Shown: piece after piece, positions 1 to 64,000 of the stretch
Layout of the letters: each line of letters starts with the position of its first letter
How positions within the stretch are numbered: position 1 is the stretch's first letter
Notes under the pieces: generated by a model
The model's input: only the letters and a program-made list of their open reading frames with translations
What the model was told of the DNA's origin: nothing
Database searches by the model: none
Made by a program: the position numbers and the translations under genes
NCBI GenBank assembly: GCA_918234285.1
Contig: CAKJXZ020000010.1
Coordinates: 49,196 to 113,195 of the forward strand
DNA from: Pseudomonadota bacterium
Lineage (GTDB): Bacteria > Pseudomonadota > Alphaproteobacteria > RF32 > CAG-239
DNA: 64,000 nucleotides
Direction of reading: 5' to 3'

Positions 1-188
1 AGTGAGAAAAACAGAAAAGCCAAAGCCACGCCGGAAAGTGGTAAAAAACAAAGAACGAATCCGCACAACGTGCAAAAAAGCAAATCCTGACGAAAAGCGG
101 CTTCACTTAAAAAAACCGCGACAAAGCCGTCAAAAGAATATTGAAAAGCCTTTAAGATACGCTTGATTCCGGTGTATTCAGATTTCAT
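1..188 (-). CDS. dgkA: Diacylglycerol kinase, 5' part (runs off the window start)
   Basis: Not in the ORF track. Manual translation MKSEYTGIKRILKAFQYSFDGFVAVFLSEAAFRQDLL matches the prokaryotic DgkA N-terminus (TG..RI.KA..YS..G.....EAAFRQ). RBS GGAGA upstream. Confidence 0.88.
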   Translation of the reverse strand, partial: MKSEYTGIKRILKAFQYSFDGFVAVFLSEAAFRQDLLFCTLCGFVLCFLPLSGVALAFLFFS

Positions 189-349
189 TTTCTTCTCCGT
201 TTTTTATGAGTATATAAAGCTGTTTGCCGCAGTCAAGAAAAATTTGCGGTTTAGAAAATATATCTTGCTTGACAAATGAAATAATACGTTATATCAATGC
301 GCCGTTATTTTTATTTTTTATAAATTTTGAAGATTATAATTTTAAATAT

Positions 350-730
350 ATGGAAAAACAAAAATTGAATGTCGGCGACATCGTGTTGCGTAACAACGAG
401 TTTTCATCGCCGAAAATGCCGATTAAAGCCAAGGGAATTGTGCTGAATCAAAAGTTTTACGTTGATTTGGATTCGCTGATTAAAACTCCGATATCCAAGG
501 AGGAAGCGTTGGTTTACGGTCGCAAAATGAATATTCTGTTGCCTACCGAAAGGCAAATGAATGTGATAAAGCGCAATATTAACGTGATAAATGAAAGCTT
601 GCTCGGAATCGGCCGCGGCGATTGTCTGTTGTTTTATGACCATATTCAGGACGAATTTTGGACCAGGCGCAGTGAAGAAACCGGCAGTGAGAGGCGACGC
701 GTTTTGTTTATTGCCCCGATAAGAAAATAA
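350..730 (+). CDS. Hypothetical protein (about 126 aa)
   Basis: ORF 224..730. ATG 350 preferred because TTGACA at 269-274 lies inside the longer call. Followed by a terminator. Confidence 0.65.
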   Translation: MEKQKLNVGDIVLRNNEFSSPKMPIKAKGIVLNQKFYVDLDSLIKTPISKEEALVYGRKMNILLPTERQMNVIKRNINVINESLLGIGRGDCLLFYDHIQDEFWTRRSEETGSERRRVLFIAPIRK

Positions 731-767
731 AAAAAATCGTATCCGGTTTAAGGATACGATTTTTTTT
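729..767. terminator. Bidirectional intrinsic terminator
   Basis: A-run, ATCGTATCC, loop, GGATACGAT, T-run, between convergent ORFs. Confidence 0.8.
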
Positions 768-791
768 GTTCGCAGTATATGTAGCAGCTTT

Positions 792-929
792 TTACCAGCG
801 CTGCATATAATTAGCATCTTTCCACCACTCGGGGTCGAAGATTTTGCATCCGAACAACTTCTTCCCTGCCATCTGACCAAGAATGCCGGCAATCACGCCA
901 AGCAACATAAAAATAATACCTTTTTTCAT
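792..929 (-). CDS. Small membrane-anchored protein, 45 aa
   Basis: Manual translation MKKGIIFMLLGVIAGILGQMAGKKLFGCKIFDPEWWKDANYMQRW*. Basic N-terminus plus hydrophobic helix; ends just before the shared terminator. Confidence 0.65.
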   Translation of the reverse strand: MKKGIIFMLLGVIAGILGQMAGKKLFGCKIFDPEWWKDANYMQRW

Positions 930-1145
930 ATATATATGGATAATTTGAAATTTTGTATCGTTTCAACAGTACCCAAGGGTACAATAATTTATAAAATATA
1001 ATAAACTGAGAGAGATAATAGGGCAAAAAGCAAAAATAGTCAATAGCAAAAATAAAAAAATTGACAAATGAAAAAATATCGTCTATTTTATAATAAATTT
1101 GTATTATTTTTTAGAACCCCTGAAAAGGCAGGGTACACAGTTATT

Positions 1146-1499
1146 ATGGCAAAAAGAGCAATTATTGTAGGCAACGTTGAGCGTCTGGCCAAGTTGATTG
1201 CGCCGGAGCGTGTGCAAATCACAGTGAATGCAAACACCACCACGATTGATGGTAAGACCATTAACGTCCGTGAGTTAATCACCTTTGAGGTGGAGACTTT
1301 TTCCTTTGAAAAACTTCCTTTTATGGAAACTCTCTGTAATTTGTCAATCGGCGACAGAGTGACGGTAACGTTTATCGAAAACGACAAGAACTGGGAAGTT
1401 TTCGATATTGTTCACGAGCCACATCTCGGTCGATCCCCTGATGATTGGTTCAGAGATGCCCTGGAAGACATGAAATTTTGGGATAACAGAACAAAGTAA
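1146..1499 (+). CDS. Hypothetical protein (possible OB-fold-like, about 117 aa)
   Basis: ORF 1068..1499. TTGACA(1061)-17-TATTTT promoter overlaps the longer start, so ATG 1146 is preferred. Confidence 0.6.
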   Translation: MAKRAIIVGNVERLAKLIAPERVQITVNANTTTIDGKTINVRELITFEVETFSFEKLPFMETLCNLSIGDRVTVTFIENDKNWEVFDIVHEPHLGRSPDDWFRDALEDMKFWDNRTK

Positions 1500-1540
1500 A
1501 AAATATCTGTCAGACTTAGCGGTCTGACAGATATTTTTTT
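1498..1540. terminator. Bidirectional intrinsic terminator
   Basis: AAAAAATATCTGTCAGAC-ttagcg-GTCTGACAGATATTTTTT perfect stem between the ORF and the tRNA pair. Confidence 0.85.
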
Positions 1541-1615
1541 TGGTAGTCCCGAGCAGAGTTGAACTGCTGACCCATCCATGTGAAGGATATGTGATAACCG
1601 TTTCACCACGGAACT
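1541..1615 (-). tRNA. tRNA-Val(CAC)
   Basis: Cloverleaf AGTTCCG TG GTGA-AACGGTTA-TCAC A TATCC-TTCACAT-GGATG GGTC AGCAG-TTCAACT-CTGCT CGGGACT A CCA. Discriminator A, encoded CCA. Confidence 0.92.
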
Positions 1616-1634
1616 GTATAAAAAAGGGAAGTAT

Positions 1635-1709
1635 TGGTAGTCCCGAGCAGAGTTGAACTGCTGACTCATCCATGTCAAGGATACGTGATAACCGTTTCAC
1701 CACGGAACT
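1635..1709 (-). tRNA. tRNA-Val(GAC)
   Basis: Same cloverleaf with anticodon loop TTGACAT. Encoded CCA. Confidence 0.92.
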
Positions 1710-1720
1710 GTAATACGCAC

Positions 1721-1748
1721 ATAATATACATTTTATTGATAATGTCAA
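1721..1748 (-). promoter_or_regulatory. Sigma70-type promoter for the tRNA-Val pair
   Basis: TTGACA-16-TATTAT on the minus strand just upstream of tRNA-Val(GAC). Confidence 0.55.
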
Positions 1749-2149
1749 AATATTTTTTAATATTTTTTATAAATCAAAACCCGCCAAACATTAACATATG
1801 TCCGACAGTCAGCAGGTGTATTTTATGCAATAAAGCAAATAGGGTAATAAAAGAGAGCGACGCGAATATTAAGTTATTGTAATTTGTTTGCATTTTAGAC
1901 TCCAATATATAAAATGTTATATACTTGTAAAACAAAAAAATTAAAAAATCAACTAAATATTTATAAAAAAATAAAAATAAATACTTTTAGTAGGTTTTTT
2001 TAAACGTGTAAAATATTTTTTAACAATACTAAAAATTTGTTTTTACGAAAAAAATATGCAAAAACCAATTAAAACTTGTATTAAAAAATTGACAAGCTAA
2101 ATTGCAAAATTTATATATGAATATAGTGACTACAATTACGAGGTGAATA

Positions 2150-2653
2150 ATGAAAAAGAAAAAATCCATACGCGGCAGAATAGACGATAACGCGCCTAAT
2201 CCGGTAGATGTGCATGTTGGAAAGCGAATCCGTTTAAGACGCACGATTTTGCATATTACGCAACAGCAGATGGCGGATATGTTGGGGTTAACATTCCAAC
2301 AGGTTCAAAAATATGAAAAAGGAATGAACAGGGTTGGTGCCAGTCGTTTATGGGATATAAGCCGTGTTTTAGAAGTGCCGATGGGTTTCTTTTTTGAAGA
2401 TATGGATGATGTTGTGGCTGCACAAAGTCCGCGTATGCTTAATATTGAGCCGGATTCCATGAGTGTTTCGGAAAAACACTTACAGTTTGATGAAGATCCG
2501 ATGAAACGCGCTGAGACATTGGAATTGATTAGAGCTTATTATAAAATAACGAATCGTGCCATAGCAAAACAAATGTTTGATTTAATGATTGCTTTATCAA
2601 AATCGACGGCCGGTTTAATGCGTATTGATGATAAACCGAAAAATGATAAATAA
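2150..2653 (+). CDS. XRE-family HTH transcriptional regulator (alphaproteobacterial type)
   Basis: PNPVDVHVGKRIRLRR...GLTFQQVQKYEKGMNRVGASRL signature. RBS GAGGTG. Confidence 0.92.
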   Translation: MKKKKSIRGRIDDNAPNPVDVHVGKRIRLRRTILHITQQQMADMLGLTFQQVQKYEKGMNRVGASRLWDISRVLEVPMGFFFEDMDDVVAAQSPRMLNIEPDSMSVSEKHLQFDEDPMKRAETLELIRAYYKITNRAIAKQMFDLMIALSKSTAGLMRIDDKPKNDK

Positions 2654-3380
2654 GCAAAATGAAAAACCGAAGTTTTTCGGCAGACGCCAGGGGCGGGTAA
2701 TTCACAGAGCCAAAAGTTTTCTTTTAGATAATTTTTTGCCGCGAATCCGAATTGACAGTGATAAAAAAGCGAATTTGGAACAGTGTTTCGGTTCTAAAAA
2801 AGATGCTTATGCCTTGGAGATAGGTTTTGGTGACGGCGACCATTTGGCGACTCTATCGGCAAGAAAGCCGAACATCGGTTTTATCGGGGTGGAAGTTTAC
2901 CGTAACGGGGTGGCAAATCTGCTTTCTTTGATTACCGGTTTGAAAGACGGGCGCGACGAAGATTTGGCCAAAGAAATAAAATTGCTTCCGGATAGAGCTG
3001 ATAATGTCAGAATTTATGATGACGACGTTAGATTATTGTTTGCGGCGCTACCGGATGGTTGTTTTGATAAAATATATCTGCTGTTTCCGGACCCGTGGCC
3101 GAAAAGCCGTCATGCCAACCGGCGTTTTATCAACCCGGATAATTTGCGGGAATTGGCGCGATTATTGAAAAAGGGCGGTATATTGCAAGTAGCGACCGAT
3201 CACCCGATTTATAAAAAATGGACATTGGAGACGATGCATAAAAACAGCGATTTCAGATGGACGGCAAAAACCTCTGATGATTGGCGGAATCCGCCGGCTG
3301 ATTGGGCGGAAACCAAATATCAGCACAAGGCCGTGAGAGAGGGGCGTCGGCCGGTGTTTTTCGAGTTTGAAAGAATATAA
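2643..3380 (+). CDS. trmB: tRNA (guanine-N7)-methyltransferase
   Basis: FFGRRQG, LEIGFGDG, GVEVY, LFPDPWPKSRH, ATD and TKYQ motifs. Confidence 0.95.
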   Translation: MINKQNEKPKFFGRRQGRVIHRAKSFLLDNFLPRIRIDSDKKANLEQCFGSKKDAYALEIGFGDGDHLATLSARKPNIGFIGVEVYRNGVANLLSLITGLKDGRDEDLAKEIKLLPDRADNVRIYDDDVRLLFAALPDGCFDKIYLLFPDPWPKSRHANRRFINPDNLRELARLLKKGGILQVATDHPIYKKWTLETMHKNSDFRWTAKTSDDWRNPPADWAETKYQHKAVREGRRPVFFEFERI

Positions 3381-3384
3381 AAAA

Positions 3385-3660
3385 TCAAAGTAACTCTTTT
3401 AAGGTTTCTTCGACCGAATCGGCATATTTATGCGGTTGCGGCTTGCTCTTTAGATAATAATAACTCAGCGAAAAAAGACGGATGGCCGGTGTCATACCAA
3501 GGCAGGAATTATGATTATCCTTGATTTTTTCAAATAAAGTTTTCCTTTTGAGTTTTTCACGATAACATATTTCATCAATAATTTTCCACTCGGTATTGGT
3601 CAGTCGCATGCAGGTTTTTTTATCAAAAACGGAAATAACTTTATTTACATGTTTAAGCAT
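3385..3660 (-). CDS. Ribbon-helix-helix domain protein (RHH_4-like)
   Basis: KKTCMRL...EW..IDEIC.RE...T.AIR...L.YY pattern. Confidence 0.7.
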   Translation of the reverse strand: MLKHVNKVISVFDKKTCMRLTNTEWKIIDEICYREKLKRKTLFEKIKDNHNSCLGMTPAIRLFSLSYYYLKSKPQPHKYADSVEETLKELL

Positions 3661-3870
3661 AATATCCTCTCAAGTTGTTTTTTTACAGAATATAAATCAT
3701 TAAATGTATTGTTTCAATTAAAAATATAAAAAATAAACAAACTAAACCTGTAATTATTAAAAAACACGGCGGTTGAAGTTGTGGAAAACAGAATCTTTGC
3801 TCTTATTTTTGACTCAAATTTGACTCATTGAAAATTTCGGCATTTTTTTAAAATTTTTTTAATTTTTTGC

Positions 3871-3899
3871 TTGCATTTGCGTTTTTGTTATGTTATAAG
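3871..3899 (+). promoter_or_regulatory. Sigma70 promoter of the S10 operon
   Basis: TTGCAT-17-TATAAG with extended TGn, about 165 nt upstream of rpsJ. Confidence 0.65.
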
Positions 3900-4063
3900 C
3901 GCGCTACAACAATTGTTTTGAGAGGGTTTACCTCGCAGCGAAGCAAATATAAAATATAGCGCAAACCTTTGTTGCGAAAGCGTTTGCAAAGATTAACAAA
4001 TTTTAGATAGCAGGGAATTCCTTGTTGGTTTTTTTTGCTGTTTAGTTATAGGAAAAGTATAAA

Positions 4064-4372
4064 ATGGAAACACAAAATATACGAATTCGCCTTAAGGCTT
4101 TTGATCACAGATTGCTCGACCTTTCTACCACGGAAATCGTGCATACTGCCAAAAGAACGGGCGCAAGCGTCAGAGGTCCGATACCTCTGCCTAACAAAAT
4201 CGAAAAGTTTACGGTAAATCGTTCGCCGCACGTTGATAAAAAGTCTCGTGAACAGTTCGAAATCCGTACACACAAAAGACTTTTGGATATTGTTAACCCG
4301 ACACCGCAAACCGTTGATGCTTTGATGAAGCTTGATTTGGCTGCCGGTGTAAATGTTGAAATAAAATTGTAA
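4064..4372 (+). CDS. rpsJ: 30S ribosomal protein S10
   Basis: [10 protein letters not shown]...[20 protein letters not shown]. Confidence 0.99.
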
Positions 4373-4427
4373 TTAATGTTGGCGCCTTATAAGGGTTGTC
4401 AACCTATTAAGAAAAGGAAAAATAATA

Positions 4428-5150
4428 ATGCGTACTGGTCTAATCGCAAAAAAATTAGGAATGTCCCGCATTTTTCAGGCCGACGGAACTCATGTTCCTG
4501 TAACGGTTTTGAGTGTTGAAGGTTTGCAGGTAGTTAATGTAAAGACTGCCGAAAAAGACGGATACAACGCCGTACAATTGGGTACCGGCGCCGTAAAAGC
4601 CAAAAATGTAAGCAAACCGCTTAAGGGATATTTCGCTAAGGCTAAAATTGAACCGAAAAAGAAATTGTGGGAATTCAGAGTTTCTGATGACTGCTTATTG
4701 AATGTCGGTTCGGAATTGTCGGTTGAACACTTCGTTCCGGGACAATATGTTGACGTATGCGCCACCTCAAACGGTAAAGGCTTTGCCGGCGTAATGAAGC
4801 GTTACAATTTTGCCGGTTTGGAAGCAAGTCACGGTGTATCTATTTCTCACCGTTCGCACGGTTCTACCGGTCAAAGACAAGATCCGGGTAAAGTTTTCAA
4901 AGGTAAGAAAATGGCCGGACACATGGGTGCTGAACGCGTTACCGTTCAAAATCTCAAGGTTGTTTCGGTTGATTCTGCCAGAGGCTTGATTATGGTTAAA
5001 GGCGGCGTTCCGGGTTGCGAAAACGCATGGGTAAGAATTACCGATGCCGTTAAGAAGCCGGCTACTGTTGCTTTGCCGATGCCTGCCGGATTGAAAAAAG
5101 TTGATGAACCTGTTGTGACAGCTGAAGTTTCGGCTGAGAATGCAGAATAG
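4428..5150 (+). CDS. rplC: 50S ribosomal protein L3
   Basis: [10 protein letters not shown]...[27 protein letters not shown]. Confidence 0.99.
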
Positions 5151-5165
5151 TTTAAGGATAAAGAA

Positions 5166-5789
5166 ATGAAACAGGACATCTTAAATTTAGAAAATAAAAA
5201 TGTCGGTTCCATCGAACTGAACGACTCGATTTACGGTTTGGAAGTTCGTTCCGATATTTTACAACGCGTTGTAACTTGGCAGTTAGCGAGATTACAAAGC
5301 GGCAATCACGCTACCAAAGGTCGCTCCGATGTAGCTTTGACGCCGTCCAAGCCGTTCAGACAGAAAGGTTCGGGTAACGCACGTCAAGGCTCCAGAAAAG
5401 GTGCTCAATTCCGTAAGGGTGGTGTGGTATTTGGTCCGATTGTAAGAGATCACTCTTTTGATTTGACCAAGAAATTCAGAAAACTCGGTCTGAAGACCGC
5501 TCTTTCCGCGAAAGCGAAAGAAGGTAATCTTATCGTTATTGATGAAGCAAAGTTGTCGGCTCCTAAAACAAGTGATTTGAAAGCAAAATTAAGTGCTTGC
5601 GGACTGACAAACTGCCTTATTATTGACGGTAAGGATGTAGATGTTAATTTTGCTTTGGCAAGCCGCAATATCGAAGGAATCGATATTCTTCCGACAATCG
5701 GTGCCAATGTATACGACATCTTAAAGAAGGACAAATTGGTATTAACAAAAGATGCAGTAAGTTGCTTAGAGGAGAGATTAAATGGCTAA
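5166..5789 (+). CDS. rplD: 50S ribosomal protein L4
   Basis: [15 protein letters not shown]; operon order. Confidence 0.99.
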
Positions 5790-6096
5790 GAACAAATCAA
5801 ACAATGTAACTGCAGCAATGTATGATACATTGGTTCGTCCGGTAATTACCGAAAAATCTATGGTTTCATCGGAAGCTGGAAAAGTGGTATTCGAAGTACC
5901 TTTATCAGCTACCAAAGAAAGCGTTAAAGCTGCAGTTGAAGCAATTTTTAACGTAAAAGTTACCAAGGTAAATACCATTAAACAGTTTGGTAAGGCTAAG
6001 AGCTTCAGAGGTCATATCGGTCATCGTTCTGACTTCAAAAAAGCTATCATTACCCTTGCCGATGGTCAAAACATTGATGTTACAACAGGAATTTAA
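5782..6096 (+). CDS. rplW: 50S ribosomal protein L23
   Basis: PVITEKS...VKVTKVNT...KKAIITL. Confidence 0.98.
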
Positions 6097-6098
6097 TC

Positions 6099-6932
6099 AT
6101 GGCTTTGAATACATATAAGCCCACATCTGCAGGACGTCGCCAACTGATTCTCGTTGATAAGAGCGAGTTATACAAGGGCAAGCCTGAAAAGAGTTTAACG
6201 AAAGGTATTTCGAAAACAGGTGGGCGTGATAACTACGGACACGTTACAAGTCGTCGTATCGGTGGCGGTCATAAACGCAGCTATCGTATGATTGACTTTA
6301 AACGTAATAAATTTGATTGTGAGGCAACAGTCGAGAGAATCGAGTATGATCCGAATCGTACGGCATTTATCGCTTTAATCAGCTACAGTGACGGCGAAAA
6401 GGCTTATATTTTGGCTCCGCAAAGACTGAAATCCGGCGATAAAGTAATTTCTGCTTCTAAGGCAGATATTAAGCCGGGTAATGCAATGCCTTTAAAGAAT
6501 ATGCCGGTTGGTACGATTGTACACAACATTGAGCTGAAGGCGGGCAAAGGCGGCCAGTTGGTACGTTCTGCCGGTTGTTATGCGCAAGTTGTTGGTAAAG
6601 ACGCCGGTTATGTTCAATTGAAGTTGAATTCCGGCGAACTGCGTATGGTTCGTGAGGAATGTTTGGCAACGGTTGGTGCCGTTTCCAATCCGGATAACCA
6701 AAATATATCTCTTGGTAAGGCCGGTCGTAATCGTTGGCTCGGAAACCGTCCGGTTTCCCGCGGTGTAGCGATGAACCCGGTTGATCACCCTCTCGGTGGT
6801 GGTGAAGGCCGTACATCCGGTGGTCGCCATCCGGTTACTCCGTGGGGTAAACCGACTAAGGGTGCCAAGACTCGTTCTAACAAGAAGACAGATCGCTTTA
6901 TTATGAGATCTCGTCATGATAACAAGAATTAA
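6099..6932 (+). CDS. rplB: 50S ribosomal protein L2
   Basis: [13 protein letters not shown]...[17 protein letters not shown]. Confidence 0.99.
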
Positions 6933-6947
6933 TAAGGAGAAAAGCTA

Positions 6948-7223
6948 ATGACTCGTTCTGTATGGAAAGGACCTTTTGTTGATGGCTATCTCTTGAAGAA
7001 AGCTGACGCTGCTAGAAATTCTAGCCGTAATGAAGTGATTAAAATTTGGTCTCGTCGTTCTACCATGTTACCGCAATTTGTCGGTTTAACATTTGGTGTT
7101 CACAACGGTCACAAATTTATTCCGGTATTGGTTACCGAAGATATGGTTGGTCACAAATTCGGTGAATTTGCTCCGACTCGTACCTTCTACGGTCATACCA
7201 AAGAAACTGCGAAGAGAGGTTAA
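6948..7223 (+). CDS. rpsS: 30S ribosomal protein S19
   Basis: RSVWKGPF...[13 protein letters not shown]. Confidence 0.99.
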
Positions 7224-7225
7224 TT

Positions 7226-7582
7226 ATGGCTGAGAATAGTATTAAACAAGCAAAGGCAGTTTGCCGTTCAATCAGAACCAGTTCACGCAAGTTGAACTTG
7301 GTAGCGCAAACCATTCGCGGTTTGAAGGCTGAAAAAGCGGTTGCCGAATTAAGCTTCTCTAAGAAGAGAATCGCAAAAGTGGCTCTGGAATTGTTGCAAT
7401 CTGCAATTTCCAATGCCGAAAATAACCACAACCTTAACATTGATAAGCTCGTTGTAAGCGAAGCTTATGTAGGTAAAGGTATTGTAATGAAAAGAATGAA
7501 TGCGCGTGGTCGCGGCAGAAGCGCTCGTATTTTGAAGCCGTTTTCTTCCATGACCATCGTTGTTTCGGAGCGTGGGGAGTAA
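7226..7582 (+). CDS. rplV: 50S ribosomal protein L22
   Basis: [10 protein letters not shown]...[12 protein letters not shown]. Confidence 0.98.
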
Positions 7583-7586
7583 ATAA

Positions 7587-8258
7587 ATGGGACAGAAAGT
7601 TAATCCTACCAGTCTTCGTTTAGGTGTAAATCGCACTTGGGACTCTCGTTGGTATGCTGAAAATGATAAGTTTACCGACTATCTCCACGAAGATCTGAAA
7701 ATTAAAAAATTCTTGAATGAAAAGTTGGCTCAAGCCGGCATCAGCCAAATCGTTATCGAACGTTCGGCTAAAAAAGCAAGAGTTACAATTCATTCGGCCA
7801 GACCGGGTGTTGTAATTGGCAAGAAGGGTCAGGATATCGAGAATGTAAGAAAAGACATTCAAAAATTGACCGACTCCGAAGTTCAATTGAACATCGTTGA
7901 AGTAAGAAAACCGGAGCTGGATGCCAAGTTGGTTGCTGATTCTGTGGCTCAACAGTTGGAACGCCGTGTGGCTTTCCGTCGCGCCATGAAGAGAGTTATG
8001 CAGTCTGCTTTGCGTTTGGGTGCTGAAGGTATTAAAGTTAGCTGCAGCGGTCGTTTGGGTGGCGCAGAAATTGCTCGTACCGAATACTACCGTGAAGGCC
8101 GCGTGCCTTTGCACACATTGCGTGCGGATATTGACTATGCAACCTCAACAGCTCATACAACTTATGGTGCTTGCGGCGTAAAAGTATGGATCTACAAGGG
8201 CGAAATCATGAGCCACGATCCGATGGCGCAAGACAAGAAGTTGACTGAACAAAAGTAA
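7587..8258 (+). CDS. rpsC: 30S ribosomal protein S3
   Basis: MGQKVNP...[14 protein letters not shown]. Confidence 0.99.
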
Positions 8259-8276
8259 TAACGCGAGGTTAGAGAA

Positions 8277-8711
8277 ATGTTAAGTCCAAAACGTTTGAAA
8301 TTCCACAAGCAGCATAAAGGTCGTATTCACGGCATGGCTAAAGGTGGTTCAGAATTAAATTTCGGTTTATACGGTTTGAAGGCTCTGACTCCTGACCGTG
8401 TGACGGCACGTCAAATCGAGGCAGCTCGTCGTGCAATCACACGTCAGATGCAGAGAGCAGGAAAACTGTGGATCAGAATTTTCCCGGATGTACCGGTATC
8501 GGATAAACCGGCCGAAGTACGTATGGGTAAAGGTAAGGGTGCTATCGAATTTTGGGTAGCCAGAGTTAAACCGGGTCGCATTATGTTTGAAATTACGGGT
8601 GTTTCGGAAGAAATCGCTCGCAGAGCTTTTGAACTGGGCGCCGCAAAATTGCCGGTTAAGTGCAAATTTGTAAAGCGTTTGAACTCTGATATCGTTAAAG
8701 GAGACGCATAA
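8277..8711 (+). CDS. rplP: 50S ribosomal protein L16
   Basis: [12 protein letters not shown]. Confidence 0.99.
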
Positions 8712-8908
8712 TGGTTAAAACAAAAGATTTACGCGCTATGACGATTGATGAATTGGAAAGCAAGTTAGTAGAATGCAAAAAAGAGCAGGCTAATTTGCGT
8801 ATTCAACAATCAACCGGTCAACTTGAGAATGTTTCCAACATTCGCAAAGTTCGCCGTGATGTAGCCAAAATCAACACGCTCATTACTGAGCGCAAGAAGA
8901 ATAGTTAG
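8711..8908 (+). CDS. rpmC: 50S ribosomal protein L29
   Basis: LR.Q..TGQLEN...[13 protein letters not shown]. Confidence 0.97.
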
Positions 8909-8918
8909 GAGAAAGAAT

Positions 8919-9158
8919 ATGCCTAAGAGAATTCTTCAAGGTGTTGTTGTTAGTGATAAACAGGATAAAACTGTCGTGGTCAGTGTAGAGCGTCAGGTTA
9001 TGCATCCGGTTTACAAAAAATTCGTGAAGAAGAGTAAAAAATTTGCCGCTCACGATGAAAACAATCAGTACAAGGTTGGAGATCAGGTTTCTATTGAAGA
9101 ATGCCGTCCGATTTCCAAGAACAAATCTTGGACTGTGATTTCGTCTGATAACGCCTAA
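8919..9158 (+). CDS. rpsQ: 30S ribosomal protein S17
   Basis: [14 protein letters not shown]...[11 protein letters not shown]. Confidence 0.99.
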
Positions 9159-9177
9159 GATATGAAGGAATAAAAAA

Positions 9178-9546
9178 ATGATACAAATGCAAACCAACCT
9201 CGATGTTGCTGATAATTCAGGCGCACGTCAGGTGCAGTGCATCAAGGTTCTTGGTGGTTCCAAGAGAAAAACGGCTTCTGTGGGTGATGTCATTGTTGTA
9301 GCAATACAAGATGCGTTGCCGAGAGGACACGTTAAAAAGGGCGATGTATATAAAGCTGTTATCGTGAGAACGGCCAGCGATATTCGTCGCAAAGACGGAA
9401 GTGTAATCCGTTTTGACAGTAATGCCGCAGTTTTAATCAATAAAGACGGTGAGCCGATCGGTACTCGTATCTTCGGCCCTGTTACGAGAGAATTGCGTGC
9501 AAAGAAATTTATGAAAATCATTTCATTAGCACCGGAGGTATTGTAA
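9178..9546 (+). CDS. rplN: 50S ribosomal protein L14
   Basis: VADNSGA...[12 protein letters not shown]...SLAPEVL. Confidence 0.99.
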
Positions 9547-9854
9547 TGCCTAAAATGAAAATTAAAAAGAACGATACGGTTATCATTTTGTCGGGCGACG
9601 ACAAGGGTAAAACCGGCGTTGTAAAAAAAGCACTTCCGAGAGAAAGCAAGGTTGTTGTTGAAGGTTTGAATATGGTAAAGCGCCACACCAAACCGTCGCA
9701 AACAACTCCGGGCGGAATTATCTCGAAAGAAGCAGCAATTCACGTTTCCAATGTTGCCATTGTTAAAGAAGGCAAGGCAACCAAAGTCGGCTACAAAACC
9801 GTAGACGGCAGAAAGGTTCGTGTTGCTCGCAAAACCGGTGATGTAATCGATTAA
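9546..9854 (+). CDS. rplX: 50S ribosomal protein L24
   Basis: KOW motif; EAAIHVSNV. Confidence 0.98.
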
Positions 9855-10408
9855 TGGGAGAAAATTTTATGACAAACTATGAAAATTTATATAACAACGT
9901 CATAAAGAAATCTCTTGTGGAAAAATTCGGTTACAAAAATCCACATGAGGTTCCGAAGCTGACGAAAATCGTTTTGAATATGGGTGTCGGCGATGCCGTT
10001 ACCGATAAGAAAAAAGTAACATCCGCTATGGAAGAATTGGCGGCTATTTCCGGTCAACAGCCGGTTATGACCAAGGCTCGCAAATCTATCGCTACCTTCA
10101 AAGTACGTGAAGGTATGCCGATCGGTTGCAAGGTTACTCTGCGTTCTGCCAGAATGTATGAGTTCTTGGAAAGACTGGTTAATATGGCCTTGCCGCGAAT
10201 CCGTGACTTCCACGGTATTACCGGTAAAAACTTCGATGGCAAAGGTAACTTCGCTTTCGGTATTAAGGAACAAATCATTTTCCCTGAAATTAACTACGAA
10301 AAGGTAGATGAAGTCAGAGGTCTTGATATTGTTATTTGTACAACAGCTAAGACAGACGAAGAAGCAAAGTTTCTGCTGACATCGTTTAACTTGCCTTACA
10401 AGAAATAA
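9854..10408 (+). CDS. rplE: 50S ribosomal protein L5
   Basis: KIVLNMGVG...LPRIRDF.G...FDGKGN. Start may be ATG 9869. Confidence 0.98.
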
Positions 10409-10422
10409 GCGGAGATTTTACT

Positions 10423-10728
10423 ATGTCAAAAACAAGTTCGGTATATAGAAACTTGAAAAGAGTTAAGATGGCTGCTAAGTATTCGAACCGCCGTCAAAAA
10501 CAAAAAGCAATCATGATGGATAAGAATGCTTCTCCGGAAGAGAGAATGCAGGCTCAGTTTGCTTTGCAAAAATTCCCGAAGAATTCTGCAAAATGCCGTA
10601 TTCGCAATCGTTGCAGAATTACGGGACGTTCACGTAGTTATTACAGAAAGTTCGGTTTAAGCCGTGTTGAATTGAGAGATTTGGCAAGCTTTGGCGAAAT
10701 TCCTGGTTTAGTAAAATCAAGCTGGTAA
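10423..10728 (+). CDS. rpsN: 30S ribosomal protein S14 (long form)
   Basis: [19 protein letters not shown]...IPGLVKSSW. Confidence 0.98.
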
Positions 10729-10742
10729 GGAGGGAAGATATC

Positions 10743-11141
10743 ATGTCTATGAGTGATCCTTTGGGCGATATGCTCACACGCATCAGAAACGCACAAAGAG
10801 CGAAAAAGAGTGACGTTGTATCACCTGCTTCTCGCTTGCGTGAAAGTGTGTTGGAAGTTTTGAAGCGCGAAGGCTACATTGAAGGCTTTGAAAAGAACAA
10901 TGTACGTCCGGGTGTTGATGAACTTCGTATTCAATTAAAGTACCATGAAGGTGCTGCAGTTATTACAAAAATTTACCGCGTTTCGACTCCGGGCCGTCGC
11001 GTTTATTCAAGCGTGAAGGATTTGCCGAGAGTTTACAACGGCTTGGGTATTTCCATCATTTCTACTCCGCAAGGTGTTATGAGTGATAATGAAGCCCGCA
11101 AGGCTAATGTTGGCGGCGAAGTTTTGTGCCAAGTGTTCTAA
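10743..11141 (+). CDS. rpsH: 30S ribosomal protein S8
   Basis: [13 protein letters not shown]...GGEVLCQVF. Confidence 0.99.
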
Positions 11142-11152
11142 GGAGGTAAGGA

Positions 11153-11689
11153 ATGTCAAGAGTTGGTAAATATCCAGTTGTTGTTCCTGCCGGTGTAGAA
11201 CTGAGCATCAATAACAATACGGTTGTGGCAAAAGGTAAGTTGGGCGAATTGTCCTATTCTTTTGATGACAGCCACGTTGCAACAAAATTTGAAGACGGTA
11301 AAGTGACGGTTTCACCGTTGTCTCAAAGTAATGCAGCCAGAGCTTTGTGGGGTACAACCCGCGCTCGCATTAATGAGATGATTAAAGGTGTAAGCGAAGG
11401 CTTTACAAAAGATATGGAATTGGTCGGCGTCGGTTATAAGGCGCGTGTTGAAGGTAAGAACCTGATTTTGTCTTTGGGTTTTTCGCATGAAGTTACTTTT
11501 CCGGCTCCGGAAGGTATTAAAATTTCCTGCGCATCTCCGACACAAATTTCAATCTTTGGTGCAGACAAACAAAAAGTTGGCCAAGTTGCGGCAGAAATTC
11601 GTAAATATAGAAAACCTGAACCGTATAAAGGTAAGGGCGTAAAATATACCAACGAATATGTACGTCGTAAAGAAGGCAAGAAGAAATAA
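11153..11689 (+). CDS. rplF: 50S ribosomal protein L6
   Basis: [13 protein letters not shown]. Confidence 0.99.
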
Positions 11690-11700
11690 GGAATAAGTCG

Positions 11701-12063
11701 ATGAATACACCAAAAAAATTGTTTGAAAGAAGACAAGCTCGTGTAAGATACGCTTTGAAAAACGCCGCCAACGGCAAATTAAGATTGTCGGTTTTCCGCA
11801 GCGGTAAGCATATCTATGCACAAATCATTGACGATGTAAAAGGTTTGACAGTTGCTTCTGCATCTACCTTGGATAAGGAAATCAGAGGACAAATTAAAAA
11901 ATCTTCTACGGTTGAAGCCGCTGGCTTCATTGGTAAAGTAATTGCTGAAAGAGCTACAAAATCCGGTATTTCCGAAGTGGTATTTGACCGCGGCGGTTAT
12001 ATCTATCACGGTCGGGTTAAGGCCTTGGCTGAAGCAGCTCGCGAAGCCGGTTTGAAATTCTAG
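11701..12063 (+). CDS. rplR: 50S ribosomal protein L18
   Basis: [28 protein letters not shown]. Confidence 0.99.
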
Positions 12064-12066
12064 GAG

Positions 12067-12633
12067 ATGAAGATGGTACAATCTACAGATCGTCATAACA
12101 AAAAAGAAGTGAAAGATGAGTTGGTCGAAAGACTGGTTCACGTTAACCGTGTAGCTAAAACCGTTAAAGGCGGACGCACCATGAGTTTCGCCGCGGTTGT
12201 GGTTGTGGGTGACCAAAAGGGTCGTATCGGTTTGGGTACCGGTAAGGCTGCGGAAGTTCCGGAAGCAATCACCAAGGCTACAAACGAAGCAAGAAAGAAT
12301 ATGATTCGTATTCCGTTGCGCGAAGGCAGAACTCTGCACCACGATATTTCCGGTCGTTTCGGCGCCGGTAAGGTGGTTTTGAGAACAGCTCCTGCCGGTA
12401 CCGGTGTTATTGCCGGCGGCCCGATGCGTGCTGTTTTTGAAGTTCTGGGTGTGCAAGATGTGGTTGCCAAATCATTGGGTTCCAATAACCCGTACAATAT
12501 GATTAAAGCAACTTTCGATGCTTTAAAGGGTATTAACTCACCGAGAATGGTTGCAGCTAAACGCGGCAAGAAAGTCGGTGATATTGTCAGCCGCCGTGAA
12601 GGTATGGCCAAAGACGTTAAAGAGGAGGCTTAA
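12067..12633 (+). CDS. rpsE: 30S ribosomal protein S5
   Basis: [12 protein letters not shown]...[11 protein letters not shown]. Confidence 0.99.
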
Positions 12634-12635
12634 TC

Positions 12636-12824
12636 ATGGCAACTAAAAAGAAGACAATAAAAGTTACCAGAACTGGTAGCACAATCGGACGCCCGACTTA
12701 TCAGGAAACTAACCTGAGAGGTTTGGGTTTAACCAAAACCGGTCGTACCGTTGAGTTGGAGGATACTCCTTCGGTTCGCGGAATGATTAAGAAGGTGGCC
12801 CACTTAGTCAAGGTTGAAGAATAA
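12636..12824 (+). CDS. rpmD: 50S ribosomal protein L30
   Basis: LRGLGL...[19 protein letters not shown]. Confidence 0.97.
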
Positions 12825-12827
12825 AAC

Positions 12828-12938
12828 TTGGGGAGAGTGCTAAGAGATTATCATACTTGCAAATTTCTTCCTTGTGTACCGTTTTGTACACGGCGTCAGA
12901 AATTAACTGCGTAGCATAGTCTCTTATCCCTCTCTTAA
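12828..12938. repeat. Long imperfect palindrome with GTAC-N6-GTAC apex (RPE/MITE-like)
   Basis: Arms TAAGAGATTAT/ATAGTCTCTTA and AATTTCT/AGAAATT; apex GTGTAC-cgtttt-GTACAC (12874-12891). Directly after the rpmD stop. Confidence 0.7.
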
Positions 12939-12985
12939 AAGATTTATTTTAAGACTTGCAGAGAATTTGAAAAAAGGTGAAAGAA

Positions 12986-13438
12986 ATGAAACTTAACGAA
13001 TTAAAAGACAACGAAGGCGCTACCAAAAATCGTAAACGCGTAGGTCGCGGTATCGGTTGCGGCAAGGGCAAGACTTGCGGCCTTGGTCACAAAGGTCAAA
13101 AGGCTCGTGCCGGTGGTGCTAAAATGGGATTTGAAGGCGGTCAAATGCCGCTGTATCGTCAGTTGCCGAAGCATGGTTTTAAAAATCCGTTTGCAAAGAC
13201 TTATGCCGTTGTAAACTTGGATACCATTCAAAAAGCTATTGACGGCGGCAAGTTGGATGCCAAGTCAATCAATGTTGAATCATTGCTCAGCTCTAACGTG
13301 ATTTCTAAGAAGCTGGACGGCATTCGTTTGCTCGCACGCGGTGCAGTGACCAGCAAGATTGAAATCACCGTTAATTCGGCTTCTAAAGCGGCTGTAGAGG
13401 CCGTTGAAAAAGCCGGCGGCAAAGTAAATCTCATCTAG
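12986..13438 (+). CDS. rplO: 50S ribosomal protein L15
   Basis: [21 protein letters not shown]...[13 protein letters not shown] 12986. Confidence 0.99.
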
Positions 13439-13550
13439 TTGGCAGCTAATACAAAAATTACGGGTCGGAAGTGTCCTCACGTACCTCTATGTACGCTCCG
13501 GTACTTCCGCCCTTATTTTTTATTATTTGCGCATACTATCTGAGATTTAC
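13424..13550. repeat. RPE-1-like palindromic element overlapping the rplO 3' end
   Basis: Arms GTAAATCTCA/TGAGATTTAC and CGGAAGT/ACTTCCG; apex CGTAC-ctctat-GTACG. Minus-strand core ACCGGAGCGTAC-N6-GTACGTGAGGA resembles the Rickettsia RPE-1 core as I recall it. Confidence 0.72.
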
Positions 13551-13561
13551 ATGGAGATATT

Positions 13562-13593
13562 AAAAGGGAGGTGCGATAAACACCTCCTTTTTT
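13562..13593 (+). terminator. Intrinsic terminator ending the S10-spc transcript
   Basis: AAAAGGGAGGTG-cgataaa-CACCTCCTTTTTT. Confidence 0.8.
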
Positions 13594-13650
13594 AATAACA
13601 TAATAAAGTAAAAAAACGGTCGGATATTCCGACAGTTTAAGATTTTATCG

Positions 13651-14439
13651 CTAACCGTTTTGTTTTTTATTGGCTTTTATTTGGGCTAAATTTCTGCCCG
13701 GCAACGCATCACGGCTGACCGTACGTTTTGGTGCTTTTGGTTTTTTAGGAAGCTGTTTATCTTGTTCCATATTTTCATCCGATGGTAATTCGGAAGAAAA
13801 AGTATAAGTTTCATATCCAAATTCAATTTTTTTACTGCCGTCATTATATATAGCTTGTTCATGTTTTGCTTCAGCATCTTTTGATGTAACGCTCCAAAAA
13901 CCATCTTTTTCAATATTTTTAAAGTCTCTGTCGAATTCTTCATATTCAAAATTCTGGGTTGTTTGTTCGTGCGCTTTTGGTTCTTTACGCAGTAATTCTT
14001 CTATTTTTTTATGATTGTCTGTATGATTGTCTTCGTTTGTTGAGCTTAAGAGTGAATCAATTTTTGCTTTAATAGCATTTCTTTCTGCTTGTTCTTCAGT
14101 GCTCATAACGAATTTTGTTTCCTCTTTACCCAGTCGGACGGTATTCGGCTTCTTTGAGCCTATTTCTTTATACTCAGGATTTGAATAAATCTCACTATGA
14201 GTCCACATATCGTGAGTTTTGTTCACCGAGGTCAGAACGGAATCCGGAGCACCTTCGGCGCCTTCTTTAAAAACAGAAATGCCTTGTGCACTCATATCTT
14301 TAACCACTTGCTCGGTTTTACTTTCTTTTTTCTTATTGCTGTCTTCTTCCAACCATTTGTTGATAAAATAGGCTCCGGCGCTGCTTAATACGACTGCGGT
14401 CGCAACACCGGCGCATAGTTGTTTCAGATTTTTGGCCAT
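13651..14439 (-). CDS. Hypothetical protein; N-terminal membrane anchor, charged body, basic C-tail
   Basis: 262-aa ORF, RBS AAGGAG, own TTGACA-17-TATTCT promoter. No family recognised. Confidence 0.75.
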   Translation of the reverse strand: MAKNLKQLCAGVATAVVLSSAGAYFINKWLEEDSNKKKESKTEQVVKDMSAQGISVFKEGAEGAPDSVLTSVNKTHDMWTHSEIYSNPEYKEIGSKKPNTVRLGKEETKFVMSTEEQAERNAIKAKIDSLLSSTNEDNHTDNHKKIEELLRKEPKAHEQTTQNFEYEEFDRDFKNIEKDGFWSVTSKDAEAKHEQAIYNDGSKKIEFGYETYTFSSELPSDENMEQDKQLPKKPKAPKRTVSRDALPGRNLAQIKANKKQNG

Positions 14440-14459
14440 GGCGATTCTCCTTTGTAAAA

Positions 14460-14487
14460 TACCTCTATTGATTAAAGAATAGAGGTA
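14460..14487. promoter_or_regulatory. Perfect 10-8-10 inverted repeat over the -10 box of the 262-aa orphan (candidate operator)
   Basis: TACCTCTATT-gattaaag-AATAGAGGTA. Confidence 0.5.
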
Positions 14488-14586
14488 AAAATAAGTTTTG
14501 TCAATATATTTTTACAGAGGTAATACAAGCGGATTTATACGCAATTAGCGAGCTGGCGCAGTGTAATTTCGGCGGTGTAGAATATA

Positions 14587-14697
14587 TAAAAATACGGATA
14601 ATGTGATAAATACGACGAAAGCCTTTTCTCGAGGTGTACAACAATGGTACATAAGAGAAAAGGCTTTCAGGTAGTTATCCGTTATACGGATTTTTTA
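14587..14697. repeat. Long palindrome with GTAC-N7-GTAC apex at the rpoA stop (RPE/MITE-like)
   Basis: GAAAGCCTTTTCTC/GAGAAAAGGCTTTC perfect arms; apex TGTAC-aacaatg-GTACA. Outer arms reach the rpoA stop codon. Confidence 0.68.
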
Positions 14698-15705
14698 GAA
14701 TTGATCTGAGGTACGTTTAATCAAATCCTCAATATTCTCCGGCGGCCAACCCGGTGTATCCATACCTAAGTGGATACCCATCTTAGCCAACACTTCTTTG
14801 ATTTCGTTCAAAGACTTACGACCGAAGTTCGGTGTACGCAACATTTCTGCTTCCGTCTTTTGAACCAAATCGCCGATGTAAACGATATTGTCATTTTTCA
14901 AGCAGTTAGCCGAACGAACAGAAAGTTCAAGCTCATCAACCTTACGCAACAGGTTCTTGTTGAACGGCAATTCCTCACGAATATCTTCAACTTCGCTTTC
15001 CGGTTCATCAAAGTTAATGAACGGCTTAAGCTGATCTTGCAGAATGCGAGCTGCCAAAGCAACCGCATCTTCCGGAGAAACAACACCATTTGTTTCAACA
15101 ATCATAGTCAGCTTATCGTAGTCCATAGCTTGATTAACGCGGGTGTTTTCAACCTTATAAGAAACTTTCTTAACCGGAGAATAAATCGCGTCAACATTAA
15201 TCAGACCGATAGGCGAATCGCTGGTCATGTTGGTAGAAGCCGGAACGTAGCCCTTACCGGTAGTAACGGTCAATTCCATATTGATTTTAGCACCGGCATC
15301 AAGCGTGCAGATAATGTGATCCGGATTCATGATTTCAACATCATGACCGGTTTCAATCATCGCTGCAGTGACAACGCACGGACCTTCAGCCTTTAATGTC
15401 AGTGTTTTAGCCGATTCGCTGTGAACGGCAACCGCTAATTCCTTAACATTCAATACGATATCGGTTACATCTTCCATTACGCCTGGAATAACCGAAAATT
15501 CATGTAATACGCCGTCTATTTTAATAGCGGAAACAGCGCCGCCCTGTAACGAGGACAACAAAACCCGACGCAAAGCATTACCGAGCGTCAGACCGAAGCC
15601 TCTTTCTAAAGGTTCAACCACAATTTTAGCTTTGTTTGTGCCTTCTGTTTGAGACACATCCAACTTTGTTGGTTTAATCAATTCTTGCCAATTCTTTTGA
15701 ATCAC
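14695..15705 (-). CDS. rpoA: RNA polymerase alpha subunit
   Basis: [22 protein letters not shown]...[11 protein letters not shown]...[15 protein letters not shown] start. Confidence 0.99.
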
Positions 15706-15793
15706 GGGTTTAATCCTTTTCTTTAGAAGTTATATATGCATATATTTTAAGCACGACGACAGGCCTGATTCGGCCTGTGTCGTAAAATAAAAA

Positions 15794-16189
15794 CTAGACG
15801 CGGCGTCTTTTTCTCAAACGGCAACCGTTGTGCGGAATAGGCGTTACATCGCGAATCGAAGTAATGGTAAAACCGATAACCTGCAATGCTCTGATTGCGG
15901 ATTCTCTGCCCGAACCCGGACCTTTTACTTCAACTTCCAATGTTTTCATGCCGTTTTCCTGAGCCTTTTTACCGGCTTCTTCGGCAGCTACCTGAGCAGC
16001 GTACGGAGTAGACTTTCTCGAACCTTTAAAACCCTGAGCGCCGGCTGTTGACCAAGAAACGGTATTGCCTTGAGCATCAGCGATGGTAACTCTTGTATTG
16101 TTAAAAGAAGAATCGATGTGAGCCACACCCGAAGTAATATTCTTTTTTTCTTTCTTTTTTCTTTGAATTGTTGCTTTAGCCATTTGCAC
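15794..16189 (-). CDS. rpsK: 30S ribosomal protein S11
   Basis: [14 protein letters not shown]...[11 protein letters not shown]. Start may be ATG 16183. Confidence 0.99.
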
Positions 16190-16197
16190 TCACCCCA

Positions 16198-16566
16198 CTA
16201 TTTCTTCTTGTTCGCAATGGTTTTACGTTTACCTTTACGGGTACGAGCATTTTGTTTGGTGCTCTGACCGCGTACCGGCAGACCTTTACGATGTCTTAAA
16301 CCACGATAGCAACCCAAATCCATCAATCTCTTGATGTTGGTACCGACTTCACGGCGAAGTTCACCTTCAACCAGATAATCGCTATCGATAACTTCACGAA
16401 TCTTCATTACTTCATCATCGGATAAATCGTTAACGCGACGGTTAAGATCGATTCCGGACTTAGAGCAAATGTCTTGAGCAGACTTGCGTCCAATGCCGAA
16501 GATATAAGTCAGTGCGACTTCAATTCTCTTGGCACTTGGAATATTTACACCAGCTATACGAGCCAA
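16198..16566 (-). CDS. rpsM: 30S ribosomal protein S13
   Basis: ARIAGVNIP...[18 protein letters not shown] start. Confidence 0.99.
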
Positions 16567-16635
16567 ATTTAATCTCCATTATTTAATAAATTAAAACATT
16601 CAAAAAGTTGATCACCACTTTTCAAAATTAAGCGG

Positions 16636-16664
16636 ATTATAGGCACGATATTTATCAGAGTCAA
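16636..16664 (-). promoter_or_regulatory. Sigma70 promoter of the alpha operon
   Basis: TTGACT-17-TATAAT. Confidence 0.8.
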
Positions 16665-16749
16665 CACCTTTTTGTAAAAAAATTGAATTTTTTTTGCGAT
16701 TTTAACGATTTTTTAAAAAACACCGCGAAAAACGCCGGTTTTAGGGCAA

Positions 16750-17430
16750 TTACCTATCGTCTTCCAAACCGAGTACGTCGCTTATTTTGCGGCTGACTGC
16801 ATCGATAGTGCCGGTACCGTCTACTGTTTTGAGCAAACCACGCTTTTCAAAAAAAGGAATAGTCGGGTAAGTAAGCAAACGATAGTTAATTAGGCGATTC
16901 TGCACGGTTGTACGGTTATCATCTTTACGGCGAGCGAATTCCGTGCCGCCGCAAACGTCGCAAACTCCGTAAATTTGCGGTTTTTGAAACTTATCGTGAT
17001 AGCCGGCGCCGCATTTCATGCAGGCATAACGCCCTAAAATACGTTCCATGATGATTTCATCCGGTACTTGAATTTCTAAAACCGCCGACAGCTTAATATT
17101 CTGTTCGGCCACCAAATCTTCCAAAACCTCGGCTTGCGGCAGAGTACGCGGAAAACCGTCCAAAATAAAGCCGTGTGCGCAGTCCGGCTCGGATATGCGG
17201 CTTTTTACCATTTCGATAATCATTTCGTCATTAGCAAATTCACCGCGCTCAAGTGTTGCTTTCAGTTCACGTCCGAGCGGCGTATCTTTTTCGGCAAACT
17301 GGCGCAGCATTTCGCCGGTAGATAAGTGCGCAATATGAGTCTTTTCTTTTAAAATACGAGCCTGTGTACCTTTGCCGCAACCGGGAGCACCGGTAAATAC
17401 AACAAACAGACCTTCTTTGGCGTGCGTCAT
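16750..17430 (-). CDS. adk: Adenylate kinase with Zn-binding lid
   Basis: GAPGCGKGTQ, GFILDGFPRT, CMKC...CDVC lid. Confidence 0.98.
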   Translation of the reverse strand: MTHAKEGLFVVFTGAPGCGKGTQARILKEKTHIAHLSTGEMLRQFAEKDTPLGRELKATLERGEFANDEMIIEMVKSRISEPDCAHGFILDGFPRTLPQAEVLEDLVAEQNIKLSAVLEIQVPDEIIMERILGRYACMKCGAGYHDKFQKPQIYGVCDVCGGTEFARRKDDNRTTVQNRLINYRLLTYPTIPFFEKRGLLKTVDGTGTIDAVSRKISDVLGLEDDR

Positions 17431-17433
17431 CGT

Positions 17434-18783
17434 TTAACGGTTCTTCTTACTGATTAATGCCGCCTTTTTGAGCAAACCTTCGTATTGGTAGGCAATTAAG
17501 TGCGATTGAACCTGATTTACGAAATCCATGGTAACCTGGACCACGATAAGCAGGGTAGTGCCGCCCAAAACAAACGGAACACCGACTCGGCTGATTAAAA
17601 TTTCCGGCAAAATGCAGAGGCAGACCAAATAAACGGAAGCTACCATCGTCAGACGCGTAATTACGTAGTCGAGATATTCTGCGGTATTTTTACCCGGACG
17701 AATACCTGCGATAAAGCCACCGTGTTTCTTCAGGTTTTCAGCGGTTTCTTCCGGATTAAATACCACGCCGGTGTAGAAAAACGTAAAGAACAGGATTAAG
17801 AAGGCATATAAAGCCAAATACAACGGCTGACCATGACCGAGTAACTGGCTCAAAGTTTGTACCCAACCCGGACCTTGTTCGGCCGAAAGATTGGCTATCG
17901 TAATCGGCAACAACAGCAAAGAGCTGGCAAAAATCGGCGGAATAACACCGGTCGGGTTAATTTTCAGCGGCAAGTGCGAACTGTCGGCTGCAGTTATGCG
18001 CATCCCCATTTGGCGCTTCGGATATTGAATCACGATACGACGTTGTGCGCGCTCAACAAACACGATGACATAGATAAGAGCTAAAGCCATAATCAGCAGC
18101 ATAATGATGGTGCCGAAAGACATTTGACCGGCACGACCTAATTCAAAAGTCTGCGCTAAAGCGTTCGGAATGTTGGCAATAATACCTACCGTAATGATAA
18201 GTGACGAACCGTTGCCGACGCCGCGCTGGGTGATTTGATCACCGAGCCAAACGATAAACATGGTGCCGCCAACCAAAGATACGATGGTCGAAAACTTAAA
18301 TGCAAAGCTAGGAATCAATACAGCGGAAGCACCGTTGGCACCGGAAATGCTCAGCAAACCGACGGCAATACCGTAACCTTGAATAATCGTAATCAAAACC
18401 GTCAGCATCTTGGTGTAGTGTACGATTTTGCGGTGTCCGGCTTCACCTTCTTTTTTGAGAGCTTGCAAAGACGGAATAACCGACTGTCCGAGCTGAATGA
18501 TAATGGATGCGGAAATGTAAGGCATAATGTTGAGGGCAAAAATCGTCATACGCTCCAACGCACCGCCGGAAAACATATTGAACATACCTAAAATACCACC
18601 CGAGTTACGGCTGAACATTTCAGCCAAAACGCCGGCATTAATACCCGGAAGCGGGATAAACGTTCCCAAACGGAACACGATTAATGCCATAACGGTAAAC
18701 CATAATCTTTTCTTAAGTTCTTCAGCCTTACCAAAGGCAGACATATCTAAGCCTGCTGCCATTTTTTCTGCTAACGAAGCCAT
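17434..18783 (-). CDS. secY: Preprotein translocase SecY
   Basis: IFALNIMPYISASII...GVIPPIFASS...GIRPG. ATG 18783 has RBS AAGGA. Confidence 0.99.
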   Translation of the reverse strand: MASLAEKMAAGLDMSAFGKAEELKKRLWFTVMALIVFRLGTFIPLPGINAGVLAEMFSRNSGGILGMFNMFSGGALERMTIFALNIMPYISASIIIQLGQSVIPSLQALKKEGEAGHRKIVHYTKMLTVLITIIQGYGIAVGLLSISGANGASAVLIPSFAFKFSTIVSLVGGTMFIVWLGDQITQRGVGNGSSLIITVGIIANIPNALAQTFELGRAGQMSFGTIIMLLIMALALIYVIVFVERAQRRIVIQYPKRQMGMRITAADSSHLPLKINPTGVIPPIFASSLLLLPITIANLSAEQGPGWVQTLSQLLGHGQPLYLALYAFLILFFTFFYTGVVFNPEETAENLKKHGGFIAGIRPGKNTAEYLDYVITRLTMVASVYLVCLCILPEILISRVGVPFVLGGTTLLIVVQVTMDFVNQVQSHLIAYQYEGLLKKAALISKKNR

Positions 18784-19012
18784 TTTATCATCCTTTAAAA
18801 AATTTAAAACCAAATAAGGGGCACTTTTTGCCCATTGCCGATAATTTAATACATAAAAATAAAATTAATGCAACAAAAATTTGTTTATCCTCAATATTTT
18901 GTTGATGACAAGCGAATCGGCATGATTAAAAGAGGATTTTTGTTATGTGTGGCAATTATTCCCGTTCATCGGGGTTGCGTTTTTTGAACACGGTAAATTC
19001 GGCTTTAAAGTT

Positions 19013-19747
19013 TTATTTAATTTCTTGAGTATATTTCTTTTTAATTATTTTTACGATGTCATTGACCTCAACGGACTTTGTATCGTCGGTTGTTTTTTGC
19101 TTTTGCATCTTAGCTATACGATTTTTGACCATTTCAAAAGTTTGCGGTTGCATACTCTTTTCATCGATTTTTTGGCGGCTGCGGGTTTTTTGAGTTGTTT
19201 GAACGGAAACACCGCCTTTGCTTAAAGAGGCGAGTTGTTTTTCTTTTTGGGCGTTTTCGTATTCGGTTGAAGCGCTGACGGCATAACCGATGGCGCAAGC
19301 CGCATAAGAACAAGCCAGATAAGCGGGTAGTCCGGTTGCCGCGGCGGAAACCGCCAAACCGCCGGTTAAAGCCGCAAAACCGGACGACAGTAGAATCTCA
19401 AATTTTTTCTTTTTAGGGAGTTCGCGCCATTTATCGCGGAATTTTGTTTTTCCCGAATCGGTTAAATCTTTTAATGCGGCCAAAGATGCTTTAGGATTTC
19501 TGTTAAGTTCGGAATTGAGTTTGGCTGATGAGTGGCTGGAAAGGGCTGCCATTGACATACCCAAAAAGCCGATGAGAGGACCGCCGCAATATTGCGCAAC
19601 TAAGGCAGACGGTGCTAGTGCCGGCGCCACGGCCGCAACCAACCCGCCGACGGTCATACCGCCCCACAACAGGGCATTTGCTCCCCAAAAGGCAACGCTT
19701 CGTTTATCTTCGGTGGAAAATTTTTTCCAGTTATCCTTAAAACTCAA
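19013..19747 (-). CDS. Hypothetical membrane protein with two hydrophobic hairpins and a basic C-tail
   Basis: 244-aa ORF, TTG start with GAGGAG, promoter TTGACA-17-TAGGAT. Internal repeat FKDNWKKF/FRDKWREL, each followed by two hydrophobic helices. Confidence 0.75.
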   Translation of the reverse strand: MSFKDNWKKFSTEDKRSVAFWGANALLWGGMTVGGLVAAVAPALAPSALVAQYCGGPLIGFLGMSMAALSSHSSAKLNSELNRNPKASLAALKDLTDSGKTKFRDKWRELPKKKKFEILLSSGFAALTGGLAVSAAATGLPAYLACSYAACAIGYAVSASTEYENAQKEKQLASLSKGGVSVQTTQKTRSRQKIDEKSMQPQTFEMVKNRIAKMQKQKTTDDTKSVEVNDIVKIIKKKYTQEIK

Positions 19748-19831
19748 TACTTAGCTCCTCGTCCACATAATCATTAATCGAACGTATCCTACACCTTTTT
19801 GCGGGTTTTGTCAATCGCTTTTATTTGCAAT

Positions 19832-19860
19832 AAAAAACCCCGACCGAAGTCAGGGCTTTA
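19832..19860 (-). terminator. alaS intrinsic terminator
   Basis: Minus strand AAAGCCCTGAC-ttcg-GTCGGGGTTTTTT. Confidence 0.75.
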
Positions 19861-19867
19861 TTTGTTT

Positions 19868-22498
19868 TTATGCAACCATTTGTTTTATGGCGGCAATGGC
19901 ATCGCTTATTTTTTCTACATCGGTGCCGCCGGCCTGTGCCATATCGGGACGTCCGCCGCCACCCTGACCGCCGAGAACACCGGCCGCTGCCCGCACCATA
20001 TCAACCGCGTTATATTTGCCGGTCAAGTCTTTGCTGACCCCGACAACTACCGAGGCTTTGCCGTCTTTATCAGAGCACAAAACCACCACACCGGAGCCGA
20101 TTTTTTGCGTAATATCGTCAACAAATGCCTTCAGTTCTTTCGGGTGGGCATCCGGTACCAATTTGCCGACAAATTTAACACCGTTAACGGTTTCTACCTC
20201 GTCTTTAGCCGAAGATTGACCACCGGCCAGACTTCTCTTTAAATTAAAGATTTCAGCTTCAAGTTTTTTGCGTTCTTCAAGCAATCCGGCGATTCTGGCT
20301 TCCAAATCATTTATATTGGTTTTCAAGCCGTTGGCCGCCGCATGCAACTTATCTTCCAAAAAGCGTACATAAGAATCCGCACCGCAACCGGTTACACATT
20401 CCAAACGGCGTACACCGGCTGCCACGGCAGATTCCGATAAAATATGGAAGTAGCCGATATTGCCGGTAGAGCTGACGTGAGTTCCGCCGCAAAGTTCGCG
20501 TGAGAACGGGGCTTTTTCATCGCCCATGGTAACCACGCGCACATCTTCACCGTATTTCTCGTCAAACAAAGCCATGGCACCGAGGGCAACCGCTTCGTCT
20601 TTATTCATAATCACGGTGTTGACTTTCAAATCGTTGCGAATTTGCTCGTTGACGATATCTTCTACCTTGCGGATTTGTTCGGTAGTAATCTGTTTCGGGT
20701 GAGAAATATCAAAACGCATTCTACCGGCTTCAACCGCCGAACCTTTTTGTGCCACGTGGTCACCCAACACGATTTTTAAAGCTTTATGAGCCAAGTGGGT
20801 TACCGAGTGGTTGGCACAAATTTGCGAGCGATTTTCTCTGTTGACCTCAAAGTTGGCAAATTCACCGACTTTTACCGTACCGCTCTGCAATTCACAGACA
20901 TGAGCATATAAATCGTTCAACTTGGGTTTGCAATCGATGACCTTGGCGGTAAAGTTTTTGGATACGATTGTGCCGATATCGCCGACTTGGCCGCCGCGTT
21001 CGGCATAAAACGGAGTTTGGTTGGCTACCAACTCGAATTTACCGGAAGTTATTTCGTTTACTTCTTTGTCATCTTGTACCAAAGCTTTGATTTCGCCATC
21101 GGTTTTTAAGGTGTTGTAGCCCAAAAATTCGGTAGCACCGCATTTATCTTTGATACCGTACCAAACTTTGGCCACACCTTCGTCGCCGGAGCCGGCCCAG
21201 TTTTTACGCGCTTCGGCTTTTTGTTTTTCCATGCAGGCATTGAAGCCTTCGACATCAACTTCGAGATTTCTGCCCTTGAGCGCATCCTGAGTCAAATCAA
21301 GCGGAAAACCGTAAGTATCATAGAGTCTGAACGCGGTTTCGCCGCTGAGTTTGGCACCGGAAGACAGTTTAGAAATTTCATCATCAAGCAGCTTCAAACC
21401 TTTATCTAAGGTGCGACCGAAACGTTCTTCTTCGATTTCGATGGTTTCTTTAATCAGAGTTTCACGAGCATAAAGTTCCGGATAGGCATCGCCCATTTCT
21501 TTCTGCAGTGTCGGCAACAGCTTATAAATCATCGGCTCTTTGACACCGAGCATATAGGCGTGGCGCATGGCACGACGCATAATGCGGCGTAATACATAGC
21601 CGCGACCCTCATTGGACGGCAACACCCCGTCGGCGATTAAAAAGCTGATGGCGCGCAGATGGTCGGCAATTACGTTGTGGGAAGCCTTGAGCGGGCCGTT
21701 CGGGTCGGTATTGGCAATATCGGCAATTGCTTTAATCAGGTGTTGGAACATATCGGTTTCAAAGTTGGAGTGAACACCCTGCAAAATTGCGGCAATGCGT
21801 TCCAAACCCATACCGGTATCGATTGACGGGCGTTTTAAGTTGATGCGCGAGCCGTCCGGTAAATCTTCAAATTGGTCAAATACGAGGTTCCAAATTTCAA
21901 TAAATCGGTCGCCGTCTTCTTCCGGAGTCCCCGGCAGACCGCCCCAAACCTCCGGACCATGGTCATAAAAAATTTCGGAACACGGACCGCACGGGCCGGT
22001 ATCGCCCATTTGCCAGAAGTTATCTTTGGTGGCAATACGGATAATACGGTCTTCCGGCAAGCCGGAAACCTTCTTCCAGATATCGTGTGCTTCGTCGTCG
22101 TTATGATAAATCGTAACCGCCAGCTTTTCTTTCGGCAGGCCGAATTCTTTGGTCAGCAATTCCCATGCGTACGGAATGGCGTAATCTTTGAAATAATCGC
22201 CAAACGAAAAGTTACCGAGCATTTCGAAAAACGTATGGTGGCGTACATCGTAACCCACACTGTCCAAATCGTTGTGTTTGCCGCCGGCGCGCACGCTTTT
22301 TTGTGCGGTGGCCGCTCGGGTATAATCGCGGGTTTCGTTGCCGGCCAGAATGTTTTTAAACTGTACCATGCCGGAATTGGTAAACATCAAAGTCGGATCG
22401 TTATCCGGCACCAAAGATGATGACGGAACTATTTTGTGGCCGTTTTTCTCGAAATAATCGAGGAACGTTTTGCGAATTTCATTTACACCGATTGTCAT
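19868..22498 (-). CDS. alaS: Alanine--tRNA ligase
   Basis: [47 protein letters not shown]. Confidence 0.99.
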
Positions 22499-22635
22499 TT
22501 TATTTCCTTAATTTTAAGCTTAAAATTTTCTCACTGACGCGCAGATTATAACAAACTTTGGCGCTTGTCTATATTTATTTACAAAAAAATATTGACAAAT
22601 TACACAAATGCGCTATAAAACCGTCAACAAATCTT

Positions 22636-23127
22636 ATGATTATGGTAAAAAGAATAATTATTTTGGCAGTTTGCTTTATGCTCTCTGCCGTCGCCGCTTC
22701 CGCTCAGCGCGACAAGTTTTTTATTGAGCGTGATTCAGTGAAAATTGCCGTAAAGGACGCCCCGAGGTCTGAACATCAGCGTTTTTTGTACGGTCTGTAC
22801 AAAGACGGTAAAGAGCTTCTTCCCATGGTTTATGATATGGTTGAGGAGCGCTCCGTTAAGCTGATGGCCTTCTTTAAGGATACGGAGATTTTGGTCTACG
22901 ACACAGACGGAACTTTGGTAGACAAAGCTGTTTTGGAGTTCCCGATTGATCGCCACTCCTTTGTGCGATTTGAGGAAATTGATGGCCGCCGCGGTATAAG
23001 CGCGTATGAGCTGGTGGTATATTACAACGACAACGATTGGATATATCAACCCATAGGCACTTACTACCGGAAAGGTCGCCATCTCTACAGAGTTATCATT
23101 ACCACCGAATTGGAGCTGATAAAGTAA
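22636..23127 (+). CDS. Secreted hypothetical protein (WG-repeat-like segment)
   Basis: Signal peptide MVKRIIILAVCFMLSAVAASA; YGLYKDGKELLPMVYD. Promoter TTGACA(22592)-16-TATAAA lies inside the longer ORF call. Confidence 0.65.
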   Translation: MIMVKRIIILAVCFMLSAVAASAQRDKFFIERDSVKIAVKDAPRSEHQRFLYGLYKDGKELLPMVYDMVEERSVKLMAFFKDTEILVYDTDGTLVDKAVLEFPIDRHSFVRFEEIDGRRGISAYELVVYYNDNDWIYQPIGTYYRKGRHLYRVIITTELELIK

Positions 23128-23131
23128 GGAT

Positions 23132-23167
23132 AAAAGGTCGGAGTTGCTTCCGACCTTTTGTTTTTTT
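23132..23167 (+). terminator. Intrinsic terminator
   Basis: AAAAGGTCGGA-gttgct-TCCGACCTTTT followed by a T-run. Confidence 0.8.
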
Positions 23168-23301
23168 GGTGAATAATCGGGAAATATATCAGTATTTTAG
23201 AGGCTTATGTCGCAGAATCAAAAAAGTAAAAAAAATACTGGAAAAATTAAAAAAAATATGCTACAATCAAAAGAAGTGTAGGGACTTTCAAAGGGAATGC
23301 T

Positions 23302-24258
23302 ATGTATATTTGGATATTATTGGCAACGATTATGGTCGCTTTGAGCTTTTTCAACGTTGCGCCGCGCGCCGATAAGGAGCACGCACTCAACGAGATTAAG
23401 GCTGCCACGGTTGTTAACCGTTTCAAAGCGGAGCATGTGGCTATGCTGCGTAATATTGAGTGTGAAATAATATTACGACGAAATGACCAGTATTGGGACG
23501 GCGCAGATGATACAAATCCGACTAGCGCGTCAGGACCGGTGAGAGTCACCAACTCTACCAGCTTTATAGCAGAAGGATTAAAAGCCTATACCAAATTTGA
23601 AGATCATTTACCTGTGGGATATATGCAAGGTAATAACCGTAAGGACGGCACCGGGCAAAATTATTCAATCAGCCAAAAAGAGCATTATGTGTATTGTTTG
23701 GATAAGCCGGCCGAAAGTACAATATCCGACGCATCAGCCGGACAATATTCCGGCAACTTTATTTCGTGTCGTACTACGGCAACAGGATCCAATATCGGAT
23801 ACAACCGCTATTTAGTGTCGGTTATGCCGATAAAAGACCGCTGGGTAACCAAAGATGGCAGTAAAAAACCTTTGCCGATTCTTACAAATATATTAGCAAA
23901 AAATCCGAGCAGAACCGCAAAATTGGGGTGGAGCGAGTGTGATGAAAGCGGCTGTGTGTTGCATGGAATGGGGGCTCATGCCGTGCGCTTGGAATATACG
24001 GATCATGATGAATTTGGGAACTTAAAACAAGAATTGCACCATGTTATTTTGTCTTCGCAGTCTAAGATTTGGGATAATCCGATTTTTAAGACCAGCGGCA
24101 TGTGTTATGATAATACCTGTTTGTTTGCTTATGAACAAATACCGGTGGCAGATACAGCTTGTCACTGTGAAAACTTAATCAGAGAAGCAAGCGGTCAGCC
24201 GCGATTGACCACGGAAGAATGTTATCCGGTGCCACCACCGCCGGAACAGAATCCGTAA
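23302..24258 (+). CDS. Membrane-anchored Cys-rich protein, possibly type IVb pilus PilM-like
   Basis: N-terminal hydrophobic helix followed by an amphipathic helix; several Cys; directly upstream of a PilV-like gene. Confidence 0.5.
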   Translation: MYIWILLATIMVALSFFNVAPRADKEHALNEIKAATVVNRFKAEHVAMLRNIECEIILRRNDQYWDGADDTNPTSASGPVRVTNSTSFIAEGLKAYTKFEDHLPVGYMQGNNRKDGTGQNYSISQKEHYVYCLDKPAESTISDASAGQYSGNFISCRTTATGSNIGYNRYLVSVMPIKDRWVTKDGSKKPLPILTNILAKNPSRTAKLGWSECDESGCVLHGMGAHAVRLEYTDHDEFGNLKQELHHVILSSQSKIWDNPIFKTSGMCYDNTCLFAYEQIPVADTACHCENLIREASGQPRLTTEECYPVPPPPEQNP

Positions 24259-24296
24259 AAAATTATTAAGAAGATTAACTTTTAAGGAGAACGCCG

Positions 24297-27200
24297 ATGA
24301 AAAATTATAACAACAAAAAATCCATACTGGAGCGAGGTGGCTTGATGATAGAAGCCTTAGCCATGCTTGGTTTGATAGCAGTGGTAACCCCGACTATGTA
24401 TAAAAAATCTGCCGAACGGACGATGGAGGTTGAAGATATCAATACCGCGACCACCATGCGTACATTTATGAATGCGGCGGAAGCGTATATGAATGCCAAC
24501 TATATCAACATTATGAAGGAAACGGAAGGTCATATGCAGCCAATCGGGGAAGACGAGAATGCTCCGAAAATTGGCGTGGTAACTATAAATCCGGCAGACT
24601 TGGAACCGTATTTGCCATATAAATATGCCGAGAGCGGCGGTTTATATAACTACAATGCACCTACTGTTCGTGTTGTGCGTTCCGGTGACAACTTAACGGC
24701 GTTCGCGTTGTTTCCGGCAAAAGTTGGCGGAGAGGAAGGAGTCGGGCAAGAACGTACGGTACGTATTGCTTCTTTAATCGGTGCTAACGGCGGTTATGTT
24801 CCTACTGCCGATAGTCAAACTGCCAAGAGTGCACGCGGTGTCGGCGGCGTGTGGAATTTGGATAACGATCATTATAAAGCGGTATTCGGTGAAAGTAATG
24901 ACGCGAAACAGTTCTCCTTAGTGACGTCATCTTCCAATGTGGTGAACAGCTCGACTGCGGCGGCTCAAGCTGATAATACCAAGTATCTGCAACGTACCAA
25001 AGAAAATGGCGATGGTGAATTGTGGCGTAATGCGATGCGTACGGATTTGTATATGGGTGGTGCCGATTCTGGCAGAGATCCAGATAAGATGAACGAGAAT
25101 GGTTTCTTCAGCATAAAGAACATTAACCAGCTGATTGTTAATGCTGAAACTGCTACCGGTTCCTCGGTACAAGGTACACAAGATGCTGCAGCTACAACGA
25201 TTGAAGCGGGAACGTATGGTTTATACATCAATAAAGCTACTGGCGAAGGTGCTACGCAAAAAGGCGGTATCAATGCCTATATTGCCGGTACTTTGCAAGC
25301 GGCCGGAAATCAGTTTTGGGCAACAGATAATACATTAAAGTATAAGGGCACCAACCTGGAATTTGACGGCACAAATTTCAGAATAGGGCTGGAAAAAGAG
25401 GATGCTACAGATAAAAAGAAGAATGTTTATGTGCTTGACGGTGTAGCTAATAATGCCGGAAGTAGCACACTTAATGTGATGGGCGATAAGATTCAAGTAG
25501 CGGAAGCCGGAAATATAGGCAATTATAAGCCTAATGCAGAAGTCCAGAAAAAAGCAAATGTGGTTATTAATACGACCAACAAGAAGGGTAGTCAAGAAAC
25601 AAATCCTCTTACGATAGATGCGCCGAAATATTCAGCCGATAACAAGGCACCGGAATTCGGTGTTGATGTATCCGGCAATATGGTGGTTGAAGGTGCGTTG
25701 GCAGCAGGTCAACTTGATACCAATAAAATTCGTGCCTCCAGCCTTTCCGTCGGCTCAGCAAATATCGATGATGCGAAAAAATGGATGGATGTTGATAAAG
25801 ACGGCGTTCATATTCATCAGCCGAAAAATGGTGCTCATGCGGGTACGCAAATTGAAGCCAGAGAAGGTTTTGTTGCCATGCGTGTCGGTGAAAGTAATAC
25901 TATAAGCACTAGCACTGAAAATCCGGAGACTGCCGCCGTTGAAACGGATAATGATGCGCAAATCCTTATGTCTTCCGGCGGTATTACGGAAAAGGTAGCC
26001 TCCGGCAAAAATTTGACCTTGGCCGGATCCGGTGTCGGTGTTCAAATTAACGACAGCAATATCAATATCGGCAATAGTGATGCAAGAACCTTGAACACCA
26101 ATAATGGCACACCTGCCGATTATCAAGTAACTTTCGAATCAGGCGGAGACGTTAATGTTGACAGCAGTAACCTGAGCGTGAAAGCTGACAGTGCACCGGT
26201 CTTTACCGTCAGAGGTAAAGAAAGTTTTACGGGTCAATCGGGAGATACTAATAATAGAGACAAATTATCGGGTTTGGGAGGATATCGTATAGCCGGTCAC
26301 GGAAACACGTTGTTTACCAGTGGAATGGATAGTGGTACAGATACTAATGTTGTCAGGTATTTATCTATGTCGGGAAGCTTGCCGAAAGAGAATAATGTTA
26401 CTGTTCCTGCCGCGGTGAATATTATCGGCGGTCAACAAGACAGCGGGGATTTGGATCAAGCTAAAGGAGTTATGTATATCGATTTGGATGACAGAGGTTC
26501 GAATGCGTATGCCCAAGTACAAGTAAACGATAACCCTGAACAAGGTGTGGGCGAAAATGCTACAAGTACCAGAATCGGCGGTGACGAGATTTTGGCCGGC
26601 GGTATTTATATCCGTAAAGGTTTAATTGATATTGTTCCGGATAGTTCACAATCCAATGCCGGATTTAAGGATCAGAATAATCCGACTGTATATCAGATAG
26701 GTGCAAATACCGCCGATGACGGAATGGGTGTTATCAGAGCCAGCCGCTTGGTGGCAAACAATGTTACAACTTCCGGAAAAAGAGTGATGGTGCCGGAGTT
26801 CTTTGATAATACTATTTATAGCGAATATAACGGCGCAGACGGAACGACTCGTTATGATACTTATATGGTGAATCCGGCTTATACTTCGGTAATGAACGAT
26901 ATTAAGTTGGTTTCGCGCGGTGGCGCCCGTTTGAGCGATATTTTGCCGGTGTTTATTACCAAGGGTATTTATACGGCGGTTAACAACTACGGGGAATCGG
27001 CATTTAACAAGAGTGATTTCAGTGATGGTTCCGGTTTGTACATTAATAGCGACAATATTCTTAATATAAAAACTTGCCCAAGTACAAATCCAAATTCTTG
27101 TCCGAATGATATAAATGAGCCGGCCTCGCCTATTATCGGTTTAGTGCCGTTACCGCAATGTCCTCCGGGATATGCGCGTATGATTACGGTTACTCCGGCT

Positions 27201-28685
27201 AACATTCGTATGGCGGAAGCCGGTAGATTCAAGAATGCCTACTATAATGAAAAATTCAGAGGAATTGATATTGATGTAGATGACTTTACCAATCCGACCA
27301 ATAGTGATTACTTTAAAGACAATAAGGGTAACATACAGACTATCGACTCTTTAGATGAGGCTGCTCTCGCCCGTATGAGTGAAACTGACAGAAAGAAATT
27401 AAAAGAATCACAGGTTATGAAACTGTATGCGGCGTATATTTCGACAAAGGATAGTGAAGGGAGATATGCTGTTACAAATATGAACCCGACGTATCAGGGA
27501 GGTGTTCATTTGACCGGCGGTGATGAATCATGGTCCGGTATGGTTGGCAGTAATAAGGTTCAAAATCCTGAAGGTTTCCAAGGAAAGATGGAATTGGATG
27601 TAGCTAACAGAGATTATAATCTTACAGAAGACGAGATTATTAGTACAAGCGAGGTAGCTGCAGTTACGGGTTCTAATGGTGCTATATCCAAAGAGAGAGG
27701 AGGGCGCAGAGTAACATCCTCAGAAACTGATCGTAACTCTACTTCTTCTTTACACGATGTTGGTCATACTGTTACGCATAAAATAGAAGAAACAAATACT
27801 ACTGATAAAAATGTTTATAACACGGTTCCAAGCACGGATGATGAGGATACTACGTCGTCTGGTTATGTAAAGACCGCAAATATCATCTCCAATGATATAA
27901 ACTCGCAGTTGTTGACAATTCATGACCAACATCAGGATAATAATAATTCACAACACCAAACAACTGAACCGCGCCATTATAAGTTGAAAAATGATATTGA
28001 TATTTCCGGTACCCGTATTTTGGCGGACCGTATCCGGAATGTTCAGTTTGAAGGTAAAAACAGTCATGGTGTGATGGAAAAAGCTTATGTGTTGACGTCG
28101 AAGAACCCTAACTATATAGAGCCGATGACCTTCCAAAAGAGTACTTGGCTGAAAACGGCAGCAATTCCGGTTGCTAAACAAGGCAAAGATGTTGCTTCCG
28201 GTTGGACTATTTTGATGGGCTTTATTTATCCGCGTGCGGCATATCAGAATATATTGACAACACTGCAGGTTGCCGATCAGTATCAAAAATTTGCCTCTTA
28301 CGGTGATGCTACGGCGCGTAACCGTAGCGGTTTTGATACTAGAGACAGAAAATACCGAGTGGTAGGTCGAGATAGCAACGGAAATGCAATATATGACAGC
28401 ACCGAGGAGTTTTTCTACTGGAATATTTTCCCGGTTGAACAGGAAAGCTTGGAAGCATACATAACAACTTATTGTTATTTTGACCAAAACAATAACGCTT
28501 ACGGTATGTTTAAGAACAGCGGAAAAACAGGAAATGAATATAATACCGATTCGGAAGTGAAAGGCCATTTGCCGATGATTGATTATATTACGACATTTCC
28601 GGAAGGATATGAACCTACGGGCGATAATAAGAGATATCGTCAGATGTTGAACGATCCGTCGATGAAATACAACGAATTGTGGTAA
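24297..28685 (+). CDS. Giant type IV pilin-like adhesin with a PilV (Shufflon_N)-like N-terminal domain
   Basis: Prepilin leader ERG|GLMIEALAMLGLIAVV with E at +5. AAEAYMNANY, IASLIGANGGYV, ARGVGGVW and KYLQR...NAMRTDLYMG follow the order of motifs in the IncI1 PilV constant region. Confidence 0.75.
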   Translation: MKNYNNKKSILERGGLMIEALAMLGLIAVVTPTMYKKSAERTMEVEDINTATTMRTFMNAAEAYMNANYINIMKETEGHMQPIGEDENAPKIGVVTINPADLEPYLPYKYAESGGLYNYNAPTVRVVRSGDNLTAFALFPAKVGGEEGVGQERTVRIASLIGANGGYVPTADSQTAKSARGVGGVWNLDNDHYKAVFGESNDAKQFSLVTSSSNVVNSSTAAAQADNTKYLQRTKENGDGELWRNAMRTDLYMGGADSGRDPDKMNENGFFSIKNINQLIVNAETATGSSVQGTQDAAATTIEAGTYGLYINKATGEGATQKGGINAYIAGTLQAAGNQFWATDNTLKYKGTNLEFDGTNFRIGLEKEDATDKKKNVYVLDGVANNAGSSTLNVMGDKIQVAEAGNIGNYKPNAEVQKKANVVINTTNKKGSQETNPLTIDAPKYSADNKAPEFGVDVSGNMVVEGALAAGQLDTNKIRASSLSVGSANIDDAKKWMDVDKDGVHIHQPKNGAHAGTQIEAREGFVAMRVGESNTISTSTENPETAAVETDNDAQILMSSGGITEKVASGKNLTLAGSGVGVQINDSNINIGNSDARTLNTNNGTPADYQVTFESGGDVNVDSSNLSVKADSAPVFTVRGKESFTGQSGDTNNRDKLSGLGGYRIAGHGNTLFTSGMDSGTDTNVVRYLSMSGSLPKENNVTVPAAVNIIGGQQDSGDLDQAKGVMYIDLDDRGSNAYAQVQVNDNPEQGVGENATSTRIGGDEILAGGIYIRKGLIDIVPDSSQSNAGFKDQNNPTVYQIGANTADDGMGVIRASRLVANNVTTSGKRVMVPEFFDNTIYSEYNGADGTTRYDTYMVNPAYTSVMNDIKLVSRGGARLSDILPVFITKGIYTAVNNYGESAFNKSDFSDGSGLYINSDNILNIKTCPSTNPNSCPNDINEPASPIIGLVPLPQCPPGYARMITVTPANIRMAEAGRFKNAYYNEKFRGIDIDVDDFTNPTNSDYFKDNKGNIQTIDSLDEAALARMSETDRKKLKESQVMKLYAAYISTKDSEGRYAVTNMNPTYQGGVHLTGGDESWSGMVGSNKVQNPEGFQGKMELDVANRDYNLTEDEIISTSEVAAVTGSNGAISKERGGRRVTSSETDRNSTSSLHDVGHTVTHKIEETNTTDKNVYNTVPSTDDEDTTSSGYVKTANIISNDINSQLLTIHDQHQDNNNSQHQTTEPRHYKLKNDIDISGTRILADRIRNVQFEGKNSHGVMEKAYVLTSKNPNYIEPMTFQKSTWLKTAAIPVAKQGKDVASGWTILMGFIYPRAAYQNILTTLQVADQYQKFASYGDATARNRSGFDTRDRKYRVVGRDSNGNAIYDSTEEFFYWNIFPVEQESLEAYITTYCYFDQNNNAYGMFKNSGKTGNEYNTDSEVKGHLPMIDYITTFPEGYEPTGDNKRYRQMLNDPSMKYNELW

Positions 28686-28699
28686 TATTGTATTGCGGG

Positions 28700-28738
28700 A
28701 AAACGCCGGTTGGAGATATTCTGACCGGTGTTTTTTTT
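28700..28738 (+). terminator. Intrinsic terminator
   Basis: AAAACGCCGGTTGGA-gatat-TCTGACCGGTGTTTTTTTT. Confidence 0.75.
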
Positions 28739-28843
28739 GCGCTCTTTAAGATGATGGCAGTATTGTTTTGTGTATAATTTGCATAAAGCGCGACAGCATT
28801 TATTTTTTTTGGTATCATATGTTGTCGTATTAAGGAGATTTGC

Positions 28844-31800
28844 ATGTATAAAAAAATTGCCGTTTTAACCGGTTTAATGTTATTGAATGTTTTTCCGGCA
28901 TTTGCCGTTGACGAATATTCCGTCGACGGAGATAATTACTCGTACAGATTTTTAGTGTATAACGAAGGCGAGGAGTTGGATATCGGGGGGAAAAAGTATA
29001 AGAGCCCGTTTACGCTTTCGCAGAGCAATTTGCAGACGCTGACTGCCGCCGCGCAAAAATGGGCCTACGTTATAAAAACCACCAGCCCTAAGCCGAAAGA
29101 GGGATATGCAATAGTAACGGAAGATGAGTATAATGCTTCGGCAATAAGTTCGTATACAAAAATAGAAGAATCTCCTTATCCGGTAACATATGTCAATGCA
29201 ACCATAAATAATCTCCATATCATAGATGACGATGATGACGACGACGATGATGATCCGCTGGACGGAATTTACGGTATTATTACCATCGGATACGGAATTG
29301 AAGAAGATAATCCGGGATGGCAGGATTTTAACGGATTGCATTCTTTGTTGCATAATCAGTCGTTGCCGGATTTGTATACCACGCTGTTGCATGAGTTTAT
29401 GCATTCGCTGGGTTATGATACCGATGTATCGCAACAGCGTCCGGAAAGTACGGATCCGAAAGGTTATTATTTTACGGAAAAAGACACCGACAACTTGACG
29501 GTTTGGGATAAAAATCTGCGACTTTATTCCGGAAGCTATGAGGTATTTGATGCGGATGACGAGATTGTTCCGACATCGCAAATGTCGGTCGGCAAAAATC
29601 GGGATTTTGATATATTTGAATATTCTCCTTATTTTGTCGGAGAAGAAACCATTAAGGTTTTGGGCGGTCAAGACGATTATGATGATGCCCGGGTTGCCAT
29701 TATTCAAAACGGTGGTTTAACCAGTTATTCCGCCAGTTATGATAGTAAAGAAACACGGCCGCAAGTCTTCGGGATGCCGATACATAATGCCGACAGCTTT
29801 GAACCGGATTTGGCGCATACCGAGCTGCGCAACAGCTTTATGTCGCACCAGGCTTTTCGTAACTGGTTGGTGCCGATGGAAGCCGAATTGGCGCTTTTGA
29901 AAGATTTGGGATATAATATTGAATTGCGCGATTACTTCGGTAAATCGTATTATTTGGATGATATAACCGATACCTTTGCTACCGGCTATTCCGAATGGAA
30001 CGGTAGCGCTTATACCGGTAATCCGAGTAATGTAGCGCAAGGCGTTGGTCTGCATATATACGGCGACAACAATAAAATTACGCAAACTTCGGATATAGTG
30101 ACCAACGGTGAGGGTTCTTTCGGTGTCAGAATAGACGGCGTGAACAACCAATACACCTTGAGTGGCGGTAGCAGTATCGAAACCAACGGTAAGGAAAATC
30201 TGGGAATTGCCGTAACTTGGGGTAAGGGCCATATCGTGAATATCGAAAAAAATGCGGAGGTAACGGCTACGGGCGATGAAGGTATTGCGGTTGCGTTCGA
30301 TTTTGGGGAAAATATGTTCGGCAATTTGGACGATACCCGCGGTTCGTATATCAATTATGACGGCGAAGATAACAGAGTTCCCTTGAGCGAAACCGACAAG
30401 GCTCTGGTTAAGCAATTCAATGTTGCCGGTACTTTGAGCGGAAAGCTGGCGGCAATTTATATTGCGGATAATGCCCACGTCGAAGCAATCAATATATTGA
30501 ACGGGGCATATATCAACGGTAATATCGTTTCCGATTGGAATTCCGAAAAATCCGGCCCGAAAAGCAGAGTTATGCGGGAAGAATCCGGTGAATGGACTTA
30601 TGTCGATGTCAGCGACGAATCGCAGATATATTTTACCGACATCAATATAAATGTAGGCTTTAACGGCACGATTAACGGCAGTATCGACGGAGAGGTAACG
30701 GACGGCATAAATACTCTGAGATTGAACAACGAGGGAATCGTAAATATCAAAGGCGAGAAAATTGCGGTTTATTCTTTTGACAATTCTGGCGCGGTAGATA
30801 TCGATAACGCCGTTGTTTCCGTACAAAACGGAGAAATCACCGGCATCGGCGAAATAAATGCTGTTGACAATCTGGAGTTGGCTGCAAACATAAAACAAAT
30901 TGATAATATTGTGAATTTACAAAGTGATGCACTGTTTTCAACTATAAACGATGAAATAGGTACGGTGGAGATTATGCAGTTGAATGCTGACAACGCAAAG
31001 ATTTCTTTTGATTTGGGTGATAAATATGTGCTGAAAAATGCCTCGCAAGATGATACGGCGTCTATTTCAAAAATTATCTTAACGATGGAAAATGCCGATA
31101 CTTTGCAAGACGGCGCAACTTATGAATTGTTCGGCGATGCCGATAAGGTACTCGATTTGGGTGATTCTTACGGCAACGTTTATTATAACAACAAAAAATA
31201 TTATCTGACGCAAGATGATCAGCAGAAAAATTTGCTCCGCGCCAGAATGTCTGACGAAAAAGTTACGCTGCACGAGGCGGTGGAAAATGAATCGGCCATA
31301 AATTATATTATGACGAAAGACAACAAACAAACCGAAGATGTCGGAACGGTTAACGGCGGTTATTTTGAAATCAGCGGTGAGGATGTGGATGTTAACGGTT
31401 ATAAAGGTTTAACGGTTGACGGCGAACACAACTCGGAAAAAACCGTACTCAAAACCGGTATTTACGGCGCAAAAGGCAGTAACGTCAGCGTGGTAAACAA
31501 CGGCAATTTGGAAGTGATTGCCAAAGATAAAGAAATTGTACTCGGCGGGCAAGACGAAACAGCCGTTTATCTGGATAACGGCAGCGTGTCGTTGAATGCA
31601 AGCAAATATGCCATAAACGTTGACGGGGCGATAAAGGGTACGGAAGACGGCAAAAACGAGATTAAAGCCACAGGTAAATCCGTTTCTTTAAATGAAGTTG
31701 ACAATGTAAGCATTACAGCGATGAGCACCGAAATAAATATGGGGGATGTTGCTCATAACACGACCTTGATTTCCAGTTTCAGCGATATAAACGTTGCAGA

Positions 31801-54400: not shown

Positions 54401-55047
54401 GTAATATTTTTACCGTAAAGTTCGACATTATCTTTGGCCATAATTTTGCCGTTAACGGTAATATTGCCTTCTGAGCTTGACAAGAGTTCGTCATATTTTT
54501 CGGCACCGTGTATATAATCGCTCAAATCATCATCATTAAAAGCTTCTTTTAAGTCGTTATACTTGTCGCTGTTCGGAGCAGCCATCGTCAGTGCGCCGAC
54601 ATTCAATACACCGCTCGCCCCGACCACAATGCCGGAAGGCGAAACAAAAATCGCGTGTCCGCCATAAAATGCATCTCCTTTGACGGTGTTGACAATGCCG
54701 TTGATATTTACCTGGTTGTCAACCATATTGACGAACTTGTCGTATTCTTGTGTGCCTTTTTGAAATTGCAGATTTGCCACATCACCGTCATCAAGCGTAA
54801 AATCCGTGTACTGTCTGAAACCCGTATCTCCGGAAATTTTAGCCGCCTCAATGTTATAAACCCCGTTGGCGCCGGCAACACCGGTAATGTTTGTGGCAAA
54901 CACCGGAGTAATATTCAAAAACATCATGCTGTAAGCGGTTATAAACGATACAACCTTGCGAAACAACGACGGTTTTTTAAACTCTATTTCTTGAGATTTT
55001 TTAATTCGAAATTTCTTTTTGTTTCCGGTAGCTCTCGACATAGACAC
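36457..55047 (-). CDS. Giant LktA/filamentous-haemagglutinin-like exoprotein with a C-terminal PilZ-like domain
   Basis: Long signal peptide ending PVFA; TPS-like domain (VNMVDNQVNINGIVN...IFVSPSGIVVGASGVLNVG); extended beta-helix repeats; C-terminal IIEISRYDA...LKCVVTK...TVKF. Start GTG 55047 or ATG 55041. Confidence 0.85.
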   Translation of the reverse strand: MSMSRATGNKKKFRIKKSQEIEFKKPSLFRKVVSFITAYSMMFLNITPVFATNITGVAGANGVYNIEAAKISGDTGFRQYTDFTLDDGDVANLQFQKGTQEYDKFVNMVDNQVNINGIVNTVKGDAFYGGHAIFVSPSGIVVGASGVLNVGALTMAAPNSDKYNDLKEAFNDDDLSDYIHGAEKYDELLSSSEGNITVNGKIMAKDNVELYGKNITIEGKNGNRAGIVAGVKNQNKITTPQQAQEIFDALVSNNIKNADTFDLEGGKIKIKASGNKTVDSVKSAKADIKKADLGANEVNIRAEAESDDKIDMVKTEINIENTDITADKIDIKAESKRNHTVVLGNNDYIDGVNSTAIELLTNLIGGSDSHFPFGATGASEAKVTVKDSVLQSLKQDIILKADASFSTKDNLNLMYPALLMMLIDLFGDDASDPEVERADASFTQFFSGNIYEGFDGPRTRAEVTVDNTDITALKGNIEISAEASSELNLSTGIEGLIIPVAIYGFGTSTVARAIVKNLSKLNIEEGDVNVDAFSNNTNNIRLLNSGITSLTIEDFFVLTIINNTVKTTTEAKVEDSTVTTSDLEVRAVNTTDSDIDIDIETTAGEADQDPEQNPDNPVQGNSAVSGIGILHRSHNDISAVIKNSTVTSENTSVLAQSLNATSNSGSADVDDREVEKPAPFWNNSITQWERQVQGKLKAAQRKYINKSLFNRIKGGGNFVGQQGATLEAGGVFVWSKTDNNATAKIEDSTITTAKDVSVQANTIDIMDNAATSDTAGEEKVSLSITAVINDEKNTTNAQVDGSTVKAKNLTVNATTELPVNDGELIFGLKFPFKIKGVDGLYFGGTFGHGADGKWDVDFKYPKIDGDKPLFEMGELTNKTAYANYEDIKPKLRWDGFFTNFAQTNGIGSKVAIDGSFIYNEVVNNTTANITGNSAIVLNAVEKNGEYEGGNLIVNAVNSVIGWNALGMIDFLIKQVNYRIPGQINWEYEPQDEAGTFGLGVNFLWDIYTNNAIAKIENSTVDTQNGSVSVNAATEQEYVTAEVTGGKSEFIGIDGSANVQKIYGDTIAQIVGSENIKAAEVEVNAGKGTIRTAADGAETDEETGTAKLNDERAVKDAMTIINFLPTWSGQSAEQDQGQQTVSAGVAVGSGVNVSNIERNINAEINNSTVITAKDIDIKADTYSQTLNVIAAAAWSGGVTPAQPGGQGGGQQGGDDNQPAVQNDIGNVQQNLDNAQDDEDGDLFGNLFDGEEEFMQAPVGNALTALRNKFSLSVAGAVLILNDKTNVTAAVNNSDITVGEDLNVSADRETRMITISGGISKSGKIGAGAAVNVYMSDGSVKADVKDSTITFNSPANAQENPQLNVKANNTNKIINIAIGVGLAPNADVSDESLKMAIGGSYSKNTLKPEIEAFIENSTIKTKENGKKIDTEVKAENHVVIYNIAGGGAYLNGGSTSLGAGAAVNYNNIEHTILAYIHNSTLKNLNKLSVVADTDNDLTGFAVAGSLAFGFNTTGIAFDGSGDVDYIHDTLAAKILGSTIEADDDVIVNAASKSDNLAVAGSLDISLTSGGGGVNGGLVVNVYRNKITAQIDDSFKMVQNENGEMEAVLDRSSQILKAKDVMVSATSTEKSNVIPIGLAVGTGGQFLMAAANVGVNVIDNTIEAYISGKVGAGQGAEAVHDAVASAYDETTLYSRGGTVGVSLGESALAVFAGSVNVDKINKTVEAKIVNADIKATGGVSATASAVNSLGGTKNENNEYSRDDVTSEEYREKLLHKNETTGEYDGLKLKKKEDSDDDDNQYIALEQDSDFKNWNMFYDVAVSRYLAISGTGIGKVISNKITAEISNSKIESDKLDIIADDYSIKNIIAGTIGASGAGSVGLQVIYTRDESTTKALVTKGSELNVANAIKIDASNRKDNHQILVVGSGAKYFTVDGNFIINKVIDEVYANIDNASTTKEIKAETISLSADENISASNIAVTGSGSKSFSLNVSPFINTYGSTTEATIKNALIKNAGIDMDAESKINTLNVSAGFSGAYQGFSGVGIAIKNDFTNKVRAYIDNAKINTTRNVFIDANSIIDATNWLVGVALVYQGLDIPVNVLLNNVTSEVEAGIKNSDIEKSGAITINANKDKKDKITNRAIAAGGVFQGATLGANVIKNVYKNTVTSYVDNTSSAIIDALSVNAYSDRKTENINVGVGFAGEGASLLANAVDNEIGSTTRAYVDVKSKTLNITNALSLDTKDQMVADNAMAMVNAGLYGAGVGANIDLYYTDNLVKSEIATETTGQINAGSTLLKSEITDALRTQPFDLTFGLGALPVDVQIVKIGKQTVTYSAVEQPFVDKAGKLVPDILYTPITDSGNLVTGAVSGVKGNLKTSGNTQINAETKLKGIDGDGNLIDKLKINNTNVTVAGVEVNVGVRRLDIAANTVAEIIGGKVESTQGDIELKAESKSDVEIDSSAVDVGLAQVSGRSVKYNNSSETVSRVKNATVNAKDIDIISKSDNKTLIDASSVIVALGGVVTVDLVEATDTNKSVALITGNTNINATGKLSLHSTATSDMSAIKSSVPVQIVDVVSVSRNRADVSSISRAIIENVNGTISTNGLDIITDYDKMLAYSQSNIVAVKPIDIASYNDSGAYMNATFKSGIDSTELTLINSGDTNIVTARDNQSDGDGMVAKGNISNVHVSLANFYTGAFSKAENTATSSTILNVKEHTSQNLNIDQYLHSTATADAGNDRITLVGFASAAAADAKDTSTLNLNISGTNTVLQNAVINATHNSKIKSDLSAFNLGVIVSGGRIRIDSELTSDTNANIGGKFNVGSASVNINTHRDSTMSKGSGSGGFINVSDTEAHNTLRGDSILNLKNLTSDAAKTDSWDISNKSENIFDVETTDGSGGFINVSLSDLFLNFETSTDIKVENSNINAKGKVKIGVDNKEILRESAWNNGGGFISVINNYTLNEYTAGAQLLIKDSQIKAKDIDLKASSDMRTHDNDFIKYSGAGGGAVAVSYFTLINKLTQTSEIKLQNSVLNAARNAEIQAVTSSLFKQKIDGDLRGLVSAPRFENTLEVTNTNKLELDNKSKITAGEKLDISFNSNNDLAVRTFSDARNFEGVPSALSYLYLTINNVVENSGSLQAGNLVDIDYMNKSVNNLDQYAHTENDAFIASTTEGGILSRKVNNTLNVNSGADITSGQDIDIGYSVGIMKPTSEVSWVTKSLWFITDSGSSTVDKPSNNYSLKNDGEIVAGQGNSRYMRINRDGTVDMSTLKGFYDGDYILYDGQLIDGQEAKDNNLAAITADIRSIDEALTELNGTISDLEATINYFDAQKTPLLTKLSEINELQADGYILTEAKTDADGNSDFNTIIQNDLYDLLIDETDANKVTQEQYNQFINAYGSKLEEINAYNYGYTEKLEIPTIAEFIDANDYGLSDAQKANIALNYGTADALLVGENENQISLEQYNQITVAYKEKINDINIHNYGHSEKKETPTFWEFLEGYDFTEAQITTIKDGYSTINSRLQSTTVGKFTTYENSSGKYVSVTDLDVTGDEPTFKELTQIKSELSLLNNQIGAYTARKNSNVAAQTALNTKKNSLQAEYDNLLATDALKYERVDNLYLIVFNDIDYKNARINIDGAYNGNISGHGEFRVASGGVKIDNYSPRSVIFGEINVDSATGNGLFIGGKNHAEFADKEQAVSGKDAYEYINNISGHKAFNELPTDGAHYVSGDDGTVGVTVNNYYDVLHPFADTFDIPNPTMEANVFFVDDINTSILNVWSESGNILVLSDNLDIGTLNAYSTNGLIGIVMGSGSEFALNSGSNMFASDGVFINADSVNIAGNIKTGYTERSITITDEMLNNLITDPTSGEVNMINLGGTVSPYLNDVNNIKAIYKDGAIYLYNLPETVTNNGVRISKIISENSTGTITGNITTADGYQNITIVNETDKPLNVENITNAYFEGVVETNGIDTESATITKNSKNHAETNITSAGKLILDGIIRNNVRRSLVDDSYLVQTANGKLNVEANNGLDIAQILQIGNIVDTIFAGGLIDITINGGKADIAGNITDKGNIAIYSYGDDDIDINGDITDTIGNINIQNDGTGKLTLNGKILARKGDISVLGTGTGVTVITDEITDNQGDITIVSKGLTASEDATVRAKNGDISITNNADTLALYGSINADSGNLSLQNNGDTAIIAGYITDEQGDLTIINNKGNMTISAEIYHNYVNSEAEGMITVVNNPGGELLNIQSAIQTWGKGKTEDDKTTAILLDNRSGNTGMTIDKAVTARIGDIIIRNTAKDLTISGAISNTEQGNIEIYNTGKDLQTTSNITNTKGDTTIANTGTGKTLVDGSILNKDGNTAISGSGTMLELSGTVNNTGGNTSLTNTAGQLQITGNITNKGGDITANNTGSLTEITSVIKNEDGSIHLSNSGGDFNIDDNAQISNNTANAEDSITIANSGDNLNISGIVESTNKGNIVITNAGSVANLKNRIFAQEGDINISNSNAGALKLMGDVVDYKGNVSITNTGTNGAEIGGIITDEKGDITITNNGGDILTYTGSIINYDGAVVINNKENAKQAQIGGTITNKKGNTTLSNAGLNMTFSGSIDNQDGSVNILGTNSGNNAFVKVGGNVSNQGGDVVINNLGSYTEVSAEITNKNGAIAISNAKGNLVITENAAIENDTANAAQGITLGNADTANILRMNGAIDSLNKGNISIVNNGSGNTIITGDITAHNGNIGITNNTAGNLNIEDATVVTETAGNINIYGSGGKLSVIDAWLETDTEGDITITNEGSDATSVSGDVITDKGDILISNKAEKLEISADISANQGDIDIENHGADLEIAEDASIATETEGGISVINEGNGNLSIDGDITAETVGDILINNSGKKLSVSSDITAKEGKIDIINEGTDAALIEGDITATTGDITVVNNTKTLDISGDISTAKGDVDITNNSTDSGTTISGDVSTDNGEVSIENNGGKLTVSGDITDTEGNIEIANHGADGSDISQKVSAEEGNITVNNTAGTLSLTATGDITADKGNIAVENAGDKLAVFGQISNNNGKVDITNNGDNGAEFASSAKVTNNQANTVITNNKGDLIIADGAEIKNIESGNIRIENKDDVFSVAGKIAHSGTGDIGLNNSGAESFELTSTGEVAADKGNISIINTAAKGAKIAGTIIDKDGNTAIDNKNSLTYAATLKNSGGDTIIANTGDAAMSGSVSNTGGNTSIANSGGALSLASTVNNVGGNLSITNSGNGTTVSGDLDNTGGDVVIENIGKDLVLTADSTVDNNDTGNISITNSGDGKLALNGAINNNVSGNTIITNTGANGAEIAGKITNTQGNLTVQNQKSDLVFTQGSALQNRTSGDIKIENTAEAATLTVAGVLDNSGNGNIVTENRGAGEFTITPSGNIYAANGDINLTNINNGGMQIAGQVVANNGKTTVDNTSKDGMKVATTGQIIGKTGDIAINNSGANGIKIEGKVLAQKQNIIINNRDSDLIIGELDSANDNYVEATAGDIVIKQANGDILNGIIDTSGNKHQNADLGNPQQSYKTLISAAGDLVMKVSDGDIGHTDNTSPGFSIDASTRDWTDSVNINVGGDVMAIAANDNKSDARLINLRAKDSDMNVKNVMADGNVLLTAADWKQADVSPTPDDEEYFKGYSVINTADGDEAAVSGRNISVIASNNIGSKDKNFKYMQDTAADPDSSVSFEAEYDLKITGTANSDSETKIYQIISKHGTLDLNLESDAAIGYITSGDGLEITQKAQNLTIGEIGLSSSEYIPQDDFEDILYPHDGLIYGDDSPSGGNVVPKYVMISVLDAIDTAERSDSNLKIYSLTVRGNNGDNADYYPDGGRLADVTLMADNIYVNSDKAPDSNVSTKANPDGYKQTQTSYNDEIFGGKGEIHNAKGINAYGEGTPLSLDIIGVDKDIVENIVTNPQRNEYKEQTSLKDIPSKFKNVEDSIYDYDFRVKNAVISVNDYVDSERGVEFDTLYADNAYVNTMDTNLTIHDGYVNNYAELRNGNRDADSSRYLVVIDNDYRRLVPSNVQLYTTKTGSFGLSINDKVRMHTPSPVTHYDWDKLVNTFDDENSFVRLGMKETEIRQQAKQYYQYGNIYVMPENIEARYEVQKEGALAANVEIIEISRYDAVIVNQYSWQLGEEHELELRFDDVNAKLKCVVTKIENNLATVKFKDMPAGIANRLAHRYMKTAGK

Positions 55048-55283
55048 AATCCCTGGCAGCGTTAAATTATATCTGTTTTTACTTCATCTCAAAATTCGTT
55101 TATTATTGAGGTTTAATAAATTATCATTAATTCTATATTATTTCTGACAGTTTTTCAAGAAATTTTAGTGTTTTTCGCATTTTTTTAATTGGTAAACAGC
55201 GGCAAAAATAAAAAATTCTCAAAATTTTTCTTATGGTTAAAGTTGAAATGTAAATTTCTAATTTTAGCTAAAGGAGAAAGAAT

Positions 55284-55964
55284 ATGACAGAATTTACAAG
55301 AGAACTTATGTATGGCAAGCGTCCGATACGCCGTACTAATCCCAAACCCGGACAAAGCGAATGGTATTATCTTGACCCGCGCGGAACAGATAGATTTGCT
55401 GATATGAAGGAAATCGATGTACCGAGCGAAAATTCGCCAAATCCGTACGCCAATGAAATACAAAACTATCTGTATAACAATGACGAGTATAATTATAAAC
55501 AACTTTATGGTAATACTCCACCGCCACCGGTGCAAACACAGAATAATGCTCAGCAACTACAAATGCCTGCAGGAACGCAACAACAAATAACCATGCCGAG
55601 TAATAATTTACAAAAATACAATAACAATTTTGCAAATTTTGTAAGCAATACTTATGATAACGTAAATAATGCTTATAATAGTGTTAAGCAAGATTACTTT
55701 GGACAACGTAATTATCAGAATAGGTATAAACAAGGTTGTACGCCTTCTAATATTGCATATAATACAATATCCAATTATCAGATTTCGCCTAATCCTAAGT
55801 TAGTAGAAAACGGTAATATAGTTTCAAATTACGGTATGAAGAAATTTTTATCAAAAATTCCAATTGCCGGAAAATATATTAATGGTATTGCAACTGGTGA
55901 AAAAATAGGAAATGGACTTACTAATTTTTACAACGCTTTGGATGAGGCAGATTGTTTCAAATAA
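55284..55964 (+). CDS. Hypothetical protein, candidate polymorphic toxin
   Basis: RBS AAGGAG; short N-terminal leader, Q/N-rich linker, amphipathic Gly-rich C-terminus (KKFLSKIPIAGKYINGIATGEKIGNGL). Confidence 0.6.
   Translation: MTEFTRELMYGKRPIRRTNPKPGQSEWYYLDPRGTDRFADMKEIDVPSENSPNPYANEIQNYLYNNDEYNYKQLYGNTPPPPVQTQNNAQQLQMPAGTQQQITMPSNNLQKYNNNFANFVSNTYDNVNNAYNSVKQDYFGQRNYQNRYKQGCTPSNIAYNTISNYQISPNPKLVENGNIVSNYGMKKFLSKIPIAGKYINGIATGEKIGNGLTNFYNALDEADCFK
55348..55368 (+). repeat. 21-bp direct repeat, copy A (codes GQSEWY)
   Basis: CCGGACAAAGCGAATGGTATT; 20/21 identical to 56460-56480. Confidence 0.85.
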
Positions 55965-56020
55965 ATCTTGATTTTCACCAACAATCAACATATAGTAAAT
56001 CTAAATAAAGAGGATAACAA

Positions 56021-56419
56021 ATGAATGAAAAAACAAAAAAAATATGCGTATTAGGCGGACTTTATTTTGTGATAGGCTATATCATTGATTTGGTTAGCGG
56101 CACTGCAAGCAATCTATCAATGATTTTTGATATTATTTTTGCTATCCTCTTTTTTATGGTTTTATTTGGCAAGAAAGTTGGCTTTTTGCAAGAATTCACG
56201 AATAAGTTTCCTAAGTTCTCAGTATATTTATATTGTATCGGACTTATAGGATATGTTTTATTTGTTTTTAATTTGTTGGTTTTAGGACCGACTGAATTTA
56301 TTTCTTTGAGTGAGAATGCTCAAATATATATTTCGACAGGTGTGGCCGCTATAAACATTGTCGGAATTTTGTTGGCATTGATTTTAGCAACTCGTAAAGT
56401 ATTTTTATTAAAAAAGTAA
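56021..56419 (+). CDS. Four-TM membrane protein, candidate immunity protein
   Basis: 132 aa, four hydrophobic segments, own promoter TTGATT(55968)-17-TATAGT, RBS GAGGA. Confidence 0.65.
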   Translation: MNEKTKKICVLGGLYFVIGYIIDLVSGTASNLSMIFDIIFAILFFMVLFGKKVGFLQEFTNKFPKFSVYLYCIGLIGYVLFVFNLLVLGPTEFISLSENAQIYISTGVAAINIVGILLALILATRKVFLLKK

Positions 56420-56459
56420 TTCAGCCAACCGAATACATTTATTTAAATTTACTTATAAT

Positions 56460-56480
56460 CCGGACAAAGCGAGTGGTATT
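56460..56480 (+). repeat. 21-bp direct repeat, copy B (intergenic)
   Basis: CCGGACAAAGCGAGTGGTATT; the one mismatch is synonymous (GAA/GAG) in the GQSEWY frame. Confidence 0.85.
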
Positions 56481-56524
56481 TGTTTTCAAAATGGCGCTTA
56501 AAACAATATCATTCACTTATTTTT

Positions 56525-56929
56525 TTATCTTTCGTAACTTCCGATAAAGTTTCCTTGCATGCCGCAATATATACGCGATAAAGAGTTTGCTTCTACATCT
56601 ATAGCGTTTTTATCAGCATCGAACGTGAAGGTTACAACAACATCCTCATATTTACCTTCAGGTGTTTCAATTCTGTTTTTATATTCACCCTTATTAGCTT
56701 TTATTTCCAATTTCCCTTCCAGACTGCAAAGATGAGCCCCATTTGCGGTTGAGATACTGAAATCACACTGATTATCTATACAATTATTTATCTCCAAGGC
56801 TCCGGATATACCTGTCGCATACCTTTGATATTCCCATACTCCGTTCCAATCCGAACTAATCTGCTCACTTGATAAAGCCGGCATACTAAATACGCTGAAT
56901 AGTCCTAATATAAAAGCAATTTTTTTCAT
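56525..56929 (-). CDS. Small secreted beta-rich protein with four Cys
   Basis: Signal peptide MKKIAFILGLFSVFSMPALS, RBS GAGGAG; WNGVW...NGAHLCSLEG...YCGMQGNFIGSY. Confidence 0.75.
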   Translation of the reverse strand: MKKIAFILGLFSVFSMPALSSEQISSDWNGVWEYQRYATGISGALEINNCIDNQCDFSISTANGAHLCSLEGKLEIKANKGEYKNRIETPEGKYEDVVVTFTFDADKNAIDVEANSLSRIYCGMQGNFIGSYER

Positions 56930-57157
56930 TTTACGCTCTCCTCTAAGATAACAATTATGATAAAATATATAATACAAAAATCAAGTTAAATGGATATTAG
57001 TACAGTATCTTTTCTATCGCCGACATAGGTCACAACAATTTCAGTATTTTCCTAAAATCCTTTAATACAATCTTTTCCATTTTAGAAAATTCCGAAAATT
57101 CGGGAAAACCTAAAATGAGAGAATATGATAAAGTGCTAACCGCAAAAGAACGTTAGA

Positions 57158-58681
57158 TTAGTACTTAATCATAATCTTTTCACATACACCCGGGTTGGTT
57201 TGCCCTCGCGGGTGGTCCTTAAAACAAATACCATCTTTCCACTTGCCACCGCATTGTTGACAGGCATCATAATCTAAAACACGGATATCCTTCGGGCATT
57301 TGTAACAATTTTCTTCGGATAAATAGCGTTTTCCTTTACAAATACCTCCACATTTCCATTCATTATATTGCAGATTTATGTTTTCATAAGAGTCGCAACT
57401 CCAACAATGCCCGACCGTATCCATAAGCGGTGTATCTTGCGGACACTTTAAAACACTCGGAGGTTCTCCTCCGACAGTATTTATTATTTCTCGGTTACTG
57501 CAAACGGCGTTACACTCTTTTTGTTTTTCAAAATTACAAGATGAATCAACACGAATCTCTCCTTTGGTATCGCATGAATAACACAAATTATTCCAAGATT
57601 TCAGCGGCTTATCCGGTGGACATATTTTGTTATCATCTTCATAAGGTTCGTGTTCATATCTTTCCCATGCGGGTTTCAATGGTTTTTGTCCTTTTAATAA
57701 ACAATTTCCATCTTGATCAAGGTAACGATTTGGGCAAACTTCGCAATTTTGAATGTCGGCGTCTAAAACATATTCCCATTCCGTATCGCAAGAATAACAA
57801 CTTCCTTTTTTATCGCGTAAAGGTGCGTTTTGCGGACATTCCTTTAAGGCACAATTTGCTATGCTCGGGTGGCTTCCGAGATGTTCAAGATTATAAGAGC
57901 GGTTAGGACAATATTCTTCGCAAATCCGCCAAGAGCCGACTTCAAAACTCAACAAATCATCACAAGTATAGCAATAAGTTGAAGATTTGAATGCGCACAT
58001 TTTTTGCTGTGATTTCGGCAAATCTTTTGCATTGTAGCATTTTTCCTGATACCATATCCCTTGACAGTTTGCGCATTCACTTTGCGATAAATACTCTTTA
58101 TTTTCGGGACACTTGTAGCTCCAATATATTTCTAAATATCGCTTATTGAGACAGAATTCGGCGTTAGTTTCTTGGTTAAAACTTAAATCAATCGGTGTTT
58201 CTTCATCACAACTCCAGCACATAAAAAATCTATCCATCAGCGGTCGGTCTTCCGGACATTTTAAAACGCTGTATTCGGCAGTTACACTCGTATGATGAAT
58301 CTTGCGATTTGGGCATTGTTTTAGATGTTCTTCTTTCGAATAATCCCACGAAAGGTTTACAGCTTCTGTTGTATCGCAAGAGTAGCATTTATCAAAAGCG
58401 CCCGAAAAAAATCCTTCTTTATCGCATTCTTTGCCATCTGTAGCGGTGTCTTTATAAATGGAAACGGCGGTATTTTCATCTAAATCGCAAGAAGAATATT
58501 TTCCTTTACGTTCGGAAATGCGGTTTGGACAATGTTTCAGGCAATTATCCGGCGTTCCGACTCTTAATGAATAGGGTGTTTCACAATCAAAACATTCGCC
58601 TTTAACATTAAATACGCAATCTTTAGCTTGAACAGCTTTTACCATAAATACCGTAAAGAATATCAATAAAAACTTTTTCAT
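57158..58681 (-). CDS. Secreted cysteine-rich repeat protein
   Basis: Signal peptide MKKFLLIFFTVFMVKAVQA; about seven C[YWF]xC[DE]...CPNR-type units; last 17 residues come from the GNAT-end repeat and adjacent sequence. Confidence 0.85.
   Translation of the reverse strand: MKKFLLIFFTVFMVKAVQAKDCVFNVKGECFDCETPYSLRVGTPDNCLKHCPNRISERKGKYSSCDLDENTAVSIYKDTATDGKECDKEGFFSGAFDKCYSCDTTEAVNLSWDYSKEEHLKQCPNRKIHHTSVTAEYSVLKCPEDRPLMDRFFMCWSCDEETPIDLSFNQETNAEFCLNKRYLEIYWSYKCPENKEYLSQSECANCQGIWYQEKCYNAKDLPKSQQKMCAFKSSTYCYTCDDLLSFEVGSWRICEEYCPNRSYNLEHLGSHPSIANCALKECPQNAPLRDKKGSCYSCDTEWEYVLDADIQNCEVCPNRYLDQDGNCLLKGQKPLKPAWERYEHEPYEDDNKICPPDKPLKSWNNLCYSCDTKGEIRVDSSCNFEKQKECNAVCSNREIINTVGGEPPSVLKCPQDTPLMDTVGHCWSCDSYENINLQYNEWKCGGICKGKRYLSEENCYKCPKDIRVLDYDACQQCGGKWKDGICFKDHPRGQTNPGVCEKIMIKY
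57169..57213 (-). pseudogene. Displaced 3' end of a GNAT gene (TREGKPTRVYVKRL*)
   Basis: ACC CGC GAG GGC AAA CCA ACC CGG GTG TAT GTG AAA AGA TTA TGA matches both GNAT C-termini; overlaps the Cys-rich CDS in another frame. Confidence 0.85.
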
Positions 58682-58784
58682 GATTTTTCCGTTATCGTTT
58701 AAACACACTTTTAGGCTACATTTTATCAAAATACTTGTCAATTATAAATTGTATAGTTGCCGGACTATATTCTACATAATTTTA

Positions 58785-59237
58785 TCAACTTATATTTCTC
58801 ACATACACCCGGGTTGGTTTGTCTTCGCGGGTAGGCATCGTCTGCCAAAAAGTAAAGCCGTATTTCTCGTAGAGGCCGACTTCGTCGGTGGAAATGTAAA
58901 CTTTTTCGGTGCCGGCAGATTTCAAGACCTCGCAAATGTGGGCGATTAGTTTTCCGGCGTTGCGGTGGCCGCGATAAGCCGGAAAGGTATATACAAACCC
59001 AATCCACGGCGTGAGTTCCGGGGCATCAATTTCGTCTTGCGGTGCCAAAGTGGCGAACGAAACCAGCTTATCGCCGTCAGTTAGCATATAAACTTCGGTG
59101 GCTTCTCCGCACATTTGCTTTAATTTGCTTTCTTCCAACCAGTCGTGCAACAATTCCGCCGCCGACCAATCGCCTTTGCCGATTTCCTCGCGCCAATGCG
59201 CCTGATTTTCCGATTGATAATACTTGATAACCTGCAT
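58785..59237 (-). CDS. GNAT acetyltransferase (copy 2)
   Basis: About 90% aa identity to 34803..35252 (15 differences by manual count). Confidence 0.92.
   Translation of the reverse strand: MQVIKYYQSENQAHWREEIGKGDWSAAELLHDWLEESKLKQMCGEATEVYMLTDGDKLVSFATLAPQDEIDAPELTPWIGFVYTFPAYRGHRNAGKLIAHICEVLKSAGTEKVYISTDEVGLYEKYGFTFWQTMPTREDKPTRVYVRNIS
58799..58832. repeat. GNAT 3'-end repeat inside GNAT copy 2
   Basis: TCACATACACCCGGGTTGGTTTGTCTTCGCGGGT; 32/34 identical to 57180-57213. Confidence 0.9.
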
Positions 59238-59247
59238 TTTGCCTCAT

Positions 59248-59340
59248 ACTTCATAGTTGCGATATTTGCAAACTATAAACCTTTAAATATCACTTGCCAA
59301 GTACATACTTCATAGTTTGGTAATTTTAAAACTATGAAGT
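59248..59340. promoter_or_regulatory. Two 34-bp 12-10-12 inverted-repeat sites
   Basis: 59307-59340 ACTTCATAGTTT-N10-AAACTATGAAGT (perfect); 59248-59281 ACTTCATAGTTG-N10-AAACTATAAACC (degenerate). Confidence 0.65.
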
Positions 59341-59402
59341 TATAGGATATAAAGAATATCCGGCGACCGGACTTAAATAATGTAGTTATTCGGTAATTTT
59401 TC

Positions 59403-59431
59403 TTGACTTTTCGGGAATTATTCGGTAATAT
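59403..59431 (+). promoter_or_regulatory. Promoter of the fic-polymerase operon overlaid by TTCGG(T/G)AA direct repeats
   Basis: TTGACT-17-TAATAT; four TTCGGKAA copies between about 59389 and 59439. Confidence 0.6.
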
Positions 59432-59462
59432 TTCGGTAAAGATTATAGCAAAGGATATTAAA

Positions 59463-60521
59463 ATGCCGAATATGACAGATATTACAATTACGCCGGATAT
59501 GCTTAAGAAAATAGCAGAAATCGACACGTTTAACGGGGCGTTTAATAGTGGCGGTATAAAAATTAAGCCTGATCAATTAAAAGCCATGAAGCGCATTGCA
59601 ACGATTGAATCTATCGGCTCGTCAAATCGTATTGAGGGCAATAAATTAAATGATACAGAGGTTGAAACTGTCTTTAATCATATCAGCAAAAAGTCTTTTC
59701 AAACACGCGATGAGCAAGAAGTCGCCGGCTATGCCGATTTGCTCTCAACGATTTTTGAGAATTATAAAGAGATTAACTTATCCGAGAACTATATCAGGCA
59801 GTTGCATAAAATCTTGCTTTCGTATTCAGACAAAGACGAGCGTCATCGCGGCGAATATAAAAAAGATTCAAATCGCGTGGCAGCCTTTGATGCCAATGGT
59901 AATGAAATCGGCACAATTTTTGAAACGGCAACGCCTTTTGATACGCCGCGCTTAATTCAAGAATTGGTAGACTGGACGAACATTAATTTTAAGGACGGCT
60001 ATTTTCACCCGATTATCACAATCGGCGTGTTTGTCGTGCATTTTTTATCAATACACCCGTTTACTGACGGCAACGGCAGGCTTTCACGCGCTTTAACGAC
60101 AATGCTTATGCTGCAAAACGGCTATAATTATATGCCTTACGCTTCAATGGAATCTATCATTGAAGCAAGCAAAGACGCGTATTACAGAGCTTTACGCGGC
60201 ACGCAAAAGACGATATGGACCGATAAGGTTAATTATGAGCCGTGGCTGACGTTCTTTATTACCTCGCTTGCTAAGCAAAAGCGCCATTTAGAAGATAAAA
60301 TTGCTTTAGCTTTGAAAGCGGACACAACGAGAATAAGCAAAGCCGAGCAAGCCGTTTTAGACCTCTTTGAAGAAAAAACAAATTGGTCTGTTTCAGAAAT
60401 GGCAGAAGCTTTAGGCAAAAACAGCGAGACCGTCAAAAAGACCGTGCAAAATCTCGTCAAGAAAGACTTGCTCGAGAAACAAGGCTCAACCAAAGGCACA
60501 TATTATATTTTGAAGAGGTAA
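59463..60521 (+). CDS. Fic-domain protein (class II) with C-terminal winged HTH
   Basis: HPFTDGNGRLSR active site; N-terminal inhibitory motif SSNRIEGN; C-terminal HTH. ATG 59463 with RBS AAGGA. Confidence 0.93.
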   Translation: MPNMTDITITPDMLKKIAEIDTFNGAFNSGGIKIKPDQLKAMKRIATIESIGSSNRIEGNKLNDTEVETVFNHISKKSFQTRDEQEVAGYADLLSTIFENYKEINLSENYIRQLHKILLSYSDKDERHRGEYKKDSNRVAAFDANGNEIGTIFETATPFDTPRLIQELVDWTNINFKDGYFHPIITIGVFVVHFLSIHPFTDGNGRLSRALTTMLMLQNGYNYMPYASMESIIEASKDAYYRALRGTQKTIWTDKVNYEPWLTFFITSLAKQKRHLEDKIALALKADTTRISKAEQAVLDLFEEKTNWSVSEMAEALGKNSETVKKTVQNLVKKDLLEKQGSTKGTYYILKR

Positions 60522-60522
60522 A

Positions 60523-61680
60523 ATGCGCCAGCACGTTATTGCATTGGTTGATTGCGACTGCTTTTTCGTTTCTTGCGAACGGAAGGATAATCCCGATTTG
60601 CAAGGCAAGCCGGTGTGCGTGATGACCGGCGGTGGAAGTAAAGGCATTATCGTGTCGCGCTCTAAAGAAGCTAAGGCGCTGGGGATTAAAATGGGCCAGC
60701 CGTATTTTCAGGTTAAACCGAATTTCCCGACTGCGATTTGTATTCCGGCACGCCACCACCGCTATACCGAGATTTCCAAACAAGTTATGGACACCATCAA
60801 AACTTTCAGTCCGGATGTCGAAGTGACCTCGGTTGATGAAGCGTTTATTGATTTGACCAGCCTCAACAAGGTTTATCACTCGACTTATACCGACATCATA
60901 AAAAATATCCGGCAGACCGTATGGGATAAGGTCGGCATTCCCGTTTCCATCGGCTTGGGAACTTCCAAAACGCTGGCAAAATTGGCGAGCGATAAGGCAA
61001 AAAGTAATAACGGGATATTCGTTATTCCGCCAGATAAAATCTTGGATATCGTGGGCGACATGCCGATTGAGGACGTCAGCGGTATCGGGCGCAAAAACAG
61101 CGAGCACATGAAGTTCAGCGGGATTTTTACGATTAAGGACTTTGTGGCAAAAGAAAACGGCTGGATTAGAAAGGCCTTCGGCATAAACGGATTAAATCTC
61201 AAAAGTGAGCTGACCGGTATTGCGACATCTTTGGTGAATAACGAGCCCACCGCACCGCAGAGCATACAGGTTACCCGCAGTTTTGAGGACTTCACGCAAA
61301 GTTTGGAATATTTGGAACACGAACTAAATCGACATGTTCACGAGGCGTGTCAGAAGTTACGGCGGTGGAATGGCTTTTGCCAAGGGGTAGAAGTCATGCT
61401 CCGCACGAAGGACTTCAAATATCTCGCTACCGAGGCAAAATTTCCCAATCCGACCAACGGTGACCGAGAAGTGCGTGCGACCGCCATAAACCTTTTAAAA
61501 CAACTCTACCGCCCGAATTTAATTTATCGCTCAACCGGCGTAACGCTCAAAAATCTGACCTACGGCGAAGTACAACAGTCGCTGTTTGAGGAAGTTAAAC
61601 CTCACGACGACAAACTCTCCCATCTCGTTGACGAACTGGAAGCCAAATTCGGCAAAGGGATTGTTAAGACAGGAGTGTAG
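60523..61680 (+). CDS. Y-family DNA polymerase (UmuC/DinB-like)
   Basis: LVDCDCFFVSCE, SRSKEAKALGIKMG, SVDEAFID, KTLAKLAS; clamp-binding QQSLF. Confidence 0.93.
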   Translation: MRQHVIALVDCDCFFVSCERKDNPDLQGKPVCVMTGGGSKGIIVSRSKEAKALGIKMGQPYFQVKPNFPTAICIPARHHRYTEISKQVMDTIKTFSPDVEVTSVDEAFIDLTSLNKVYHSTYTDIIKNIRQTVWDKVGIPVSIGLGTSKTLAKLASDKAKSNNGIFVIPPDKILDIVGDMPIEDVSGIGRKNSEHMKFSGIFTIKDFVAKENGWIRKAFGINGLNLKSELTGIATSLVNNEPTAPQSIQVTRSFEDFTQSLEYLEHELNRHVHEACQKLRRWNGFCQGVEVMLRTKDFKYLATEAKFPNPTNGDREVRATAINLLKQLYRPNLIYRSTGVTLKNLTYGEVQQSLFEEVKPHDDKLSHLVDELEAKFGKGIVKTGV

Positions 61681-61695
61681 TAATTTTACTATAAT

Positions 61696-61848
61696 TTATT
61701 TAGAAACATATACATCTGATGAACTGGCTTCAGCTTTGCAATATTCTAACAGTGCTGGAGACATATTGTCCGGATGTGTAAATTCGCATCTGAGGCTATT
61801 ACAACCTGTCAGTAAAATAACAACAATAAACAATAAGCTTTTTTTCAT
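61696..61848 (-). CDS. Small lipoprotein, 50 aa
   Basis: Manual translation MKKSLLFIVVILLTG|CNSLRCEFTHPDNMSPALLEYCKAEASSSDVYVSK*; lipobox LTGC, RBS AGGA. Confidence 0.7.
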   Translation of the reverse strand: MKKSLLFIVVILLTGCNSLRCEFTHPDNMSPALLEYCKAEASSSDVYVSK

Positions 61849-62057
61849 AATTTTATCCTGATAAAACCAAATTATAGCTGTACTAAATCAAAAATAATTT
61901 AGAATCATTTTTATGTATTTTTTCCACATAAAAACGACATTTTTTAAGTTTTTCCCGCATATATAAATTAAAGTATGTATTTTCTATTGACTAACGAAAA
62001 TAATCTGCATATTGTACACCAAAATATGTAAATAGTTGATAATATTACGGGGACAAG

Positions 62058-63617
62058 ATGTTAAAAAATTTTTTGATTTGTTTACTAAGCATTATTCTTT
62101 GCTTTTGTTGTTATTACGGTTTTATTTATTACAAACAAATTACAGATAAAACAAACCCGAATTTAGTGGTTACAAATTTTTCATTTCAGAATGTTATTGA
62201 TAAGGCTAAACAATTATCAAAAATGCCTTATGCTGTACCAGATACAATTGGCTCTTCAGAATTGTTAAATCTGTCATATGATCAGTATCGTGATATTCGC
62301 TTTGTAAGAAAGAATGGGCCTTGGTATAACCAAAAGCTACCGTATGAAGTTCAATTTTTTCATTTAGGGAGTATTTTTAAAATTCCGGTTAAAATAAATG
62401 AGGTTGTCAATAACGTTTCAAAACCAATCAATTTTTCAGCCAAATATTTTGACTACGGAAACAATAAATTTAATGAAAATGATGATGAAATTTTAGGTTA
62501 TGCAGGTTTTAGAATTCATAGTCAGCTCAATACATCAGCATATTATGACGAGTTGGTAACTTTTTTGGGAGCCAGTTATTTTCGCGGTTTAGCAAAAGGG
62601 CAAAAATATGGTTTATCCGCTCGTGGATTAGCAATTAACACTGCGGAAATGATTGGAGAAGAATTTCCTATTTTTAAAGAATTTTGGTTGCAAAAACCAA
62701 AAACTAAAGACAAAGTAATTACCTTATATGCCCTATTAGATAGTAAAAGTGTGAGTGGAGCTTATCGCTTTGAAATTATTCCCGGAACCAATACAATTAT
62801 GAATATCGAAGCTCATTTGTTTCCGCGTGAAAATATTCAAAAAATAGGAATTGCTCCCTTGACATCGATGTTTTTGTTTGGAGAAAATAATAAAAGCGAT
62901 TTTGACGATTTTCGCTTAGAAGTGCATGATAGTGACGGATTATTGGTTCACAACGGTAATGGTGAGTGGTTATGGCGTCCGCTTGATAATTCTAAAAAAT
63001 TACGTATCAGCAGTTTTGTTGATAATGGAGTGAAAGGATTTGGCTTGTTGCAACGAGATAGAGACTTATCAAATTATCAGGATTTTGAAGCAAATTATCA
63101 AAGTCGCCCGAGTGCTTGGGTTGAGCCTCTTGAAAATTGGAATGAAGGTATTGTGCAACTTGTAGAAATTCCATCTCACCAAGAAATACATGACAACATT
63201 GTTGCCTATTGGGTGCCGAAGGTTCCTATTGAAGCCGGAAGAGAATACAAATTTTCTTATCGTTTGATTTGGCTCAATGATGTTATAAAAGGAGAAGATA
63301 TTGCTTATGTTTCTGCGACAAGAACAGGACAAGGAGGAATCTCAGGATCTGAGGATGTCTCCGAAACCAGAAAATTTGTTATAGATTTTATAGGCAAAAA
63401 TTTAGGTTCTGATTTTTCCCAAAAAGGTATTACTCCTAATGTTTCTGCAATCAGTGGCAAAATAATCAATGTCAGTGCAATATATAACCCTATAACAAAA
63501 GGAATTACGGTATATGCTGACTATGCTCCGCATAGCGACAATGATGAAATCAGAATATCGCTGGAGCAAAACGGAAAAACTATTTCTGAAGTATGGAGCT
63601 ATCAATGGTTAAAATAA
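62058..63617 (+). CDS. opgG: Periplasmic glucan biosynthesis protein G
   Basis: LSYDQYRDIRF, FLGASYFR, YGLSARGLAI, EVHDSDGL, HDNIVAYWVP, SEVWSYQW. Confidence 0.95.
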   Translation: MLKNFLICLLSIILCFCCYYGFIYYKQITDKTNPNLVVTNFSFQNVIDKAKQLSKMPYAVPDTIGSSELLNLSYDQYRDIRFVRKNGPWYNQKLPYEVQFFHLGSIFKIPVKINEVVNNVSKPINFSAKYFDYGNNKFNENDDEILGYAGFRIHSQLNTSAYYDELVTFLGASYFRGLAKGQKYGLSARGLAINTAEMIGEEFPIFKEFWLQKPKTKDKVITLYALLDSKSVSGAYRFEIIPGTNTIMNIEAHLFPRENIQKIGIAPLTSMFLFGENNKSDFDDFRLEVHDSDGLLVHNGNGEWLWRPLDNSKKLRISSFVDNGVKGFGLLQRDRDLSNYQDFEANYQSRPSAWVEPLENWNEGIVQLVEIPSHQEIHDNIVAYWVPKVPIEAGREYKFSYRLIWLNDVIKGEDIAYVSATRTGQGGISGSEDVSETRKFVIDFIGKNLGSDFSQKGITPNVSAISGKIINVSAIYNPITKGITVYADYAPHSDNDEIRISLEQNGKTISEVWSYQWLK

Positions 63618-63997
63618 GAGTTCATTCGCGTGATGATATCATAAAAGCCTATTTAAGAGGACTGGGGTATGGTGCTGATATTGATATTTCCAAGCTTTTG
63701 GCTTCATATGAAAGTTTGAACCAGCAAGATGATATAAGCAAGTCATTTGATGATATAATATATAATAAAGCTAAAAAAGTTTTTTCTAAAGATTTATCTA
63801 AAATGCAACTTGTAGCTTTATATAAGGCTCTGTTTATTGAAGGTAAAAATGCTGAGAAATACGGAATTGATGCGCTATTGCCTGATTTTACTAAGGCTGA
63901 TGAGTATTTCAAAAATTCTGCATTTACTGTTGTTCCTCATTATAAAGTATCGGTTATTCCAACTCAGAAAATAGAGCCTATTGCATTGCATAAATAA
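63605..63997 (+). CDS. Small protein overlapping the opgG end, possibly OpgI / separated OpgH N-terminal domain
   Basis: ATG 63605 with GGAG inside the opgG 3' end; AYLRGLG...VVP......PTQKIEP. Positional similarity to opgI in alphaproteobacterial opgGIH operons. Confidence 0.5.
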   Translation: MVKIRVHSRDDIIKAYLRGLGYGADIDISKLLASYESLNQQDDISKSFDDIIYNKAKKVFSKDLSKMQLVALYKALFIEGKNAEKYGIDALLPDFTKADEYFKNSAFTVVPHYKVSVIPTQKIEPIALHK

Positions 63998-64000
63998 TCA

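Follow-up and report, generated by a model that had tools for sequence, protein, structure and literature searches.

Within 4 kb of the window analysed here (the whole stretch of DNA under study, 64,000 nt), two unrelated modules are each flanked by a short direct repeat, one copy of which lies in an intact gene and the other as an orphan at the far end of the module, and the question is whether these repeats are the sites of a dedicated integrase-free cassette system, as a preliminary description had proposed, or the traces of another process. We favour, with a probability of roughly 0.6, the view that they are scars of insertions anchored by homology on one side and joined illegitimately on the far side, in a hotspot free of mobile elements. 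The stretch between the polymerase/Fic/GNAT block and a giant exoprotein gene is a gene-turnover hotspot of rumen Alphaproteobacteria.

The repeats themselves are real (Table 1). A search of the window gave a direct repeat of 37 nt (D2, 92% identical copies), which contains the 34-nt pair reported earlier at 57180/58799, and one of 24 nt (D8, 92% identical copies), which includes the 21-nt pair reported at 55348/56460, the latter with one mismatch; besides these, the five repeat diagonals of the entire window comprise only a tRNA-Val tandem and matches between GNAT paralogues. None of 200 dinucleotide shuffles of 55001-59400 produced a direct repeat of D2 or D8 grade (21 nt with at most one mismatch, 24 nt with at most two, 34 nt with at most three), and both repeats are above the chance level. 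As had been stated, one copy of each pair lies within an intact gene, GNAT-1 for D2 and ORF226 for D8, and the second is an orphan. A third copy of D2, inside the second full GNAT gene, had been overlooked, and the D2 orphan is not intergenic, a Cys-rich ORF reading across it in another frame. The two copies of the D2 pair agree fully over their central 22 nt, which include an 8-nt palindrome. The homology of GNAT-2 to GNAT-1 is limited to coding sequence (34809-35252 matching 58794-59237), and the gene is multi-copy, with two in the window and two in each of two metagenome-assembled genomes (MAGs).

Table 1 Features of the repeat-bearing region and of the second GNAT locus in the window
Feature	Position	Strand	Basis
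GNAT-2, second GNAT paralogue, with third D2 copy (34811-34847)	34803..35252	-	88.7% nt identity
ORF226, polymorphic-toxin-like, ~85-aa conserved N-terminal region and variable C-terminal domain	55284..55964	+	107 relatives
D8 copy 1, ORF226 codons 21-28 (KPGQSEWY)	55345..55368	+	Repeat search, family alignment
ORF132, small protein with four hydrophobic segments (4-TM)	56021..56419	+	42 homologues
D8 copy 2, orphan, in 105-nt spacer between convergent ORF132 and ORF150	56457..56480	+	Repeat search
ORF150, truncated gene, signal-peptide-like N-terminus	56525..56929	-	Comparison with L004
Flank C, ancestral downstream flank of GNAT	56978..57168	-	Directly 3' of GNAT in L004, L014
Remnant of another gene's 3' end	57007..57051	-	Matches last codons of cupin-domain ORF, L001 17786-18196
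Cys-rich protein gene, 507 aa, signal-peptide-like N-terminus; cargo of larger module	57158..58681	-	ORF
Orphan GNAT 3' end, with distal D2 copy (57177-57213) inside	57169..57219	-	GNAT allele comparison
GNAT-1, GNAT acetyltransferase gene, 150 aa	58785..59237	-	Pfam Acetyltransf_1/7/9/10
D2 proximal copy, codons T136-R147 of GNAT-1	58796..58832	-	Repeat search
Two palindromic units of ~32 nt, bracketing GNAT promoter-like site (59300-59272)	59248..59340		Repeat and fold search
Fic/DOC protein with C-terminal winged-helix domain and Y-family polymerase genes	59463..61680	+	Pfam Fic, IMS, IMS_C

GNAT-1 has 1121 homologues, and rumen Alphaproteobacteria MAGs contribute 15 loci with 88-96% aa identity (individual loci are designated by L numbers); it would be the homology anchor whose last codons form the proximal D2 copy. 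Its end is deviant (...EDKPTRVYVRNIS) compared with the family consensus (...EGKPTRVYVKxL). By comparison with other GNAT alleles the orphan is 51 nt long and corresponds, in the GNAT frame, to 16 codons plus stop; it reads TREGKPTRVYVKRL before this stop, which is the consensus ending of the family, and has AGG where the Met134 codon formerly stood. It is contiguous with flank C, just as the GNAT end is in L004 and L014, where flank C is 96 and 90% identical, respectively; orphan and downstream flank together are the ancestral end of the GNAT gene. Since the functional GNAT bears the deviant end and the orphan a local consensus-type end on its native flank, the arrangement points to incoming DNA.

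In L004 and L014, both from related rumen Alphaproteobacteria MAGs, the GNAT gene passes uninterrupted into its native flank, and because it runs directly into flank C these are empty alleles. For the larger pair, therefore, the empty alleles with one repeat copy that the preliminary description had anticipated exist, and so does alternative cargo in the same slot, which was found in L012 (9.6 kb), L003 (2.2 kb), L006, L007, L010 and L011; behind the cargo of L012 lies flank C, and behind that of L003 a part of it. Seven distinct downstream contexts occur among the 11 polymerase-linked loci with downstream sequence, and the window presents an eighth. Counted from the GNAT stop codon, the distal joint of the window lies at -48 nt, that of L012 at -33, that of L002/L006 at about -12 to -18 and that of L003 at about +45, with orphans of 51 nt, 33 nt, about 12-18 nt and none, respectively. 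L002 and L006 carry the island of L012 before another flank and with an orphan from a different GNAT allele, and in L011 this same island is inverted and apart from GNAT. Breakpoints varying between strains, which the preliminary description had associated with random deletions and held to speak against cassettes, are thus what the alleles display. Two observations pull in the other direction: the three independent joints within the last 48 nt of GNAT are tighter than purely random endpoints suggest, which counts against scars, and the window and L012 share one architecture around unrelated cargo, with the gene end before it and a gene-end orphan and the same flank after it, as would also be expected from a site-directed process. 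In a search with the 23-nt core of D2, an orphan was found in only one of 80 fetched loci besides the window; the local 36-nt GNAT end did not recur in any of 79, and no free-standing repeat site was found away from GNAT ends.

The cargo gene bears the mark of its joint. The native end of the Cys-rich gene lies at about 57221, and the final 20 codons of the ORF arise by reading on into the orphan: all three homologues at 68-73% identity stop at ...CF, and in the 90% cluster each of the 13 C-termini that were read continues into the orphan, with stops at differing points, as would an unselected tail. The gene's own stop codon was lost at the joint. The protein matches no Pfam, NCBIfam or PHROG family; its gene, with a promoter-like site at 58748-58720, has a GC content of 0.33-0.40 compared with 0.52 in GNAT, and neither the gene nor a GNAT directly followed by it, the presumed donor arrangement, occurs in any of the 80 fetched loci. 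The signal-peptide-like N-terminus of this protein and the toxin-family C-termini of ORF226 relatives support the earlier view that the cargo is exported or toxin-like.

As had been noted, no integrase, transposase or reverse transcriptase was seen, here by Pfam family in 45 of the 51 non-overlapping window ORFs of at least 90 aa (the six left aside are five on the opposite strand that overlap listed ORFs and the ORF 61586-61861; the 6196-aa ORF lies outside the scan). No integrase or transposase family was found in 86 ORFs of 12 related loci, comprising cargo and neighbouring genes, and no examined cargo contains a Pfam-recognisable recombinase. The D2 repeat has no hairpin, no dyad beyond 8 nt and an ordinary fold (z -0.56 and -1.06), and is without the structure typical of a recombination site.

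Illegitimate recombination can be seen next door. ORF150 matches residues 1-133 of a 360-aa ORF in L004 at 99% identity and lacks 648 bp relative to it, with the deletion joint at 56530-56537; in L004 the missing segment is bracketed by two copies of the 8-nt word TTACGAAA, and a 45-nt remnant of another gene lies close by. On the other side, the Fic and Y-family polymerase genes said to adjoin the region are present and collinear with those of L003, L006, L008, L009 and L013 at 91-92% nt identity, and they form the conserved side of the hotspot. The inverted-repeat sites of 34 bp reported earlier correspond to the palindromic units upstream of GNAT-1, of which the proximal one is kept in all 15 aligned loci; at the distal one, homology to the window context stops mid-unit in four loci (L001, L004, L007 and L015), and L005 likewise diverges from the window there.

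According to the scar reading, the incoming DNA would have carried a GNAT allele with the Cys-rich gene behind it. On one side the donor GNAT would have recombined homologously with the resident GNAT, and on the other an illegitimate join would have been made 48 nt ahead of the resident stop codon, which would leave an intact GNAT with a donor-type ending, a cargo gene deprived of its own stop codon and the last 16 resident codons with the native flank still attached. The event may have been a homology-facilitated illegitimate recombination (HFIR) or, equally possibly, the integration of a circular molecule by a single crossover with a later deletion. Primary papers on the subject, cited in PMC5361080, are those of de Vries and Wackernagel (2002), Prudhomme (2002), and Meier and Wackernagel (2003).

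At the polymorphic-toxin locus next to it, the smaller repeat most likely represents a scar of this kind too. The family of ORF226 combines a conserved N-terminus with swapped C-termini: the N-terminus is common to proteins ending in Tlde1, GH108, VgrG3-like_C, SAA-like or lysozyme domains, some relatives additionally carry Phage_Mu_F, and the C-terminal domain of ORF226 is also found behind other N-termini. ORF132, which matches no family, adjoins ORF226 in the window, L004 and L006 and is presumed to be its immunity partner. D8 copy 1 coincides with the best-conserved motif of that N-terminal region (G23, Y28 and Y29 invariant, S25 and W27 nearly so), and this coding motif may have been the anchor when the present C-terminus and immunity gene came in. 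Copy 2 is kept in L004 and missing from L006, and neither of these two module-carrying relatives has an empty or alternative allele bounded by the pair, so that the expectation confirmed for the larger repeat failed for the smaller.

The pair may instead be unrelated to recombination: the sequence of copy 2 would then be set by its part in a terminator-like hairpin downstream of ORF132, and any resemblance to the toxin motif would be fortuitous or regulatory; the 3' arm of the hairpin could, for example, base-pair with copy 1 as well, within one mRNA. In the minimum-energy fold the right half of copy 2 does provide the 5' arm of a hairpin with a T-run behind it, the two variant bases of copy 2 in L004 match the 3' arm better (read by eye), the similarity between the copies ends after 8 codons, and the absence of any allele bounded by the pair also suits this view. 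The hairpin overlap and this confinement count against a scar, and the two variable positions of D8 co-vary between the copies when the window and L004 are compared, which a dead scar does not predict. We nevertheless regard this explanation as rather unlikely: no shuffle reproduced the pair and the other diagonals of the window are true homologies, the fold energy is ordinary (z -0.66) and a terminator consensus scan did not find the hairpin, and copy 1 falls within the motif that the family conserves best, at which allelic recombination would be expected to end.

The deletion remnants of an older tandem array that the preliminary description gave as its fallback come near the scar reading, and only their purely local form competes with it: a GNAT-cargo-GNAT array would have arisen by duplication within the genome, followed by nested deletions of the second GNAT and with no import. 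The two GNAT genes of the window are in direct orientation and two MAGs also have two, the orphan lengths vary as deletion endpoints do, and only 600 nt off there is a documented deletion at a microhomology; yet such a history is improbable, as the Cys-rich gene is absent from the 80 fetched loci and AT-richer than the conserved genes, the deviant end is on the functional GNAT with the consensus-type end and native flank on the orphan, and one island precedes two different resident flanks.

Decidedly improbable is a true cassette system, in which short coding sequences (the GNAT 3' end, the toxin N-terminal motif) would be attachment sites for small circles, used recurrently and fairly precisely by a trans-acting recombinase or by RecA on about 25-50 nt of homology, with the host gene restored: the empty and alternative-cargo alleles at the GNAT end, the two unrelated cargos of the window and L012 between gene end and orphan on the same flank, the identical 22-nt D2 core with its palindrome, the two variable D8 positions, whose concerted or swapped differences between L004 and the window could reflect exchange between copies, and metagenomic toxin N-terminal stubs that break at codons 25-30 in four of eight short variants (one a frameshift) would suit it, but one island has an orphan of 33 nt in L012 and of about 12-18 nt from a different GNAT allele in L002/L006, the L011 island is inverted and detached, the cargo gene lost its stop codon and has a decaying tail as a result, D2 has no hairpin and a dyad of at most 8 nt, extra GNAT ends and orphan cores are as rare as stated above, no site stands free of GNAT ends, and the 24-nt pair has no empty allele. 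As no recombinase gene is present locally, any cassette enzyme would have to act in trans. Of the earlier proposal, the hotspot with empty and alternative alleles and a restored host gene holds for the 34-nt pair only, and the dedicated small-circle system is not supported.

Genomic islands that integrate at the 3' end of a gene restore their target, and the present locus resembles them in the direct repeats derived from a gene 3' end, the intact gene and the single copy at empty sites; it differs in that no examined cargo has an integrase, the boundaries of the same island are inconstant and the smallest cargo is a single gene with a lost stop codon. Integron gene cassettes and Xer-dependent elements (dif modules) are likewise single-gene modules that lack their own recombinase and are bounded by a short site. 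Here, however, the repeats have no attC-like hairpin or dif-like dyad, the window has no IntI, and each repeat is a piece of the adjacent gene.

The MuF polymorphic toxins of temperate phages (PMC5576092) resemble the ORF226 relatives that share the first ~60 residues and continue with Phage_Mu_F and toxin-like C-termini (8 of 28 scanned), whereas ORF226 lacks a MuF domain, lies outside any recognisable prophage and adjoins the giant exoprotein gene. HFIR and single crossovers that duplicate the homologous segment (PMC3240628) show continuous homology on one side (here GNAT) and a non-homologous joint near the anchor on the other, may duplicate a short stretch of the anchor and need no element-encoded enzyme; those were laboratory events with known donors, whereas here the donor is inferred and the bacteria are uncultured. 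In the sequential displacement of T6SS effector-immunity modules in Vibrio cholerae, for which PMC5361080 gives an HFIR model and cites the displacement of Rhs and CDI C-termini with orphan modules, the conserved 5' part is the anchor, the new toxin end and immunity gene arrive together, and fragments of the displaced gene end up downstream as orphans. The ORF226/ORF132 module fits this pattern and the GNAT orphan does so by analogy, although the toxin locus keeps only a 24-nt orphan, without an old C-terminus or old immunity gene, and GNAT is an ordinary enzyme gene. Horizontal-transfer hotspots that lack mobile elements and are diversified by recombination at flanking core genes (PMC5635113) share with this region many alternative gene sets between conserved flanks, no recognised integrase or transposase, rapid turnover, and cargo that includes defence and secreted-protein genes. 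Their model predicts clean, scarless double crossovers, whereas two alleles here keep a duplicated gene end, so that at least some of the events were one-sided.

The larger of the two direct repeats in this region is a duplicated gene end. A repeat search of the window recovered a 37-nt pair (D2) and a 24-nt pair (D8), both at the positions where the preliminary description had placed its direct repeats, and D2 has a third copy which that description had overlooked. Direct repeats of 21 nt with at most one mismatch, of 24 nt with at most two or of 34 nt with at most three occurred in none of 200 dinucleotide shuffles of positions 55001-59400, and only five repeat diagonals of that kind are found in the whole window. 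A 79-nt repeat seen in the self-comparison of the window is due to two tandem tRNA-Val genes, and the start regions of ORF226 and the Fic gene resemble each other over 20 nt (90%; 55280-55299 / 59468-59487), possibly by chance.

Coordinates of the features in the window (37-nt and 24-nt repeats are designated D2 and D8)
Feature	Position	Strand	Remarks
Tandem tRNA-Val genes	1541-1709		anticodons CAC and GAC
Second complete GNAT gene	34803-35252		88.7% identity to GNAT-1, coding sequence only
D2, third copy	34811-34847		equivalent part of the second GNAT gene
CAT-like gene	35269-35892		Pfam CAT, chloramphenicol-acetyltransferase-like
MIF/tautomerase-like gene	36016-36360
6196-aa ORF	36457-55047		two-partner-secretion-like N-terminus (by eye)
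D8, copy 1	55345-55368		ORF226 codons 21-28; pair 92% identical
D8, copy 2	56457-56480
ORF150	56525-56929		product 134 aa
8-nt word at ORF150 deletion	56530-56537
Remnant of cupin gene end	57007-57051
Cys-rich protein ORF	57158-58681		507 aa, signal-peptide-like start
Orphan GNAT end, full extent	57169-57219		51 nt, former Met134 codon to stop
D2, orphan copy	57177-57213		pair 92% identical
GNAT acetyltransferase (GNAT-1)	58785-59237	minus	150 aa, Pfam
D2, GNAT-1 copy	58796-58832		final dozen codons of GNAT-1
Slot occupied by Fic	59343-60509		between GNAT palindromes and polymerase gene

The D2 copy that lies outside a GNAT gene, here called the orphan, sits at the end of the Cys-rich ORF and is read there in another frame. 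In the GNAT frame it encodes TREGKPTRVYVKRL followed by a stop, and this ending is the consensus of 22 GNAT homologues, while the functional GNAT-1 ends deviantly in ...EDKPTRVYVRNIS. The full extent of the orphan was established by comparison with other alleles. Identities among the GNAT copies differ by segment, ranging from 79 to 97%, which is compatible with recombination among them. The second GNAT paralogue is preceded by a CAT-like and a MIF/tautomerase-like gene (region 34803-36360); since both sit elsewhere in five related loci (L001, L002, L003, L005, and L010), this side is mosaic too. The 6196-aa ORF adjoins ORF226 in divergent orientation, and its 3' part shows 72-78% nucleotide identity to L001.

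Species-representative genomes were scanned with a GNAT alignment, which yielded 80 loci, 15 of them at 88-96% amino-acid identity and all of these from rumen or gut Alphaproteobacteria MAGs, two of which contributed two GNAT copies each. L004 and L014 are empty alleles with one repeat copy, in which GNAT continues directly into what lies beyond the orphan in the window; from 57176 down to about 57008 their identity to the window is 96% and 90%, respectively. The GNAT gene of L014 (L014:1961-2408) has a premature stop after codon 118, its DNA still aligning to the end; it is a pseudogene, unless the assembly is wrong. Other alleles carry other cargo. L012 has 9.6 kb between the GNAT stop and a 33-nt GNAT-end orphan, followed by the same flank as in the window. 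In L003 the cargo is a 2.2-kb block with ferritin-like, MarR, and metallo-beta-lactamase/rubredoxin genes, after which the flank resumes at about window position 57126. Twelve loci were linked to a Y-family polymerase gene, and among the 11 with downstream sequence seven contexts directly follow GNAT, that of the window being an eighth. Because of the empty alleles, the other cargos, and the varied downstream contexts, the region is a hotspot, and the alignment across relatives that the preliminary description had suggested thus did reveal empty and alternative-cargo alleles at the GNAT end. A conserved G+C-rich stretch of about 100 nt lies after GNAT in L001 (L001:10450-10570), L008, L009, and L013 and after the island in L002 (about 19870-19990) and L006 (about 18470-18600); it matched no Rfam family in L001 or L002.

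The position of the far joint relative to the stop codon of the resident GNAT varies. In the window it precedes the stop by 48 nt, in L012 by 33 nt. The island of L012 is also present in L002 and L006, where it abuts another GNAT allele and another flank, with the joint about 12-18 nt before the stop, and the repeat boundaries of this island (class B) are therefore not constant, the orphan measuring 33 nt in L012 and about 12-18 nt in L002 and L006. L011 carries the island inverted, with no orphan and with another gene between island and GNAT, and L003 has its joint about 45 nt past the stop. An L003 orphan sharing the left boundary of the window's orphan was considered and dropped, as MAFFT aligned that stretch to the flank instead; no clear GNAT-end orphan was present in the L003 alignment. 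A search with the 23-nt core of D2 found one orphan (L012) among the 80 loci, and a second copy of the locus's own 36-nt GNAT end was absent from 79 of 79 loci. GNAT-end orphans are rare.

The cargo gene itself bears marks of the joint. Three homologues of the Cys-rich protein at 68-73% identity end in ...CF. The window protein continues beyond this point into the orphan, as does every one of the 13 C-termini obtained from its 90%-identity cluster, of which 14 of 35 members were read, one being an N-terminal fragment. The tails end variously (KD, KDYQ, NAHP, ...NPSVY, and the 20 residues of the window), at stops or contig ends. This points to one ancestral junction and subsequent neutral decay, and the Cys-rich gene was damaged by the joint. 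A protein atlas search with the Cys-rich protein gave no usable match, and tblastn against all 80 loci returned only the orphan-derived tail in L014. The donor arrangement did not turn up in the fetched loci, so that the route given below, and any microhomology at the joint, are inferences.

As GNAT is conserved, present in several copies, and has variable genes on both sides, it qualifies as a homology anchor. The incoming DNA would have carried the Cys-rich gene behind a GNAT allele and paired with the resident GNAT, and its other end would have been joined illegitimately just inside the resident GNAT end. GNAT-1 and all sequence upstream of it are collinear with relatives at 91-92% identity. 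Alternatively, a circle might have been integrated by a single crossover, a later deletion having removed most of the second GNAT copy. We prefer to read the repeats as scars of homology-anchored one-sided insertion. The leftover gene end shows that this applies to at least some of the events, in which homology at one end of the insert was paired with an illegitimate joint at the other. Illegitimate recombination is also visible near the repeats. ORF150 corresponds to the first 133 residues of a 360-aa secreted-protein ORF of L004; it was truncated when 648 bp present in L004 between two copies of an 8-nt word were deleted. A cupin gene intact in L001 has left only a remnant of its end in the window.

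Further differences in gene content surround the GNAT gene. Four MAGs share a discrete block of about 9.5 kb, which is found in three contexts and in either orientation (L012:10477-20004, L002, L006, and, inverted, L011:5228-14279). It contains genes for a WYL/WCX regulator, a DnaB_C-like helicase, and an RNase T-like exonuclease as well as ankyrin genes, with additional GmrSD genes in L002, L006, and L011, and a 17-nt motif recurs in inverted orientation at its two ends (15 of 17 positions alike). No recombinase was recognised in it, and it may be a mobile defence island. Just upstream of Fic, a 773-bp insertion with sharp edges is present in L011:2917-3690 and L012:9137-9910 (window 59439/59446), a single-gene presence/absence difference; in L012, the copy scanned with Pfam, it encodes a 241-aa T5orf172/MUG113/DUF4357 protein. 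In the window, Fic occupies the slot between the GNAT palindromes and the polymerase gene, and seven related loci carry a Fic of 96-98% amino-acid identity. The slot holds a 374-aa double-GNAT gene in L004:533-1657, with a like gene beside GNAT in L001:8775-9899, and a YkuD gene in L014:939-1751. Homology stops at the centre of the distal palindrome in four loci.

The 24-nt pair belongs to a different context. A search of 1.84 billion representatives gave 107 relatives of ORF226, and an alignment of 30 of them with ORF226 showed that about 85 residues at the N-terminus are conserved; within this region the motif of copy 1 contains invariant and near-invariant residues. The C-termini of 28 relatives matched Tlde1 (1), SAA-like (3), GH108 (4), VgrG3-like C (2), and phage lysozyme (1) in Pfam; Phage_Mu_F was present in 8 and 12 had no Pfam match. 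Since the N-terminal region is conserved, the C-termini differ, and the C-terminal domain of ORF226 is also found behind unrelated N-termini, the protein is polymorphic-toxin-like. Its first 60 residues or so form a conserved leader of no Pfam family, which precedes Phage_Mu_F in other proteins (P0218-P0242) and may be a separate module for trafficking or packaging. ORF132 has four hydrophobic segments; it lies beside ORF226 in the window, L004, and L006 and is its presumed immunity partner; a modelled complex of ORF226 residues 120-226 with ORF132 scored 0.19, the mark being 0.32, and was counted neither for nor against the pairing. ORF226, ORF132, ORF150, and the Cys-rich protein matched no family in Pfam, NCBIfam, or PHROGs.

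The 1.1-kb module between the D8 copies is exactly the toxin C-terminus plus ORF132. Toxin displacement has as its signature a conserved 5' fragment left downstream, and the 24-nt orphan could be such a remnant, although the evidence is thin. Both copies are present in L004, and L006 has the module with other sequence after ORF132; an empty or alternative allele with this pair as its boundary did not turn up among the relatives. The metagenomic N-terminal stub P0228 was rejected as an empty allele because a frameshift explains it, and the tails of the stubs P0229, P0237, and P0260 have no match in the window or the loci. The right half of copy 2 supplies the 5' arm of a hairpin that precedes a T-run; this fold has an unremarkable energy and is not among the results of a terminator scan. 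In a comparison of the window with L004 (4671-4694 / 3556-3579) the copies differ at two positions, the first being C/C in the window and T/T in L004, the second A/G and G/A, respectively. This covariation could reflect gene conversion, exchange between the copies, or a shared constraint.

A dedicated cassette system probably does not operate at this locus. In line with the preliminary description, no integrase, transposase, or reverse transcriptase family was among the Pfam matches of 45 of the 51 window ORFs that reach 90 aa (the six others are likely spurious, and the scan did not extend to the 6196-aa ORF), and the same was true of 86 ORFs, comprising cargo and neighbouring genes, of 12 related loci. 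PHROGs gave no match for the unknown ORFs of the L012 island except the DnaB-like helicase. The DNA of the D2 copies folds no better than shuffled sequence (z -0.56 and -1.06), and the repeat search found no inverted repeat at either pair. Rfam at gathering thresholds (window, L001, L002, and L012) detected two tRNAs and no other RNA gene, and ARAGORN the same two; as these are distant from the region, no tRNA-type attachment site is involved. Of the cassette interpretation, the hotspot, the empty and alternative alleles, and the restored host gene stand. The dedicated integrase-free system is not supported. The breakpoints (-48, -33, about -15, and about +45 nt) differ, an outcome that the preliminary description had itself named as refuting it. 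Improbable in our view is a related reading, in which single genes or small islands are exchanged as recombinase-free circles, caught and released via coding anchors of 25-50 nt (the last codons of the multi-copy GNAT and the N-terminal motif of the polymorphic toxin). If it were true, the orphans would be live attachment sites, not dead scars, and the concerted and swapped base changes seen when the 24-nt copies of the window and of L004 are compared would record recurrent rounds of excision and re-insertion. A cassette system would represent a new way of moving genes, which is unlikely on present evidence.

The locus offers a good example from nature of a known process, in a bacterial group that has been little studied, and it illustrates the gain of accessory genes by a chromosome with no mobile element involved. 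Alleles that are empty, filled, or filled with something else are available, and the cargo includes secreted proteins, a putative toxin-immunity pair, and possible defence islands. Systematic searches for such scars could measure the frequency of this route in uncultured gut and rumen bacteria.

Among known systems, integron gene cassettes carry at their end an attC site, whose imperfect inverted repeats fold to a hairpin. Such a hairpin is missing at both repeat pairs of the window, as is an integron integrase gene with attI, no integrase family having matched in the 45 ORFs scanned. A dif site of 28 nt consists of two inverted 11-nt arms and a 6-nt spacer; unlike Xer-dependent elements or dif modules, D2 has no inverted arms, its dyad being an 8-nt central palindrome. 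Islands targeting gene 3' ends are similar in that the direct repeats are made of the GNAT 3' end, GNAT is restored, and L004 and L014 represent single-copy empty sites, but neither the window module nor the 86 ORFs of the 12 loci include a recombinase, and the boundaries of the class-B island change between loci. As in polymorphic toxins, the N-terminal region is conserved among the homologues of ORF226 and their C-terminal toxin domains vary. The four-TM ORF that follows ORF226 in the window, L004, and L006 is a putative immunity partner. Orphan modules of such systems consist of a piece of the conserved region with another C-terminus and immunity gene behind it; in the window, 24 nt of the conserved motif are present, with nothing toxin-like after them. 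In contrast to MuF toxins, ORF226 lacks Phage_Mu_F, a domain present in 8 of the 28 relatives scanned. Homology-facilitated illegitimate recombination and single-crossover scars resemble the locus in the continuous homology on one side (GNAT-1 and upstream) and in the non-homologous far joint, which varies between events. One-sided homology with an illegitimate far joint has been proposed for effector-immunity displacement in Vibrio (PMC5361080); single crossovers that duplicate part of the homologous segment are described as the commonest outcome of E. coli conjugation experiments (PMC3240628); and hotspots without mobile elements, whose gene content changes through recombination at the flanks, are reported to be common (PMC5635113).
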